64,000 bases of DNA, taken from assembly GCA_016713565.1 (NCBI GenBank), contig JADJOX010000002.1, positions 2,845 through 66,844 on the forward strand, written 5' to 3'. This stretch comes from Ignavibacteriota bacterium. Lineage in GTDB: Bacteria; Bacteroidota; Ignavibacteria; Ignavibacteriales; Melioribacteraceae. Each line of letters starts with the position of its first letter. Positions within the stretch are counted from its first letter, which is position 1. This document shows positions 1 through 64,000 of the stretch, piece by piece. The translations under genes and the position numbers were made by a program. The notes below the pieces were generated by a model that ran no database searches, was not told where the DNA came from, and saw only the letters and a program-made list of their open reading frames with translations.

Positions 1-1949
1 CGACGAAAATCGAAAGAGAGAAAGTAATAGTAGATTCAAATTCTTAAAATATTTAAACTCCTAAGCTGCATTAACTAGACTTATTAAATTGAAATTCGTA
101 TTTGGATTAAGCCAGATCAATGAAAATAAGCCCAATTTAATCAATTTTAAAATCCCTTCAATAAATTTATTCTATTTATTTGCAATATATTTTTAACCCC
201 ATTTTAATTAAAATTCATTTAACTTCTTTAATTACAATAAGTTAACATTTTAACAAAAAAATAGTTCCCAAATAATTGCTTCAATTACAAATAATTATAT
301 ATTGCTCTATTAATACATTATATAATAAATTTATTAAATTTTAAATATCCATGTGACTGATATGGCGAAGCTGTAATAAAATTAAAGTAATGTTAAATAT
401 GTTAAAAACATGATTGGAAATAGATATAATTATTATTTAACTAATTTATATAAATTATTAAAGTTATTTATTTAAAATTATAAAATTTAAACATATTAAA
501 TATGTTGAGAATATCGCCACGATCGATATTTTTTTAACAGTTCCAAAATTTGAAGTACCTTCAATCATATACTTAGAATTGTAATGCCTAATACAATTTA
601 AAATACTTTTTAAATATATTATTGAAAAAGGTTTTAAATGCCAGTTGAAAGTAATTATAGCTATCAATACAATTAATTCTGGATTAACTGAGCACTTTAA
701 CCATTTAATTTGCCTTACTGAAAAGTTACTTTACATAGGTAGAACTTTTTTTCATTAGTAAATTGTTTTCTAGTAATACCTTACATTACGACTGGAATAG
801 AATACAATAATTTAACAAAATTTATTACACTTCAATAATTGTAATATTATTTCCAAACTTGGTTTGATTTCGCGATAAATAGAATAAAAGTTCAACATTT
901 ACAATTATTCGCCTTGGTTTTAATGTCGCAATTATGATTATAATAACGGTGTCAGTCAATAGGGAAGACTATAATGAATATATATATACCACCGTAATAT
1001 TTGTATATTCTTTTTCTATATATTCATAAATATTTTTATCATGAAAAACTTATTTGAAGGTAAAGTTGTAGAAATTATTTTATTATAAATTATTTATGGG
1101 ACCTATCTTAATTTCATCTTTGTTTATTTTATTGAAAAACTCAGATCTATGAATTATTTCACGTTTTCCCTATTGCCCGGATTTTATGGATGCTTTTAAT
1201 TTATTATAATAATTGGAAAGATTATAAAGGTGACGGCAGTTATACTGATATTACAAATTAAGATTTGCCGCATTTATTGTTAATGCCTCATTAGGATTTG
1301 CGTTTATCGCTGACAAATACATTCTTAACCATTATTTTAATCTTAAAATCGCCAATTCTTACTACTTTCATATCGGGGTATAACGTCGCCAGAAGCTTAT
1401 CTTGGTAATATTATGGAACATACAATCTATACGGCGAAAGATAATGAAAAAGAGAAAAATAAAGAATGCGTTTGTTTCTATGTTACGTTGGCTGTGTTAT
1501 ATAGAAGTATAGCTGCATTTTCTGTTGTTTACTATTTTCCCAAAGTACCTGAGATATCGACAATGAATTACTAAAACATACTTATCATATATTTTTAATT
1601 ATTTATGCAGTATATACGGTAATACAGTACCACTTGAATAGCATCTTATTTAATTTATTATTAATAGTGCTCAGTGTCAAATATCAAAAATTTCTCCACT
1701 AATTTTGCTTTATTCTAACCTAGTACTATATATCTTATTTCCAAGTCATAACGCTAAGACTTCTTTGCTTAATAGCATAGTAAGTACATTCTACTTTTAC
1801 ACTGTTGTCAAGTAAAAATTTTATTGTAAAAAGTATTTCTGTAAGTAAAATAATCATAGCCAATTCAAACCGGAAAAGTCTTTTAACTTTATAGTTGAAT
1901 CAAGTATTCAAATATATTTCTCTTCTATATTTAACCTATCTTTGTTTTC

Positions 1950-3130
1950 AAGAGGGTTCCTCTAGTAAATAAATTGTATTTTATTTGCCTCTTTTACTTT
2001 TACTTTATGCAATTAGCGGTTTGAAAACAGATTTACCTAAACAGGACTTAATAAAAATATTGTTATTTCGTAATAGGATTCTAATTTGGGTAACTTTAAC
2101 AGCAATTTGGTCTGAGTATCCAATATTCACACTTCAACGCGCCATTTTTTAATTACTGTTTTAGGTTCAAACTATAATAGGATCACAAATAACAAGCAAA
2201 ATTACAAAATACTTCTAAATTCATTATTGCTGATTAATTACGGTATAGTATCGGTATCTATTTTCTCACTTATTTTAAGTACTTAAATAATGCATGGACA
2301 GGCGGACATGGTTTAGGTTTATAGGTTTTACAAATCATCAGAATAATTAGGACAGTATATTTATCTTTCTGGCGCAGTTAGTTTTAATGTTAAATGAAAA
2401 AAAAAAAAAAATCGCAATGTTTTTAATTATAATAAATTTAATCATTATAGGACTTAGTACTTCTAGGCAGCAATTTTAAGTCTTTTTTATCACTTTGTCT
2501 ATTTTTTTATTTTAACCACTTCATTTGTAAAAACACTTTCTTACATTTTATTATTTGTGTTTATAATTTTTGCAACTGTATACTTTACTGCAAACTATAC
2601 TTCAAAAAATAGTGTGACATTAGTAAAAAATGAAAATTATTTTGGTGAAAGAAGGTCTTTGACAATTAAGTATTCATGGGATTCAGCTTTAAGAGGCGGA
2701 CTTTTGGCTTGGGATATGGAATTAGTGACACTAGGTTTAATGATCCTTTGCTTGGGTATTTTGATAAAACCGCTGAAGGTGAAATTTACAGAAGGGAAAA
2801 AACCATAAGCATTTTGGCTATAATTGAAGAAACTGGGATAATTGGACTAATCTTGTTTTTATATGTAATAGGAATTCCTTTGAAAATAATGTGGTTTAAA
2901 ATAATTAAAACATTTAAGGATAAAAATTTCTTAAATCTAAGTGGGTGTGAAAATACGGTAAATGACTTAGAAATTAAATTATTAAAATTTGCTTTTGCAT
3001 TTCTTAATTTCGCTGAACTTTTATGCTCAAATTGAATCATGGTGGATTGGGGTGGGTTCTGCTGTTCTCCCATTATATTTTATTTTTTCAGGATCGATTT
3101 TTATGAAATACTCAAATATTAATATTTTTA
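1950..3130 (+). pseudogene. Relic of an O-antigen ligase/polymerase-like (Wzy_C-type) multi-pass membrane protein gene, shattered over many frames; boundaries approximate
   Basis: No intact ORF. Fragments in different frames read ...LTAIWSEYPIFTLQRAIF..., ...SWDSALRGGLLAW... and ...ILAIIEETGIIGLILFLYVIGIPL..., which resemble the conserved loop/TM region of O-antigen ligase family proteins. Hydrophobic TM-like stretches occur upstream in shifting frames. Confidence 0.3.
2397..2411 (+). repeat. A15 homopolymer tract inside the ligase-like relic
   Basis: Direct reading: ...taaatg(a)15tcgcaatg... This is the longest homopolymer I noticed in the window. Confidence 0.9.
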
Positions 3131-3255
3131 TAAATAATTAAATAAATGTTAAAATAAACTGCCAAGATTACTAAATTGAGCAGCATTTTTAACTAATGCA
3201 TGCTTGCAAAGATGGGAATAAATAAAGCTTAATAAAAATATAAGTACGAAAATTT

Positions 3256-4369
3256 ATGATTATTGGTATTGATGCCCATAATATTAGAGAAATGGAGGAT
3301 CTTTAGTTTATCTAAAAGAACTACTGGCAAATGCTGATCCCAAACTAGATAAATTTGAAAAAATTATCGTCTGGGTAACAGGAAAAACTTATGAAAATTT
3401 ACCCAAGCCAATTTCATTGATTATGTAGTTTTGCCAAACAAGAATTCATTTAATGCATTAATTGGCAGAAATTAAAGTTGGAAAGGAAGCTAGGCAAAAT
3501 AAGTGTTCAATTATGTTTTCCCGGGCGGTATTTATTTAGGTAATTTTAAACCTTTTATTGCATTAGCTCAAAGTATGTTGCCATTTGACACTAAAGGTCA
3601 ATCCTTTTATAAAGGTACACTATTTTTCTATGTTCTAAAGTTAAAAAAAAAATGATGCTTCTTACTTATAAAAAAACATCGGAATAATTTACGTATCCAG
3701 TTCAATCAAAACAAAAATTGAAAAGTTTCTTAAAAAAAATAATTATACTGATACAGTAATTCATCATGGTGTAAGTAAAAACTTTCTTTCAAATGCAAGA
3801 AATGAAAACACAATAACAAAAAACAAAAGTGAGAAAATTAAATTATTGACTGTATCAAGCCATGCTTTACATAAAAATTTAGTCCCGTTAGTATTTAAAA
3901 TTTCTGAGTTAAAAAATGACTATAAAAATTTAGAATTAAAAATTGTGGGACCTGAGGCTAAATACGGAACAAAAAAACTAAAATTGATCTTAAGCAAACT
4001 GGACCCAAAAAATGAGTTTATTAAATTGGTTACCGCTGCAAAATATGAGGATTTGCAAATTATTTTAATAAAGCAGATATTTTTGTTGCTCCTTCTCTTT
4101 GCGAATCATTTGGTTGCCGTTTAAGGAAGCGTTGGTAAACAGAATACCAATACTATATCAAGAATTGGAATCTTTTAAAGAAAATATCTTCGGATTTTAA
4201 TTATCAAACATCTATTTTTTCTTATAAAGACATAAATTTAGATTTTAAAGATAAATTGATAATGTTAATTAATTATAAAATTATAGATGAAGATTATCAG
4301 ATTAATGAAAATCATTTTTGGGAATTTTGCGCAAGAAAAACATTAAAGTCTGTAACTAAAATAAGATAA
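3256..4369 (+). pseudogene. GT-B (family 1/4) glycosyltransferase, multiply frameshifted
   Basis: It starts MIIGIDAHNI.... The C-terminal half reads LELKIVGPEAKYG..., then NKADIFVAPSLCESFG, then LPFKEALVNRIPILYQELESFKE in three different frames. These are typical GT1/GT4 C-terminal motifs. Confidence 0.6.
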
Positions 4370-4431
4370 TATTAGAATAATATAATTAGATATAATATAA
4401 TAAAATATAATAAAATATAACGAGAGGGAAA

Positions 4432-5445
4432 ATGTTTGAACAAAAAACGCTGCTTATTACTGGCGGTACCGGTTCATTCGGCAACGCAGTAATGGATCGA
4501 TTTATGAATACAGGAATAGGTGAAATCAGAATTTTCAGCCGTGATGAGAAAAAACAGGATGATATGCGAAAAAAATATAACGATTCAAGATTAAAATTTT
4601 ATTTAGGAGATGTTCGTACATATAACTCTATTGAAAGGGCTTTGGAGGGGGTAGATTTTATATTCCATGCCGCGGCGTTAAAACAAGTCCCTTCAAGTGA
4701 GTTTTTCCCGATGGAAGCTGCCAATACTAACGTACTGGGAACAGAAAATGTTTTAAATGCATCAATAAAAATGGGTGTAAAAAAGGTTATTTGTCTTAGC
4801 ACAGATAAAGCTGTTTACCCGATTAACGCTATGGGTATTTCTAAAGCACTAATGGAAAAGCTTTATGTTGCCAAGTCTAGATTAACTGATAAAACAATTT
4901 TTATCGGAACTAGATATGGTAATGTAATGGCTTCCAGAGGTTCAGTAATCCCTCTATTTATTGATCAGATTAAAGCGGGAAGGCCACTAACTGTTACAAA
5001 TCCAGATATGACTAGATATATGATGTCGTTAGAAAATGCTGTTGAATTAGTTTTATTTGCATTTGAGAATGGAAATTCAGGAGATTTATTTGTTCAAAAA
5101 GCACCCGCATGTACAATAAAAGAATTAGCATTAATACTTTTAGAAATTTTTGAAGCTAAAAATGAAATCCAAATTATTGGGACAAGGCACGGAGAAAAAC
5201 TTTATGAATCATTATTAACAGATGAAGAATGTTTAGTTGCAGAAGACCTTGGCGATTATTATCGAGTTAGACCTGATGATCGAGATTTAAATTATAGTAA
5301 ATATTTTTCTGAAGGTACACACAGAAAAAGTGATTTATTAACATATAATTCTCATAATGCAAAAAGATTAAATCATACTGAATTAAAAAAAATGCTGTTA
5401 GATTTGCATTTTATTAAGGAACATTTAAATCATTTATATGAATAA
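4432..5445 (+). CDS. UDP-N-acetylglucosamine 4,6-dehydratase/5-epimerase (FnlA / Cap5E / WbjB / WbvB family)
   Basis: Intact 337-aa ORF. Near-colinear by eye with S. aureus Cap5E: LLITGGTGSFGNAVM, IRIFSRDEKKQDDMRKKY, HAAALKQVPS, CLSTDKAVYPINAMGISKA, GTRYGNVMASRGSVIPLF, GTRHGEK. Confidence 0.9.
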   Translation: MFEQKTLLITGGTGSFGNAVMDRFMNTGIGEIRIFSRDEKKQDDMRKKYNDSRLKFYLGDVRTYNSIERALEGVDFIFHAAALKQVPSSEFFPMEAANTNVLGTENVLNASIKMGVKKVICLSTDKAVYPINAMGISKALMEKLYVAKSRLTDKTIFIGTRYGNVMASRGSVIPLFIDQIKAGRPLTVTNPDMTRYMMSLENAVELVLFAFENGNSGDLFVQKAPACTIKELALILLEIFEAKNEIQIIGTRHGEKLYESLLTDEECLVAEDLGDYYRVRPDDRDLNYSKYFSEGTHRKSDLLTYNSHNAKRLNHTELKKMLLDLHFIKEHLNHLYE

Positions 5446-5472
5446 TAATAATTTATATTGGAGAATAAAATT

Positions 5473-6589
5473 ATGATAAAGGTAGCGACTATTGTTGGAA
5501 CAAGGCCAGAAATTATTAAATTGAGTCGGGTAATGGCTGAGTTAGAAAAATATACAAATCATATATTAGTTCATACTGGTCAAAATTATGATTACGAATT
5601 AAATGAAATATTTTTTGAACAATTAGAAGTTAAAAAACCGGATTATTTTTAGAAGCTGCAGGCCAAAATGCTGCGGAAACAATTGGTAAAGTTATAATAA
5701 AAATTGACCCAATATTAGAAAAAGAAAAGCCAGATGCTATTTTACTTTATGGGGATACAAATAGTTGCCTAAGTGTAATTCCGGCTAAAGAAGAAAAATA
5801 CCAATTTTCCATATGGAAGCTGGTAATAGATGTTTCGATCAAAGTTCCAGAAGAATTAAACAGAGAAAAATTGTTGACCATTTAAGTGATATCAATATGC
5901 CTCTTTCTGATCATGCCAGAAATTATTTACTAAATGAAGGGCTAAATCCAGAGACTGTTATTAAAACAGGGTCATGCATGAAAGAAGTCTTGACATATTA
6001 TTCAAAGAAAATAGAAAATACTAACATCTTAAAGGAACTTAAAATTGAAACAAATAAATATTTTATTGTAAGTATTCATCGTGAAGAAAATGTTGATTCT
6101 GAATTTAATTTTGAAGAATTATTAAAAACACTCGAGATTCTTGCTGGATTATATAATTTCCAATATTAATTTCAACACATCCAAGAACTAGAAAAAAGAT
6201 GGAGAAAATAAATTATAAAAATAAAAGCAATTTATTAAAATTTTAAAGCCTTTTGGTTTTTTCGAATATGTTAAGTTACAGGAGAATGCATTTTGCGTAA
6301 TTTCTGACAGTGGAACCATTTCTGAAGAATCGTCAATCTTAAAATTCCTGCAATAATGATTAGACAAGCCCACGAAAGACCTGAGGCTATGGATGAAGGA
6401 ACTGTAATTATGTCAGGACTTAAAGCTGAAAATGTTATTGACTCTATAAATGTTGTTGTAGATCAAAAAGACAATAAAAAGCAAATTTCTGTGGTTAGTG
6501 ATTATGATGTTAATAACGTTAGTGTAAAAGTAATTAGAATAATATTATCTTATATAGAATATGTAAATCGTGAAGTTTGGTACAAATAA
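5473..6589 (+). pseudogene. UDP-N-acetylglucosamine 2-epimerase, non-hydrolysing (FnlC / Cap5G / WbvD family), frameshifted at least 3 times (decay or sequencing error)
   Basis: Fragments 5458-5652, 5813-6169 and 6356-6589 carry IVGTRPEIIKLS, VHTGQNYDY, MEAGNRCFDQ and [28 protein letters not shown] in Cap5G order. The joins require 1-nt indels in short homopolymers. Confidence 0.8.
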
Positions 6590-6592
6590 TTT

Positions 6593-7470
6593 ATGAAAAA
6601 TATAAAAAAAATATTATTACTTGGTACAGATACAATGTTAGGTCATGTTATTTATCTTTATTTCAAGAGAATAAAAAATTATAGAATTCTTGATTATTAT
6701 CTCAATGAAAATTTTAGTGGTATTGGAAATAAAATAGATATAGCATCACCAAAAAAAATAGAGAATTTATTAAGTGGATTTAAAGAGACGATCATAATTA
6801 ATACACTAAGTATTTTAATAGAAGAGTCAAATAATAAATTTGACAAAGCTATCTATATAAATTCTTATTTACCTAATTATATTGCTACTTTACTAAAAGA
6901 TACAGATAACAAACTAATTACAATCAGCACTGATTGTGTATTTTCTGGAAAAAAGGGTGATTATTTAGAAGAATCGTTATCAGATGCAAAAGACAATTAT
7001 GGTAAAACAAAAGCATTCGGTGAAATTAACAATGCCAAGGATTTAACAATTCGTACCTCAAAATTGGCCCTTGTACTCAAAATCAATCAGAAGAATTAAT
7101 GGATTGGTTTTTGAAAACAAGAAGATTCAGTTTTTTGGTTATAAAAAATGCTTTGTGGAATGGGGTCACTACTTTAGAATTAGCGAAATCAATAAAAATA
7201 GCAATTGAAAATAATCTTACTGGATTATATAATTTGGCTCCTTTCAAAAAAATAACCAAATTTGAATTACTTTCAATATTGAATGAAGTTTTAAAAGAAG
7301 ATTAACTATAAAACCAAATTATAAGTTTAAAATTGACAAAAGTTTAGTTGATTCTAGAAAACAAATTAAAACTGAAAATAAAAATTATTTCCAGATGTTT
7401 TAAAGAACTTAAAGATTTTATGAAAGACAATAGTATTTTATATGATTTTTATAATCTTGATTTTGATTGA
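6593..7470 (+). pseudogene. RmlD-like sugar-nucleotide 4-reductase (dTDP-4-dehydrorhamnose reductase family; WbvR-like), frameshifted
   Basis: LLLGTDTMLGHV (degenerate Rossmann motif), ISTDCVFSGKKGDYLEES and DNYGKTKAFGE (YxxxK). The reading continues in other frames at 7099 and after 7305, down to a stop at 7468-7470. Confidence 0.6.
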
Positions 7471-7503
7471 TTTTACATTGTAAATACAAATTTGCGTTAG
7501 TTA

Positions 7504-8717
7504 ATGAATAAAATTAAAAAAACAATTTTATACATTGGTGGTTTTGAATTACCAGATAGAAATGCAGCAGCTCAAAGAGTAGTGGCTGTTGGAAAACTTT
7601 TCAGAGAATTAGGTTATAATGTGGTTTTTATAGGGATTGATAAATATCTTTCTGATAATTCGAAAATTGAGACAACAAAAACTAAATATTTTGGATTTGA
7701 CTCATGGGCTGTTTCTTATCCTAAAAGTTCTATAAATTGGTTGAAATATATTGGGTCTATATATGATTTGGAATTTTTAATTAAAAGGTACTATAAAAAT
7801 GATTTATTTGCTTTAGTATTTTACAATCATCCATTTTTAATTCAGTATAGGTTAAGAAAAAGTAAAAAAAGATGGGGTTTTTTACTATTTCTGATGCTAC
7901 TGAATGGTATAGTGGACGTGGCGGAGGAATAATTTTTAATTTTACAAAATGGTTAGATTCAACTTTAAGAATGCGATACGAACATAAGAAAGCTAATGGA
8001 GTAATTGCCACTAGTAAATTTTTAAATCATTATTATAAAAAAAATAAATGCAATGTTATTGAAGTCCCAACAATATTTGATAATAAAAGTTTGATGAAAA
8101 TACAAAAGACTGAAAATAATAATGATAAAAAAATTAGATTTCTTTATGCAGGCAGCCCGTTTACAATAAAAAGAATTGATAAAAAGCGTAAATCAATAAA
8201 GGATAGACTTGACAAGATTATTTCACTTTTCTATAGAATATCAAATAATCATAAAAATTTTATTTTGAATATTTACGGTATAACAAAGGAAAATTACTTG
8301 TCTGTTTATACAGAACATGAAGACATATTAAATAATTTAGCTAACAATATAATTTTTAATGGAAGAAAATGTCATGATGAAATCCTAAAAGAAATAAAAA
8401 ATCATGATTTTACAATATTTTTAAGAGAAAGTGATAGAGTAACTGAAGCAGTATTTCCAACTAAGTGATCTTAATCAATTGCATGAGGTACACGAGTTAT
8501 AACCAATAAAATGTCAAATATTGAAAATTTTTTAGAAGATGGACTTAACGGTTATTATTTAAGTATAAGTAATAAAAATGAACAAGAAATTAAAATGAAA
8601 TATATCTTATCACTTAAAAGATGAAATTTTAAAATGAGTAATAATTGTTTGGAAAGTAACATTTTTGATTATAATAACTATAAGGAAAAAATGATTGATT
8701 TTCTTGAAAAATTATAA
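7504..8717 (+). pseudogene. GT-B glycosyltransferase (family 4-like N-terminus), frameshifted
   Basis: ILYIGGFELPDRNAAAQRVVAVGKLFRELGYNVVFIG at the N-terminus. ORFs 7504-7932 and 7872-8468 overlap in different frames. A C-terminal tail (...NGYYLSI...) continues in another frame to a stop at 8715-8717. Confidence 0.6.
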
Positions 8718-8772
8718 TTATGAATAGATTTCATAACAAAATCAATTTAGAAAACTGTACTCTTATTGTATC

Positions 8773-10100
8773 ATGAATAAATTTAACTATAAACCATTAA
8801 GAATCTTTAATATATATATTTATTCAGTATTATTCCTTAGTTTTTGGGGACCTGTAAAATACATTGGGTATGACAAATTTTCAGTTTTAATTTACATATC
8901 TTTTTTTGTACTATTTTTTTCTTTTGGATATTCAAGGGGTGTTCATTCATACCTAAATGTTACCCTTAGACCAGATAATACAAGAGATTATAATAAAATA
9001 TTAAAAATTTTGAAATTTGCGATTATTCTTGCAGTATTTATGGAACTTGGGGATTTTATAAGTATGGTTTTAAGCAAGGATGCAAATTTTTCGTTATTTA
9101 GTTTAGGGGAAGCATACCAAAATGCATATCGAGGTTATATAAGAGGTCAGGCGAATTATAGTATTTGGCAAATAATTAAAATATTTCTGCAAGTTCCACT
9201 TTTAACCGTATTGATTTTAGGTCCATTCTATTTTAATATTTTAAATAAAAAAAATAAAGTACTTGTAATACTTACTTATTTTTTAATGATTTTTATTAAT
9301 ACCGTTGGTCAAGGAAGACAAAAACAATTTGGCGATATTATAATTTTTTGTCTGTTTCACTTTTTTTTAAGGAATATACAAAAAAAGATGGGGCAAAAAT
9401 TTCTTGGATTAAAAAAAATATAAAACCCATTATTATGGTGTTAGTAGGTATTGCTGAGGTTGCTATTTGTGTTAAATATGAGATATAGTGCCTTAGGTGT
9501 GACTGATCTTAATATAAATTATGCAGCAAATCCTTTAATGCAATATGATACCGACAACATTTTTTTCTCAATATTAGGCATAAATCTTGGCCTAGCAGCA
9601 AGTATTTTAACTTTTTACTTTACTAATGGTTTATTTGGTTTATCCTTTGCATTAAATCTACCATTTGTTTGGACTTTTTTGTTGGTCACTCTTATTCTTT
9701 AACAATATTTCTTGATAAAATTGTTGGTTTGCCTGTAAGTATTTCTGAAACTTACCCATATAGAGTTGGTGCAGCAACTGGGTGGGGTGAGTCAAAATGG
9801 CATTCAATATTTTCCTGGTTTGCATCTGCTTTTACTTTTGTTGGTACGTTATTTATTTTTATTCCTATAGGTTATATTTATGCAATCACTTGGCAAGAAG
9901 CAAAATATAAAAATCCTTTTTCAATTATTTTATTTTCTATTTTAACACTTGGATTAATTTTTGTGCCTGCCAATAACCAATTATTACATACTCCTGAAGG
10001 TTACTTATCAACCATTTTCTTTATTTTGATGTGGTCATTTCAACATAAACGTTACAATTTTATTTATCCAAAATGTAAATATTCTTTAATTTTTTACTAA
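8773..10100 (+). pseudogene. Wzy-like O-antigen/EPS polymerase (multi-pass membrane protein), fragmented
   Basis: Three consecutive very hydrophobic ORFs (8773-9423, 9451-9702, 9669-10100) have many TM segments and no soluble domain. The position between a glycosyltransferase and the flippase is typical for wzy. No specific motif was recognised. Confidence 0.45.
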
Positions 10101-10167
10101 TACATAGATTATTTTAAAAAATTAGAGTAATAAGATTAAGAATAAATTCAATGAGCGAAGGTTATTT

Positions 10168-11629
10168 TTGGCATTAATGTTAAATGAGCAAAAGAAAGAT
10201 ACTTTACTAAAATCAAGTTTGATTGTAGTGTTACTTACAGTAAGTGGTAAAATTATAGCCTTTGGAAAAGATATCGTAATATCAGGTGTTTTGGATCTAA
10301 TTATAAAACAGATGCATATTTCGTTGCAAATAGTGTCCCTTCACTTTTCTTTTTAGGATTTTATACTACAATTGCCTTTGTATTTTTACCATTGTATAAT
10401 GAACGAAGGCTTTCAATTGGGAAAACTGAGGCAGATAAATTTGCAAACAATGTAATTACTTTTTATGCTATTATTTCTTTATTTTTATCTATAGTTGGTG
10501 TTGTTTTGGCTCCTAAAATAATTTCTTTGATTGCACCAGCTTTTGATTTTAGAACTAAAACTTTAGCTATTAACCTTACAAGAATTGTTTGTCTATCTTT
10601 TGTTTTTAATATTATAGTTGGAATCTTTTCATCTTTACAGTATGTAAATAAAAGATATTTTGGACAACAAGTCATACACTTAATAAATAACTTAATGGTG
10701 CTTCTATCAATACTTATTTTTGCAAAAGATTTAGGTATTTATATTATAGCAATAAGTGGTGTTCTTTCTTGGGTTATACAAATTCCAATTCAGAAATATA
10801 TTTTTGTTAAAGATTTTAAATATAAAATTAATTTAAATTTTAATGATACTACTTTTAAAAAATGCAGATAATGATTTTCCTGTATTTTTAAGTATTGTTG
10901 TTGAACAACTTAACGTCATAATTGATACTTCATTAGGTTCTAGTTTAAATGAGGGTAATATCTCAGCTTTGAATTATGCAAACCGATTAATGAATTTTTC
11001 TTCAGGGATGTTTGTTTTGGTAATAAGTACAATAATGTATCCAATCTTTTCGGATCTTATTGTTAAAAAAGAAATAAGCCAATTAAAAATTGAAATAGCA
11101 AAAAACATTATTTATAAAAGGGTGAATTCAGTATTTCTAATGTGCTCTTAACTTCTGAAGTTTATATTGCCTATTCGATTTCTATGTTATTTTATGGTTT
11201 TAAAGAAATATTAAATAAAATATTTTATTCTTTTCAAGATAGTAAAAGCCCTTAATCTTGAGTGTAGTGTCAATTTTAATAAATATTGTTTTTAGTATAA
11301 TATTAGTTCAACATTTCAGGGCAGTAGGATTAGCTTTAGGAACATCTATTTCCACCTTTTTTTTATTTTACTTTACAGTACTTTTTATTAGAAAGTTAGT
11401 CAACGGCAATTTTAATAATTTTTTAAATCTTATACTTAAAGTAATAATAGGCCTAATAGTAATGTTGTTTGTTTTTTATGTTAATGATTGGTTAGCATTA
11501 ACAAATAATTACTATATTAATTTTTCTATTGGTTCGATTTCTGGATTTGGATTTTATATCTTTACATTAATTGTTCTTAAAAATGAAGAACTTACAATTA
11601 TTTTAAATAAATTAAAAATACACTTTTAA
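10168..11629 (+). pseudogene. MOP-superfamily flippase (MurJ/MviN- or Wzx-like), frameshifted at least 3 times
   Basis: Four hydrophobic fragments in three frames. The N-terminus LLKSSLIVVLLTVSGKIIAFGKDIVISG resembles the MurJ/MviN N-terminus. Total length is about 480 aa with roughly 12-14 TM segments. Confidence 0.6.
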
Positions 11630-11645
11630 TTTTTCATAAAATCAT

Positions 11646-12769
11646 ATGCATATTGTTTTTATAGTTACTGAAGACTGGTATTTTGTTTCACATAGATTAC
11701 CAATTGCAAAATTTTAATAGCAAATGGTTTTACTGTTACTTTAATTACAAAAGTTTCAAAATATAAATTATTATTAGAACAAAGCGGTTTTGAGTTAGTA
11801 AATATAAACTGGAATAGGAATGATAAAAATCCTTTTAGATTTGTAAGTAATATAATATTTATTAGAAGCGAACTAAAAAGAAACAAAATGTAATACTGCA
11901 TAATGTTGCGTTAAAACCAATAGTATTTGGTTTTTTTTCCAGTTTATTTTTATCCAAAGTCGTAATTGTAATGCAATATCTGGTTTAGGCTACCTAACAA
12001 CATCACATGGTTTGAAACAAAATCTAAAAGAGTACATTCTAAAATCTGGCTTAGGTATTTTACTAAAAAAGAAGTCTTATACAATTGTTCAAAATTCCTC
12101 AGATAATGAATTTCTTGTTGCAAATAAAATTACTAATCATGAACATATTTTTTTTATTAAAGGTGTAGGTGTTGCAGTTCAGCCGTCAAAAGAAATTTTG
12201 ATAAAAAACAATTTTAATGTTCTTTTTGCCGGTCGAATGCTTTGGTCGAAAGGAGTAAAAGAAATCATTGAAACAGCAAAACTATTTGAACTGGATGGTA
12301 ATAATTCCATTACATTTCTTTTAGCTGGAAAACCAGACGAACAAAACCCCGAAGCTATTCCGTTATCTTATCTCGAACAGTTAAAGAATAGCAAAAATAT
12401 TTTATGGCTAGATCATGTTGAGGATATGACAAAAGTTTATCAAGATACCGATATTTTTCTTTTTCCGACCAAGTATGGAGAAGGTGTACCAAAAGCACTA
12501 TTAGAAGCCGCATCATTTGGCATTCCAATAATTTGTTCTGATAATCCGGGTTGCAAAGAAGTTGTAAAAAATAATTATAATGGTATTGTATTAAAGAACT
12601 TAGGACCGCAAGAAATAAAAAACAATATTATTATGTTATGTAACGATATTGAAAAAGAAAATCTATGTCAGTAAATTCTCAGCTTCAAGTTAAAGCAGAA
12701 TTTTCAGATCATATTATTTTCGATAAAATGCTGAAACTACATAATTCAATTAGTCCCATAATTAAATGA
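11646..12769 (+). pseudogene. Family 1/4 glycosyltransferase, frameshifted in the N-terminal domain and near the C-terminus
   Basis: MHIVFIVTEDWYFVSHRLPIAK at 11646, then broken frames. ORF 12012-12674 carries FAGRMLWSKGV and LFPTKYGEGVPKALLEAASFGIPIICSDNPG (the EX7E region of GT-B enzymes). The tail continues in another frame to a TGA that overlaps the next ATG (ATGA at 12766-12769). Confidence 0.7.
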
Positions 12770-13647
12770 AAATACTTCTAGCCGGTCAGAACGGAATAAT
12801 TGGTTCCTACCTATTCAACGAATTAAAGAGTCATTATCATTTGTTTGGTATTGGGAAAGGGGCACATATTTCCAATAATTATTGTGATTTAGATTTAACA
12901 GATATAAAGAGAGTTGAAAATTTTATAAATCAGCAAATTCATTTTGATGTATTGATATTTTTAGTTGGTTTAGCACATGACAAGGGCAGAAATCAAGATT
13001 ATCCGGTGTTTGAAAAAATCAATTTTATAACATTGATTAACCTTCTTGAATCTATGAAGAAGTTAGATAAAGTTCCTGCAAAAATAATCTTTTCAAGTAC
13101 AATTTCGGTTTACGGCGAAAAAATGGATCGAGATTTTTACTGTGAGGAAGATATTTTAAATCCAAATTCCCCATATGCAAAAACAAAAATACTAGCTGAA
13201 AATTATTTAAATAAAACATTTAGTAACAAAAGCTGGATATTGCGTTTTGCACCAGTATATTCAGAAAAATTTAAATTAAATATTACCCGCAGAACAACAA
13301 TTAAAGGTAAAAATTACAAAGTTGGGAAAGGTGAAAACAAACTATCTTTGTTGAATATTAAAAATATATATTATGCTGTAAATCAAATACTAGAAGGCAA
13401 ACTGCCAAGCGGAACATATAATATTGCTGATCAGAAAATTTATACTTTTAATGATTTACTGAATTATACAAATATCAAAACTCAAATTACTATTCCAAAG
13501 ATAATACCTAAAACTGCTTACACTTTAGGTAAATTATTAAATAATATTTTTTTACAAGAAAACAGTATAAAACTGCTTACTGATAATATTTATTCTACTA
13601 CAAAATTAGAAAAATATATAAAATTACCTTATTCACTTTCCGACTGA
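12766..13647 (+). CDS. NAD-dependent sugar epimerase/dehydratase (short-chain dehydrogenase fold)
   Basis: Intact 293-aa ORF with MKILLAGQNGIIGSYL (glycine-rich NAD motif), SSTISVYG and SPYAKTKILAE (YxxxK). Confidence 0.7.
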   Translation: MKILLAGQNGIIGSYLFNELKSHYHLFGIGKGAHISNNYCDLDLTDIKRVENFINQQIHFDVLIFLVGLAHDKGRNQDYPVFEKINFITLINLLESMKKLDKVPAKIIFSSTISVYGEKMDRDFYCEEDILNPNSPYAKTKILAENYLNKTFSNKSWILRFAPVYSEKFKLNITRRTTIKGKNYKVGKGENKLSLLNIKNIYYAVNQILEGKLPSGTYNIADQKIYTFNDLLNYTNIKTQITIPKIIPKTAYTLGKLLNNIFLQENSIKLLTDNIYSTTKLEKYIKLPYSLSD

Positions 13648-13653
13648 TAAAGT

Positions 13654-14202
13654 ATGCAGCGCATTATTGCATTATTGCTTTTACTTCTTTTATCTCCTTT
13701 ATTTTTAATTATTACTCTTGCAATAGTTGTTGAGGATGGTTTTCCATATTTGTTTACTCAAAAAAGAGTGGGAATTAATTACACTTTTTTTACTATGTAT
13801 AAATTTCGCACAATGAAAAAAAACACGCCAAATGTGGCGACACATCTTCTTAAAAATCCTGAGAAGTATCTACTTAAATTCGGTCACCTGTTAAGAAAAT
13901 TAAGTCTGGATGAATTGCCAAATTTATTAAATATAATTAGAGGCGATATGGCTTTTGTCGGCCCTCGACCAGCACTCTATAATCAAGATGACTTAATGCA
14001 ATTGAGGATAATTGCAGGTGTTGATAAATTATTGCCGGGTTTAACAGGATGGGCGCAAATAAATGGTAGGGATGAACTTTCTTTACCTGATAAGGTTGCG
14101 TTAGAAAAAGAATATTTAAGCAAAAAATCTTTCGGATTTGATCTAAAGATAATATTTTTGACATTTATCAGCGCCTTGTTTGGAAAAGGTGTAACTCATT
14201 AG
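13654..14202 (+). CDS. Small monotopic phosphoglycosyl transferase (bacterial sugar transferase, PglC/WbaP C-terminal-domain type); initiating enzyme
   Basis: Intact 182-aa ORF with an N-terminal re-entrant helix, then FTQKRVG, YKFRTM, LDELPNLLNIIRGDMAFVGPRP and GWAQINGR. Confidence 0.9.
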   Translation: MQRIIALLLLLLLSPLFLIITLAIVVEDGFPYLFTQKRVGINYTFFTMYKFRTMKKNTPNVATHLLKNPEKYLLKFGHLLRKLSLDELPNLLNIIRGDMAFVGPRPALYNQDDLMQLRIIAGVDKLLPGLTGWAQINGRDELSLPDKVALEKEYLSKKSFGFDLKIIFLTFISALFGKGVTH

Positions 14203-14432
14203 TAAAACAGAATTCAAACCTTTTGTTTGTTTCCAAAATTATAGATGATGTTCACGAAAATCTTCAGGCCTGCAAGAAAGTTATCAAAGATTGTAAGTTT
14301 TTGGAACAGCAATAAAAGTTTCAAAAAAATTTATTTTAACTTTGTTATATGCATCATGTTAATATCTAATTATCAATCATCACTGAACTTGATTTGAGTT
14401 CTAAATGCTTTTCATAAATACATAAATAAAAA

Positions 14433-16331
14433 ATGAAAATTAAGTCAATAAATATTATTAGGCTTTTAGCTTTTTATAAAAATTTTCTAAACTTCAGGAA
14501 AATATCAAGTTTAAATTTTGATATACCAAATCATTTTATCAATTCCGCTTTTTCACGTTTCCACTTCTTTACCTTTTCACATTTCAACTTTTTCTTTTTC
14601 ATATTTCATATTTCACTTTTCACAGTAACTTTCTCCCAAGTAAACTATGAGCCGGCAACAAGCAGTGTTTATTCATTTCTTGAAAGAATGAGCGCTAAGG
14701 GAATAATTCAGACAAACGAAGAGATAATGCCTTACAGCAGAATGGAAATAGCCGGCAAGCTGCAGAGAATTTTTCAATATTCAAAAATGGGCATTTCAGT
14801 TTCACAAAACCTAAATGAAAAACAAAATGATAAGTCATTAAATACTAATTCAGTTGCTGATAATGACTCAAAAAATAAATCGCAAATAAGAGATAATTCA
14901 GTTAAGATTAGCGGAATGGAAGAAAATGAATTTATATTTTACATTAGAGAATATGCCGTTGAATTAGATAAACTTGGATTTGATTTAACTGATTATGAAG
15001 TAAAGCATAAATTGATTGATTTGAAAAATGATAATTTTGGATTTGATAAATACAACAGATTTAGAATTTTAAGTTACAGCAATGATAGTTTCGGATTATT
15101 CATCGATCCTATTCTTGGGTATTCATATAATTCATTCCGGAACGGAAGTTTATGGAGTTATTCAAACGGATTAAGGTTGTATGGGAATTTTGGAAATAAT
15201 TTTGGCTTTGAGCTTCAGTTTTGTGATAATCATCCAAGAGGAGACAATTTAGATCGTTATCGCAAATTTACATCATTGACCGGTTATGAATTCAAAGTCG
15301 GTCAAACTAACGGTTTTGATTTTGATAGAATGAATGCCAATATAAATTATTCTTGGAGTTGGGGAAGCTTAACTCTCGGTAAAGATTTTAACTATTACGG
15401 CAGCGGTGAAAACGGTAAATTGATTTTATCCGATAAAGCGCCGTCTTTTCCATTCATTAAATTTGAGGCTCAACATTCCGATTGGTTTAGATTTTCTTAC
15501 ATTCATGGATATTTAAATTCGCAAATTATTGATTCATCCGATATAAGGATTGGTACTTCAAGAGATCATTATCCAAAAATTGAAAAATATTTTGTGACTC
15601 ATATGTTTTCATTTACACCGCTGAGTAGTTTAAATATTTCACTTGGGGAATCTGTTATTTACAGTGACAGATTTGAGCCTATTTATTTAATTCCCGTAGC
15701 ATTTTTCAGGCTCGCGGATCATTATTTAACTGATCCCGATGAAAGCGCGGGAAACGCGCAATTATTTGCTTCAATTTGGTATAAAAATTTTACATTAAAA
15801 ACTAAATTTTATGGTTCTATATTTATTGATGAATTATCTGCCGGTAATTCTGATTATCCGCAGGCAGTTGCTTATAATTTAGGAATAAAATCTATTGATC
15901 CAATAATTCCGGAAAGTGAATTAATTTTAGAATATTCGAGGATAAATCCATTTGTATATTTTCACGTTGATAAAGCGCAGACTTACGCAAATTACGGTTA
16001 TGAAATGGGACATTGGATTGGAAGCAACGCAGATCAAATTTATTTGTCTTTTAAGAAAAGAATTATACGCGGGCTAAACTTCAATTTGTATTATTCCGTT
16101 GTTAGAAAAGGTTCAGAGGAAAGTTTTGACGAATTAAGATATCAGGATTATCAAACGTTTTTATGGGGCGAGAAAAATCAAGTTGTTGAATATGGCTGTA
16201 ATCTAAGTTATGAAATATTGCATAACTTCAATTTAAAATTTGATTATAAGAATATTGACGAAAAATTAAATAAAAAATTATTGTTATATGAAGGAAATTT
16301 AATTGCTTTTTCGATAGGGTATGGATTATAG
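14433..16331 (+). CDS. Outer-membrane beta-barrel-like protein, possibly capsule-assembly Wzi family; paralog of 18639-20509
   Basis: Intact 632-aa ORF. It has a hydrophobic signal-like segment ending TVTFSQ and a C-terminal aromatic-rich end (...FSIGYGL). Blocks such as WGSLTLGKDFNYYGSGENGKLILSDKAPSFPFIKF and DWFRFSYIHGYLNS are shared with the downstream paralog. The Wzi assignment comes from context and general resemblance only. Confidence 0.5.
   Translation: MKIKSINIIRLLAFYKNFLNFRKISSLNFDIPNHFINSAFSRFHFFTFSHFNFFFFIFHISLFTVTFSQVNYEPATSSVYSFLERMSAKGIIQTNEEIMPYSRMEIAGKLQRIFQYSKMGISVSQNLNEKQNDKSLNTNSVADNDSKNKSQIRDNSVKISGMEENEFIFYIREYAVELDKLGFDLTDYEVKHKLIDLKNDNFGFDKYNRFRILSYSNDSFGLFIDPILGYSYNSFRNGSLWSYSNGLRLYGNFGNNFGFELQFCDNHPRGDNLDRYRKFTSLTGYEFKVGQTNGFDFDRMNANINYSWSWGSLTLGKDFNYYGSGENGKLILSDKAPSFPFIKFEAQHSDWFRFSYIHGYLNSQIIDSSDIRIGTSRDHYPKIEKYFVTHMFSFTPLSSLNISLGESVIYSDRFEPIYLIPVAFFRLADHYLTDPDESAGNAQLFASIWYKNFTLKTKFYGSIFIDELSAGNSDYPQAVAYNLGIKSIDPIIPESELILEYSRINPFVYFHVDKAQTYANYGYEMGHWIGSNADQIYLSFKKRIIRGLNFNLYYSVVRKGSEESFDELRYQDYQTFLWGEKNQVVEYGCNLSYEILHNFNLKFDYKNIDEKLNKKLLLYEGNLIAFSIGYGL
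14548..14633 (+). repeat. Imperfect tandem array (about 10 units) of a 7-8 nt TTTCAC-like unit inside the 5' end of the Wzi-like ORF
   Basis: Direct reading: ttttcac g tttccac ttctttac cttttcac atttcaac ... tttttcat atttcat atttcac ttttcac. It is translated as FSRFHFFTFSHFNFFFFIFHISLF. Confidence 0.8.
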
Positions 16332-16618
16332 AAGATTGATTATCCAAAACATAGTGATTAGAAATGAGTACAAAGAAATTTAAAATGAAGAGTTATAAAA
16401 TTATTATTGGTAAATGAAACCCATGATTTTAAAAAAAAATATTAAAAATATTGGACAACTGGCGAATGTGGTCAAGTAAAGAGAATCAAAGGAAAGTATA
16501 ATAAAATAAGTTAAATAAGAACCTAAGAATTTCGAAAATAGTATTGATTTTTGCCGTATTAATAATTTATTTTGTATATAATATTTCTATATTAAAAAGT
16601 TAAAAATTAAAACCAAAA

Positions 16619-18531
16619 ATGCCATATAAAAACATAGCTCGTTTTACAAAACGTTTAAGAAACAGACATTTTTTCTTTATAGATTTATTTATTTGTCTAA
16701 TTGCGCCGTATTTAACAGTTTTTATGCGATTGGACGGTAATATAGATTATTCCAAATACGGAAGCGCTATTCTTTTTGCTACAGTATTATTCTCCGTGTT
16801 AAAATTAACAATATTTTATTTTTTCGATCTATATAGAAGATTCTGGGCAACTGCCAGTATTGATGAACTTGCCAGACTTATTTATATTGGGGTTAATACG
16901 GTTTTAATCGAATCGATTTTGTTTGTTATTTTAAGAACATTTCATTCAATACCGCTTCATATTTTACCGTTTTCATTTCCGTTTATTGAAAGTACAATCG
17001 TAATCTTATTTGTTTCCTCGTCCAGATTCAGTATAAGGTTTTTTGAAAGAATAGACGAGAGAAAACTTGCAATGGAATCATACGGTACGTACGTTTTGAT
17101 TATAGGCGCGGGCGGAGGCGGAGCATCGGTAGCTCAAGAAATGCAGAAAAACAATTATTTAAATATGACTCCTGTCGCATTTCTCGATGATGATCCTTCT
17201 AAACTTAAGTTAAGAATACGAGGCGTTCCGGTTGCAGGTAAAATAGATGAAATGGGCAAAATTGCGCGTAAATTTAGGATTAAAAAGGTTATTATAGCTA
17301 TTCCTTCGGCTTCCGGAAAACAATTAAGAAGAATTTTAGATATTGCAAGCGAAAATAATTTAGAGACATTAACCGTTCCCGGAATTAATGAAATTCTAGG
17401 AGGAAAGGTCGACATTAGTAAATTAAGAAAAATTCAAATTCATGATCTTCTGAGAAGACTGCCTATAAAAACGGATATTCAAAAAGTGGAACATCTGCTA
17501 AATGATAAAGTAATTTTATTAACCGGTGCGGGCGGTTCAATTGGAAGTGAATTGTGCAGGCAAATACTTAAATGTCATCCTAAAGAGTTAGTGATTTTAG
17601 GGCATGGCGAAAATTCTATTTTTGAAATTGAAGAAGAACTTAAATTTTTGATAAATCAAAATAAAAGTAAAACGAAAATAATTAGTCGAATTGCCGATAT
17701 TAAAGATGTAAATCGTCTTGAAGTAATTTTTAGAGAGTTTAAACCAAATGTTATTTTTCATGCAGCAGCGCATAAACATGTTCCGCTTATGGAAGAAAAT
17801 CCATCAGAAGCTGTTTCAAATAATTTACTCGGCACAAAAATTTAGTTAATATGTCAATTAAATTTGAAACACAGAATTTTATTTTAATTTCTTCCGACAA
17901 AGCGGTTAATTCCACAAATTTAATGGGTGTATCAAAGCGAGTAGCCGAAATGATTGTGCTTAAAGCGGCTGTTGACCATAATAAAAACTTTAAGGCTGTT
18001 CGTTTTGGCAATGTTTTAGGCAGCAGAGGAAGTGTAATTAAAACTTTTCAAAAACAGCTTGAAAGAGGTGGACCTTTAACTATCACGCATCCCGAAATTA
18101 CTAGATATTTTATGACGATACCGGAAGCGGTTCAGTTAGTGCTGCAGGCATCGGTTTTAGGTAATGGAGGAGAAATTTTTGTGCTAGATATGGGAGAACC
18201 TGTTAAAATATTGGATTTAGCAAAAGATGTAATTAGATTAGCCGGATTGGAAGAAGGTGTAGATGTTGATATTGAATTCACCGGATTAAGGCCAGGCGAA
18301 AAAATGTTCGAAGAATTATTTAAAGACGGTGAAGAATATATTAGGACGGAGCATGAAAAAATTATGTTTGCTAAAAATTCTAGCGAATTTATCCCTTCTG
18401 ATCTTGAGGCAAGACTTGACACTCTAATTTCTAATTGTAATAATTATTCTTCAGAAGAAATAATTAAATCCTTTTCCGAACTTGTGCCGGAATTTTCACA
18501 TCAAAGTTTAATTGCTGAACGAGTACTATAA
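16619..18531 (+). pseudogene. Membrane-anchored polysaccharide biosynthesis protein CapD / PglF / WbpM-type UDP-sugar 4,6-dehydratase, one frameshift near 17840
   Basis: N-terminal TM segments, two Rossmann motifs (IIGAGGGGASVA and LLTGAGGSIGSEL), then HAAAHKHVPLME. After an A5-run frame break it continues SSDKAVNSTNLMGVSKRVAE and RFGNVLGSRGSVI. Confidence 0.85.
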
Positions 18532-18638
18532 ACTAAAATTTTACAAAATTTATTTTATCTTTATATTTTAATATTTAATAACTGAATTATACTAATTATT
18601 AAATCAATTAAAAATTATCACAATTAAAACGGGAAATA

Positions 18639-20509
18639 ATGAGAAATCTAAAACTTCTTTTTAACATAATTGCATTTGTATTTTTCTCTACATACGTTAC
18701 CGCACAAGTATCCAGCATTAACTTAGATAGCAAAATATATCCGTACTTGTCTAAGCTTGCTCAGAAGGGTATTATCAAATATGATGATTTGGTAAAACCA
18801 ATTTCGCGAAAATATGCGGCGGAAAAATTGATTGAAGCTCGTTATAATGTTAATAAACTCACATCGCTTCAGAAAGATGAGCTGGAGTTTTATGAGTCTG
18901 AATTCGGTTATGAAATTAATCAAATTAAAATTCGTTTATCTAAAGCTAATGGACTTGTTTCTTCAAATAATATAAATTCAATTGACGATAAAAAGTCCAT
19001 CGATTCAACCGCTGAAAATATGCAAAGAAAGGGATTTGCTGGATAAGAGCTGGGAATTTGAAGTTAGAACTCGTGATGGAAATATTTAAGAAAGTAATTT
19101 CAGTAAAGGTAATTTGACATTTTTTTCGAAAGATGATTATAATAGATTTAGAGCTTTAAGTTATGAAAATAATTTAATGAAATTGAATGTTAGTCCGCTT
19201 CTAGGTTACGAAAAGGTGAGTGGGAAAAAACAACTTATAATAATTTGTTCGCCGGTATAAAATTTAATGGTGAATTTGGTAATTTTTGGGATTCAATTTT
19301 GAGTTAAAACATACTAGACAAACTCCCGGACACATAAATAAATTTTATAACTACTTTTCAAATAAACCCGCAATTGATTTATTATTCGCAGATAACGTAA
19401 GATTGGAATATCCAACTGTAAATGCTGATTTAGGTATAAGTTGGGCTTGGGGTTCATTTGCTTTTGGTAAAAATTCTTTAAACTGGGGTTACGGCGAAAA
19501 CGGTAAAATTGTTTTGTCAAATAGAGCACCTTCGTTTCCTTATATTAAATTAAATATAAAACCAACTGATTGGTTTAGGTTTGATTATATTCATGCTTGG
19601 CTTAATTCGAATGTAATTGATTCAAATTCATTTTACGCTAGCTGGCGCTATAGAGAAAATCAAAATACTGATAGGTTTAGCTTTAAATCGAAATTTATCG
19701 CGCTACATTCAGCTACTTTTTTACCATTGGAAAATTTGGAAGTATCATTAGGTGAATCCGTTGTTTATGCCGATAATCTGCAAGTAATTTATTTAATTCC
19801 ATTTATGTTTTTTGATTTGGGTGATGAATATTTAATGAGAAATAATAATTATGCGGGATCGAGCACTCAGTTGTTTTTGTCCGCGAGTTCAAGAAACCAT
19901 ATTCCACATACTCATTTGTATTCAAATTTTCATGCCGATGAATTAACTCCAGATGGACTTTTTGACCCAAAGACTCAATATTATAAAATGGCTTTTACAT
20001 TCGGGGCAAATGTAGTTGATTTACCGTTTACTAACCTTGGAACCACAATTGAATATACCAAAGTTTATCCTGGAGAATACAGACATTTTATTCCAACACT
20101 TACTTATGAAAGCTCATCGATTTTACTTGGTCATTGGATAGGTGATAATGCAGATATGATTTATTTTGCTTTGGATTATATATTTATAAGAGGATTGAAA
20201 GCAAAGGTGTGGACACAATATATAAGAAAAGGAACAGAAGCAATTGGAAACAGAGCTTATAAAGTAACAATTCCGCAACCTCATTTTCTTTTTACTGATA
20301 ATATTATTGATAGGAAAAACTATAGATATTATGGAATTGAAATTGAATATGAAATAACTCATGAATTATTTGTTAAAACACATTTTCAGTATTTGGATTT
20401 TCAGCAACGGATACAATATGGAAAATATAAATCAATTTTATATCGTGATTTTTCTTTTCTTTTTTTGGTTATGGAATTTAATGGATTCAAAAAGAGACAA
20501 TTGAATTAA
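18639..20509 (+). pseudogene. Second Wzi-like outer-membrane protein (paralog of 14433-16331), frameshifted
   Basis: Signal peptide MRNLKLLFNIIAFVFFSTYVTAQ. WGSFAFGKNSLNWGYGENGKIVLSNRAPSFPYIKL and DWFRFDYIHAWLNS match about half the residues of the paralog block aligned by eye. Frames break between 19046 and 19286. A T-run shift near 20465 would restore a paralog-like ...FGYGI end (stop 20479-20481). Confidence 0.5.
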
Positions 20510-20627
20510 AATAAAACAGATTTACACAATTTTATACATCTTTTTTATAAAAAATTATTATCTTTTCAAGTACATTATTCCAAAATATTAAAATAATTTA
20601 ACTCTAACTTATTATAGAAGTGATATT

Positions 20628-21071
20628 ATGATAAAAGTAATTATAAAGTGTTTTGTCTTATCTTTATTTTTTTATAACATTAATTTTGCCCAAGGAGATT
20701 ATGAGTTAGGTACGCAATGGTCAGAACGAGCAAAACGGAATATTTATGGCGGTTTCTATGATTATTCTGATCCTGAAGCTTTAAATATTAGTGTTTCAGT
20801 TTGGGGTTTTGTTAAATATCCAGGAAGATATATGGTTCCTGATTATACAAAAATGATTGACTTATTATCTTTTGTGGGCGGACCAACAGACGATTCAAAC
20901 TTGGATGAGTTGAGAATTTACAGAATTGAAAATAATAAAGAAGTAATGATTCCATTTGATTATAATGATTTAATGTGGAAAGATGAATTAGATGGAAAAT
21001 ATAAAAAAGTACCTACGCTAAAACCAAGTGATATATTGGTTGTACCAGGTGAACCAAGGCTGTATTTTTAG
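20628..21071 (+). CDS. Polysaccharide export protein with SLBB-type domain (Wza-related periplasmic component); may extend about 70 nt further through a frame break into a C-terminal TM helix
   Basis: Signal peptide, then ISVSVWGFVKYPGRYMVPDYTKMIDLLSFVGGPTDDSNLDELRIYR (soluble-ligand-binding beta-grasp pattern). The next frame reads DWFSIGLSLFSALISLTILVL. Confidence 0.55.
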   Translation: MIKVIIKCFVLSLFFYNINFAQGDYELGTQWSERAKRNIYGGFYDYSDPEALNISVSVWGFVKYPGRYMVPDYTKMIDLLSFVGGPTDDSNLDELRIYRIENNKEVMIPFDYNDLMWKDELDGKYKKVPTLKPSDILVVPGEPRLYF

Positions 21072-21162
21072 ACTGGTTCAGCATTGGGTTGTCATTGTTT
21101 TCTGCTCTAATTTCTTTAACCATTTTAGTACTTACGATACAAAAAATTAAAACAGAGACAAC

Positions 21163-23468
21163 TTGGGGTTGCAATATAATAATTCCGGTAATAATGATAC
21201 AAATCACTTAAAAGATTTATTTCCGGATGAAGAAACACACAAGTTAAAAGATTATGTCAACATAATCAGAAACCATCTTGTTAGTGTTATGATTATTTCA
21301 CTTACTATCTTAGTATTGTCTATTATTTATGCCGCAACCGCAACAGATATTTATAAAGCAAATACTGTTTTGAAAATTTCCGAGCCAAAAGGAAGTATTC
21401 TTGATGCTTCTTCTTTTCTACCGGAGTTTGGAGGAGAAATCAAGCTGATAGATTCATAGCAAATGAAATTGAAACTATAAAAAATATAACTATAACGGAA
21501 CAAGTCGCAACCGAAATTATGGACTCTTTTATTACTTCCAAAAACAATGAAATGTTTTCTTTGGTAGTTGATAAAAATTATTTCAGTGATAAGAAAAAAG
21601 GTTTAAAATCATATGATAATATTTTAAAGGTTCTTGAAGATAAAGTTTCGGTAGAACAGAAAAGAGGTTTGGATTTTATTGAAATCTCAGTTGAATCTCC
21701 TTCACCATATGAAGCCTCACTCATAGCTAACACATATACAAAAGTTTATAGAGAATTTAACTTATTGGATAATAGGAAACAGGTATCAAAAGTTAAAGAA
21801 TTTTTATTTAGTCAGAGAAATGAAAAGTTAGAGCAATTAATTCAATCTGAAGATAATTTAACAAATTATCAAAGGAAAGGCGGAGTTGTAGAACTAGGGG
21901 AACAAGCAAAGGCTCTTATTGAAACTATTACAGATCTTGAAACAAAGGTAAACTCATCGCAGGTTGAACTTTCAATCGCAAAAGAAAACTTAAATCAATA
22001 CAAAGATGAGCTAAAGAAAAAGGATCCTACTATTTCCGAATACTTGGAAAATAAAACCGCTGAGCCATATTTAGCAAGATTGCAAGAGCAAATAGCGGAA
22101 GTAGAAACTCAAAAAGATATTGCGATGGCAAATTCATCCAAAAATGCTGGCTCAAACAAAGAATTAATAAAACAGTACGATGATAAGTTGGCAGATTTAA
22201 AAAAGAAGTTGAAAGAAAGCATGCAGGAATATAAAGCAACAATTCTTGCCGCGAGCCCTGAAGAAATAAAATCACTGACTCAAAAAATATTTGAAGAACA
22301 AATTAAATTCCAGGCTCATGAAGCCTCATATAATAAATTAAAAGGTTTCCTTAACGGTTATGAAAAAGATTTGAATCACTTCCAGAAAAGACAATCGGTC
22401 TTGCCAGATACCAAAGAGAACAAATGGCAAACGAAAAATTATATCTTTTATTGGAGGAAAAGTACCAGGAAGCTTTAATTAATAGACAGTCTACTACAGG
22501 ATCTGTTTTAGTATTAAATTTTGCAAGAACTCCGAAAGAGCCTTCTAAACCAAATCGAAAATTAATAGTTCTTATAGGCTTGGTTTTAGGTTTGGGACTT
22601 GCGGTAGGATATGCACTCATTCTTAATTATTTTGATAGAAGAATAAAAACCCTGAGGATATTGAGGACAGAAATATAAATTTAATTGGCTGGGTTCCTAG
22701 AGTAAAAACAATAAGTGGAAACAAATAAAAAAGGAAAAGAATTTATAATTTCGGATAATGCGGATTCTGTTGCCAGTGAAGCTTTTAAGGCTATTAGAAC
22801 GAGAATTCGGTATTCTATGATAGATGGAGAAGCAAAGTCAATAGTACTTCATCGGCCCTGGTGAAGGAAAATCGACAATTGCGGTAAATTTAGCAGGTAG
22901 TTTTGCGTTAGCTAATAAAAGAACAGTAATTTTAGACTGTGATTTAAGAAAACCCAGAGTCCACAGTATCTTTAATGAAAAGCGTTTTCCCGGATTTACT
23001 GATTATTTTATTGGACGCGCTTCATTTGAAGAGATTGAAAGAAAAACAATAGTTGAAAATCTTTCAATGATTACAGCTGGAACAATTCACTCCCAATCCC
23101 TCTGAAATCTTAGATTCTCGTGGAATGAAATCTTTTATGAAAAACTTTCAAATGAATTTGATATTATAATTGTGGATTCACCTCCAATTCTTACCGTTAC
23201 AGATGCTGAAATCCTTTCAAAACTAGTTGATGAAACAATTTTGGTCGTATCGGCAAATAGCACCGATTCCGATTTAATGACTAAAGCAGTATCTCTGTTA
23301 AAATCTGGGCAAGAAAGTTCGTTTATTGGAGCGCTTCTTAATAATTTTGAACTGCAGAACAGTTACGGATCATATTATAAATATGCTTATATTTATGCTA
23401 GAAACGGTCAAAATCAGAATGGAAAATCAAAAGTTAAATCTAAGTCAGAACTTGAAAAACCCAAATAG
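21163..23468 (+). pseudogene. Wzc/GumC-type chain-length determinant fused to a BY tyrosine autokinase, frameshifted at least 4 times
   Basis: N-terminal TM plus Wzz-like region, then a long coiled-coil (21519-22478) and a second TM (LIVLIGLVLGLGLAVGYALIL). Next come Walker A SAPGEGKST, A' ILDCDLRKP and B IIIVDSPP, and a C-terminal Tyr cluster NSYGSYYKYAYIYA. The pieces lie in all three frames. Confidence 0.85.
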
Positions 23469-23490
23469 TGAAAAGATTTTTTAGAAAAAG

Positions 23491-23511
23491 GTGATTTGAA
23501 ATCACTTTTTT
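23491..23511. terminator. Short hairpin plus T6 between convergent genes (A-rich on the other side, possibly bidirectional)
   Basis: agaaaaag-GTGATttgaaATCAC-tttttt, read directly, 23 nt after the kinase stop codon. Confidence 0.5.
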
Positions 23512-23546
23512 GTTTTAAATGTATAGGTTGTATTATATAAAAATTT

Positions 23547-23735
23547 TTATGCTAATAAAGTAAATGATACTAAAATTAGTACAATATAAAGTGAGCCCAA
23601 TCCAATAAGCTTTAATTTTCTTTTCTTTATCTCATCTTTGATGTGTTGTTCCTCTTCAAATAAAGTGTTGCTTATATAATCATTGTTACTATCGTTAATT
23701 AAAATTCTTGAATAAGATAATTTTGTTCTGTCCAA
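23547..23735 (-). CDS. Small single-pass membrane protein (hypothetical), TTG start
   Basis: 62-aa ORF with a C-terminal TM (LIGLGSLYIVLILVSFTLLA). GAGGAGAG lies upstream of the TTG. Confidence 0.4.
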   Translation of the reverse strand: MDRTKLSYSRILINDSNNDYISNTLFEEEQHIKDEIKKRKLKLIGLGSLYIVLILVSFTLLA

Positions 23736-23753
23736 AATGAATCTCTCCTCTAA

Positions 23754-23882
23754 TTAAGATTTATCATCAGTTAGCATTTTTAGCAATTTTTCATTGTTCC
23801 GTGGAAACCTTTTATATGCAAAATTCACCAAAAGAAATAATACTAATAGTATTGTAAAGAATGTTAAATTAAAATTTTCCAT
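23754..23882 (-). CDS. Possible 42-aa membrane peptide (not in the ORF track because it is under 60 aa)
   Basis: My own translation: MENFNLTFFTILLVLFLLVNFAYKRFPRNNEKLLKMLTDDKS. It sits directly upstream of the 62-aa ORF on the same strand. Confidence 0.25.
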   Translation of the reverse strand: MENFNLTFFTILLVLFLLVNFAYKRFPRNNEKLLKMLTDDKS

Positions 23883-23966
23883 TTTGTATCCTTGAATGTC
23901 AACAAATTATCGAGTCTTTTTCAACTTTAGTTTAGAATAAATATCAAAATAATGAATTAAAATTAC

Positions 23967-23999
23967 AAAAAAAATAACTTATTGCAAATAAATAAGTTA
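23967..23999 (-). terminator. AT-rich hairpin followed by T8 on the minus strand, downstream of gene 24153-25135
   Basis: Plus strand: aaaaaaaa-TAACTTATT-gcaaata-AATAAGTTA. On the minus strand this is a 9-bp stem followed by U8. The stem contains only one G:C pair, so it is weak. Confidence 0.35.
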
Positions 24000-24152
24000 A
24001 CTAATTAATATAAAGTAAGTTTATAAATGGAATTCATAATTCATTATTAAATAGAAATTATAAGTACAAAGATATTTATAAAAAGAGGTAAATGATAATA
24101 CGAGTGTCAAGTAAAATATGATTAAAATTTAAAATAGCAAAATATTTAGGAA

Positions 24153-25135
24153 CTATTTAATTCCCTCAAGTATTCTGTTTTTAAAATTCTTAAATAAACA
24201 GTTCATTATGGAATGGTAATCCGAATAAAATTGCTCAGAAGTTAATGATTCTTTTCTATTTTTTAGATAATCAAACAAACTCCCGCTTATCCCGCCATTC
24301 AACATATCTTTTGAAATATCCCGGAAGGAAGCCATTATTAGTTCCGCATCTTTTTTTGTTAATTTTGAATTTGGGATATAAAATGTATTTATTCTATTTT
24401 GCAGACTGGAAAGTTCATTTTTCAAAATATCCTCATAAACAAATGCATTATTGATATATGAATATTCGTTGATTGATATTTGACGACTGCTTAAATGAAA
24501 CTCTTTTACGCGTTTAACCAATAAATTAAGTGGAATTGCCGGGAAATATTCTGTTTTTGTTTTTATGTGATCCAGTAGTTTTTCAAATAATACAATCTGC
24601 TTGAATCCGAAAAATTCAACTGGGATTTTGCTGAAATCTTCAAATTTTATAAGATTGCCGGGCAATTCTTTTACATTTTCTTCAACAACGTAAACTGTTC
24701 CAAAATAACGTATTTTCTTAATATTATTTTTGGAGATACAAAAATTCAGAGTTTTAATTATCTTTTCAAAAAAAGGATCTTTTTCTTTGAGTAGTTTTGT
24801 TATTGTCTGATCTGCTCTTTTCCAAATTAATTTTGAAATAAAAAATTGTGCGTCTATTTCATTTTTTATTTCTTCATCCCAAGTAAGGATTGATTTTTTA
24901 ATTCCAAGAATGCCTTCATTGTTTTTACCACCAAAGGAATTATTGAGTCAATTGCCAAATCGCTAATTGATTCTTCCGAAAATAAATTGCTGTTAATTCT
25001 TGTTTTGTAATTATTTCTTAGAAATGAAATAGCAGTTTTTATACAGTAATCTATTAACTGACTTACGTCTTTATTTGTAAAAGTATCGTTTTTAATTCTT
25101 GTTATAATAAAATAAAGATTACATTCTTTCATCAA
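24153..25135 (-). pseudogene. Hypothetical protein of about 327 aa with one frame break near 24900-24940; no family recognised
   Basis: ORFs 24866-25135 and 24153-24665 join through a third frame (…FGGKNNEGILGIKKSILTWDEEIKNEIDAQFFISKLIWKRADQ…). The protein has no TM segments and is Lys/Asn/Ile-rich. Confidence 0.4.
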
Positions 25136-25328
25136 AAAATCTACTTTAATATCGAATCAATAAAAGTAGCTCAAAATAATAAATATATAAAATTTAAATT
25201 GTGATAAACATAATTTGTAGTATTAAATTTTATGCTTTATCTTAGTTGTAAAAAATATTAGAATTAAACAATCCCTATTCATTCAGAATAAAATTAGAAC
25301 AAAGCAAGTAAAAATTATCATAAACAAA

Positions 25329-25586
25329 TTAGCAATCAGGAAGTTCTAATAATTTATTTGCTATTAATTTAGAGTCGGTTGTTAGAAATTTTCTATTGTT
25401 TATTTTAATTATTTTAATCTCAATTTCAGTATTATTCTCAGACTCTATATAGTAATAGTAAAGTCCCGTTTCAATTTCTTCAATTATATCATCTTTATAT
25501 TTGGGATTCCAATATTCAAATGGATTTCCCAGGATCGTGATATCGTTTTTCTCTTTACGGCTTCTAATAACTCGTCTTTTTATCAT
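25329..25586 (-). CDS. Small hypothetical protein, possibly DUF3892-like
   Basis: 85-aa ORF. The pattern ...ITILGNP...W...DIIEEIETGLYYYYIE....I.IKIIKINNRKFLTTDSKLIANKLLELPDC resembles my memory of DUF3892 (single beta-rich domain ending ...NNLLSLPEC). Confidence 0.35.
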   Translation of the reverse strand: MIKRRVIRSRKEKNDITILGNPFEYWNPKYKDDIIEEIETGLYYYYIESENNTEIEIKIIKINNRKFLTTDSKLIANKLLELPDC

Positions 25587-25634
25587 TTTAAAATATTATT
25601 TTTACAAAGATAATTAGCGGAATTTGAAAAAAAA

Positions 25635-25731
25635 TCAGTACTATTACTTATACTGAAAAAAATGAAGAAATGTTATTATTAAGCAATAATTAAACAATAA
25701 CTGATAAAAATATTTAAGTACTTATACTTAC
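25635..25731. promoter_or_regulatory. TACTNN hexamer elements upstream of the sensor kinase gene
   Basis: 25635-25656 reads TCAG-TACTAT-TACTTA-TACTGA (three tandem hexamers, outer arms inverted). 25715-25731 reads TAAGTACTTATACTTAC, identical to 28630-28646. Confidence 0.35.
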
Positions 25732-25741
25732 TTTTTTTAAA

Positions 25742-26862
25742 ATGGAACCAACAGATATATTCGGAGTTTTTTTTCGGCGGAAAACCCGCTTATCTACGGG
25801 TTAACTATAATTGTTTTATTAATAATTATTTTGTTTCTTATAAAAAAAGAATATATAAGTCCGCTGCGAAAGAAAAAAGCCGAATTGGAATTGAAAAATT
25901 TAAAACTTTCAGCTTTATTTGCCGAAGTTGATCCGGATCCGGTAATAAGAATAGATGAAAACAATTTAATAATTGAACTTAATAATTCTGCAGTTAAGGA
26001 ATTCGGTCCAAATATTTTAAAACAATAATGTATTCGGAATTTTGAAAACTATAGTTATTTACCGAATTCGGACAATCCAATTGAAATTTCATTTAATAAT
26101 AAATATTACAGTGCCGTAACAAAAAAAATAGAAAATTTCTGCTTCAGTCATATTTATCTTAGGGATATTACTCAAAGAATTGAATATGAAAAACTGATAA
26201 AACTTAATCAGGAAAGTTTAAAGCAACTAAAGAAAAAAATAGAAACGGTTAATGAAGACGAAAAGGAAAAATTAGGTAAAGAACTTCATGATAGTGCGGG
26301 TCAGAATCTTTTATTGCTGAAAATAAGTTTACAAAATTTAAAAAACAGCGATTATCATAAGGCAGATATTGACAATTTAGTAAAATCTGTTGACGAATTG
26401 ATATATGAAATTAGAGATATATCACACCAATTAAGACCAAGAATACTTAATGAATTTGGTTTGGTTGCGGCGTTAAAATCAATTATTGATACGATAAATA
26501 ATCAAAATAATTTAAAAGGTTATCTTACTACTAATTATGTTATGGGAACGTTAAGTAAAGAATATGAATTAAATATTTACAGAATTTGTCAGGAAAGTAT
26601 CAGTAATATAATCAAGCATGCTAAATGTTCTGAATTTTTTATTCAGTTTTTAAGTGATGAAAATCAGCTAAAATTAGTAATTTCCGATGATGGAATAGGA
26701 TTTAATGTCAGCGAATATTTGAGCGAAGGTAGATCTTCATTGGGATTACTGAATATTAGAGAAAGAGCAGAAAATTATAACGGTACAATGAACATAATTT
26801 CAGCTCCCGATGAAGGGACAACAATTTTTATCAAATTTGAGATGGAAAAAATTCATGGTTAG
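25742..26862 (+). pseudogene. Sensor histidine kinase, NarL-partner type (TM, PAS-like, HisKA_3, HATPase_c), interrupted by an in-frame TAA and probably a T8-run frameshift
   Basis: MEPTDIFGVFF, then a shift in the T8 run (25767-25774), then the TM helix LIYGLTIIVLLIIILFLI and a PAS-like region. TAA at 26026-26028 is in the same frame as both flanks (I checked every codon to 26314). The H-box is LGKELHDSAGQNLL. The N/G boxes are ICQESISNIIKHA, ISDDGIGF and GLLNIRERA. Confidence 0.8.
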
Positions 26863-27507
26863 AGTTCTAATTGCAGACGATCATAATTTGTTTAGAGAAG
26901 GAATAAGAAGTTTACTAAAAGATTCCCTAGAAATTGTAATTGTGGGTGAAGCTGAAGACGGTAGAGCTTTAGAAAAAAATTCTTTGAATTAAAGCCCGAT
27001 GTTATCTTAACAGATATAAGTATGCCAATTAAATCGGGTCCGGAAGCGGTTTCGACAATCATAAATAAATATAAAGAAGCTAAAGTTTTATTTCTATCTC
27101 AATACAGCGGTGACGATTATATTTATTCAATTTTGAAAGCCGGTGGTTTGGGTTTGTTAAGTAAAAATTGCCTTCGTGATGAACTTGTAAACGCAATTAA
27201 AATTGTAAATAATGGGGATATGTATTTTTTCAATAAAAATGAAGAAGAATTAAACGAAATTATAAAAAGGTTCGATCAAATAGAATCGAAGGGCAAAAAC
27301 GAAACAATAAAAGGACTGACCAAAAAACAAATAGAAATATTAAAATTAATTGGAGAAGGTTATTCAACTGAGCAGATTGCCGTTGAATTGAAAATCGGTA
27401 AAAGAACGGTTGAAACTCATCGCCACAGAATAATGAGCACGTTCGGTTTTAAAACTGTAGGACAACTTATAAGGTATGCGGTCATATTAAATGCTAAAAT
27501 AAAATGA
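26855..27507 (+). pseudogene. Response regulator, NarL/LuxR family (REC plus LuxR-type HTH), one frameshift in an A7 run near 26975
   Basis: MVRVLIADDHNLFREGIRSLL, then (shift) KPDVILTDISMP, LFLSQYSGDDY, and the C-terminal LTKKQIEILKLIGEGYSTEQIAVELKIGKRTVETHRHRIMSTFG. The ATG overlaps the kinase stop codon by 8 nt. Confidence 0.85.
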
Positions 27508-27515
27508 CACTTTTT

Positions 27516-28094
27516 TTAGCTCTTTATTTCTCTAATTTTTTGTTTTTTAAATATTACTAACGTAACTAAAAATATCCCAATTAAAATTTGTAAAATATTT
27601 ACCGCAAAATAAAAATTTAGTCCGGAACTTAATTGTTTTAAGTACGCAATAAGTTTTAATATATTCAGCACTTCATAAAAAACCATTGTCAAATAAAAAA
27701 AATCAATTTTATTCTCTTCAATAAAAATAGAAATTAAATAACGCGCAAAAATAAAGAATGAAAGTACTTGAACAATTAACACAATATACATTTGAATAAC
27801 AACAGACGAATTTATTCCAACTATTGTTGAAATCATTAATCCAGCAAATATCAAATACCTATTTTTATAAATTTTATATCTATTTATCATTGCTAATGAC
27901 AAATAAACAAATGGGACCCATAGAACTTGTGGAAAATCATGAAAAATTCTGGAAATAATAATTGTTGAAAGATCAGCTGCAGTTAGTACTAAAAAGAAGT
28001 AAAAATGTTTACTTGAACGATAGAAAAATGGTACTATCGTCCAAGTAATTATCGAAATTAAACCTATGATTTCCCAACTTTTCATTAATGACAC
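27516..28094 (-). CDS. Hypothetical polytopic membrane protein (about 6 TM)
   Basis: Intact 192-aa ORF, hydrophobic throughout. Its start overlaps the stop of the upstream ORF by 10 nt. Confidence 0.5.
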   Translation of the reverse strand: MSLMKSWEIIGLISIITWTIVPFFYRSSKHFYFFLVLTAADLSTIIISRIFHDFPQVLWVPFVYLSLAMINRYKIYKNRYLIFAGLMISTIVGINSSVVIQMYIVLIVQVLSFFIFARYLISIFIEENKIDFFYLTMVFYEVLNILKLIAYLKQLSSGLNFYFAVNILQILIGIFLVTLVIFKKQKIREIKS

Positions 28095-28522
28095 ATAGGG
28101 GGACAGGGGATGCTGAATTCTAATACAAATTGACCATTTTGAATAGTAAAAGCCTTTTCTCTTTTTTGAAAATTACAAAATTTGCTATTTCCCAAATTCA
28201 TTAATTTTTCCACGTTGCTTTTGCTGAAAAGATGAAAAACATCATCTTTTTCTACATAAGTATTTGAAGAAAATAATACGATTCTGTCATCTCCTAAGAT
28301 TGTCAAATCATTTTCATAATTATTAAACATAACATAATTTAAGGTATTTTTCAGCATACTTTTTAATACATCTTTCTCTAGAATAAATTCACATTCAACA
28401 GTTCCGAACTGAGACTCAGCGTCGCTTAATATGAAGATTTTTCCTATTTCCTGACCAACTATAATTTTTGAATAAACTTCTAATAACAAAATTGCGTAAA
28501 AAATAATTTTTTGATGTAGCAT
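28085..28522 (-). CDS. Hypothetical secreted protein ending in CPPMCH
   Basis: Intact 145-aa ORF with an N-terminal hydrophobic signal-like segment (IIFYAILLLEVYSKIIVGQ) and a C-terminal ...EFSIPCPPMCH. It is translationally coupled to the membrane protein. Confidence 0.45.
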   Translation of the reverse strand: MLHQKIIFYAILLLEVYSKIIVGQEIGKIFILSDAESQFGTVECEFILEKDVLKSMLKNTLNYVMFNNYENDLTILGDDRIVLFSSNTYVEKDDVFHLFSKSNVEKLMNLGNSKFCNFQKREKAFTIQNGQFVLEFSIPCPPMCH

Positions 28523-28576
28523 ATAATCTCCCTATTTAATGGTGGGAGAAAATAAAAGTTTTATCAAAAAAAGAAA

Positions 28577-28776
28577 TCAGTACAAATACGTAATATTTAC
28601 TTTGTATTTAAAATGGTCTACGAAATTTGTAAGTACTTATACTTACAAATTTGTAAAGAATTTTTTTATTGTATTATTATTATCATTTTTTTGACTTAAA
28701 AACTTGTTTAAGGAGCCTTAAACGGAATAATTGTTCTTATAAATTAATAATTGCTAAACTTAAGTATTTATACTGA
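28577..28776. promoter_or_regulatory. Cluster of TACNNA hexamer elements, including a perfect 11-bp inverted repeat, upstream of the 28522 minus-strand operon
   Basis: 28577-28606: TCAG-TACAAA-TACGTA-atatt-TACTTTGTA. 28623-28652: AAATTTGTAAG-tacttata-CTTACAAATTT, which contains the 17-mer shared with 25715-25731. 28761-28776: TAAG-TATTTA-TACTGA. AAATCAGTAC and TTATACTGA are also shared with 25632-25656. Confidence 0.35.
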
Positions 28777-28852
28777 TTTCTTTTATTTAAAACTATAGTA
28801 TAATTGCATGTAATGATTTAACGATACTTAAAAAATTGCTTCACCCCCTCAC

Positions 28853-28897
28853 GCCTCCGGAATTATTAGATTATGGGAAATTGAAAATTTCGGAGGC
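28853..28897. other. GC-rich 12-bp stem-loop in an otherwise AT-rich 0.9-kb intergenic region
   Basis: GCCTCCGGAATT-(21 nt)-AATTTCGGAGGC with one G:U pair, preceded by tcaccccctcac. No adjacent U-run on the plus strand. Confidence 0.3.
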
Positions 28898-29072
28898 AAC
28901 ATAAATGCTGAAATTATTATTTATTATTAAATTAAATTATTATGTACATAAATAAAATATTACAGTTTGAAATTTTTATTTGCAAAAATTAATATTTATC
29001 TAATTTTAAAATCGCAAAAAATCTTACTTCATTTTGGTCAGGGAATTTTTTTAATTAAAATTAAAGGAATAT

Positions 29073-29282
29073 ATGTCCCGGCTTGAAAATTACCAATCTA
29101 AGCAAAAGGCAGAATTTGAGATCTGCAAATCGAAACTCACCTGCGACAATAATCTAACAATTTGTATGGAAAACAATAAATTTTGTCAGCATAGATTTAG
29201 TTTTGGTAACAGTATTTTTTGTACTAATCCCGAGAAAAATAATTTTGGAAAGAAATTGTTTAAAGATTATTTGCAAATGTAG
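29073..29282 (+). CDS. Small cysteine-rich hypothetical protein (69 aa)
   Basis: ORF preceded by AAAGGAA 6 nt upstream. Five Cys: ...EICKSKLTCDNNLTICMENNKFCQHRFSFGNSIFCTNPEK.... No family recognised. Confidence 0.35.
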   Translation: MSRLENYQSKQKAEFEICKSKLTCDNNLTICMENNKFCQHRFSFGNSIFCTNPEKNNFGKKLFKDYLQM

Positions 29283-29342
29283 ATTTATCATTATTCAATT
29301 AAACAAATTAATTTAAATTTCCACCAATGGTGTCAAAATGAC

Positions 29343-29371
29343 TTGACAATTATTTGATGATTGCATAATTT
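29343..29371 (+). promoter_or_regulatory. Sigma-70-like promoter candidate for the GH94 operon
   Basis: TTGACA (29343-29348), 17 nt, TAATTT (29366-29371), about 70 nt upstream of the GH94 ATG. Confidence 0.35.
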
Positions 29372-29375
29372 AAAA

Positions 29376-29389
29376 TGTAAGCGTTTACA
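29376..29389. promoter_or_regulatory. LacI-family operator-like palindrome
   Basis: TGTAAGC|GTTTACA has 6/7 symmetric half-sites around a central CG and fits the generic LacI/CcpA-type pattern TGnAAnCGnTTnCA. It lies just downstream of the candidate -10 element. Confidence 0.5.
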
Positions 29390-29437
29390 TAAATTTTTAT
29401 TCAATGTTAATTAATAACTAAAAATTGGCATATTACT

Positions 29438-31816
29438 ATGGCAAAGTTTGAAACAAAATATGGTTTTTTTACCGATGACGGCACTGAGTATAATATTAAA
29501 AATCCAATGACACCCAAGCCTTGGGTTAACGTTATTTCGAATGGAAATCATGGTGTAATAATTTCACAAACCGGCGGCGGATTTAGCTGGAACGAACATT
29601 CCGAATTCAATAGAATTACAAGATGGCATCAGGATCTTATACAAGATAATTGGGGGAAATACTTTTATATCAGAAATAATAAGACAAATGAAATATGGAG
29701 CCCAACTTGGAAACCGGTGAAAACCAGCCTTGATAAATATAAATGCGTTCATGGAATCGGTTACACAAAATTTACTGCTGAGTATAAAAAAATTATTGTA
29801 GAAATTTGCTTATTCGTTCCATTTGATAATAATTTGGAAATTTGGGACTTTACAATTAAAAACGATTCGAATGAAGAAGCTGATATTTCCATCATAAATT
29901 ACTTTGAATGGGTCTTGGGTTCTTCGAATGATCATCATCGTGAATTCCATAAACAATTTCTCGAAACTGATTTTAATTCTAATGTAAACGGAATTCTGGC
30001 AAAAAAAAGAATTTGGGATATTCCTTTAGGGGATAGAGGTCATTGGAATATTGATTATCCATATATCGCTTATTTTGCCGCCAATAGAAGCGTTTCGCAA
30101 TTTGAATGCGATAAAGAATTATTTATTGGAAACTACGGAAATTTGGAAAAACCCGCTGCAGTTGTAAAAGGGAATTTATCCAATACTTGCGGAAAATTTT
30201 ATGATTCAATTGCTTCGCTCAAAATTGATTTAAAGATTAAGCCCAATCACTTTGAAAACGTTGCCTATTATCTTGGAATTGCTGAAAGTGAAGACCAAAT
30301 AAAAAAGATAACGGAAAATTATTGGAGTAAAGACCAGTTAGACGTTTCTTTGCAGAATGTTAAAAATAAATGGAATGAAATTTTATCTGAAACTACAATT
30401 GATACGCCAGATGAAGCGATGAACATTTTTGTAAATAAATGGGTTCGTTATCAGGCAATTGCAGGCAGACTGTGGGGTAGAACCGCGTACTATCAGCAAA
30501 GCGGCGCATTTGGTTTTAGAGATCAACTGCAGGACAGTCTTGTTTATTTGCCCATTGATCCGAATTTAACTCAAAATCAAATAAGACTTCATGCCCGTCA
30601 TCAATTAAGCGACGGTTCGGTTCTTCACTGGTGGCATCCAATAAGTGAAACCGGATTGGAAACTAAAATGACTGATGATCTTTTATGGCTGCCGTATGTT
30701 GTTTCTCATTATATTCAAGAGACAAATGACTTAAAGATATTGGATCATTTAGAACCATTTTATGATGATAAAGAGAAGAAATTTTCAATATATGAACATT
30801 GTTTAAAAGCGATTTATAAAGTACTTTCAAGAATTAGTCCGCGTGGATTAGCTCTGATCGGCGCCGGTGATTGGAATGACGGTTTGAGCGCCGTTGGATT
30901 AGAAATGAAAGGCGAATCGATTTGGCTTACTGAATTTTTATATGATGTAATTCAAAGGTTTTTGCCATATACAATTTTTAAAGGTGATTATGAAATATTT
31001 GACAAATTTACCGCTGCCAAAGATGATTTGAAAAAAGCGTTTAATATGCATGCTTGGGATGGCGAGTGGTATTATAGAGGTACAAAAGACTCTGGTGAGA
31101 AAATAGGAAGTAAAGAATGTGAAGAAGGTAAAATATATTTAAATCCTCAGTCATGGGCAGTGATTAGTGATATTGCCGAAAACGATAAAAAAACTTTAGC
31201 GATGGAAGCTGTAAGAAAACATCTGCTGCGAGATAATGGAGCTTTACTTCTTCAGCCTGCATATTCCAAACCTGATAAATATATTGGATACCTTTCAAGG
31301 TACGCCGCCGGAAGAAGAGAAAACGGAGGAGTTTATTCTCACGCCGCAACTTGGTCAATTTGGGCATACACGCTTTTGAATGATTCGGAAACAGCTTACG
31401 ATGTATTTAAAAAAATGTGTCCTATTTATTCGGGTTTAAATCCTGATAAATATGTAGCCGAGCCTTACGTTATGCCCGGAAATATTGACGGTCCTGATTC
31501 ACCCAACTATGGAATGGCAGGTTGGACGTGGTATACAGGATCCGCATCTTGGTTTCAAAAAGTTATTGTTGATTTTATTCTGGGAATTCGCGCAACAAAT
31601 GAAGGTTTGGTGATCGATCCGCATATTCCAAAAGAATGGAATGGATTTAAAATTAAAAGAAAATTTAGAGGTGTTAATTATTTTATTAAAGTTCATAACG
31701 ATCATAATGTAAATTACGGAATAAAGAAAATCGAAATAGACGGAAAAGTTACAAATTCAAATGTTATTTTAGTTGAAAACAAAAATGAAGTTAATATCAA
31801 CGTGTATTTAGGTTAA
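29438..31816 (+). CDS. GH94-family glycoside phosphorylase (cellobiose/chitobiose/cellobionate-phosphorylase-like; substrate unknown), cytoplasmic
   Basis: Intact 792-aa ORF. KYGFFTDDGTEYNIKNPMTPKPWVNVISN, GFRDQLQD, GAGDWNDGL, WDGEWYYR, GSKECEEGKIYLNPQSW and GRRENGGVYSHAATW are colinear by eye with C. thermocellum cellobiose phosphorylase. No signal peptide. Confidence 0.8.
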   Translation: MAKFETKYGFFTDDGTEYNIKNPMTPKPWVNVISNGNHGVIISQTGGGFSWNEHSEFNRITRWHQDLIQDNWGKYFYIRNNKTNEIWSPTWKPVKTSLDKYKCVHGIGYTKFTAEYKKIIVEICLFVPFDNNLEIWDFTIKNDSNEEADISIINYFEWVLGSSNDHHREFHKQFLETDFNSNVNGILAKKRIWDIPLGDRGHWNIDYPYIAYFAANRSVSQFECDKELFIGNYGNLEKPAAVVKGNLSNTCGKFYDSIASLKIDLKIKPNHFENVAYYLGIAESEDQIKKITENYWSKDQLDVSLQNVKNKWNEILSETTIDTPDEAMNIFVNKWVRYQAIAGRLWGRTAYYQQSGAFGFRDQLQDSLVYLPIDPNLTQNQIRLHARHQLSDGSVLHWWHPISETGLETKMTDDLLWLPYVVSHYIQETNDLKILDHLEPFYDDKEKKFSIYEHCLKAIYKVLSRISPRGLALIGAGDWNDGLSAVGLEMKGESIWLTEFLYDVIQRFLPYTIFKGDYEIFDKFTAAKDDLKKAFNMHAWDGEWYYRGTKDSGEKIGSKECEEGKIYLNPQSWAVISDIAENDKKTLAMEAVRKHLLRDNGALLLQPAYSKPDKYIGYLSRYAAGRRENGGVYSHAATWSIWAYTLLNDSETAYDVFKKMCPIYSGLNPDKYVAEPYVMPGNIDGPDSPNYGMAGWTWYTGSASWFQKVIVDFILGIRATNEGLVIDPHIPKEWNGFKIKRKFRGVNYFIKVHNDHNVNYGIKKIEIDGKVTNSNVILVENKNEVNINVYLG

Positions 31817-31831
31817 CTTTCTGGGATTATT

Positions 31832-33904
31832 ATGTTAAATCTTTCCTTAAATGGAAATTGGAAATTTATTGCTGACTCGGATTCCAAATTTACTTTTGCC
31901 GAAATCAATTCGAGATTCGAATCAAATAATTTAAATGAAATGAGTATTCCGAATAATTGGCAGATTTGCGGATTAAATAATTTTTCGGGTACGGTCTGGT
32001 TTAAAAGATCATTTAAGATTCAATCTCAAAATAAAGAAAATAATTTATCTGTAATAAAATTTAACGGCGTTGATTATTTTACTGACGTTTGGCTTAACGG
32101 ACAATATTTGGGACACCATGAAGGATACTTTCAAGAATTTTATTTTAATGTTTCAAAATGTATCGCATTCAATAAAACAAACGATTTGATTGTAAGAGTA
32201 AATTCACCCAAAGAAGAACCAGAAAAGGTTTGGCCGCTGAAAAAACAATTAATTAAAGGAATATTTAATCACCATGATTGCAGGCCAGGCGCTTGGAGTT
32301 ATGAATTTGGGCAGGATCAAAATACCGGCGGAATTTGGAATGATGTTGATTTAATTATAGATGAAAAAATATATATTGAAAATACTAAGATCACTTCGTA
32401 CCTAAGTGAGAATTTAAAAACCGCTAAACTAAATGTTGTAATTAATTATCTATCCAACATTGATGAGCCGCAAAAAACAATTGTTAGATTTTCAACAAGT
32501 AAAAAACAAAAAAATAAAAACAAATTTGAGCAAGAAGTTTTAATTAACCCGGGTAAAAATAAATTAAATTTTGTTTTCGAGATAAAGGATCCAATCCTTT
32601 GGTGGAGCTGGGATTTAGGGCAGCCATATTTATATGATCTGGAAATTGAAATTAAAAAATTTACTTCGTTCAGTAAAAACTTTGCAATTAGAAAAATTCA
32701 TTTAGATAACGAGAATCGATTCTATCTTAATGATAAAGAACTTTTTTTGCGGGGCACTAATATTATTCCAACACAATTTTTAAGCGAATTAAATTCGGAT
32801 AGAATTGAGAAAATAGTAGGTTTAATAAAAGAAGCAAATATAAATATTGTAAGAGTTCACGCGCATGTTAATAGAAAAGAATTATATGATGAATTCGACA
32901 AAATGGGAATTTTACTTTGGCAGGATTTTTCATTGCAATGGACATACGATGAATCCGAAAAATTTGCTTCAAATGCTGTTGCGCAGATTAAAGAAATGGT
33001 TGAACAGCTTTATAATCATCCTTCCATTGCGTTTTGGTGCTGCCACAATGAACCTGGTGAACAGATAAAAACTTTAGACAAATTCTTATATGACGCGGTT
33101 CAAAGTGTAGATCAATCTAGAATTATAAGATTAGCATCCAATTATGAAGAACATCCTTATGACGGATGGTATTGGGGAAACCTTGAACATTTTGCGGCTG
33201 TGCCGATGGGACCATTAGTTACAGAATTCGGCGCGCAGGCATTACCGAATAAGAAATCCATCGAAAAGTTTATTCCTAAAAGTAAATTATTTCCGCCGGA
33301 TTTTAATCACTGGAAATATCATGATTTTCAACCTGACACAAACTTCAATATCGCAAAAATTAAAATAGGTAAGAACATTGATGATTTTATTGAAAATTCT
33401 CAAAATTATCAATCTGAACTTCTATGGAAAGCGATTCATTTTTACAGAAGAAAGAAGAACAAAGGTATAACTGGCATTTTTCAATTCATGTTCATTGATT
33501 GCTGGCCTTCCATTACTTGGTCGGTAGTTGATTATTATTTTGAAAAGAAAAAAGGTTTTTATACAATACAAGATTCTTACGCACCTATTTTACTTTCAAT
33601 TAATTTACGGCAGGACCAGTATTTCCAGAATTCAAAATTAAATTTTGATATATACATTGTTAACGATCTTTACACGGAAATAAAAAATTCACACATTGAT
33701 ATTTTGATTGATGACACAAAAATCGGGAAAATTGAAAATATAAATATCGAACCTAACTCAACATACTTTGTAAATTTTGAAAAAATAAATGTTCAAATTC
33801 CTAATTCATTTTCCAAAGGGGAATATGAACTGAAATTTCAACTTAAAAGTAAGAGTAAAATAATTTCACAAAATATTTATGGAATAACGATCGTAAATCT
33901 ATAA
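31832..33904 (+). CDS. GH2-family glycoside hydrolase (beta-mannosidase / exo-glucosaminidase-like), cytoplasmic
   Basis: Intact 690-aa ORF. LNGNWKF, IPNNWQ, GTVWFKRSF, WLNGQYLGHHEGYF, IVRVHAH, WCCHNEPG (acid/base NE) and VTEFGAQALP (nucleophile region). No signal peptide. Confidence 0.7.
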   Translation: MLNLSLNGNWKFIADSDSKFTFAEINSRFESNNLNEMSIPNNWQICGLNNFSGTVWFKRSFKIQSQNKENNLSVIKFNGVDYFTDVWLNGQYLGHHEGYFQEFYFNVSKCIAFNKTNDLIVRVNSPKEEPEKVWPLKKQLIKGIFNHHDCRPGAWSYEFGQDQNTGGIWNDVDLIIDEKIYIENTKITSYLSENLKTAKLNVVINYLSNIDEPQKTIVRFSTSKKQKNKNKFEQEVLINPGKNKLNFVFEIKDPILWWSWDLGQPYLYDLEIEIKKFTSFSKNFAIRKIHLDNENRFYLNDKELFLRGTNIIPTQFLSELNSDRIEKIVGLIKEANINIVRVHAHVNRKELYDEFDKMGILLWQDFSLQWTYDESEKFASNAVAQIKEMVEQLYNHPSIAFWCCHNEPGEQIKTLDKFLYDAVQSVDQSRIIRLASNYEEHPYDGWYWGNLEHFAAVPMGPLVTEFGAQALPNKKSIEKFIPKSKLFPPDFNHWKYHDFQPDTNFNIAKIKIGKNIDDFIENSQNYQSELLWKAIHFYRRKKNKGITGIFQFMFIDCWPSITWSVVDYYFEKKKGFYTIQDSYAPILLSINLRQDQYFQNSKLNFDIYIVNDLYTEIKNSHIDILIDDTKIGKIENINIEPNSTYFVNFEKINVQIPNSFSKGEYELKFQLKSKSKIISQNIYGITIVNL

Positions 33905-33945
33905 TATTTTACCCGAAAATTTTTTATAATCGAAAAGGTTTTACG

Positions 33946-35862
33946 ATGCAAAAATTTTTATTTCAAGTGGTACTTTTGTTTTTTGCTTCAATACAAATAT
34001 TCTCCCAGGATACAATTCCTCCTTCAATTCCAAATAATTTTAGAGCATATTCTTATGAATTACATGGCGACCTTTACTGGGATGTTGAGGAAAATTCGGA
34101 TGTGAAAAGTTATATAATATATAAATGGAATGGTTCCATATTTTCATTTTCGGAAATGCTGCCCAAAACCATAAATAATAAAATGGTTTGGATAGGTTCG
34201 CTTAACTCGAGTGAAAAATATAAAATACAAGCGATAGACAGTTCCGGTAATTCATCCGCACTAAGTGAAGAAGCGCAAATTTTAACGCATGAAATGGATG
34301 ATGATGAATTTTTAGATATGGTACAAAGGGCTGTGTTTAGATATTTCTGGGATTGGGGTGATCCAAATTCCGGTGTTGCAAGAGAACGATGGCATCCTGA
34401 TGAAAGTGATAAGACAAATACAATAGGCGGCGGCGGTTTTGGTGTTATGGCAATTTTGGTTGGCATTGAACGCGGCTTTATAACAAGAGAACAAGGTGCA
34501 AAACGAATTTTAAAGATTGCGAATTTTTTACAGAATAAAATGGATAAATTTCATGGAGCATTTCCTCATTGGTTTAATGGAGCTTCCGGAAAAGTGGTGA
34601 ACTTTGGAGTTCAAAACGGCGGGGATATTGTTGAAACCGGTTTTATGGCGCAAGGTTTATTGTGCGCGCGTCAATATTTTAACCAGTCAGATGATACCGA
34701 AACTCAAATTAGAAATTTAATTACTCAGCTTTGGGAGAATATTGATTGGGACTTTTATAGAAATAATTCGACGGGACTTTACTGGAATTGGTCGCCGACG
34801 TTGGGATTTAATTTTAGCGACACTTTTATTTTTCATGGCTGGAATGAAACATTAATGTCTTATTTATTAGCTCTTGCTTCTCCGACATATCCTATTGCAA
34901 AACAATATTACTCATCAGGATGGGGAAATAACGGCACTATTAAGTACACAGGAAATTCAAAATATGGAATAACGCTTTCTGTGGGAAGCGGTTACGGCGG
35001 TCCTTTGTTCTTTACACATTATTCATTTATTGGATTTGATCCAAGAGTTAAAAGAGATTTATACGCAAATTACTTTGGACAAAACATCAACCAAAGTTTA
35101 ATTAACCTTAATTATTGTATTGATAATCCCAAAAATTTTACCGGCTATAGTAATGAATGCTGGGGTTTAACGGCAAGTTATTCAATTCCCGGCGTTGGCT
35201 ATACTGCTCATGAACCAAATAATGATAACGGCACAATTGCTCCTACGGCGGCATTATCATCAATGCCTTACACTCCTTACGCTTCAAAACAAGCGATGAA
35301 ATATTTCTATAGAAATTTCAAAAATAAATTATGGGGAAAATACGGATTTAAAGACGCGTTCAATTTAACTTACGCATCCAATGGTGTAAAAGGTGAATGG
35401 TTCAGCGACGGATATTTGGCAATAGATCAAGGTCCGATTATTTGTATGATCGAAAATTACAGATCGCAATTGCTTTGGAATTTATTTATGAATGACCAAA
35501 ATATTCAAGCTTTGTTTAATAGTTATCCGCCTTTTTTTGATTCAGAAACTCCAACTGACATTGAAGTACGTCCGGATTTGCCGGATGAATTTGTTCTTGA
35601 ACAAAATTATCCAAATCCATTTAATCCGAGCACTACAATAAAATATAGTATACCAGCATCCCTAAAAGGAAATATATCCAATGTAAAACTGATAGTTTAC
35701 GATGTACTTGGCAGTGTTGTAAAAACAATTGCCAATATTGCCCAAAGTCCAGGTAGTTATGAAATTACTTTTGACGGAACAAATCTTTCGAGTGGAATTT
35801 ATTATTACACTTTACAATCCGGAAGTTTCATTGAAACAAAAAGTATGATTTTAATTAAGTGA
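33946..35862 (+). CDS. Secreted DUF3131/GH144-like (alpha/alpha)6 glycoside hydrolase (endo-beta-1,2-glucanase family) with N-terminal Fn3-like module and C-terminal T9SS sorting domain
   Basis: Signal peptide. FRYFWDWGDPNSGVARER, GGGGFGVMAILVG, DNGTIAPTAALSSMPYTP, GKYGFKDAFN and AIDQGPIICMIENYRSQLLW, all shared with 39925-41304. The C-terminal LEQNYPNPFNPSTTIKYSIP...GIYYYTLQSGSFIETKSMILIK is a Por/T9SS CTD. Confidence 0.65.
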   Translation: MQKFLFQVVLLFFASIQIFSQDTIPPSIPNNFRAYSYELHGDLYWDVEENSDVKSYIIYKWNGSIFSFSEMLPKTINNKMVWIGSLNSSEKYKIQAIDSSGNSSALSEEAQILTHEMDDDEFLDMVQRAVFRYFWDWGDPNSGVARERWHPDESDKTNTIGGGGFGVMAILVGIERGFITREQGAKRILKIANFLQNKMDKFHGAFPHWFNGASGKVVNFGVQNGGDIVETGFMAQGLLCARQYFNQSDDTETQIRNLITQLWENIDWDFYRNNSTGLYWNWSPTLGFNFSDTFIFHGWNETLMSYLLALASPTYPIAKQYYSSGWGNNGTIKYTGNSKYGITLSVGSGYGGPLFFTHYSFIGFDPRVKRDLYANYFGQNINQSLINLNYCIDNPKNFTGYSNECWGLTASYSIPGVGYTAHEPNNDNGTIAPTAALSSMPYTPYASKQAMKYFYRNFKNKLWGKYGFKDAFNLTYASNGVKGEWFSDGYLAIDQGPIICMIENYRSQLLWNLFMNDQNIQALFNSYPPFFDSETPTDIEVRPDLPDEFVLEQNYPNPFNPSTTIKYSIPASLKGNISNVKLIVYDVLGSVVKTIANIAQSPGSYEITFDGTNLSSGIYYYTLQSGSFIETKSMILIK

Positions 35863-35865
35863 TAA

Positions 35866-37140
35866 ATGAAAGTTTATATTAAAATATTGCCCATAATAAT
35901 TTTGCTTTTTATTTCTTGTAAAAGTGAAAAAATTGACAATAATATAACCACCATTAAATTTTGGGGGTTGGGTGCTGAAGGTGAATACGTTCAAAAATTA
36001 CTTCCTGAGTTTTACAAAAAACACCCTAAAATAAAAGTTAATGTTCAAGCAATACCATGGACTGCCGCGCAGGAAAAATTAATTTCTGCTTACGCAAGTG
36101 ATAATTTACCGGACGTATTTCAGTTAGGCAATACATGGGTTCCGCAATTTGTTTCATTAAATGCTTTGGAAAATCTTGATAAGTATTTAAACATTTCCGG
36201 ATCAATAAATAAAGAAAATTACTTTGAAGGAATTTGGAATACAAATATAATCGATGGTTCATTATTTGGAATTCCATGGTACATTGATACGAGAATTGTA
36301 TTTTACAGAAAAGATGTTTTGGCGAAAGCAGGATATTCGGTTTTCCCTAAAACTTGGGATGAACTATATGATGCTTCAAAAAAAATAAAATCATTACATA
36401 AGAATGAAGAAAAGTACGCTATTTTTCTTCCCACTAACGAATGGGCAAGTTTTATAATATTCGCGCTTCAAAATAATTCAACTATATTGAAAGATAATAA
36501 CAGATACGGCGCGTTTTCTGAAAAGGAGTTTAAAGAAGCATTTGAATACATAATTAAATTTCATAAAGAAGATCTTGCTCCAATTGGATTTTCCCAAGTT
36601 ACAAATGTTTATCAAGCATTTGCGGAAGAATATTTCTCAATGTATATCTCTGGTCCTTGGAACATTCCGGAATTTAAAAAATGGATGACAGGAAACCTGG
36701 CCGATAAATGGGGAACAGCGCCGATGCCGTCAAAAGACGGAAACTATCCAGGAACTTCATTGGCGGGCGGTTCAAGTCTAGTTGTAAGCAGTTTATCCGC
36801 AAATAAAGATTCCGTATGGAAATTTATTGAATTTCTTTCCGATCCGAATATTCAGCTTAAATTTTACAATATGATTAATGACTTACCTTCTGTTGTAAAC
36901 GCATGGAATGATTCTTCATTTTCGAATAATGAATATATGCAGGCTTTTTTCGCACAATTTCATAATGTTACCGAAACTCCGAAAATTACTGAATGGGAAC
37001 AGATAGCTTTCGCAAAAATTCAGCAGTATGCGGAATTAGCTGCAAGGAATTCATTAACAATAGATGAAGCTTTGAAGGCTTTGGATAAGGATGTAAATAA
37101 AATTCTTGAAAAAAGAAGATGGTTATTGAATAAAAAATAA
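35866..37140 (+). CDS. ABC sugar transporter substrate-binding lipoprotein (family 1 SBP)
   Basis: Lipobox LLFISC. KFWGLGAEGE, PDVFQLGNTWVPQF, GIPWYIDTRIVFYRKD and GGSSLVV. Confidence 0.85.
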   Translation: MKVYIKILPIIILLFISCKSEKIDNNITTIKFWGLGAEGEYVQKLLPEFYKKHPKIKVNVQAIPWTAAQEKLISAYASDNLPDVFQLGNTWVPQFVSLNALENLDKYLNISGSINKENYFEGIWNTNIIDGSLFGIPWYIDTRIVFYRKDVLAKAGYSVFPKTWDELYDASKKIKSLHKNEEKYAIFLPTNEWASFIIFALQNNSTILKDNNRYGAFSEKEFKEAFEYIIKFHKEDLAPIGFSQVTNVYQAFAEEYFSMYISGPWNIPEFKKWMTGNLADKWGTAPMPSKDGNYPGTSLAGGSSLVVSSLSANKDSVWKFIEFLSDPNIQLKFYNMINDLPSVVNAWNDSSFSNNEYMQAFFAQFHNVTETPKITEWEQIAFAKIQQYAELAARNSLTIDEALKALDKDVNKILEKRRWLLNKK

Positions 37141-37161
37141 TTTTAAATCCAAAAGGTAAAA

Positions 37162-38049
37162 TTGAATTCTAAAAGTAAATTAACGGCTGCTTATTTATTC
37201 TTAGCGCCCGCAATGCTGGCAATATTTGCGTTTTTCTTTATTCCAGTTATATCCGCTTTCATAATTAGTTTTACTGATTTTGATATTTATGCGTTAAGCG
37301 ATTTCTCCAATGCGAGATTTATCGGCTTTCAAAATTATTTGGATCTATTTGATGATCCATTATTTTGGCAATCGCTTAAAAATACTTTTTATTTTGTCAT
37401 TTTTGCCGGACCGTTATCAATAGCTGTTTCACTTGGAGCGGCGCTTTTACTTAATTCAAAACTTGTAAAGTTTAAAAGTATATTCAGACTAACGTATTTC
37501 CTTCCTGTTGTAACTACATTAATTGCCGTATCAATAATTTGGAGATTTATTTATCATCCTAAATTTGGAATATTGAACTTTATGCTTGGCTTTTTCGGCG
37601 TAAATCCAATTGACTGGCTGGGTGACCCAAACTTAGCTTTGCCCGCGATAGTGATTATGTCGGTTTGGAAAAGTTTCGGTTACAATATGATAATCTTTAT
37701 TGCAGGACTCCAAAATATTCCACAATATTTATATGAAGCCGCTGATCTTGAAGGAGCAACCGAATGGCAAAAATTTAAATCAATTACAATACCTATGTTA
37801 GCTCCAACAACATTATTTATAAGTATTATCACAATGATCGGATATTTTCAATTATTTGCCGAACCGTATGTAATGACTCAAGGCGGACCTTTAAATAGTA
37901 CGTTAAGCATTGTTTTATATATGTACAATGAAGGTTTTCGATGGTGGAATATGGGGTATTCAGCTTCAATAGCTTTCGTTTTGTTTTTCATAATTTTTAT
38001 TGCGACGTTAATTCAATTTAAAGTTCAAAAAATTGCGGATACAGAATAG
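37162..38049 (+). CDS. ABC sugar transporter permease (MalF/UgpA-like)
   Basis: 295 aa, 6 TM, with the EAA-type loop YEAADLEGATEWQKFKSITIPML. Confidence 0.85.
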   Translation: MNSKSKLTAAYLFLAPAMLAIFAFFFIPVISAFIISFTDFDIYALSDFSNARFIGFQNYLDLFDDPLFWQSLKNTFYFVIFAGPLSIAVSLGAALLLNSKLVKFKSIFRLTYFLPVVTTLIAVSIIWRFIYHPKFGILNFMLGFFGVNPIDWLGDPNLALPAIVIMSVWKSFGYNMIIFIAGLQNIPQYLYEAADLEGATEWQKFKSITIPMLAPTTLFISIITMIGYFQLFAEPYVMTQGGPLNSTLSIVLYMYNEGFRWWNMGYSASIAFVLFFIIFIATLIQFKVQKIADTE

Positions 38050-38855
38050 TGAAAAAATTATTGTTATATGTTTTCTTAATAATTTCCGGATTTATAACCA
38101 TTGCACCTTTTGTTTGGATGATCTCTGCTTCTTTTATGGCTGATGGTCAAGCCAGCGTTTACCCGCCGAGATTTTTTCCGAAACAAATTACATATGATCA
38201 ATATAATATTTTATTTACAAGATTAAATGTGGCGACAAATTTTATAAATAGCCTTTCATTATCAATAATTATAACATTCATTTCACTGTTTTTTAATTCA
38301 ATGGCAGGATATGCATTTGCAAAATATAGATTTGCGGGAAAAGATAAACTTTTCAAACTTTTACTGAGCTCAATGATAATTCCGGCACAAGTAACAATGC
38401 TTCCATTATTTTTAATGCTTAAAAATCTTGGACTAATAAATACATACATGGCAATTGTTATTCCAGGATTGGCAAATATCTTCGGAATATTTTTAATACG
38501 GCAATACGCAATGTCGATTCCAGATAGTTTAATTGAAGCTGCAAGGATTGACGGCGCGACAGATTTTCAGATCTATTATAAAGTTATGCTTCCGCTTTCA
38601 AAACCAATTTTAGTCACTTTGGCAATTTTTACTTTTATGGGTGTTTGGAATGATTTTCTGTGGCCATTGATTGCTTTAACAGATAACTCAATGTATACAT
38701 TGCCGGTTGCTCTCGCTAATTTAATGGGTGAACATACAAAAGATCCGGAGCTTATGATGGCAGGGTCGGTGATAACAATTATTCCAGTAATAATTGTATT
38801 TTTAGCTTTACAGAGATATTACATTAAAGGAATTATGATGGGAAGCATTAAATGA
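38049..38855 (+). CDS. ABC sugar transporter permease (MalG/UgpE-like)
   Basis: 268 aa with the EAA loop IEAARIDGATDFQIYYKVMLPL. The GTG start overlaps the previous stop codon by 1 nt. Confidence 0.85.
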   Translation: MKKLLLYVFLIISGFITIAPFVWMISASFMADGQASVYPPRFFPKQITYDQYNILFTRLNVATNFINSLSLSIIITFISLFFNSMAGYAFAKYRFAGKDKLFKLLLSSMIIPAQVTMLPLFLMLKNLGLINTYMAIVIPGLANIFGIFLIRQYAMSIPDSLIEAARIDGATDFQIYYKVMLPLSKPILVTLAIFTFMGVWNDFLWPLIALTDNSMYTLPVALANLMGEHTKDPELMMAGSVITIIPVIIVFLALQRYYIKGIMMGSIK

Positions 38856-38889
38856 TTGATTTAACAGAACTATTCCGTGAACATGCATA

Positions 38890-39903
38890 ATGAAAAATAT
38901 TAATATTATCACAATTGCCAAAGAAGCGGGTGTGTCAACGGCAACAGTATCAAGAGCTTTAAGCGGAAGTACCTCAATAAAGGAAAGTACACGAAAAAAA
39001 ATTATTAACGTTGCGGAAAAATTTGAATATAGACCAAGTCATTTTGCAAGAAGTCTTTCAACAAAAAGAACTGATACCATTGGATTAATTTTACCTGAAC
39101 TTGATGGTGATTTCTTTATGAGCGTAATTCATAATATTGATGATGAAGTACATAAAGCAAATAAATATTTGATGGTTTCAAGTACATATAACCAGCGTAA
39201 TGAAATTGAGACTGTAAAAGAATTTATTGCGTCTAGTAGAGTTGATGGCGTTATTGTAATGGCGCCGACTATAAATAAAAAAATTGAATTTATTTTAAAG
39301 AATAATCAAATACCGATTATATATTTAAACGCGAGCAAAAAAATTATTAACATTGTAAATTTTACAGTAGATAATTTTTCTGGAGCAAAATCGGTTGTTG
39401 AACATTTAATAATGCATGGTTATAGAAAAATTGCTATGGTAAAAGGACCGGATGCAAATAATGAAGCCATAGAAAGATTTAAAGGTTATCAAAATATTCT
39501 TGAAGAAAATGAAATTGAATATTCTGACGATTTTACTTTCAATGGAAATTTTTCTATGAATGCCGGATTTTTGGCATTAGAAAAATTTTTCAGCAAAAAA
39601 AATAAACCGGAAGCAATTTTTGCGGCTAATGATATGATGGCAGTTGGTGTTTATCAAGCTGCAAAAAAATTAAATATAAAAATTCCGGAAGATATTGCAG
39701 TCGTTGGGTTTGATAATATTTTTCTTTCTCAAATAGTATCTCCGAAACTAACGACGGTTAAAGTTCCAATTGGATTGCTTGCAAATAACGCGGTACAATA
39801 TTTACTTAAAATGATTCATAATGAAGTTGATCTTAATCTGCCTTTAACTCATAATCTTGGAACAAGTCTTATTATAGGCGAATCTTGCGGTTGTAAAATT
39901 TGA
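38890..39903 (+). CDS. LacI-family transcriptional regulator
   Basis: N-terminal HTH ITIAKEAGVSTATVSRALSG, periplasmic-binding-protein-like effector domain, VVGFDNI. Confidence 0.9.
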   Translation: MKNINIITIAKEAGVSTATVSRALSGSTSIKESTRKKIINVAEKFEYRPSHFARSLSTKRTDTIGLILPELDGDFFMSVIHNIDDEVHKANKYLMVSSTYNQRNEIETVKEFIASSRVDGVIVMAPTINKKIEFILKNNQIPIIYLNASKKIINIVNFTVDNFSGAKSVVEHLIMHGYRKIAMVKGPDANNEAIERFKGYQNILEENEIEYSDDFTFNGNFSMNAGFLALEKFFSKKNKPEAIFAANDMMAVGVYQAAKKLNIKIPEDIAVVGFDNIFLSQIVSPKLTTVKVPIGLLANNAVQYLLKMIHNEVDLNLPLTHNLGTSLIIGESCGCKI

Positions 39904-39924
39904 TTAAATATTTAGGGAAAATTT

Positions 39925-41304
39925 ATGAAGTATATTATACTAATTTTAATAGCATTTAACTTTTTATTTTGTTCTGAAAAGCCGCAAAAAACTGTAAATA
40001 AAAAGTTTGAAATGACGGAAGAACAATCAAAGTTTTTAGATACTTTACAATATTATACATTTCAATATTTTGTTAAAGAAGTAAATCCGGAAAATGGTTT
40101 GGTAAAAGACAAATCAACCGAAGATTCGCCATCCAGCATTGCGGCAGTAGGATTTGCTTTACCTATTTGGGCAATTGGGGTTGAAAAAAAATGGATTACG
40201 CGTGAAGAAGCCGCAAAGTTGACTTTAAATTTATTTGCATTCTTAATTAATTCTGAACAATCTGCAAAGGTTGACGCAACCGGTTATAAAGGCTTTTATT
40301 ATCATTTTCTTGAAATGGATAATGGGAGAAGATGGCGTGATTGTGAATTATCAACCATTGATACGGCTTGGCTTTTTGCCGGAATTCGATTTGCGATGAA
40401 TTATTACACAAATGATAATTTAATTGAGAAAAGCATTAGAGCATTGGGCGATTCTTTAACAAGAAGGTTAGATTGGGATTGGTGGACGAAACCGGAATCA
40501 GATAAAGATTACGGTGGAACGGTAACTATGGGCTGGCGACCTGAAAACGGATTTACCGAAATGAGTTGGATCGGCTTTACCGAAGCTCATTATTTATATA
40601 TTCTTTCGGCAGGAACAGGATATAAAAATATCGATCACGCATATGACGTATGGCTAAGAGATTACAATTGGTACGCGCCTTATCCAAATATGGAACATGC
40701 GGTTTTTCCCCCACTTTTTGCTTATCAATGGTCTAGTTGTTTTATTGATTATAAAAATGTTTACGACAAATATATGCTTGAGAAAAACGTTGACTATTTT
40801 GAAAATTCAAGAAGAGCAGCGTTATCACAATGGCAATATGCAATTGAAAATCCAAAAGATTGGAAAGGTTATGATTCATTAACTTGGGGATTAACAGCGT
40901 GTGAAGGACCAGCCGATGAAATTCCAAATTTGGATAGAAGTATTTATTCGGGTTATAGTGAAAGAGGTCCTAGTTTTCCATTTCGCAATTCGTGGGATGA
41001 CGGAACAATAGCTCCTACAGCGGCAATTGCCTCACTTCCATTTGCTCCCGAAATAGTAATTCCCACAATTATGAACTTTAAGGAAAAATACGGCGATAAA
41101 GGTCTATGGGGTAAATATGGTTTTAAAGATGCTTTTAATCCGACCTTAAATTGGTTTGATAATGACTATCTGGGAATAGATCAAGGACCAATTGTTATAA
41201 TGATCGAAAACTTTAAAACAGGCTTTGTCTGGAAATATTGTATGAACGATCCTGTAATAAAAAAGGGAATGGAAAAATTGAATTTGATAAAACTCCAAAA
41301 GTAA
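39925..41304 (+). CDS. DUF3131/GH144-like (alpha/alpha)6 glycoside hydrolase, lipoprotein
   Basis: Lipobox NFLFCS. QYFVKEVNPENGLVKDK, SSIAAVGFALPIW, DDGTIAPTAAIASLPFAPE, GKYGFKDAFNP and GIDQGPIVIMIENFKTGFVW. Paralog of the catalytic part of 33946-35862. Confidence 0.65.
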   Translation: MKYIILILIAFNFLFCSEKPQKTVNKKFEMTEEQSKFLDTLQYYTFQYFVKEVNPENGLVKDKSTEDSPSSIAAVGFALPIWAIGVEKKWITREEAAKLTLNLFAFLINSEQSAKVDATGYKGFYYHFLEMDNGRRWRDCELSTIDTAWLFAGIRFAMNYYTNDNLIEKSIRALGDSLTRRLDWDWWTKPESDKDYGGTVTMGWRPENGFTEMSWIGFTEAHYLYILSAGTGYKNIDHAYDVWLRDYNWYAPYPNMEHAVFPPLFAYQWSSCFIDYKNVYDKYMLEKNVDYFENSRRAALSQWQYAIENPKDWKGYDSLTWGLTACEGPADEIPNLDRSIYSGYSERGPSFPFRNSWDDGTIAPTAAIASLPFAPEIVIPTIMNFKEKYGDKGLWGKYGFKDAFNPTLNWFDNDYLGIDQGPIVIMIENFKTGFVWKYCMNDPVIKKGMEKLNLIKLQK

Positions 41305-41307
41305 AAT

Positions 41308-44300
41308 ATGAAAATCAATATTTTAATTATTATAATCAATTGCTTAGTAATTATTTCGGCCATCAACGCTCAATCAATATCAATAAATAGTTTTGATAGT
41401 TTCGAAAACATCAAGTTAATTAAATCCGATAACGTGGAAATTGATCTAAGCGGCATTGACGGAATCAAAAACAAGGCGTTGAATATTAATTATAAATTTG
41501 TAAAAGGCACCGGTTATGCGGGCATTCAATTTGATCGTGAAATTGATTTATCCGATGATTTCGAGTTTACGTTTTATATTAAAGCTAATTCGCCAAATAA
41601 TAATTTTGAAATCAAATTCTTGGATCAGAAAGGAGAAAATGTTTGGTGGGTTAATAATGTGAATTACGAATTTCCGAAAGATTGGAAAAAAGTTAGAATT
41701 AAAAGGAGACAAATAAATTTTGCTTGGGGCCCTGCGTATGACAAAACACTAAGAAAAATTTCAAAAATAGAATTTACTATCGCGTCTTTTAACGGCGGCT
41801 CAGGCAGTGTGCAAATTGATGATCTGCAATATAAAAAGCTGTCAAAAATAGATATAACTAAACTAAAGACAAATATAATTGCTTCCGCGAATTCAAATCT
41901 GCTAAAAAATATTAAAGATAATAATTTAGAAACATACTGGACCAGTAAGAAAAAAAATAATACTTTGATTTATAATTTCGGCTACTCTAAAGAAATTGGC
42001 GGAATTACATTCGATTGGTTTAAAAATAATTTTGCAAAGATTATTACTATTTCTATTTCCGATGATAATTCACATTGGGATAAAATACTTAAAGTTAACA
42101 AAGCGACAAATTACAAATCATTTCTAAAATTTGATGATATTGAAGCGCAATATCTGAAATTGGACTTTTCGGAAAATAAAAAAGACGAATTATCAATATC
42201 TGAAATTAAAATACAGGACGCGGATTGGTCGGCGGACATTAACAAATTTTTTATAAATATAGCTAAAGAATATCCTCGCGGTTATTTCCCAAAATACTTA
42301 AATGCCGAATCAAGCTTTTGGACTATAACCGGAGTAAACGAAGATGTTAAAGAAACACTTATCAATGAAGAGGGAATGATAGAAAGCGATAAACAAGGTT
42401 TTTCTATTGAGCCTTTCATTTTCAGTAATGGTAAGTTATATACATGGAGCGACGCGTCAATTTCACAGCATTTAATGAATGATTATCTTCCAATTCCCAG
42501 CGTTAAATGGACACTTCCCAAAATGGAAATGAATATAGAAACATTTACTTCCGGCGCTCCAAATCAAAGTTCTGCTATTTTCACTAAGTATACTTTGAAA
42601 AATATTTCACAAGAGGAAATAGATGGAAATTTGTATTTGGCAATTCGACCATTTCAAGTAAATCCATATTATCAATTTCTTAACGGCAATGGCGGAGCCG
42701 CAAAAGTAAAAACAATAAATTACGATAAGGAAAAAAAACAAGTTAATGTTAATGATATAAAAAAAATTATTTCACTTTCTGAAATTGATTCTGCAGGATT
42801 TACAACATTTTACGACGGCGATATTATAAATTACATAAGCAATAATATTTTACCGGCTAATAAAAATATTGTTGACGAATTTTATTTCGGCTCTGGAGCA
42901 TTAAAATATCAATATAAAATATCTCCAAATGAAGAGAAAGAAATAGTAATACTTCTTCCTATGTATGAGAATATAGATTTTAATTTAAAAGAAGAAAATG
43001 TTTATGAAACTAAATTAATGGATGCCGTAAATTTTTGGAATAGTAAAGTAAATAATATTGAATTTAGTTTGCCTGAATCGGCAGATAAACTTATAAATGT
43101 TCTTAAATCAAACATAGCATATATTTTAATTAACAGAGATAAATTCGGCATTCAACCCGGCTCAAGGTCTTACGATCGATCTTGGATTAGAGACGGATCT
43201 TTAACTTCTTCGGCATTGCTTAAAATGGGATTGAAAAATGAAGTTAAAGAATTTGCGAACTGGTATTCCAATTATATTTTTGAAAATGGGAAAGTGCCGT
43301 GCGTTGTTGATAAAAGAGGTCCCGATTCAGTTCCTGAAAATGACAGTCACGGAGAATATATTTATTTAATTAAGGAATATTTTAATTTCACAAAAGACAC
43401 AACTTTCTTGAGTGATCATTTTGAAAAAATAAAATTAGTAATGAGTTATATAAAGTATTTAACCGATCAAAGATCTACTGAAGAATATAAAAGTAATGAT
43501 AGTTTAAAAATGTTTTACGGATTAGTTCCTGAATCAATTAGTCATGAAGGATATTCGGCAAAACCCATGCATTCTTATTGGGATGATTTTTTTATACTTA
43601 AAGGTATGAAAGACGCTATCAGCATTGCCGAAATACTAAACAAAACCGAAGTTAGTGAATTTATTAAACAGAAAAATGAATTTGAAAAAAACCTTTATTC
43701 ATCGATTGATTTGACAACTTCAAGGCATAAAATAAATTATATTCCAGGCTGCGCTGAACTAGGTGATTTTGACGCTACTTCAACAACTATTGCTTTAACT
43801 CCGTGTAATGAAATTAAAAATTTACGTAATGATCTGTTAACAAATACATTCGACAAATATTATGATTTCTTCAAAAATAGAATGAATGAAAATTCTGAAT
43901 GGTTAAACTACACACCTTATGAGGTAAGAACAATTGGATCGTTTGTTCTACTCGATAAACCGGAAATTGCACATACAATTATTGACTATTTTTTACAGTA
44001 TCAAAAACCCGAAAATTGGAACCATTGGGCGGAAATTGTTTGGCATAATTCAAAATCACCCAATTTTATTGGAGATATGCCGCATACATGGGTCGGTTCT
44101 GATTTTATAAACTCAATTAGAAATTTATTCGTTTATGAAGATGAGCTAAATAATTCTTTAATAATTGCGCCAGCATTGTATGATGAATGGATTGACAATC
44201 CAAATGGAATGAGTGTTAAAAATCTTCCAACTTATTATGGAAAAATTTCATACTCAATCAAAAATGATGATGAGAAATGTACTTACGAAATATATGGTGA

Positions 44301-44457
44301 TTTAAAGACACCGGAAAATATGAAATATATTCTTAGGTTTTCAAAAGATATTTTTAAGATAAAGAAGATTTTAATTAATAATGTTAAGTATGAAAATTTC
44401 TTATCGGACGAAATAATGTTTAAATCAATTCCGGCGAAAATTGAAATCTATTTTTAA
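41308..44457 (+). CDS. Large secreted protein with an N-terminal CBM-like beta-sandwich, a discoidin (F5/8 type C) domain and a C-terminal (alpha/alpha)6 GH15-like region; function unknown
   Basis: Intact 1049-aa ORF with a signal peptide. Discoidin pattern ...NNLETYWTSKK...ISISDDNSHWDKI...YLKLDF...ISEIKI. GH15-like SRSYDRSWIRDGSLTSSALLKMG, then ESISHEGYSAKPMHSYWDDFFILKG. Confidence 0.5.
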   Translation: MKINILIIIINCLVIISAINAQSISINSFDSFENIKLIKSDNVEIDLSGIDGIKNKALNINYKFVKGTGYAGIQFDREIDLSDDFEFTFYIKANSPNNNFEIKFLDQKGENVWWVNNVNYEFPKDWKKVRIKRRQINFAWGPAYDKTLRKISKIEFTIASFNGGSGSVQIDDLQYKKLSKIDITKLKTNIIASANSNLLKNIKDNNLETYWTSKKKNNTLIYNFGYSKEIGGITFDWFKNNFAKIITISISDDNSHWDKILKVNKATNYKSFLKFDDIEAQYLKLDFSENKKDELSISEIKIQDADWSADINKFFINIAKEYPRGYFPKYLNAESSFWTITGVNEDVKETLINEEGMIESDKQGFSIEPFIFSNGKLYTWSDASISQHLMNDYLPIPSVKWTLPKMEMNIETFTSGAPNQSSAIFTKYTLKNISQEEIDGNLYLAIRPFQVNPYYQFLNGNGGAAKVKTINYDKEKKQVNVNDIKKIISLSEIDSAGFTTFYDGDIINYISNNILPANKNIVDEFYFGSGALKYQYKISPNEEKEIVILLPMYENIDFNLKEENVYETKLMDAVNFWNSKVNNIEFSLPESADKLINVLKSNIAYILINRDKFGIQPGSRSYDRSWIRDGSLTSSALLKMGLKNEVKEFANWYSNYIFENGKVPCVVDKRGPDSVPENDSHGEYIYLIKEYFNFTKDTTFLSDHFEKIKLVMSYIKYLTDQRSTEEYKSNDSLKMFYGLVPESISHEGYSAKPMHSYWDDFFILKGMKDAISIAEILNKTEVSEFIKQKNEFEKNLYSSIDLTTSRHKINYIPGCAELGDFDATSTTIALTPCNEIKNLRNDLLTNTFDKYYDFFKNRMNENSEWLNYTPYEVRTIGSFVLLDKPEIAHTIIDYFLQYQKPENWNHWAEIVWHNSKSPNFIGDMPHTWVGSDFINSIRNLFVYEDELNNSLIIAPALYDEWIDNPNGMSVKNLPTYYGKISYSIKNDDEKCTYEIYGDLKTPENMKYILRFSKDIFKIKKILINNVKYENFLSDEIMFKSIPAKIEIYF

Positions 44458-44487
44458 TAAAATTGTTATGAAATTAATGAGCAAAAA

Positions 44488-45618
44488 ATGAATATTAAAA
44501 AATGTAACCAACTGTTCCTTAATTTGATTTTTATTTCATCTTTATTCTTTGGGTGCGGAACTGTAAATAATGTTTCTGATAATTATTCTAAAAAGCAGTA
44601 TGAAAGAACATTTGAAAAAGAATTATCAAAAACAATTCATTTAAACTACCTGCTATATTTGCCTAAAGATAATTTAGAAAATGAAAAATTGCCATTAATG
44701 GTTTTTCTGCATGGAAGCGGTGAAAGAGGCGATGATCTTGAAAAGCTTAAAGTAAATGGACCGCCGATGCTTATTGAAAAAGGAGAAAATTTCCCGTTTA
44801 TTATTGTTTCGCCTCAATGTCCGTTGAACACAAGATGGACGGACAAATGGTTCCCTGAGGCGGTTATGGGATTAATTGACGAAATTTCCGCGACCTACAA
44901 TGTCGATCAGGACAGAATTTACTTGACCGGATTAAGTATGGGCGGTTTCGGAACTTGGGAAATAGCTTCGCAAAATCCGGATAAATTTGCGGCAATTGTT
45001 CCTGTCTGCGGCGGAGGAGATCCGGAAAATGCCAGGGATTTAAGGCTGCTGCCCATTTGGGTATTCCACGGCGCCAAAGACGATGTTGTTCCTCCCATGC
45101 TTTCGCAGCAGATGGTTGACGCTTTAAAACTTTATCATTCCGATGTAAAATTTACTTTATATCCCGAAGCGAATCATAATTCTTGGGATGAAACTTATAG
45201 CAATAAAGATTTATATTCTTGGCTGCTTTCTCATAAACGAAATGACAGGAAATTAATAACAATTAAAAGAGAGAATATTTCAGCTTCTTCCGGATATCCG
45301 TTTTACGCTGTTGACCATGACCAACAAACAAGATGGGAAAGTAAATGGGAAGATCCGCAATGGATTGAAATTAAATTAGACAGTAAAGCAAAACTAAAGA
45401 AAATCTCATTGCTATGGGAAAATGCGTATTCAAAAAATTATACTGTTTCAATTTCCGACGACGGAAAAAGGTGGGAAGAAATATTTGAAGAAAAAAACGG
45501 GGATGGATTTTTAGATTTGATCGAGATGCCCGAAATTGAAATTCAGTATGTTAGATTCAACTTTAAAGAACGAGCAACGCAATGGGGAAATTCAATTTGG
45601 GAAATTGAGGTTGAATAA
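44488..45618 (+). CDS. Lipoprotein alpha/beta-hydrolase esterase fused to a C-terminal discoidin (F5/8 type C) domain
   Basis: Lipobox [18 protein letters not shown], the nucleophile elbow [19 protein letters not shown] and EANHNSW (Ser-Asp-His order). The C-terminus has [25 protein letters not shown]...NSIWEIEV. Confidence 0.7.
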
Positions 45619-45653
45619 AAATTACTAAATTCAATAAAAACACAAATAATTAT

Positions 45654-46756
45654 ATGGCAAATTTATCTATTAAAAATTTATTCAAATCTTACGATCAGAA
45701 AAACTACGCTGTTAACAATGTAAACATCGAAATTGCAAATGGCGAATTTGTCGTTTTGGTGGGTCCATCTGGATGCGGAAAATCAACCATTTTAAGAATG
45801 ATTGCGGGATTGGAAGATATTACAAAAGGTGAGATTTTTATTGATTCAAGACTTGTAAACAACGTATCGCCTAAGGATAGAGATATTGCAATGGTTTTTC
45901 AAAATTACGCGCTATATCCTCATATGAGTGTTTTTGAAAATATTTCATTTGGACTTAAACTAAGAAAATTCAGTAAGGAAGAAATAAATAAAAGGGTTAA
46001 CGACGCAAGTGAAATTTTGGGATTAACGGATCTGCTTGATAGAAAGCCAAAGCAATTATCCGGTGGTCAACGTCAAAGAGTTGCCCTTGGTAGAGCTATT
46101 GTTCGTAATCCAAAAGTATTTTTATTTGATGAACCGCTCAGTAATCTTGATGCCAAATTAAGAGTACAAATGAGGACTGAGATTTCAAAACTTCATAAAA
46201 AGTTAGGCACAACGATGATTTACGTAACTCATGATCAAACAGAAGCAATGACAATGGGTGACAAAATAGTGATTTTAAATAATGGGGAAGTACAGCAAAT
46301 TGATACTCCAATGAATTTATACACAAAACCAAAAAATAAATTTGTTGCGGGTTTTATTGGAAGTCCGGCGATGAATTTTTAGATGGAAAAATTGAAAAGG
46401 AAAATTCATTTTATTTTATTTCACAAAACAAAGAAATTAAATTTGATCTGACCAAGAAACAATCTGAGTACTTGGAAAAATACGTAGATCAAAATATAGT
46501 TATTGGAATCAGGCCTGAAGATTTTCATGTAATCGAAAATAAAGATGAAAATTACATTTCGGTGTTTTCAAAAATTGACCTTTTTGAACCGCTTGGAAAT
46601 GAAACTTATATTTATTTTTATATTGAGGGAAAACAAAATATTGCAAGAATTACGTCTTCAAATGATTTAAAGATCGGTTCCGAAATTGAATTTAAATTGG
46701 ATAAAAGTAAAATACATTTTTTCGACTCTGAAAATAATTCAGTTTTATTAAAATAA
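45654..46756 (+). pseudogene. ABC sugar transporter ATPase (MalK/UgpC/MsmX type), one frameshift near 46375
   Basis: Walker [11 protein letters not shown]-loop, signature LSGGQRQR, Walker [10 protein letters not shown] and H-loop YVTHDQ. The C-terminal regulatory domain (IGIRPEDF...) continues in another frame after SPAMNF at a T-run. Confidence 0.85.
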
Positions 46757-46770
46757 AAATTGAGAATTTT

Positions 46771-47917
46771 ATGAAGAATATTTTAATTTACATTTTACTT
46801 ACCGTATCATTTCAAAATTTTATGAAAGCACAGAATAACACACCAAATCCTAATGATACTTTAAGATCAATATTGGTTAATGACAATTCTTATGTTACAA
46901 TCAGCATCTATGCTCCCGAAGCAAAAAATGTTTCAATCGGGGGTGGAGATATTCCCGGAATTTATGAAAATGGAAAAATGAAAAGAAAAGAAAATGGTGT
47001 TTGGTCTTTAAATGTCGGACCAATTGCTCCGGGAGCATATAGATATAATTTTAATATTGACGGAGTAGTAGTAACGGACCCCAAAAATACCGAAACCAGC
47101 GAATCCAATATGAATATGTGGAGTTTGTTTTATGTAAGAGGTAAAGATTTTATGGATTGTAAAGATGTTCCGCATGGCGCGATTTCTGAAGTTAATTATT
47201 ATTCTATTACGCTGAATAAAAACCGAAGAATGCACATTTATACGCCGCCGGGATATGAAATTAGTAACATGGATTTTCCCGTTTTTTATCTTCTGCACGG
47301 AGCTTTTGATTGCGATGATTCTTGGACCACAGTTGGAAGAGCAGGTTTTATTATTGATAATTTAATTTTCGAAGGAAAGGTAAAACCTATGGTAATTGTT
47401 ATGCCGGCAGGACATACAAAACCTTTTCAATTTGGCGGAGCTGTACCCGAAAAAGATGAGTTTATTGAAGATTTCCTGAATGAAATAAAGCCGTATATTG
47501 AAAAAAATTTATAGAGTTATCAAAAACAGTCATAATACTGCAATTGCGGGGTTATCAATGGGCGGAGGTCATACATTAAATATCGCAATTCCAAATTTAG
47601 GCGATTATGGTTTTATTGGCGTTTTTAGCTCAGGTATTTTTGGGATTAACGGAGGAGATTCGTTTTTACCAAATATGGGTAACCAGTGGGAAAACAATAA
47701 CTTAAAGGTTTTAGATAATGCTAAACTTAAAGATAAAATTAAATTGATTTGGTTTGCGACCGGCAAAGACGACTTTCTTTTAGAAACTTCGCGTACAACT
47801 GTTAAAACACTTAGAAAACATAACTTTAATGTAATTTATAATGAAACCGAAGGCGGACATACTTGGACCAACTGGCGAGATTATTTATTCCAATTTTCTC
47901 AATTATTATTCAAGTAG
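46771..47917 (+). pseudogene. Secreted esterase of the 'putative esterase'/CE1-like family with N-terminal Ig-like module, one frameshift in an A7 run near 47503
   Basis: Signal peptide. GVWSLNVGPIAPGAYRYNFNIDG (E-set/CBM48-like), FPVFYLLHGAFDCDDSW, then (shift) NTAIAGLSMGG and GGHTWTNW. Confidence 0.7.
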
Positions 47918-48243
47918 AAGAGGCAATAACTTTTAGCTGAAATTATATAACTAATTGTAAAAAAATGATTTACATGTGATTGTTTAAAATCATTTATGAA
48001 TTTAAGATTAGAATTTTGTCGTAAAATTTCTAAAAAATACACAATTTATTTTTATACATTATTCATAATATTTCTTCAATTTTAGCAATTCCTATCAGAT
48101 TTTAAAATTTCCAAATTGTTTATGAAGGTAAAATTTTATATTTTAACTGGACTAAAAGGTCTTTATTATCTAAAAATAATGTTCACTTTAGCTCAAAAAT
48201 TAATAACAAATCAAACTATTATTCACTCAAAAAAGGTGAATTT

Positions 48244-49032
48244 ATGAAAAAATATTTATATCTACTTTTAACGCCTGAAGCGCTTATTGGTTCAATGCTC
48301 CCGCCTGATGAATTTGGTAATTACCTTGCAGTTGGAACGAAAAAAAGGAGCAGAGGACAGGCGATATTTTTTGAGGTTGACCCTGAATTAATGGACGGTA
48401 AATTCCCAAAAGAACGATGGGAAAATCAATGCGTTCCACATTCTGATGGAACACCTAAACGATCGCTTTATTTGTCAATTCATCGCGTTTTGGAAAACAT
48501 TCCGCTAAAAGCTTTAATGGATTTATACTTAGCTACTGATGACGGCAGAGTTTTAGGATTGAGTAAAAACGATTATAATCCTAATTTAGATACTGACAAA
48601 CTGCATTTATATCAGCAGCTTTGTCCGGTTACGCCAAGAATTGCAAGCAGTTTAAATCCGACAGAATTCATGAAAACTATTACTGATACAACACGGCCCG
48701 TATCAGTACCAAAATTAGTTTTTGTTGAATTACTTCTTAATGATCTTGCGAATGATCCTAAAAACGCGTCAATTGGAAATTTACCATATTCAAATATTGA
48801 CCATTTGAGAGATTGCCTCATAGGATTACAAAAAAATCCGGATAAACCGACAAAAACGGTTATCAGATTTTTCCAAAGTGACCTGCTTTACCGAACATGT
48901 AAAAACGGGTTTTTTGTAGGCAATAAGGATGAAATGTTGTACTATCATTTCCCAAGCTTGGAAGAATTGGAAGATAAACAGCATGCGTGGCTTCGTTCAG
49001 CTTTAACAATTGGTTTCAGAAGTACTATTTAA
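48244..49032 (+). CDS. Hypothetical protein (262 aa), no family recognised
   Basis: Intact ORF with normal amino-acid composition and AAAGGTG 5 nt upstream of the ATG. It ends 36 nt before the pyrophosphatase ATG. Confidence 0.5.
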   Translation: MKKYLYLLLTPEALIGSMLPPDEFGNYLAVGTKKRSRGQAIFFEVDPELMDGKFPKERWENQCVPHSDGTPKRSLYLSIHRVLENIPLKALMDLYLATDDGRVLGLSKNDYNPNLDTDKLHLYQQLCPVTPRIASSLNPTEFMKTITDTTRPVSVPKLVFVELLLNDLANDPKNASIGNLPYSNIDHLRDCLIGLQKNPDKPTKTVIRFFQSDLLYRTCKNGFFVGNKDEMLYYHFPSLEELEDKQHAWLRSALTIGFRSTI

Positions 49033-49068
49033 TTTACTATTAAAATTGATTTTTATTTGGAGATAATT

Positions 49069-51264
49069 ATGCATGATATTCTATTCTGGATTGTGCCTTT
49101 AGGTTCTATAGCAGCATTAATTTTTGCGAGAATATTCTTTAAACAAATGATGAAAGAAGATGAAGGTACGGATAAAATGAAAGAAATTGCACAATATGTT
49201 AGAAGCGGTGCAATGACTTACTTAAAGCAACAATATAAAGTTGTGGGTATTTTCTTTGTAATTATTACAATATTATTTGCAATTTTGGCGTATGGCTTTA
49301 ACTTGCAAAACCCATGGGTTCCTTTTGCGTTTATTACCGGCGGATTCTTTTCCGGGTTAGCCGGTTTTTTTGGAATGAAAACTGCGACCCACGCTGCGGC
49401 AAGGACCGCAAATGCTGCCAGAACTTCACTTAATAAAGGACTTGTAATTGCTTTTAGAAGCGGTGCTGTAATGGGTCTGGTAGTTGTTGGTTTAGGTTTA
49501 TTAGATATTTCAATATGGTTTATTATTTTAAATTATTTTTACCCGATTGTAATTGGAGATGGTCATAGTTTAATTGTTATTACCACTACAATGCTTACAT
49601 TCGGCATGGGTGCGTCAACTCAGGCTTTGTTTGCGAGAGTCGGCGGTGGAATTTATACAAAAGCTGCTGATGTTGGCGCCGATTTAGTTGGTAAAGTTGA
49701 AGCAGGTATACCTGAGGATGATCCAAGAAACCCGGCTACAATTGCAGATAACGTTGGCGATAATGTTGGTGACGTTGCCGGAATGGGCGCTGACCTTTAT
49801 GAATCATATTGCGGCTCAATTTTAGCAACCGCCGCGCTAGGGGCTTCAGCATTTTATAATGATACTGCTTTGCAATATAAGGCAGTAATTGCACCTATGC
49901 TTATTGCTTCAATAGGAATTGTATTATCACTTATAGGTATTTATTTTGTTAAAACAAAAGAAGGAGCTTCTCAAAAAGAATTGTTAAGTTCCTTATCTAA
50001 AGGTATGAACCTTAGTTCGGTGTTGATTGTAATATTTTCATTTATAATACTTAATTTGCTCCAATTAGATAACGCAATTGGAATTTGGGGTTCTATTGTT
50101 GTTGGTTTGGTAACGGGAATTGTAATTGGCAAGGCAACCGAATATTATACTTCTCAATCATATAAACCTACACAATCAATTGCGGAAAATGCAAAAACCG
50201 GACCAGCTACCGTAATAATTTCCGGTTTGGGAGTTGGAATGTTATCAACAGCTATACCTGTACTTTCCGTAGTTGTTGGAATTATACTTTCGTTCTTATT
50301 TGCATCCGGTTTTTCTTTCAGCAATATGGGAATGGGTTTATACGGAATTGGTATTGCTGCAGTTGGAATGCTTTCAACTTTGGGAATAACTCTTGCAACA
50401 GATGCTTATGGTCCAATTGCTGATAATGCAGGCGGAAATGCCGAAATGAGCGGATTAGGAAAAGAAGTAAGACAAAGAACAGATGCACTCGATTCTTTGG
50501 GAAATACCACAGCCGCAACAGGAAAAGGATTTGCAATTGGTTCTGCCGCTCTAACAGCATTAGCCTTACTAGCTTCATATATTGAAGAAATTAAAATAGG
50601 ATTGCACAGAATTGGCGTTGATATGCTTGACCTCGGCAACGGTGTGATTGTTGAAACCGCTAAAGCAACCTTGCAGGATTTTATGATATATTATGAAGTA
50701 AATTTGATGAATCCAAAAGTTTTAATTGGAATTTTTATTGGCTCAATGATGGCATTCGTTTTCTGCGGTTTGGCAATAAATGCTGTTGGAAGAGCCGCTT
50801 CCAAAATGGTTGATGAAGTTAGAAGGCAGTTTAAGGAATTACCGGGAATATTGGAAGGTAAGGCAAATCCTGATTACGCAAAATGTGTTGAAATCTCTAC
50901 AAAGGGCGCTCAAAAAGAAATGTTAGTTCCTTCTTTATTGGCAATTGTTGCACCAATAATAACTGGAATTATTTTTGGTGTTGCAGGTGTTATGGGTTTG
51001 TTGGTCGGTGGTTTAGGTACTGGTTTTGTCCTTGCAGTATTTATGGCAAATGCCGGCGGTGCTTGGGATAATGCTAAAAAATATATTGAAGAAGGCAACA
51101 TGGGCGGAAAAGGTTCTGCCGCTCATAAAGCCACCGTAATTGGTGATACTGTTGGTGATCCTTTTAAAGATACCGCCGGACCAAGTTTGAATATTTTAAT
51201 AAAATTGATGAGCATGGTCGCTATTGTTATGGCCGGATTAACGGTTGCGTTCAGTATTTTTTAA
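49069..51264 (+). CDS. hppA: Membrane-integral ion-translocating pyrophosphatase, K+-dependent sequence type
   Basis: [76 protein letters not shown] (Ala, not Lys, after GNTT) and [18 protein letters not shown] prefer the ATG at 49069 (GGAG upstream) over the TTG at 49057. Confidence 0.95.
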
Positions 51265-51286
51265 TATTTTGAGGATTGTTATTATT

Positions 51287-51320
51287 AACCCCAATTTTTT
51301 AATTGGGGTTTTTTATTTTT
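51287..51320 (+). terminator. Rho-independent terminator after the pyrophosphatase gene
   Basis: AACCCCAATT-tttt-AATTGGGGTT (perfect 10-bp stem) followed by ttttattttt. Confidence 0.85.
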
Positions 51321-51347
51321 AAACAAAATAAAATATCTAAACTAATT

Positions 51348-51986
51348 ATGAAATACACAGTCAAAAAAGTAAATGATCTGTTATTAAATGAATTTTTCAA
51401 TAATAATGAATTTGAATGCGATTCACTTAAAGTGAATAATTATTTGTGGAAAGAGAATAATTACAAGCCCGATGTTGAAGTAAAACTTTATTACTCAAAT
51501 GAAAATTTGTTAGTTCATTTTAGAGCTTTTGAAAAATATATTACAGCAAAATACTTAAATATTAATGACCCGGTTTATAAGGATAGCTGCGTGGAGTTTT
51601 TTGTAAATTTATTCCCAAATAAATCGGATGCATATTTCAATTTTGAAATAAACGCTATTGGTACAATTTACGCTGGTTTTGGCAATGTTAAGAACAATAC
51701 TTTTATCGACGTTAAAGATATTGAAACAATTAGAGTATTTTCAACAATAAAAGAACCGGTTGTCGGCGCAATTCAAAACGATAATTGGGAGATAAAATTA
51801 ATTATCCCGATTAAACTATTTGAAAAGTTCTACAATCTTAAATTTATGGCGAATAACGCCAAAGCAAATTTTTATAAATGCGGTGATGAATCACAGTTTG
51901 AACATTACGGATGCTGGAATCCAATAATTTCTTCATTCCCTAATTTCCATCTTCCGGAATATTTTGGTGATCTATTTTTTGAATAA
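51348..51986 (+). CDS. CBM9-like (carbohydrate-binding family 9-like / DOMON-like) protein, no signal peptide
   Basis: MKYTVKKV..., LLVHFRAFE, YKDSCVEFFVN, YFNFEINAIGT, ANFYKCGD and PNFHLPEYFG. The track ORF start at 51303 overlaps the terminator, so the ATG at 51348 is preferred. Confidence 0.6.
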   Translation: MKYTVKKVNDLLLNEFFNNNEFECDSLKVNNYLWKENNYKPDVEVKLYYSNENLLVHFRAFEKYITAKYLNINDPVYKDSCVEFFVNLFPNKSDAYFNFEINAIGTIYAGFGNVKNNTFIDVKDIETIRVFSTIKEPVVGAIQNDNWEIKLIIPIKLFEKFYNLKFMANNAKANFYKCGDESQFEHYGCWNPIISSFPNFHLPEYFGDLFFE

Positions 51987-52007
51987 ATCACCAATTAAAA
52001 ATTAACT

Positions 52008-55000
52008 TTATTTTTTTTCAAGCATTACAAATTTAGTTTCATAAGGTTTGAAGGTCAAACTATTTGAGTTTCCGATTTTATCACCAAGAACATTTACTTC
52101 ATAAACGCTGTAATTTGGATTATTTATAATATTATTCAATGAAATATCTCTAGATAATCCGTTTATTTCCTTTAAGTGTAGAATAACTTTTTGAGTAGAA
52201 ACAAAAGGCATTGCGGAAACTAAAATTACATTGTCGTCATTTAATGTTAATAATGACCGGCTGAAATTCTGATTGATCTGTTTTCCTTCAGGAAATACCC
52301 TTGCCGTAATTGGAATTTTTGATTCATATCCAAATCTGTAGCTTTTTTCATTTGTGTTGGTTTTGGCGGAAGTAATTGTGTAACTCCATTTAAATTCTCC
52401 ATCTTGACTTGCTCTAAAATTTGTTACCCAATAATTATTAAGAGGCCAAGAGAAAATATATGTGTTCTCTGGTTTTGCCACGTAATTAAATTCGCCAATA
52501 TTTAGTCCGCCTAAATGTACAAGAGGCATATCGTTGGAACTGAAAATAATTTGCGAATCATTATTTTTTACAGCTGCAAAATTTTGAATTACATTCCAAT
52601 CTGTTGATGTTCCGGGTATTTGATCTTTACCCGGTTCAACAATTCCGCCTTGAGCTTCAAAAGTAATTTTGGAATTTGGGAGCGAGAAAGGAAATGCAAC
52701 ATAAACTGCTTCAGGATCATGAACTGCTAATTTAACCATTCTGAAATTCAGATCTATTTTTTTCTCAAAGTTGTAAAGATTCAATTCAAGAACAATTTCA
52801 TCACTGCCGCAGCATTTTTCATTTTTTCCGGATAAAATAATACTATCCCAGACTTTGCCTTTTTTAATTCCTTTAAATTCTACATCGCTCAATGAGCTTC
52901 TGACCGGCTGATCATCTAATGTATATCTTTCAAGCTGATTTCTATTGGAAAGTTCTTCGTAAATAAATTGACCTAATTCCCATTTACTGTTTTGATCTAT
53001 AAGTTCTTGTTTTAGCTCTTTATCATAAATTGATTTGATTGCACCTACTTTTGTATCCAAAACAATTTTATAAAACTGATTTTCAAATTCGGTTTTATCC
53101 TTCTCAAAACCGGAGCTTTGCGTTATTTCATTTTCAACAATTATTTTATAAAGTTTGTATCCCATTGAAGGAATATTTTTTGCCCAAATACTCCAATAAG
53201 TTCCATCCTCTCTGTTTGATTGCTCTTGGGCGGAAACTTCATTACCGTCAAAATCCACAATTTTGAATTTTTTATTTCGCGGAATTATCTGATGATCAAT
53301 ATAAATTGTAGTTAATCCGGATCTTTCCCAATTTAGCGTATTGAATACGGCAATTGTCGGGGTCTCCGATTTTGGTAAATATTGTTGAATGAATCCGAGA
53401 GCTTTTTCTTTTAGCATTTTTGATCTTTTTACGGCATCCCAAACATATGCGGATTTAAGCTGCCACTGCACAATTGTATTCTCCGAATTAGGATTTCTAA
53501 TACTTTCATCGGCACCAAAAGTATGTTCGGCATAGAAGAATAAATTTTCCTCAATATCATTTATTTCTTTAATTACATCCTTCGGAATATTTGCGCCCAT
53601 CAACAATGCCATACTTAATAATCCTTTGTTGGCAATTAAATCGGCTTGAGTTCTTCTTGCTTCCATTGTTTCTCTTGCCGCGGAACCGAATCCATCTGCC
53701 CACCAATCGGGCCAAGCAGCTTTTTGAACAGGCAAAGAATTGCCGTATTTTTTTTCAATATTCTTTACAAATTCTGAAACGGTAGCCACCTTTAATTTCG
53801 GCCATTCATATTTTTCATTCCATTCCTTTGCAAGATTTGACGCCTTTAATGAAGGAGGAGAATTATCCGTTACATAACCTGACATTTGCAAATGTGCTTC
53901 ACTATAAGGATATCCGGCTTTGTTTAATTTTGATAAATACTGCATAAGATTTGTTTCAACAAATTCAATATTGCCGGTATGTGCGCCAACGAAATTTCCG
54001 GTCATATAATGATCTGCTCGATAGGCAAGAATTTTATTCCCTGATGGTGATTCCCACCAAAAGACAGTAGGATAATTAAAAGGAATTTTTGCTTTGTGTC
54101 CGTGTTCACCCATTACTAAATATTTAATTCCCGCGTTGTTCAAATAATCTGCGTAACACCAGCCGATTCCGTTTATATCGTCCTGCATTGCGGTTTTTAC
54201 GGTAAATCCTGAATCTGTAATTGTCTTTACCGGTTTAAGCATTGATGCCATTAAAGATTCATCCGGTATTTCCGAAATGTTAAACAGCATTGATGTTAAT
54301 TCAATTCTTCCTTCTTTAACTCTTTTTCTAAATCTATCAATTTGTGATTTTGGTCTGCTGTTTAAATATCTTAAAACAGGCCATGCGCTTTCACACGTCC
54401 ATCTGAATTTCGCGTCTTCTGGATAATTATCCGTTAAATCGCAAAAGTCGAGCGCGTAATCAATAAATCTTAAATGTTCTGGTAAAATTTCTGTTTGTGT
54501 TCTGGTGTAACCGATATCTGTGTGACTATGCATAACCAAATCAACAACCCACTCTTTAACCGGCTCAACCTTAAATGTTCTGGTAATTAATTGATTCCCG
54601 ATTTTAATATCAGTTTTAATTTCTTTTTGCACAAAGTCTTCCGGGATAACAATAGAGTATGAGTTAAAACCGGTTGAAATATTTGATTTAAGTTCGAATC
54701 CTGAATTTGTTGCAATTTCAATATTTTGAGGCTTATCCAAATGAACAATATTAAGTTTATACAAAATAGAATTTTTACCCTGGCCTTTTAAAACCAGATC
54801 GGTGGGAATAATTTCAATTTCGGATTTTACTTTGCCTTGAAATGTCATGTACCAGTCGGTACTTTCTGCGTCTTCTCCGGTAATTTTTATATTTGCGGGT
54901 TCACCTAATTTTAAGTCATTTTTTTGCACATTAAGGATCGCAATTCCCATAAGATCATTATATCTGTCCGTCATTGTAGCTTTGAATGTTATCTTTGAAT

Positions 55001-55391
55001 CATTGTGACCGTTAACATCCCATGAACCGGTTTTTGACCCAAGTTCATTTTTAAACATTAAATACGGAGTATTATTTATCCATAATTTAAAAGGATGTGT
55101 TACCGAATTTTGTGAAATTCCGAAGTACCAAATAAATGATACATATTCATTTTTAACACCCGCGGGAACAGGTTCAGTTTGCCATTCAATGACCGCTTCC
55201 TCTTTTTTTGCACGAACGAGAAGCGCTTGAGAAATATCAGGGTGAGGAGAGTGATACGCAAAATTTCCTCTTTGCAATACTTTGTCAAAACCTTGAATAA
55301 ATTTAGATTGATCTTCTTGAGCAAACAGAAAGACTCCAGAATAAAACGTTAGTAAAATTGCTAGAATTTCATAACAAAATTTTTTATTCAT
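52008..55391 (-). CDS. Secreted GH38-family alpha-mannosidase-like glycoside hydrolase
   Basis: Intact 1127-aa ORF with a signal peptide (…GVFLFAQED). VDLVMHSHTDIGYT (the GH38 metal/nucleophile-region motif in its HSHxDxGY variant), followed by a long beta-sandwich C-terminus. Confidence 0.7.
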   Translation of the reverse strand: MNKKFCYEILAILLTFYSGVFLFAQEDQSKFIQGFDKVLQRGNFAYHSPHPDISQALLVRAKKEEAVIEWQTEPVPAGVKNEYVSFIWYFGISQNSVTHPFKLWINNTPYLMFKNELGSKTGSWDVNGHNDSKITFKATMTDRYNDLMGIAILNVQKNDLKLGEPANIKITGEDAESTDWYMTFQGKVKSEIEIIPTDLVLKGQGKNSILYKLNIVHLDKPQNIEIATNSGFELKSNISTGFNSYSIVIPEDFVQKEIKTDIKIGNQLITRTFKVEPVKEWVVDLVMHSHTDIGYTRTQTEILPEHLRFIDYALDFCDLTDNYPEDAKFRWTCESAWPVLRYLNSRPKSQIDRFRKRVKEGRIELTSMLFNISEIPDESLMASMLKPVKTITDSGFTVKTAMQDDINGIGWCYADYLNNAGIKYLVMGEHGHKAKIPFNYPTVFWWESPSGNKILAYRADHYMTGNFVGAHTGNIEFVETNLMQYLSKLNKAGYPYSEAHLQMSGYVTDNSPPSLKASNLAKEWNEKYEWPKLKVATVSEFVKNIEKKYGNSLPVQKAAWPDWWADGFGSAARETMEARRTQADLIANKGLLSMALLMGANIPKDVIKEINDIEENLFFYAEHTFGADESIRNPNSENTIVQWQLKSAYVWDAVKRSKMLKEKALGFIQQYLPKSETPTIAVFNTLNWERSGLTTIYIDHQIIPRNKKFKIVDFDGNEVSAQEQSNREDGTYWSIWAKNIPSMGYKLYKIIVENEITQSSGFEKDKTEFENQFYKIVLDTKVGAIKSIYDKELKQELIDQNSKWELGQFIYEELSNRNQLERYTLDDQPVRSSLSDVEFKGIKKGKVWDSIILSGKNEKCCGSDEIVLELNLYNFEKKIDLNFRMVKLAVHDPEAVYVAFPFSLPNSKITFEAQGGIVEPGKDQIPGTSTDWNVIQNFAAVKNNDSQIIFSSNDMPLVHLGGLNIGEFNYVAKPENTYIFSWPLNNYWVTNFRASQDGEFKWSYTITSAKTNTNEKSYRFGYESKIPITARVFPEGKQINQNFSRSLLTLNDDNVILVSAMPFVSTQKVILHLKEINGLSRDISLNNIINNPNYSVYEVNVLGDKIGNSNSLTFKPYETKFVMLEKK

Positions 55392-55532
55392 TTTGAGCCT
55401 CTTAAATATTAGAAGGATAGTGGAATTAAAAATAATTGAATTTGTTAACTATTTTTATACAAATCATATATAATAATTTAAAATATTTTTGTTTTAACAG
55501 ATAAAATAATTTTGACAAAAGTGATTAAATTC

Positions 55533-55566
55533 GTAAGTTAATATATACTACTTACACGAGTAAGTA
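55533..55566. promoter_or_regulatory. GTAAGT/ACTTAC inverted-repeat element upstream of fucU
   Basis: GTAAGT-taatatatact-ACTTAC and TACTTA-cacgag-TAAGTA (perfect 6-bp inverted repeat with a 6-bp spacer), about 30 nt upstream of the fucU ATG. The hexamer is the same as in the 25.7 kb and 28.6 kb elements. Confidence 0.3.
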
Positions 55567-55596
55567 AAGCTGAATTTTATTTAATGAGGTCATAGT

Positions 55597-56031
55597 ATGT
55601 TAAAAAATATTCCTCCGATTATTAGTCCGGATCTGATTAAAATTTTAAGCGAAATGGGACATGGCGATGAAATTGTTATTGCTGACGGAAATTTTCCGGC
55701 TGCATCAAAAGCAAAAAGACTTATTAGGATGGATGGTCATAACGCTTGCGAAATTTTAACCGCTATTTTGAAATTTTTCCCTTTAGATAAATATGTTTCG
55801 AATCCTGTCAGTTTAATGCAAGTTGTAAAAGGCGACACTGTAGTTCCGACAATTTGGAATGAATTCGAGATCATTATAAAAGAAAGCGGAGAATATTTTA
55901 ATGGTTTTGAATACTTGGAAAAGCCTGAATTTTATGAAAGATCTGAAAAAGCTTACGCTGTTATTGCATCCAGCGAAAAAGCACTTTATGCAAATATTAT
56001 TCTCAAAAAAGGCGTAATTGTTATTCAATAA
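55597..56031 (+). CDS. fucU: L-fucose mutarotase (RbsD/FucU family)
   Basis: 144 aa. MLKNIPPIISPDLIKILSEMGHGDEIVIADGNFPA...FYERSEKAYAVI...YANIILKKGV is colinear with E. coli FucU. Confidence 0.9.
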   Translation: MLKNIPPIISPDLIKILSEMGHGDEIVIADGNFPAASKAKRLIRMDGHNACEILTAILKFFPLDKYVSNPVSLMQVVKGDTVVPTIWNEFEIIIKESGEYFNGFEYLEKPEFYERSEKAYAVIASSEKALYANIILKKGVIVIQ

Positions 56032-56109
56032 TAATTTTATTTAATTAAATTTAACTTGCTCATCTCAATAATTATGGATTGAAATTCACAATTTGCAAAT
56101 TTTACTTTT

Positions 56110-56802
56110 ATGAACGTGACGAGAGAAGAATTTATTAAAATTATTGTTGATAAAGTTTTGGCAAAGCTTGCCGAAAACAAAGAATTTTTGCAGAAAGATA
56201 TCTCAGATGAAAACGGAATTTGGAAATTTGATCAGACTTTGTTTACATTTTCCGATGCTCAAAATATTAAAAGTAAGCATTGTAATAAAGTAATTTTTTC
56301 GCCCAAAACTATTATTACACCTTTGGCTCATGATTTTCTAATAGGGGAAAACATTCATATAGAAAAATTAACTGTATCATCGAATTTAATGCATGAAGCA
56401 ATATCGGCAGAAACTTCCAAAAAAATTGCGATTCTCTGTAATGAAAACGATATAGTTTATAAGAATAAAACCAAAGAGATATTGCTTAAATTGGGTATTG
56501 AATGTGAATGGAAAAATCCTAAAAATAATTATTTCTATGAATTTGAAAATTGTTTATTGGATTTGGCTAAGAAAACTGAATCTGGAAAATATCATTCGGC
56601 AATAATTATAAATAATGAAGCTTTTAAACTTCGTAAAATTTTACAGAATAATAATTCTCTTAACGGTCAAATTTGCTGGGAAATTAATAGCAGTAAAGTT
56701 TGCAATATTAAGTCGAAATATTTATTTATAAATAGTGCCTTGTTAGGTTTTAACATGTTGGAAAGTAAAATTGATAGCTGGATTAAATTAAACCAAAATT
56801 AA
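56110..56802 (+). CDS. Hypothetical 230-aa protein with an N-terminal encapsulation-peptide-like helix; candidate microcompartment-associated protein
   Basis: Intact ORF in the operon. The N-terminus is TREEFIKIIVDKVLAKLAE. A middle segment reads KVIFSPKTIITPLAHDFLIGENIHI. By eye, the C-terminal half (KKIAILCNEND...GIECEW...YHSAIIINNEAF...LGFNMLESKIDSWI) is colinear with the RpiB/LacAB fold but lacks the CGTG-type catalytic motif. Confidence 0.5.
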   Translation: MNVTREEFIKIIVDKVLAKLAENKEFLQKDISDENGIWKFDQTLFTFSDAQNIKSKHCNKVIFSPKTIITPLAHDFLIGENIHIEKLTVSSNLMHEAISAETSKKIAILCNENDIVYKNKTKEILLKLGIECEWKNPKNNYFYEFENCLLDLAKKTESGKYHSAIIINNEAFKLRKILQNNNSLNGQICWEINSSKVCNIKSKYLFINSALLGFNMLESKIDSWIKLNQN

Positions 56803-56820
56803 AATTTCCGGAGAAATTAA

Positions 56821-58236
56821 TTGTCGAATATTGACAGAATACATATAAAAAAATTAGTTGCAGAAGTCATAAACGAATTAGAAATAAGCGGTAATTATAA
56901 TTTAAAAAACTCGTCTGATGGAATTTATGAACATGTCGATGACGCCGTATATCAATCCAAAATAGCGCAAAAAAAATGGGTTAAAGTATCAACGGATGTA
57001 AAGAAAAAGATAATTTCCGAATTAAGAAAAACTATGCATGCATTTGCCGAAGATTTTTCTAAGAGAGCCCATGAAGAAACCGGAATGGGCAGAGTTCAAG
57101 ATAAAATTGCAAAACATCATAATGCAGCCGATTCAACTCCCGGAATGGAAGATTTAGAAACAAGATCATGGACAGGTTCCAAAGGTACCGTTATTGAAGA
57201 AAGAGCGCCATACGGAGTAATTGCCGGAATCACTCCTTCAACACATCCAATTCCGGTATTATTAAATAGTATAATAATTACAATCGCAGGCGGAAACAGT
57301 GTTATTTTTAGTGTTCATCCAGCAGCAAAAAAAGTATCGGCTTACGCAATACCGATTTTTCACAAAGTAATTGTTGAAAATGGCGGACCTGAAAATTTAA
57401 TTACTATGATCAAAGAACCGACTTTGGAAAATGTTAACAGATTATTCAATCACAACGATATTGATCTGATAGTTGCTACAGGCGGACCAGCAGTAGTTGA
57501 GGCCGCTTTCAAAGCGGGGAAAAAAGTTGTTGCGGCTGGACCGGGAAATCCACCAGTACTGGTTGATAGATCCGCAAATTTGAATAATGCCGCAAAGAGT
57601 TTGATAACCGGAGCTTCTTTCGATAACAATATTTTATGTATTGCGGAAAAGGAAACATTTGTTGTAAAAGACGTTTTTGATGATTTTGTTCAAGCTATGA
57701 AAAATAACGGCGCGGTTTGTTTAAATTCTGCTCAAATTGAAATGTTGACCAAAAAAGCAATTGTTCAAAATGATAAAGGACATTATCTGGGAACGCGTGA
57801 ATTTATTGGTAAAAATGCAAGTGTCTTGGCTTCCGCGTGCGGCATAAATTTATCTGAGAATGTAAGATTATTGTTTGGCGAAGTAAATGAAAATCATCCG
57901 TTTGTTGTTGCGGAACAAATGATGCCGTTTATGCCGATTGTTAAAGTCAATTCTTTTGAAGACGGAATGATAAAGTGCAAAATAGCCGAACACGGTTTTG
58001 GACATACAGCGGTTATTCATTCAAATGATATTCAGAATATTACAAAATTTACTCAAGAAATGGACACAAGTATTGTTATTGTTAACGGTCCTTCTTTAGC
58101 GGGAAATGGACCAAATGCAGGTGAAGGCTATTTCTCGCACACAATTGCCAGTCCTACCGGTGAAGGAGTTTGTACTCCCAAAGATTTTACAAGAGTTAGA
58201 AGAATAGCAATTTCAAATGCATTAAAAATTGTATAA
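56821..58236 (+). CDS. CoA-acylating aldehyde dehydrogenase (PduP/EutE family), TTG start, N-terminal encapsulation-peptide-like helix
   Basis: GMGRVQDKIAKH, ITPSTHPIPVLLNSIIITIAGGNSVIFSVHPAAKK, GGPAVV, AAGPGNPPVLVD, the FDNNILCIAEKE catalytic-Cys motif and TIASPTGEGV are colinear with E. coli EutE. The N-terminus is DRIHIKKLVAEVINEL. Confidence 0.9.
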   Translation: MSNIDRIHIKKLVAEVINELEISGNYNLKNSSDGIYEHVDDAVYQSKIAQKKWVKVSTDVKKKIISELRKTMHAFAEDFSKRAHEETGMGRVQDKIAKHHNAADSTPGMEDLETRSWTGSKGTVIEERAPYGVIAGITPSTHPIPVLLNSIIITIAGGNSVIFSVHPAAKKVSAYAIPIFHKVIVENGGPENLITMIKEPTLENVNRLFNHNDIDLIVATGGPAVVEAAFKAGKKVVAAGPGNPPVLVDRSANLNNAAKSLITGASFDNNILCIAEKETFVVKDVFDDFVQAMKNNGAVCLNSAQIEMLTKKAIVQNDKGHYLGTREFIGKNASVLASACGINLSENVRLLFGEVNENHPFVVAEQMMPFMPIVKVNSFEDGMIKCKIAEHGFGHTAVIHSNDIQNITKFTQEMDTSIVIVNGPSLAGNGPNAGEGYFSHTIASPTGEGVCTPKDFTRVRRIAISNALKIV

Positions 58237-58259
58237 CAAAATAAATAAGGAGAAAAAAA

Positions 58260-58538
58260 ATGAAATTAGAAGCATTAGGCATGATTGAAACAAAAGGATT
58301 AGTTGGCGCAATAGAAGCAGCGGACGCCATGGTTAAAGCCGCAAATGTTAGTTTATTGGGAAAAGAAACAATTGGCGGCGGTTACGTAACCGTAATGGTT
58401 AGAGGAGATGTAGGCGCAGTAAAAGCTGCTACAGATGCTGGCGCTTCAGCCGCTCAAAGAGTTGGAGAACTTGTTTCAGTCCATGTAATACCAAGACCAC
58501 ATTCTGATGTAGAAACAATTTTGCCAAACACTAAATAG
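58260..58538 (+). CDS. Bacterial microcompartment shell protein, BMC-H (PduA/EutM-like hexamer subunit)
   Basis: 92 aa. [57 protein letters not shown]...VHVIPRPH is the canonical single BMC (PF00936-type) domain. Confidence 0.95.
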
Positions 58539-58560
58539 GTAAACTTAAGGAGAAACTGAT

Positions 58561-59367
58561 ATGAGTTATAATTTAATTACCCTGAAAAATCAAATTGTTG
58601 AAGTGGGTAAGAGGATGTATGACAGAGGTTATGTTGCGTCAAATGATGGAAATATCAGTGCAAAAGTTGATAATGAAAGGGTGGTTATAACTCCAACAGG
58701 AGTTAGTAAAGGTTATTTAACTCCCGACATGATGGTAGTTGTAGATATGAATGGAAAAGTAATAAATGGAAACGGAAAAGCTTCGTCTGAAGTTTTTATG
58801 CATTTACAAGTTTATAGAGACAGACCTGATGTTGGAAGCGTATGTCATTCACATCCTCCTTATGCTACAGGTTATGCCGTTGCGGGAATTCCACTTGATA
58901 AATGCGTACTTCCTGAAGTGATTATTGCTCTAGGAAATATTCCAATTGTTGCTTATGGTACACCCGGAACTGATGAATTTTATAAACCGGTTGTTCCGTT
59001 GCTTAAAGACTATGACGCGTTTTTATTGGCAAATCATGGTGCGTTGACAGTAGGCAAAGATGTTTTAAGCGCCTATCATAAAATGGAAACCTTAGAACAT
59101 TTTGCGCATATCGCTTTTGTAGCTCAACAGGTTGGAAGCATTAATACTTTAAATAAAGATCAAGTTAAAAAGTTGACTGATCAAAGAGAAAAATATGGAG
59201 TTAGAACAACTGCCGGATGCGTAACTTGCGAAACCGAAGGTACTTGTGATATTCACGACGGAAAAAGCAATTCATCTAAATTTGAATTTAATAGTTTGTC
59301 TTTAAGTGAAAAAGATCAACTTATAAATGAAATTACTGACGCGATTCTGAAAAGATTAAATAAGTAG
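58561..59367 (+). CDS. Class II aldolase (L-fuculose-/rhamnulose-1-phosphate aldolase family) with a C-terminal extension of about 55 aa
   Basis: NDGNISAK, VITPTGVSKG, SSEVFMHLQVY, VCHSHPPYAT and LANHGALTVG. The extension reads TTAGCVTCETEGTCDIHDG...SEKDQLINEITDAILKRLNK. Confidence 0.85.
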   Translation: MSYNLITLKNQIVEVGKRMYDRGYVASNDGNISAKVDNERVVITPTGVSKGYLTPDMMVVVDMNGKVINGNGKASSEVFMHLQVYRDRPDVGSVCHSHPPYATGYAVAGIPLDKCVLPEVIIALGNIPIVAYGTPGTDEFYKPVVPLLKDYDAFLLANHGALTVGKDVLSAYHKMETLEHFAHIAFVAQQVGSINTLNKDQVKKLTDQREKYGVRTTAGCVTCETEGTCDIHDGKSNSSKFEFNSLSLSEKDQLINEITDAILKRLNK

Positions 59368-59375
59368 GAAAATCT

Positions 59376-60569
59376 ATGAAAATTGTTGTTTGCAATGTGG
59401 GTTCTACGAGTTTAAAATTCCAACTTCTTCAAATGGAAAATGAACAGCAGCTTGCAAAAGGTTATATTGAAAGAGTAGGTGAAGAAAATGCAATTGTAAA
59501 TTTTTGGATTGGCGAACAGAAAGTATTCCAGAAAAATTTGAATATACCTTCACTTAAAGACGCTGTCAAATTATCAATTGAATTTTTATCTGATGAAAAA
59601 AATAATTTAATAAAAGATTTCAGTGAAATTGACGGAATTGGATTTAAAACAATTCAAGCCGGCGATAAAAACGGCTCGGTAATTTTGGATGATGAAGTTT
59701 TAGCCGCAATGAAAAATTATTCGTCATTGGCTCCCGCGCATAATCCTCCGTATTTAGAAGCCATTTATATGTTTAAAGAATTGCTGCCGAATACAAATTT
59801 AGTTGGTGTATTTGAACCCGGATTTCATGTCGATATTCCCGATTACGCAAAAGTATACGGAGTTCCCTACGAATGGATTGAAAAATACGGCGTTGTAAAA
59901 TATGGTTATCATGGAGCTTCGCATAGATTTGTAACATTTGAGACGGTTAAAGTTTTAAATCTTGATCCCAAAAATCATAAAGTAATTTCGGTTCATTTAG
60001 GCGGATCCTCATCGCTTTGTGCGTTTAAAAATGGAATATCTATAGATACTTCAATGGGATTTACTCCGCAGACCGGTTTGATCCAAGGAACAAGAATTGG
60101 AGATATAGATCCGTTCGTATTTCCTTATATAATGGAAAAGAAAAAAATTACATTAGATGAAGCTTTAAAAGAATGTTCAAAAAACGGCGGACTTAAAGGG
60201 CTTTCCGGAATTTCGGCTGATATGAGAGAAATTAAAGACGCGGTAGAAAAAAATGATCCTAAAGCAATTCTTGCCAGAAATAAATTTATTTACGATATTA
60301 AAAGATATATTGGCGAGTATATTATTTTAATGGAAGGAATTGACGCCATTACTTTTACAGGCGGAATTGGTCAAAAAGATTGGCAGCTTCGAGAGGAAGT
60401 TTTAAATTCATTGCAATTTTTAGGATTTAAGCTAAATCAAGAATCAAACAAAGAAAATAAAACAACTATAAGTGCCGATGATTCAAAATTTTATTCATTA
60501 GTTTTGGAAACAAATGAAGAATTAGTAGTTGCGAGAGAAACACAAAAAGTAGTTTTACAAAAATCATAA
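59376..60569 (+). CDS. ackA: Acetate (acyl-phosphate) kinase
   Basis: 397 aa. MKIVVCNVGSTSLKFQL, APAHNPP, YGYHGASH, HLGGSSSLCAFKNG, DTSMGFTP and FTGGIG. Confidence 0.9.
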   Translation: MKIVVCNVGSTSLKFQLLQMENEQQLAKGYIERVGEENAIVNFWIGEQKVFQKNLNIPSLKDAVKLSIEFLSDEKNNLIKDFSEIDGIGFKTIQAGDKNGSVILDDEVLAAMKNYSSLAPAHNPPYLEAIYMFKELLPNTNLVGVFEPGFHVDIPDYAKVYGVPYEWIEKYGVVKYGYHGASHRFVTFETVKVLNLDPKNHKVISVHLGGSSSLCAFKNGISIDTSMGFTPQTGLIQGTRIGDIDPFVFPYIMEKKKITLDEALKECSKNGGLKGLSGISADMREIKDAVEKNDPKAILARNKFIYDIKRYIGEYIILMEGIDAITFTGGIGQKDWQLREEVLNSLQFLGFKLNQESNKENKTTISADDSKFYSLVLETNEELVVARETQKVVLQKS

Positions 60570-60602
60570 ATAAATAATTTTAAATAAATTTTAGTCTTCT
60601 GA

Positions 60603-61331
60603 ATGCAAGTAGCTTTATTTATTCCTTGTTTAAATGAGCACATTTACCCGAGCGCGGCAATTTCAATGGTAAAAGTTTTAAACTATTTTAAAGTTAATAC
60701 AATTTACGTTGATGATCAAACTTGCTGCGGACAACCGGCTTTCAATTCAGGATACCAAAGTGAAATTATTCCGCTCGCTGAGAGATTCATTAAATTATTT
60801 GCTGATTATGATTATGTTATTGCTCCTTCAGGTTCATGCGTAGCCATGGTAAAAAATCATTACAAAGAAATTCCAATTGATAACTCGCTTAACGAAAAAT
60901 ACAATAGCCTCAGAAATAAAATTTATGAATTCACGGAATTTTTAATAAAAGTTTTGAACATCACTTCAATTGATGCTCAGTTTAAACATAAAGTTACTTT
61001 TCACGATTCATGCCACGCGTTAAGGGAACTCAAGATTTCAAGTGAACCGAGAAAGATATTAAATATGATTAAAGATTTGGAATTAGTTGAAATGTTGGAT
61101 TCCGACGTATGCTGCGGATTTGGCGGAACTTTTTCGTATAAATATGAAGATGTTTCCGTTGCAATGGTTGAAAGAAAATGCAGTAATATCCTTAATACAA
61201 AAGCAGAATATTGTGTAGGTCTTGATTCAAGCTGTTTAATGAATATTGACGGTTATGTTAAAAAAAATAAACTAAACGTTAAAGTTATTCACATAGCAGA
61301 TCTATTGTGTCAAAGTTTAGGAATTTTATAA
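60603..61331 (+). CDS. lutA: Lactate utilization protein A ((Fe-S)-binding, two CCG domains)
   Basis: 242 aa. VALFIPCL, TCCGQPAFNSGY, FHDSCHALR and VCCGFGGTF. Confidence 0.85.
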   Translation: MQVALFIPCLNEHIYPSAAISMVKVLNYFKVNTIYVDDQTCCGQPAFNSGYQSEIIPLAERFIKLFADYDYVIAPSGSCVAMVKNHYKEIPIDNSLNEKYNSLRNKIYEFTEFLIKVLNITSIDAQFKHKVTFHDSCHALRELKISSEPRKILNMIKDLELVEMLDSDVCCGFGGTFSYKYEDVSVAMVERKCSNILNTKAEYCVGLDSSCLMNIDGYVKKNKLNVKVIHIADLLCQSLGIL

Positions 61332-61334
61332 ATA

Positions 61335-62738
61335 TTGTCTACAGATAAAATAAATATTAAAGATCATATAATTGAAGCGCTTAGCGATGCCGATTTAAGA
61401 AAGGCGGTATATAAAGCAACCGCGTCCACTTCTGTTAGCAGATTAAACACGACTGAGGCAATTCCTTATTGGGAAGAATGCCGAGTTAAAACACATTGTA
61501 TTAAAAAAGATGTTATTGAAAATCTTGATAAATATTTAGAGCTCTTTGAAAAAAACGCGAAGAATAACGGAATTAACATTCATTGGGCAATAGACGGAAA
61601 TGATGCTAAAAATATTCTCAGCGAAATAGCGAAAAAAAATAATGTTAAAACTATTGTAAAATCAAAATCATTAACGACAGAAGAAATTCACCTAAATGAA
61701 TTTTTAATCGGTAATAATATTGATACCGTTGAAACAGATCTTGGTGAATATATTGTTCAGCTTAATGATCAAGTACCCTCACATTTGGTTGCACCTGCTT
61801 TGCATCTAAGCAGAACGGACATTGGAAAATTATTTAAGGACAAACTTAACGTTCCTTTTACCGATGTACCGGAAGAACTTTTACTTATTGCCAGAAAAAA
61901 ATTAAGAGAGAAATTCCTCAGCGCGGAAATGAGTATTACAGGAGTGAACTTCGCGTTTGCCGAAAACGGATCATTTTGTGTGGTTGAAAATGAAGCTAAC
62001 GCTCATTTGAGTTTAAGTTTGCCGCAAGTTCATGTCGCCGTAATGGGAATTGAAAAATTGCTGCCCAGCATTGATGAACTTCCGTATTTCTTAAAACTTC
62101 TTGCGCCAAGCGCTACCGGACAAAAATCATCATCTTATGTAAATTTTATAGGCGGACCAAGTTTGCAAAAGTATAACGAAGGTCCTAAAGAAGTTCACGT
62201 AATTTTATTAGATAACGGAAGATCAAAAATTCTTGCTGATCCTAAATTAAGAGAGACATTATATTGCATAAGATGCGGAGCTTGTTTAAATGTATGTCCG
62301 GTTTATCAGCAAATTGGCGGTCATGCTTATGATTGGACTTACATGGGTCCAATAGGAATTACACTTATTCCCCAGTATTTAGGTGAAATTGAAGGAAAAG
62401 ACGCGCCGTTTTTATCGAGTCTTTGCGGCGCTTGCGCCGATGTTTGTCCAGTTAAAATTAAACTCCCTCAACATATTTTGGAATTAAGAAAAAATGTCGT
62501 TCAAAAAAATAAATCTAAAATTTTTGAAAAATTTGCGATGAAGACTTGGATCGCGGTTTCAACTCATCCAAAACTTTACAGATTATTTAGTTGGAAAATT
62601 AAAAAATTGCAGAGCTTTATACCCGTTGAATATCTCAAATTACCGGGATATCATAAAAAGAGAAGTTTCCCCGGAATTGATAAAAAGGGATTTAGAGAAC
62701 AATATTATCAAATGAAAAAAAATAATAATGAGCAGTAG
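61335..62738 (+). CDS. lutB: Lactate utilization protein B (4Fe-4S ferredoxin-type subunit), TTG start
   Basis: 467 aa with a LUD-type N-terminal domain. CIRCGACLNVCPVY and CGACADVCPVKI are the two Cys clusters. Confidence 0.85.
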   Translation: MSTDKINIKDHIIEALSDADLRKAVYKATASTSVSRLNTTEAIPYWEECRVKTHCIKKDVIENLDKYLELFEKNAKNNGINIHWAIDGNDAKNILSEIAKKNNVKTIVKSKSLTTEEIHLNEFLIGNNIDTVETDLGEYIVQLNDQVPSHLVAPALHLSRTDIGKLFKDKLNVPFTDVPEELLLIARKKLREKFLSAEMSITGVNFAFAENGSFCVVENEANAHLSLSLPQVHVAVMGIEKLLPSIDELPYFLKLLAPSATGQKSSSYVNFIGGPSLQKYNEGPKEVHVILLDNGRSKILADPKLRETLYCIRCGACLNVCPVYQQIGGHAYDWTYMGPIGITLIPQYLGEIEGKDAPFLSSLCGACADVCPVKIKLPQHILELRKNVVQKNKSKIFEKFAMKTWIAVSTHPKLYRLFSWKIKKLQSFIPVEYLKLPGYHKKRSFPGIDKKGFREQYYQMKKNNNEQ

Positions 62739-63408
62739 AGAAAAAATATTATCGCAAGTTAAATCCGCGTTGCGGACAAAATCTCATGAAGAAGAAAGCA
62801 AAATCACTATTGATGAACTGCTGAAATCAAAAATTAATTTAACTGTTAAAACTAATAAAAATGATTTAATCTCTCAATTTCAAACTGAAATAAAAAAAGT
62901 AAATGGAGATTCTATTGTTGTTAAAAGTAATTTGGAAGCATCAAATAAAATAAATGAAATATTAATTGAAGCTAAAGAAAATCAAATCGCAATAACCGAT
63001 CAAAATATTTGCACTGAAGTAAGATTAAATATACAAAAAGGTAATTCCAATCTTCAATTTATAATCGCTAATAACTTGGATTCTAAAGAACGTAAAGAAA
63101 AAATCAGTCAATTGAAAACGGCAATTGTGCAAGCCGATTATGCGGTTTCTGAAATTGCACAATTAGTATTTTTATACGACAATTCAAAAACCAGCTATCC
63201 GCATTTTCTTTGCGATTTTGTAATTGCGTTGGTTAAAGTTAGTAATTTAATGCCTAATCAATTTACACTATTTGAAAAAATTGACAAAGTAAAAGCATTA
63301 AATATGGTACTTGTCACCGGACCAAGCCGCACCGCGGATATTGAAAAAGTTTTGGTACTTGGAGCGCATGGTCCAAGAAAATTGATTGTAATTCTAATTG
63401 ATGAATAA
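62728..63408 (+). CDS. lutC: Lactate utilization protein C (LUD domain)
   Basis: 226 aa. It overlaps lutB by 11 nt. The size and position fit the third lut gene, and it carries ...AIVQADYAVSEIAQLV...VTGPSRTADIEKVLVLGAHGP. Confidence 0.7.
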   Translation: MSSREKILSQVKSALRTKSHEEESKITIDELLKSKINLTVKTNKNDLISQFQTEIKKVNGDSIVVKSNLEASNKINEILIEAKENQIAITDQNICTEVRLNIQKGNSNLQFIIANNLDSKERKEKISQLKTAIVQADYAVSEIAQLVFLYDNSKTSYPHFLCDFVIALVKVSNLMPNQFTLFEKIDKVKALNMVLVTGPSRTADIEKVLVLGAHGPRKLIVILIDE

Positions 63409-63439
63409 AAAAAATTTACAATAAAGATTTGAGTAATTG

Positions 63440-64000
63440 ATGAAAGAAAAAAAATTCTTAGCCATTGATTTTGGTGCCGAAAGCGGCAGGGCAATAGTTG
63501 GAATTTTAAAGAATAATAAAATAAGTTTAGTAGAGGTACATCGATTCCCGAATAAACCGGTAAATGTTCTTGGCTCACTTAACTGGAACATTTTAGATTT
63601 ATTCGACGAGTTGAAAAATGGAATTTTAAAAGCTGTTCAAAATGGGCATGATGATATTAAAAGCATTGCGGTCGATACTTGGGGAGTCGATTTTGGTTTA
63701 TTGTCAAAAGATGATCATTTAATTGGATTTCCTTTTGCTTATCGAGATGCAAGAACCAACGGCATGTTGGAAAAGGCATTTAAACTTATGCCTAAAAATG
63801 AAATATATGATTATACCGGGATTCAGTTCATGCAAATAAATTCGGCGTTTCAATTGTTAAGCATGAAATTAAAAAAAGACACACAATTAAAAGCTGCGGA
63901 TAAACTTTTATTTATGCCGGATCTTTTTAACTTTTTACTTACAGGTAAGAAAAAATCTGAATATACAATTTCTTCAACCTCGCAATTACTGAATGCGAAA
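63440..64000 (+). CDS. rhaB: Rhamnulokinase (FGGY carbohydrate kinase), 5' part; runs off the window end
   Basis: My own translation: MKEKKFLAIDFGAESGRAIVG...FPNKPV...WNILDLFDELKNGI...IAVDTWGVDFGLL...FAYRDARTNGM...YTGIQFMQINSAFQL.... Open to position 64000. It is not in the ORF track because no stop codon lies in the window. Confidence 0.8.
   Translation, partial: MKEKKFLAIDFGAESGRAIVGILKNNKISLVEVHRFPNKPVNVLGSLNWNILDLFDELKNGILKAVQNGHDDIKSIAVDTWGVDFGLLSKDDHLIGFPFAYRDARTNGMLEKAFKLMPKNEIYDYTGIQFMQINSAFQLLSMKLKKDTQLKAADKLLFMPDLFNFLLTGKKKSEYTISSTSQLLNAK

Follow-up and report, generated by a model that had tools for sequence, protein, structure and literature searches.

A microcompartment operon with a single shell gene in Ignavibacteriota, read from sequence as a reduced form of a known type of organelle

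How can an operon that encodes the enzymes of a bacterial microcompartment (BMC) carry a single shell gene and none for the vertices? The question is raised by positions 55597–64000 of a 64,000-nt stretch of DNA from an Ignavibacteriota bacterium (GCA_016713565.1, JADJOX010000002.1:2845–66844), hereafter the window. As originally predicted, ten ORFs lie there on one strand (plus) with gaps of −11 to 78 nt; every ORF and gap was recovered, the gaps being, in operon order, 78, 18, 23, 22, 8, 33, 3, −11 and 31 nt. Gene identities were assigned with Pfam and NCBIfam and can be taken as established. The first gene, as in every window-type locus, is fucU (55597–56031; L-fucose mutarotase-like, 144 aa; PF05025, E=3e-42), whose product scores 126 bits against NF011949 (L-fucose mutarotase), slightly below the cut-off of 141. 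Next come a 230-aa BMC-associated protein (56110–56802), characterized below by AF2, Foldseek and family profiles, and a CoA-acylating aldehyde dehydrogenase of the EutE/PduP type (AldDH; 56821–58236, 471 aa; NF011927, 557 bits against a cut-off of 403). The sole shell gene encodes an EutM/PduA-like hexamer protein of 92 aa (BMC-H; 58260–58538; PF00936, E=1e-30), which exceeds the NF012018 EutM cut-off of 133 with 138.5 bits and carries the KAAN and PRPH interface motifs. It is followed by the signature enzyme, a class II aldolase (58561–59367, 268 aa; PF00596, E=1.5e-51, residues 11–185), and by the acetate/propionate-family kinase ackA (59376–60569, 397 aa; PF00871, E=7e-111; TIGR00016, 370 bits against a cut-off of 293). 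The subunits of an L-lactate oxidase complex come next: lutA, with two CCG domains (60603–61331; PF02754, E=1e-31, in two stretches), lutB, with LUD and 4Fe-4S domains (61335–62738; TIGR00273, 476 bits against a cut-off of 445), and lutC, with a LUD domain (62728–63408; PF02589, E=9e-20). The window ends within a rhamnulokinase-like FGGY sugar kinase, of which the 5′ part is present (63440–64000; TIGR02627, E=1.6e-53 for the first 186 aa). The full-length kinase orthologue in the related locus L001 reaches 510 bits for TIGR02627 (cut-off 528) and 140 bits for fuculokinase.

We determined what is absent with HMMs built from real sister-locus sequences, applied to the 478 ORFs of 40 aa or more that the six reading frames of the window contain. 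Exactly one BMC domain was found in the full 64 kb (E=4e-52), and there was no match to the pentameric BMC-P (best E 0.45), to PduL (best E 4.6) or to FucI. A search with 9–12 real BMC-P sequences as well as the HMM returned no PF03319 protein from the window or from L001–L005 and L076. No Pta is found among the annotated ORFs of the window. One hexamer gene, no pentamer and no PduL/Pta-type phosphotransacylase, all as first proposed, hence describe the entire window. The proposed lack of a lactaldehyde reductase also stands, for homologues of the AKR and Zn-ADH of sister loci and for annotated alcohol dehydrogenases, other ADH families having been scanned less than exhaustively in small ORFs. 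With one BMC domain the window has neither a tandem BMC-T nor the PduS/PduT pair, and L002–L005 contain no tandem-BMC gene. A BMC-T had been listed among the expected parts; since none of 11 comparator loci (below) has a tandem BMC in its core, its absence is no anomaly for aldolase-type BMCs.

The window architecture is common to four lineages and six assemblies, and the identical gene order in L002, L003, L004, L005 and L076 shows that the pattern is no assembly accident. In these relatives the kinase is followed only by a LacI regulator and FucP, so the suggestion that the missing parts lie downstream of rhaB is not supported. As comparators we took loci from outside the clade that share the core and extend far enough upstream (L013, L016, L018, L025, L028, L029, L031, L036, L039, L041 and L072). 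A PF03319 (BMC-P) triplet lies directly upstream of AldDH in all 11, and its absence from the window clade is therefore read as a clade-specific loss. In sister loci, L013 and L072 among the triplet bearers, it sits between fucU and the 230-aa gene, which supports the reduced or variant architecture that had been offered as an alternative. By this comparison of loci, the loss is specific to one Melioribacteraceae clade. PduL is encoded in the relatives L025, L036 and L041. The BMC-P-bearing sister loci L013, L072, L016 and L018 likewise have no PduL and no encapsulated ADH; hence the absence of these two is not tied to that of the pentamers. Among window-type loci, FucI is retained in L003 only.

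The clade has lost the triplet, AKR/ADH and, outside L003, FucI, which points to reductive evolution; the BMC-H might then be a decaying remnant of a lost organelle, its enzymes free in the cytosol. There is very little chance of this, and the sequences already disfavour it. The gene is intact in six of six assemblies and its product 95–96% identical within the clade; pN is 0.03–0.04 against a pS of 0.54–0.63, that is, at near-saturated synonymous divergence, giving the lowest pN/pS and the strongest constraint in the operon. Extensions resembling encapsulation peptides (EPs) are moreover kept on three proteins. AldDH begins with an encapsulation-type helix (about residues 4–20, nt 56830–56880), its motif IDRxxIxKLVxxxIxEL being kept in the window, L003, L004, L013 and L072. 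The aldolase has a C-terminal extension with such a helix (residues 249–266, nt 59305–59358) and a conserved EKxxLxNEITDAILxxL. The predicted EP of the 230-aa protein, REEFIKIIVDKVLAKLAE (56122–56175, plus strand), is modelled by AF2 as a helix at residues 5–22 followed by a low-confidence linker, and is conserved across the clade. All three EP-like amphipathic terminal helices are thus conserved within the triplet-less clade. An N-terminal EP is reported on the AldDh of MIC4 loci (Sutter 2021 catalogue), and pfam00596 aldolases of the MUF2, MUF3 and ACI types have been described as bearing C-terminal EPs. On these substitution counts and alignments, the BMC-H and the predicted EPs of AldDH, aldolase and the 230-aa protein are under purifying selection. 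Because the BMC-H is the most constrained gene of the operon and the predicted encapsulation helices are conserved, we do not regard it as a relic.

The 230-aa protein, initially left as an unknown, proves to be BMC-specific and to combine a PduM-like module with an RpiB-like domain. Behind the N-terminal helix lie a PduM-like 'TIITPLAxD' module (residues 37–86), a linker and a degenerate RpiB/LacAB-fold domain (residues 104–229). Queried alone, the protein has no Pfam match, and none to PF02502 even at E≤10; its AF2 model (pLDDT 77.7) retrieves RpiB structures in Foldseek (E=5e-5, TM 0.67–0.79). The profile of the wider family matches RpiB structures at E=1e-19, and 29 of its 35 members match PF02502 and 10 match PF15953 (PduM). 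Five of seven clade members match TIGR02536 (best E 2e-8), and five of seven match TIGR04493 (PduM) weakly (E=0.03–0.05, below cut-off and through the C-terminal motif only). The catalytic residues of RpiB are missing: Cys66 is replaced by N/S, Thr68 by E/D, and His99 falls in a gap; tool alignment to 3ph3 and 3he8 agrees. The Arg133/Arg137 phosphate-binding tail is absent too, and the window clade has also lost the D-E-N motif of its own family. On these profiles and this model, the protein is a diverged member of a rare BMC-specific family with a catalytically degenerate RpiB fold. It resembles PduM, which has no RpiB domain, in its N-terminal signal helix and in a motif of the PduM C-terminal type. 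Its RpiB fold is common to the pfam02502 RpiB-like enzymes of SPU-type BMCs; unlike these it lacks the catalytic residues, and its host locus is of the aldolase type, not SPU.

In GC-rich relatives the gene between the BMC-P triplet and AldDH, the exact slot of this protein, encodes an EP-tagged PduL instead, and no locus has both proteins. Might the 230-aa protein then be no structural factor but an unrelated stand-in for PduL or for another enzyme of cofactor recycling? Its N-terminal EP, like that of PduL, would fit, as would the polar ligand-site positions N111, E191, N208, S209 and C189, invariant within the clade. We consider such a role improbable nonetheless. The catalytic Cys, Thr and His, the phosphate-binding tail and the D-E-N motif are gone, L016 and L018 have neither PduL nor the 230-aa protein, and the N-terminal module is similar to PduM, a structural protein. 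Moreover, with a pN/pS of 0.13–0.30 the protein evolves faster than the operon enzymes.

Judged by its genes, the window operon represents a known type of organelle in reduced form. Of the PVM-type metabolosome first proposed, the chemistry agrees with the gene calls (aldolase to acylating AldDH to acyl-phosphate to AckA, with lactate passed to LutABC), whereas the type does not: the closest catalogued loci are the Ignavibacteria-containing MIC4/PVM-like and satellite-like ones, not PVM proper. PVM (Erbilgin 2014), in the account given by Axen 2014, shares the route from aldolase to lactaldehyde, AldDH and acetate kinase and the substrates L-fucose and L-rhamnose, but belongs to Planctomycetes/Verrucomicrobia and has another gene order; the window has no BMC-P, a host that its nearest relatives place in Ignavibacteriota and, in relatives, a LacI-family regulator downstream. 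MIC4 (Sutter 2021), which includes Melioribacter roseus and was named 'PVM-like' in Axen 2014, occurs in Ignavibacteria and shares the AldDh with N-terminal EP, the pfam00596 aldolase and the pfam00871 acetate kinase; like the window, certain MIC4 loci have just one standard BMC-H. Three features of the MIC4 operon are missing from the window, namely a phosphotransacylase (PTAC), the BMC-P triplet and the PduS/PduT pair, whereas the window adds the PduM-like/RpiB-like protein and unites fucU, lutABC and the kinase in one operon. A link between LutABC and rhamnulokinase beside a fucose/rhamnose metabolosome has been noted in Verrucomicrobiota (PMC11596606). A BMC main locus (Sutter 2021) holds at least one BMC-H (PF00936) and at least one BMC-P (PF03319), contiguously; the window has the former (58260–58538), and it, L001–L005 and L076 all lack the latter. 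From the canonical metabolosome core it has the acylating AldDH (pfam00171) and predicted EPs, and lacks phosphotransacylase and alcohol dehydrogenase. A satellite-like locus (Axen 2014) has PF00936 or PF03319, not both, with BMC-related enzyme genes adjacent, and the window matches exactly, with PF00936 only, BMC enzymes beside it and no PTAC/AlcDH. It differs in that here the BMC-P-less locus carries a complete enzyme set and the main hexamer, and the loss can be dated to one clade. FRAG1 loci (Sutter 2021), from the same phylum, are the opposite: scattered BMC-P triplets, standard BMC-H and C-terminally extended BMC-H without associated enzymes or EPs, the two being likened through phylum and relatives' genomes.

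The best explanation of the whole, to which we give a probability of about 0.55, is an aldolase-type fucose/rhamnose metabolosome whose ancestral triplet was deleted, with vertices supplied in trans and the 230-aa protein as organizer. We infer that the operon supplies cargo and main facet protein of a PVM-like/MIC4-like compartment for lactaldehyde from fucose and/or rhamnose. Fucose would be imported by FucP, encoded just past the window in relatives, anomerized by FucU, isomerized by FucI (from outside the window) and phosphorylated by the RhaB-like kinase. Inside the compartment the EP-tagged aldolase would split the ketose-1-phosphate into DHAP and L-lactaldehyde, which the EP-tagged AldDH would convert to lactyl-CoA. 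A phosphotransacylase encoded outside the operon would yield lactyl-phosphate, AckA lactate and ATP, and LutABC pyruvate. The 230-aa protein may be a lumen-targeted, PduM-like structural or organizing factor whose framework is an RpiB fold without catalytic function. In the ancestor, the BMC-P triplet would have stood between fucU and the 230-aa gene; after its deletion in the window clade, vertex proteins would come from scattered shell-only FRAG1-type loci.

Other loci of the genome probably encode the missing parts, and supply in trans is the likeliest course because Ignavibacteria are known for such loci: those of type FRAG1, made up of shell genes and including BMC-P triplets, are 'most prominent in Ignavibacteria' (Sutter 2021). 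M. roseus has seven BMC-P genes across five loci, a second locus is believed to complete the PVM-like one of S. usitatus, which lacks BMC-P, and some satellite loci originate by fission. Three lineages, identified by their BMC-H, have a FRAG1 pair of BMC-H and extended BMC-H at relA-ruvX|ybbR, as do two of three RelA-anchored loci sampled regardless of BMC content; the pair is present in related Melioribacteraceae (L006–L010, L074/75, L078 and L079). Against supply in trans, no BMC-P gene came up in the sequence covered from genomes with a window-type locus, one genome of the three sampled does not have the pair at the syntenic site, and the catalogue links no enzymes or EPs to FRAG1 (Sutter 2021). 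The best 120 BMC-H matches, moreover, include FRAG1-type BMC-H of other lineages but no second one from the 4.3- or 4.5-Mb contigs. The operon also lacks a PTAC and an NAD+-recycling dehydrogenase, and the window FucI, which counts against the explanation as a whole.

The want of a BMC-P gene in the sequence covered and, among the best 120 matches, of a second BMC-H would also suit a clade that does without pentamers. One BMC-H, the EP-tagged aldolase and AldDH and the PduM-like/RpiB-like organizer would then form an open-vertex ('wiffleball'), tube or sheet metabolosome, in which free exchange of NAD(H), CoA and lactyl-CoA with the cytosol makes an internal PTAC or ADH unneeded. BMC-P, PduL and AKR/ADH are indeed all missing from an operon whose BMC-H and EPs are still strongly constrained. 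Synthetic shells, moreover, form without BMC-P, with 6-nm gaps and free exchange (PMC8872734), and simulated pentamer-free assemblies are cargo-closed or cylindrical (PMC8155464). The triplet-bearing L013, L072, L016 and L018 also do without PduL and encapsulated ADH, however, and scattered BMC-P genes are the norm in Ignavibacteriota; we therefore hold an open assembly to be unlikely.

If the preferred explanation, triplet deletion with vertices in trans, is true, the locus offers a datable natural experiment: among sister lineages the operon occurs both with a BMC-P triplet and without one, and BMC-H and targeting peptides remain strongly selected after the loss. Vertex sharing in trans could thereby be tested directly against dispensability. 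FRAG1 loci, abundant in Ignavibacteria and without known cargo or function, would gain a candidate partner in an enzyme-complete, EP-tagged, pentamer-less operon from the same family. A rare BMC-specific family would be defined, in which a PduM-like module is fused to a catalytically dead RpiB fold and which alternates with PduL in one operon slot. PduM is said to have no homologues outside Pdu microcompartments; through the 230-aa family it would be connected to a wider set of BMC organizers.

We confirmed the ten open reading frames of the operon (window 55597–64000, + strand; intergenic distances −11 to 78 nt), and Pfam and NCBIfam searches established their identities, bearing out the original prediction of a tightly spaced, same-strand gene set. 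They encode FucU (PF05025), a 230-aa protein that on its own matches no Pfam family, a EutE/PduP-type CoA-acylating aldehyde dehydrogenase (AldDH; NF011927, 557 bits against a cut-off of 403), one hexamer shell protein, BMC-H (PF00936, scoring over the EutM model cut-off), a 268-aa class II aldolase (PF00596, domain end at residue 185), an acetate/propionate kinase (AckA), LutA, LutB, LutC and the N-terminal 186 residues of a FGGY kinase of rhamnulokinase-like type. For a shell-gene census, HMMs built from real sister-locus BMC-P (pentamer), PduL, BMC and FucI sequences were run unfiltered against every six-frame ORF of 40 aa or longer (478 in total). One BMC domain was found in the 64-kb window (E = 4e-52), and the BMC-P (best E 0.45), PduL (best E 4.6) and FucI models returned only noise, so the predicted single shell gene and lack of PduL hold across the entire 64 kb. 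A weaker BMC-P scan with EutN, PduN and CcmL queries also gave no match. The G+C content of the window is 24–35%, and predicted promoters and terminators are as numerous in the operon as in shuffled sequence.

The nearest relatives of the window are MAGs labelled Melioribacteraceae or Ignavibacteriae. Its architecture (GH38 on the opposite strand, fucU, 230-aa gene, AldDH, BMC-H, aldolase, ackA, lutABC, kinase) is shared with loci L002, L003 (on a 4.5-Mb contig), L004/L005 (on a 4.3-Mb contig) and L076, giving four lineages in which the 230-aa proteins are 53–59% identical. The concordance of six assemblies from these four lineages, together with 99.5% DNA identity between the window and L002 and no indel between them within the operon, rules out an assembly artefact. 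The suggestion that missing components lie downstream is refuted, since in the relatives the kinase is followed by a LacI-family regulator and a genuine L-fucose:H+ symporter, FucP (TIGR00885, 597 bits). In L003 a genuine L-fucose isomerase gene, fucI, is inserted between ackA and lutA (L003 14505–17073); lutA in this interval has one frameshift, with reading carried on in a second frame.

Upstream synteny is kept across the whole clade (L002–L004, L076) at window 48244–55391, where the genes are those of a 262-aa protein that matches no Pfam family, an H+-pyrophosphatase, a CBM9 protein and the divergent GH38 alpha-mannosidase. Only three indels separate the window from L002, all single-base and in homopolymer runs (window 46376, 47508 and 51341). 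One such indel truncates a MalK-like ABC ATPase (45654–46382; 242 aa versus 367) and one a CBM48 esterase (46771–47514; 247 aa versus 381), reflecting either sequencing errors or fresh pseudogenes. Window 29438–45618 contains a glycan-utilisation cluster with a GH94 phosphorylase, a GH2 protein, two PF10091 'glycoamylase' proteins, a solute-binding protein with two ABC permeases, a LacI regulator and F5/8-type-C proteins. This gene content resembles that of a beta-glucan system, possibly for beta-1,2-glucan/sophoro-oligosaccharide. The PF10091 protein at 33946–35862 bears a T9SS Por_Secre_tail sorting domain, confirming T9SS cargo in this genome. Window 4432–22478 is a capsule/polysaccharide-synthesis region with epimerases, two Wzi-like proteins and a Polysacc_synt_2 gene broken into two ORFs (16619–17845 and 17851–18531).

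Comparator loci were drawn from a metagenome scan with the aldolase (61 loci) and from the contexts of BMC-H relatives, taking those outside the window's clade that had an AldDH–BMC-H–aldolase–AckA core and long enough upstream sequence. Three adjacent BMC-P genes lie directly upstream of the core in all 11 (L013, L016, L018, L025, L028, L029, L031, L036, L039, L041 and L072), with Pfam confirming PF03319 in L013 and PduL (PF06130) in L025, L036 and L041. L013 and L072, the sister loci nearest to the window (BMC-H 90–93% identical, aldolase 80–82%), are ordered AKR, Zn-ADH, fucU, P1, P2, P3, a 237–239-aa homologue of the 230-aa protein, AldDH and the rest. Where they hold the triplet, the window's clade has 57–78 nt between fucU and the 230-aa gene. 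P1–P3 occupy exactly this interval in L013 and L072; the absence of BMC-P is therefore a clade-specific loss, through clean deletion of the triplet. The sister-locus AKR and Zn-ADH genes are also missing from the window's clade, in line with the predicted lack of an NAD+-recycling reductase at the locus. L072, which keeps its triplet, is without lutABC, and its fucU is broken into two ORFs of 80 and 70 aa (L072 6475–6907). In the related metagenome loci L017, L020, L023, L033, L034 and L047, the aldolase directly follows AldDH without an intervening BMC-H (14 kb of L017, in which the order is ackA, AldDH, aldolase, contain no shell gene); shell-gene content is therefore variable in other branches too.

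BMC-H is 95–96% identical within the triplet-less clade and has the lowest pN/pS ratio in the operon (pN 0.031–0.043 versus pS 0.54–0.63; as dS is saturated, the ratios are approximate). [quoted passage not shown] Hence, selection continued to act on the shell and its targeting system once the operon had lost its pentamer genes, and a relic BMC-H is very unlikely.

Gene content supports a putative route from fucose to pyruvate. Fucose would be taken up by FucP, anomerised by FucU, isomerised by FucI (present in L003, L013, L016, L018 and L072), phosphorylated by the RhaB-like kinase and cleaved by the class II aldolase to DHAP and L-lactaldehyde. The latter would be oxidised to lactyl-CoA and, after a transacylase step to which no enzyme is assigned, feed an ATP-yielding AckA step, with LutABC converting lactate to pyruvate. 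The proposed direct coupling fits this gene content; the link of lutABC and rhamnulokinase to a metabolosome is not unique to the window, since it is also found in L013, L016 and L018 and was noted before in Verrucomicrobiota (PMC11596606).

The AlphaFold model of the 230-aa protein (pLDDT 77.7) comprises an N-terminal helix (residues 5–22), a small alpha/beta module with an invariant TIITPLAxD motif (residues 37–86) and, after a disordered linker, a Rossmann-like domain (residues 104–229) resembling RpiB/LacAB (Foldseek E 5e-5; target-normalised TM 0.67–0.79). At relaxed NCBIfam thresholds the N-terminal module matches TIGR02536 'eut_hyp' (best E 2e-8) and, weakly, PduM, each in five of seven clade members and at the C-terminal end of the model. 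The family is rare: among 1.84 billion representatives, searched exhaustively by HMM, there are only 64 relatives, ∼40 of them full-length and two-domain. Among 35 aligned representatives, 29 match PF02502 (best E 2.6e-47) and 10 match PF15953, which is PduM in the BMC catalogue's own table (Sutter 2021). Their profile matches RpiB crystal structures at E 1e-19; a shallow six-sequence profile found no match among PDB sequences. The active site was compared by profile alignment to 3ph3 and 3he8 and, separately, to E. coli RpiB, whose numbering is consistent and whose catalytic positions agree with the first alignment. In place of RpiB's catalytic Cys-Gly-Thr, the family generally has D-E-N, and the window's clade has NNE, SND, SSE or SAN; His99 aligns with a gap, and there is no Arg-rich phosphate-binding tail. 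Cys66 is kept in 0 of 35 representatives, most having the family-specific D-E-N there, a hint that the family as a whole either follows another chemistry or is non-catalytic.

PduM loss partially separates core from shell (PMC12108088), and we infer that the 230-aa protein may be a lumen-targeted organiser built on a dead-enzyme scaffold. It is not a divergent PduL, as its fold differs and the PduL HMM is negative. Its gene does occupy exactly the slot of encapsulation-peptide-tagged PduL in GC-rich relatives, PduL and the 230-aa protein never occur together in the compared loci, and L016 and L018 have neither; a role in place of the phosphotransacylase is therefore a possible but unlikely rival, as the degenerate RpiB active site and faster evolution (pN/pS 0.13–0.30) speak against it. 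As for the pentamers, supply in trans is the most likely explanation for the window's clade, at a probability of roughly 55%. It draws on the prevalence of FRAG1 'shell protein only' loci, which hold a BMC-P triplet, a standard BMC-H, a C-terminally extended BMC-H and often PduS/T, are scattered over up to six sites and are 'most prominent in Ignavibacteria' (Sutter 2021). Precedents are the seven BMC-P genes of M. roseus, spread over five loci, and the PVM-like locus of S. usitatus, which lacks BMC-P and which a second locus is presumed to complete (Axen 2014); moreover, fission is one possible origin of satellite BMC loci in the literature. Assembly without pentamers would be an unlikely solution here, though synthetic shells do form without BMC-P, with 6-nm openings (PMC8872734).

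A FRAG1 pair of BMC-H and extended BMC-H occurs at a conserved relA-ruvX | ybbR-tmk-ctpB site in three Melioribacteraceae lineages, and in two of three RelA-anchored loci picked regardless of BMC content; RelA homologues span >120 lineages at ∼70% identity. Pairs of this type (92–94 and 196–279 aa) in L006–L010, L074/L075, L078 and L079, at about 10000–11000 or 8700–9800, always lie between relA-ruvX and ybbR-tmk-ctpB. The extension of the longer protein is highly variable and acidic, with a conserved ∼45-aa end (LNVHELRxLAR..FPIxGRxISRAxR). No second BMC-H from the 4.3- and 4.5-Mb contigs (L004/L005 and L003) was among the best 120 BMC-H matches, which argues weakly against a FRAG1 pair in those genomes, nor was one among the members listed, 40 per cluster, for ten BMC-H clusters.

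Published definitions place the operon among satellite-like loci and among metabolosome loci whose core is incomplete, the latter a known category (Axen et al.). Checked against BMC catalogues, the proposed PVM type holds for the enzymes, which are those of MIC4/PVM-like BMCs, whereas the defining shell, phosphotransacylase and PduS/T features of MIC4 and PVM are missing. By this comparison the operon would function like MIC4/PVM and is assigned to neither; a reduced or variant architecture, one option originally offered, fits the lost triplet beside a constrained hexamer and encapsulation peptides. Three aspects are new: clade-specific loss of the pentamer triplet while the hexamer and encapsulation peptides stay constrained, a PduM-like/RpiB-like protein family that alternates with PduL, and a possible link between window-type cargo operons and the function-less FRAG1 shells.

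Follow-up and report, generated by a model that had tools for sequence, protein, structure and literature searches.

The open reading frame at positions 56110–56802 (+ strand) of the window, the 64-kb stretch of DNA analysed here, encodes a protein of 230 residues that is probably a non-catalytic organiser, or cargo–shell adaptor, of a putative microcompartment (BMC) processing fucose and lactaldehyde. Along its length lie a targeting-type helix, a linker, a module resembling the N-terminus of EutQ, a second linker and an apparently dead RpiB-like domain, and the best reading is that it is a new variant of the kind of adaptor represented by the RPI of SPU microcompartments. The main unsolved question about catabolic microcompartments is how cargo is attached to the shell, and adaptors have been resolved individually, as with CcmN/CcmM, CsoS2 and, in 2025, EutQ. 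To our knowledge, no RpiB-like component has been described for organelles built on a class II aldolase of the fucose/rhamnose type. With this assignment, a conserved component of these loci need no longer be annotated as "hypothetical protein".

The frame starts with ATG, and its extent and the sequences quoted from it in the initial annotation are exact. It belongs to a tight operon, all on the + strand, whose first gene encodes a FucU/RbsD mutarotase (55597–56031; PF05025, E = 3.3e-42). As had been described, it lies upstream of an aldehyde dehydrogenase and a shell gene: 18 bp separate it from the dehydrogenase, AldDH (56821–58236; PF00171; 61% identical to the AldDH of the MIC4-type locus L004), which is followed by the gene of a BMC-H shell hexamer protein (58260–58538; PF00936, E = 1.2e-30), the only shell gene in the window. 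Next come the signature enzyme, a class II (fuculose-phosphate-type) aldolase (58561–59367; PF00596, E = 1.5e-51 over residues 11–185 of 268) with a C-terminal extension ending in a helix like an encapsulation peptide (EP), an acetate kinase (59376–60569; PF00871, E = 7e-111) and the lactate utilisation proteins LutA, LutB and LutC (60603–63408; PF02754, PF02589 and PF11870). The order FucU–ORF–AldDH–BMC-H–class II aldolase–acetate kinase–LutABC is kept in at least four Ignavibacteria/Melioribacteraceae genomes. Carriers of the window-type locus include the assemblies GCA_016708125.1 (contig JADJGF010000001.1), GCA_016716225.1 (contig JADJWT010000001.1) and GCA_049292875.1. No BMC-P, BMC-T, PduS or phosphotransacylase (PTAC) was found in the 64-kb window by tblastn, so that a closed organelle in this organism stays putative. 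A search for BMC-P gave, among the best 120 of 1190 matches, none on the 4.50 or 4.31 Mb contigs, and the genome scan with BMC-P found other Ignavibacteria genomes, which are not carriers of the window-type locus. A scan for promoters and terminators gave no signal above shuffles. The protein itself was rightly held not to be PduL, and we reject that identity: PF06130, with its two metal-binding His motifs, is unmatched, and tblastn with the PduL of L004 finds nothing in the window.

Direct searches of Pfam and the PDB with the window protein returned noise only (DUF1247, E = 0.065; RQT4, E = 0.028). Structure prediction and fold searching (AlphaFold, Foldseek) were more informative and resolved a three-part protein with a C-terminal RpiB fold. 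The AlphaFold model contains a helix at residues 5–22, a small α/β domain at 37–86 and an α/β domain at 106–229, connected by linkers of low confidence. Conservation, segment by segment, matches this layout, with three conserved parts and two variable linkers. Linker 1 (residues 23–35; 56176–56214, + strand) has pLDDT below 50 at residues 25–29 and varies in length among the relatives, to which it is 0–29% identical, excepting P0002, a near-identical protein (89% identity). Linker 2 (residues 88–104; 56371–56421, + strand) has pLDDT below 50 at residues 89–101 and is 6–29% identical to the relatives, again excepting P0002. Conservation figures given below for the wider family come from an alignment of 32 sequences reaching down to ~ 20% identity.

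The first part, residues 5–22 (REEFIKIIVDKVLAKLAE; 56122–56175, + strand), is predicted to be helical with pLDDT of 69–85. The prediction spans residues 5–22/26 and is followed by a low-confidence, poorly conserved linker, the combination of a terminal helix of about 15–20 residues and a poorly conserved linker that is used to recognise an encapsulation peptide. The helix is kept across the family to ~ 20% identity, with V16 at least 90% conserved in the 32 relatives, and is 25–88% identical between the window protein and its eight closest relatives. An hh-xx-hh pattern is present (FI-KI-IV-DK-VL-AK-L). Nevertheless, the Eisenberg hydrophobic moment is 0.33, a value that 410 of 500 shuffles attain, and the pattern hh..hh..hh..h is found in 5 of the 54 ORF N-termini of this AT-rich window. 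Thus the targeting peptide proposed at the outset stands as a predicted, conserved helix set apart by a linker, but its amphipathic pattern is not distinguished from chance by these simple measures. Tested in the same way, the EPs of the AldDH and the aldolase are likewise non-significant.

The second part is a β-α-β-α-β module at residues ~ 36–87 (56215–56370, + strand; pLDDT 81–93) containing the motif TIITPLAxD, and is a candidate for docking to the shell. Its strongly conserved core is KVIFSPKTIITPLAHDFLIGENIHI, in which T70 never varies among the 32 sequences and P71, A73 and D75 each reach at least 90% conservation. It is matched by the NCBIfam model TIGR02536 at E = 7.6e-6 over residues 9–85, a score that falls short of the cutoff set for the whole protein, since the match is confined to the module. 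All 32 relatives match the C-terminal end of TIGR02536, 3 match PduM and 2 match EutQ; for the window protein the PduM match is weak (E = 0.05). By hhalign the module aligns with eut_hyp-like proteins at 99% probability (E = 2.3e-18) and with residues 2–52 of E. coli EutQ at 86.8% probability (E = 4.2e-6), and an HMM made for this analysis finds E. coli EutQ at 2e-4. The profile KxLITxxD…IITPLAxD…I.I is present in the window protein. Foldseek with the N-terminal 100 residues gave no convincing fold match in the PDB, the best being Rpb5 (E = 2.6e-3, TM 0.2–0.38). Judged by these profile comparisons, the module is homologous to EutQ 2–52 and to the C-termini of PduM and the TIGR02536 proteins, and its kinship with EutQ suggests that it binds the shell. 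It also behaves as a separable unit. An EP followed by the module occurs as standalone proteins of 83–93 aa adjoining shell genes; at L021 it is a gene of its own, followed at once by a separate RpiB gene of 149 aa; and in a metagenome scan the SPU-type RPIs adjoining DeoC carry the TPLA module in their spacer.

The third part, residues 105–230 (56422–56799, + strand), was assigned to the RpiB/LacAB fold, as a pseudo-isomerase lacking the catalytic residues, from Foldseek, the family profile and a residue table. Foldseek matches residues ~ 105–230 to RpiB structures with E = 4.9e-5 to 1e-3 and target TM of 0.6–0.79; for 2vvr, 3s5p, 5ifz, 3he8 and 1o1x, E is 5e-5 to 6e-4 and target TM 0.67–0.79. 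The degenerate RpiB/LacAB fold had initially been called by eye, and matches with E = 4.9e-5 and target TM of 0.67–0.79 bear the call out. By sequence the picture depends on the breadth of the family. The window protein has no direct match to PF02502, TIGR00689 or TIGR01120 in Pfam and NCBIfam, a profile of the narrow clade finds no RpiB in the PDB, and hhalign of that profile against two RpiB sequences gives the right register at a probability of 2.5%. The profile of close relatives reaches 64 representative proteins, 24 of the 32 aligned relatives match PF02502, the distant ones being ~ 20% identical to the window protein, and the family profile matches RpiB chains of the PDB at E = 8.6e-20. 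As the narrow clade alone misses RpiB by sequence, the homology is drawn from the fold match together with intermediate sequences. With those intermediates the earlier description of the protein as unassigned and matching no BMC enzyme is superseded, and it becomes a divergent relative of SPU RPI.

Alignment with E. coli RpiB agrees with the statement that the catalytic motifs are missing, all catalytic positions being substituted: D9/H10 are replaced by N/E, C66 by N and G67/T68 by N/E, and H99/N100 are lost. Most type A relatives have Asp66 and are missing His99. The protein ends ~ 6 residues past a conserved Trp (W224), where the SPU-type relatives continue into a GGRHxxR tail. This tail, which we take to be the C-terminal phosphate-binding helix of E. 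coli RpiB with its Arg/His site, is missing from the whole degenerate clade. The residues present therefore describe what appears to be a catalytically dead RpiB relative, with none of the known catalytic or phosphate-binding residues. The window clade has invariant polar residues of its own in the domain (YKNKTKE, CWE, KSK), which might belong to a ligand-binding or catalytic site rather than solely to an interface.

In an alternative that we consider unlikely, the protein is a pseudoenzyme that still binds a sugar phosphate, for example fuculose-1-phosphate or DHAP, and serves the aldolase by channelling substrate or by regulation more than as a structural adaptor. Without exception the gene occurs in loci of sugar-phosphate aldolases, the wider family keeps residues of the pocket region (D at 66, CWD and N103), and SPU RPI binds its aldolase (PMC11585597). 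However, D66 and N103 are replaced too in the clade of the window, D9/H10 are lost together with the putative phosphate-binding GGRHxxR tail, and formation of the SPU complex left the kinetics of the aldolase unchanged (PMC11585597).

Every relative whose contig is long enough to show its neighbours adjoins shell genes; the contig of one SPU-type relative, P0032, was too short to display any. None was found outside a BMC locus, an occurrence named initially as one that would tell against a role in microcompartments. Adjacency to DeoC is seen only for the SPU-type relatives, and the relatives adjoining DERA are the "RPI" of SPU microcompartments. Relatives in MIC4-type class II aldolase loci have the RpiB-like gene and PduL in one locus, and PTAC, the BMC-P triplet, PduS and a PduT-type BMC-T are present in L004, L006, L012 and L017. 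The type C/D relatives and the window keep AldDH and AckA, and PduL is missing from the 64 kb and from the ± 10 kb flanks. In Ignavibacteria loci, what lies between the pentamer genes and AldDH is either PduL, without the RpiB-like gene (L015, L016), or the RpiB-like gene, without PduL (L010, L014).

The last two observations are what could be expected of a neo-functionalised enzyme standing in for the missing phosphotransacylase, which would supply the adjacent acetate kinase with lactyl-phosphate made from lactyl-CoA and phosphate, and regenerate CoA within the organelle; the polar and basic residues invariant in the clade's own version of the domain would suit it also. We regard this as decidedly improbable. 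The idea is weakened because relatives share a locus with PduL, the fuller MIC4-type loci carrying both genes together, and the complementary pattern is explained by two alternative deletions from a MIC4-type ancestor. The protein also evolves at about twice the rate of the genuine enzymes next to it, and no acyltransferase of RpiB fold is known to us. Of the initial reading as BMC cargo, then, the association with microcompartments is upheld by all the visible neighbourhoods and the option of a scaffold emerges as the best, while that of a PTAC substitute has lost ground.

The rate of change is evident from comparison with the neighbouring genes. The protein is 58, 53, 38 and 36% identical to its orthologs, for which AldDH is 85, 84, 79 and 70% and BMC-H 95, 96, 97 and 90% identical, so that it changes ~ 2 times faster than its neighbours and its gene is the fastest-evolving of the operon. 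Might it be a decaying relic of the ancestral locus, without function in the reduced one and heading for loss? Pentamers, PduS, BMC-T and PTAC have been lost from the locus, and the gene is missing entirely from some Ignavibacteria loci (L015, L016). Against this, the ORF is intact in at least six lineages, over a range of 36–99% identity, without change of length or of domain boundaries; 97 positions are the same in the window protein and all five of its closest homologs, the changes being concentrated in the linkers; and the gene order is kept in four genomes. Decay is thus very unlikely. An ordinary housekeeping ribose-5-phosphate isomerase B, lying beside the locus by chance, would account for the fold, but can be dismissed on the comparison of catalytic residues, all of which are replaced, and on the want of a direct RpiB match in Pfam or NCBIfam, the BMC-specific N-terminal extension of ~ 100 residues and the restriction to BMC loci.

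Of the three options raised initially, a non-catalytic scaffold fits best because the catalytic residues are lost, evolution is about twice as fast, the module is like that of EutQ, and the SPU relative is inactive and binds its aldolase (PMC11585597). As a cargo–shell adaptor the protein could work as follows. The N-terminal EP helix would place it among the EP-bearing cargo, that is, AldDH with its N-terminal and the aldolase with its C-terminal peptide, and the ~ 50-residue module, like H1/H2 of EutQ, would dock onto the BMC-H layer. The dead RpiB domain would be a body for oligomerisation and partner binding, making the adaptor multivalent; oligomerisation is suggested by the RpiB family and by the tetramer of SPU RPI. 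This domain may also hold the signature aldolase as SPU RPI holds DERA, a suggestion made by analogy only, since this aldolase, of class II, has no relationship to DERA.

A wider proposal, which we make tentatively and think more likely wrong than right, is that the TIITPLAxD module serves metabolosomes in general as a transferable domain for docking to the shell, common to EutQ, PduM, the TIGR02536 proteins, SPU RPI, the pseudo-RpiB of class II aldolase loci and the mini-protein of EP plus module, and that a lineage of Ignavibacteria runs a stripped-down fucose organelle or scaffold of one BMC-H and the adaptor, without pentamers, PduS/BMC-T or an operon PduL. If the module is such a domain, it would provide a compact, transferable tag for engineering and a sequence marker for organiser proteins in many loci of unknown function.

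Compared with catalytic RpiB/LacAB, the window protein has the same fold and register over ~ 125 residues, but has lost the catalytic and phosphate-binding residues and has an additional N-terminal region of ~ 100 residues. Its locus is a pared-down MIC4-type locus. It resembles MIC4 (Sutter et al. 2021, Supplementary Data 2) in its AldDH with N-terminal EP, BMC-H, pfam00596 aldolase and pfam00871 acetate kinase, a block that shares 59–76% identity with its counterpart in L004; there are records of MIC4 from Ignavibacteria, Melioribacter roseus among them (Sutter et al. 2021, Supplementary Data 2). In contrast to MIC4, the locus forms part of a fucose operon (FucU, LutABC), and the defining PTAC, BMC-P triplet and PduS/PduT pair are all missing from the 64-kb window. 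The text of the MIC4 catalog does not mention an RpiB-like protein (Sutter et al. 2021).

The TIGR02536 "eut_hyp" proteins and PduM carry the module at the C-terminus, together with an EP-like N-terminal helix and shell-gene neighbours (L018, L019), but differ from the window protein in their body domains and domain order. In EutQ, the likeness is at the level of profiles only, the ~ 50-residue module KxLITxxD…IITPxAxE/D aligning with residues 2–52. In Salmonella EutQ, H1/H2 (residues 9–41) binds the shell and residues 1–99 target GFP to the organelle (Yang et al. 2025, PMC12487888); the binding is at the hexamer/trimer interface, as described for Salmonella EutQ only (PMC12487888). Cells deleted for eutQ show cargo aggregates apart from empty shells. 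EutQ has no N-terminal EP, and has instead the EP-binding helices H3/H4 and a cupin acetate-kinase domain, whereas in the window protein the module lies between an EP and the dead RpiB domain.

The closest likeness is to SPU RPI, a tetrameric, EP-bearing protein without Cys66 and with negligible isomerase activity, which binds DERA in a 1:1 complex (Dwyer et al. 2024, PMC11585597). A packaging role was proposed for it by its authors, who also called pfam02502 unique to SPU and the spacer of RPI an unstructured linker (PMC11585597). Like it, the window protein has an N-terminal EP helix, a spacer and an RpiB fold without Cys66, and is encoded beside the signature aldolase and AldDH. The two differ in that SPU RPIs keep D9/H10/H99 and the GGRHxxR tail and score on PF02502, none of which is true of the window protein; Cys66 is Asp in SPU RPI, with His99 retained, and Asn in the window protein, with His99 lost; and the partner aldolase is DERA (pfam01791) in the SPU locus and class II (PF00596) in the window. 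A single module connects two separate recent findings, that the RPI of SPU is inactive and that EutQ binds the shell through its N-terminus, and the window protein carries both over to organelles with a class II aldolase of the fucose/rhamnose type.

The open reading frame (ORF) at 56110–56802 on the + strand starts with ATG and encodes 230 residues, and the peptide strings quoted from it in the initial annotation match the translation exactly. Its domain structure was predicted with AlphaFold2 from a six-sequence alignment (mean pLDDT 77.7) and again for residues 1–100 from 12 sequences, with the same elements in both runs. A helix at residues 5–22(26), the putative encapsulation peptide (EP), is followed by a low-confidence linker; a β-α-β-α-β unit (strands at 37–40, 60–63 and 83–86, helices at 47–55 and 71–79; pLDDT 81–93 in the second run) forms the middle module; and a disordered linker (89–101) leads to an α/β domain at 106–229. 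Conservation among the relatives has the same boundaries. In the close relatives, leaving aside the near-identical P0002, identity to the window protein is 25–67% in the helix, 23–52% in the middle module and 40–67% in the C-terminal domain, and falls to 0–29% in the two linkers. In many relatives the second linker (56371–56421 in the window) contains a motif of CC or CGC (for example ESCCYKE, NCCEN and SSCGCRK) at the place where the window protein has SS. The motif is a possible metal, redox or lipid site that the window protein has lost.

Foldseek against the PDB superposed ~127 residues of the window protein on structures of ribose-5-phosphate isomerase B and LacAB (for example 2vvr_B with E 4.9e-5 and 5ifz with a target TM of 0.79), and all eight matches with E ≤ 0.001 are RpiB structures. 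Evidence from sequence for this probable relationship is, for the window protein itself, indirect. The RpiB models of Pfam and NCBIfam do not match it, a profile of its close relatives found no RpiB in the PDB, and hhalign of that profile against two RpiB sequences gave the correct full-length register with a probability of only 2.5%. Searched against 1.84 billion representative proteins, the same profile found 64 relatives with E ≤ 1e-3, 26 of them with E ≤ 1e-10; PF02502 is matched independently by 24 of the 32 full-length relatives aligned, and the 32-sequence family profile matches RpiB chains with E 8.6e-20. Alignment of the family with E. coli and C. thermocellum RpiB (E. coli numbering) shows that in the window protein Asp9 and His10 are replaced by Asn and Glu, Cys66 by Asn, Gly67 and Thr68 by Asn and Glu, and Asn103 by Lys, and that neither His nor Asn is found at the positions of His99 and Asn100. 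The protein ends ~six residues past a conserved Trp (W224), where SPU-type relatives (those of the sugar-phosphate-utilising microcompartment) extend into a GGRHxxR tail, which we take from E. coli RpiB to be the C-terminal phosphate-binding helix. These results bear out the original by-eye reading of the C-terminal half as a degenerate RpiB fold in which the catalytic Cys and His are missing.

In the SPU microcompartment, the pfam02502 protein RPI has Asp in place of Cys66 in all cases and retains His99; it is a tetramer with negligible isomerase activity, assembles with the signature aldolase DERA into a complex of ~1:1, and has been described as an enzyme unique to SPU with a proposed role in packaging (Dwyer et al. 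2024, PMC11585597). Four of the homologous proteins found here (P0032, P0033, P0045 and P0052) carry the exact SPU RPI signature together with the same EP and module as the window family, so that the RpiB-like family becomes progressively more degenerate in three steps: the SPU type, with Asp66 and His99 kept; the type of the catalogued MIC4 loci, with Asp66 and with D9, H10, H99 and the tail lost; and the window's Ignavibacteria clade, with Asn or Ser at 66 and further changes. In metagenome contigs, a DeoC homologue directly follows an RPI that has an N-terminal extension (L025, L026, L034, L038 and L100), and an HMM built for the module matches that extension in L025, L034 and L100.

The middle module (residues ~36–87) contains the segment KVIFSPKTIITPLAHDFLIGENIHI, singled out in the initial annotation. 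This segment forms the centre of the element that the family conserves best: in the family alignment T70 does not vary, and conservation is 90% or more at P71, A73 and D75. The match of the module to NCBIfam TIGR02536 ("ethanolamine utilization protein"; E 7.6e-6) covers the final ~60 positions of that model, and there is a weak match to the C-terminus of PduM. All 32 relatives match TIGR02536, three match PduM and two EutQ. Profile–profile comparison gave 99% probability (E 2.3e-18) with eight TIGR02536-like proteins and 86.8% (E 4.2e-6) with EutQ of E. coli K-12, taken from the annotated genome, of which residues 2–52 were aligned. The module HMM likewise finds the EutQ N-terminus (E 2e-4) and clostridial TIGR02536-like ORFs directly upstream of genes for the shell pentamer, BMC-P. 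Two such ORFs, with the module at the C-terminus, are at 9321–9974 in L018 (a Clostridiaceae MAG) and 9256–9972 in L019 (Clostridium ragsdalei P11); weaker module-like matches occur in the same loci at L019 6987–7766 and L018 10280–10558 and 7036–7833. No convincing relative of the module was found among solved structures. In Salmonella EutQ, residues 9–41 (H1/H2) bind the shell and 62–99 bind the encapsulation peptides of cargo, and residues 1–99 are sufficient for targeting of GFP (Yang et al. 2025, PMC12487888). The module is a separable unit. Proteins of 83–93 residues consisting of an EP-like helix and the module alone exist, and both of the two looked up adjoin shell genes. In the locus L021 (2443–3231) the fusion is split by nature into two separate genes between AldDH and a BMC-P gene: one for a 93-residue protein of this kind and, 58 nt downstream, one for a 149-residue PF02502 protein.

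The ORF belongs to a run of + strand genes with intergenic gaps of 8–78 bp: a FucU/RbsD mutarotase (55597–56031), the ORF, an aldehyde dehydrogenase (AldDH, 56821–58236), the shell hexamer protein BMC-H (58260–58538), a class II aldolase (58561–59367), acetate kinase (AckA, 59376–60569) and LutA, LutB and LutC (60603–63408). A consensus scan found no + strand terminator between the genes from FucU to LutC, the sole + strand candidate lying inside lutB, and no excess of promoter-like sites. The translations show an EP-like helix at the N-terminus of AldDH and at the C-terminus of the aldolase. The aldolase extends ~80 residues past its Pfam domain (residues 219–268 correspond to 59215–59367), with a Cys-rich stretch, GCVTCETEGTCDIH, and then the EP-like helix, EKDQLINEITDAILKRLNK. 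From what is established for PVM-type organelles, the genes imply a pathway in which fucose is converted to fuculose-1-phosphate, the aldolase yields DHAP and lactaldehyde, AldDH makes lactyl-CoA, the lactyl-CoA is turned into lactyl-phosphate, the kinase produces lactate and ATP, and LutABC yields pyruvate.

A word-indexed search of 5.8 billion proteins returned only five homologues, at 53–99% identity; the named ones are listed as hypothetical proteins of Ignavibacteriae/Melioribacteraceae MAGs. Three NCBI assemblies and several metagenome contigs share the order FucU–ORF–AldDH–BMC-H–aldolase. On longer contigs AckA comes next, in some cases with FucI after it, followed by LutABC and an FGGY kinase; the upstream region has the same genes for H+-PPase, CBM9 and GH38. 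L-fucose isomerase stands between AckA and LutA/LutB in L001 and L010 and is missing there in the window and L002, so the arrangement of fucose genes varies among close relatives. L001, L002 and L023 conserve, at the same place ahead of the H+-pyrophosphatase, a 262-residue ORF of the window (48244–49032) that has no Pfam match. The remaining genes of the window, whose G+C is ~30%, serve polysaccharide degradation and uptake (GH94, GH2, two glycoamylases, GH38, CBM9, an ABC sugar transporter and LacI), with a capsule/polysaccharide synthesis cluster at the 5' end. There (1–29000), G+C is lower (24–30%) and many short ORFs without a Pfam match lie among the synthesis genes (CapD-like, epimerases, a GT1 glycosyltransferase and two Wzi-like proteins). 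Three window genes are each apparently divided into two ORFs: a MalK-like ABC ATPase and a CBM48-esterase (pairs 45654–46382 + 46472–46756 and 46771–47514 + 47498–47917), which are single genes of 367 and 381 residues in L001/L002, and a CapD-like Polysacc_synt_2 gene (16619–17845 + 17851–18531), in which the Pfam domain breaks at profile positions 109/115. Each split reflects a frameshift, which is either an indel of the assembly or the mark of a recent pseudogene.

In all loci examined the family has a microcompartment context, and four types of locus can be distinguished. Type A (L004–L007, L012, L017 and the P0010 contig) reads DeoR–3×BMC-P–RpiB-like–PduS-like–BMC-T–PduL–AldDH–BMC-H–class II aldolase–AckA and matches the catalogued MIC4 type. 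The microcompartment catalog records MIC4 for KSB1 and Ignavibacteria, including Melioribacter roseus, and its text on MIC4 makes no mention of an RpiB-like component. Type B (L015 and L016, Ignavibacteria) reads 3×BMC-P–PduL–AldDH–BMC-H–aldolase–AckA, with neither RpiB-like gene nor module within ±10 kb. Type C (L010 and L014, Ignavibacteriales) reads FucU–3×BMC-P–degenerate RpiB-like–AldDH–BMC-H–aldolase–AckA–LutABC and lacks PduL, PduS and BMC-T, and type D (the window, L001–L003, L023 and L024) has this order minus the pentamer triplet. Types B and C would each result from a different deletion in type A. In the whole 64 kb window tblastn found no BMC-P, BMC-T, PduS or PduL; the missing shell genes plausibly lie elsewhere in the genome, because, according to the catalog, it is in Ignavibacteria that shell-only FRAG1 loci (a BMC-P triplet, two BMC-H and a PduS/T pair) are most prominent, and both MIC4 and FRAG1 occur in M. 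roseus.

The window protein is most likely a multivalent adaptor. Its EP helix would join the EP-mediated assembly of cargo together with the terminal helices of AldDH and the aldolase, the middle module would dock on the BMC-H layer in the manner of EutQ H1/H2, and the dead RpiB domain would oligomerise and might bind the aldolase. What the analysis shows directly is the domain architecture, the homologies, the loss of catalytic residues and the restriction to microcompartment loci; the binding steps are all inferred. The main alternative is a new enzyme in place of the phosphotransacylase PduL: types C and D lack PduL and keep AckA, and in Ignavibacteria the place between the BMC-P triplet and AldDH is taken by PduL in L015 and L016 and by the degenerate RpiB-like gene in L010 and L014. 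However, type A loci carry the two together (as in the fuller loci L004, L006 and L017), the window protein has no recognisable catalytic motif and it evolves fast, and we regard a replacement enzyme as very improbable. Identity of the ORF to L001, L002, L014 and L010 is 58, 53, 38 and 36%, against 85, 84, 79 and 70% for AldDH, 95, 96, 97 and 90% for BMC-H, 87, 89, 85 and 80% for the aldolase and 83, 81, 77 and 73% for AckA; compared with the type A locus L004 the ORF is ~20% identical and its neighbours 59–76%. Such divergence is more in keeping with a role in binding or scaffolding than with catalysis. Evidence against decay of the ORF comes from its intact length, its conserved domain boundaries and the 97 positions that do not vary within the close clade.

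Three features of the proposed adaptor appear to be new, in that the literature searched gave no description of them: the presence of the RpiB-like family in class II aldolase (MIC4/fucose) loci, the complete loss of the RpiB catalytic apparatus, and the probable identity of the family's "linker" with a EutQ/PduM/TIGR02536 module. Both of its ingredients have known counterparts, the inactive RPI with an EP that acts in packaging, as proposed for SPU, and the shell-binding region of EutQ.
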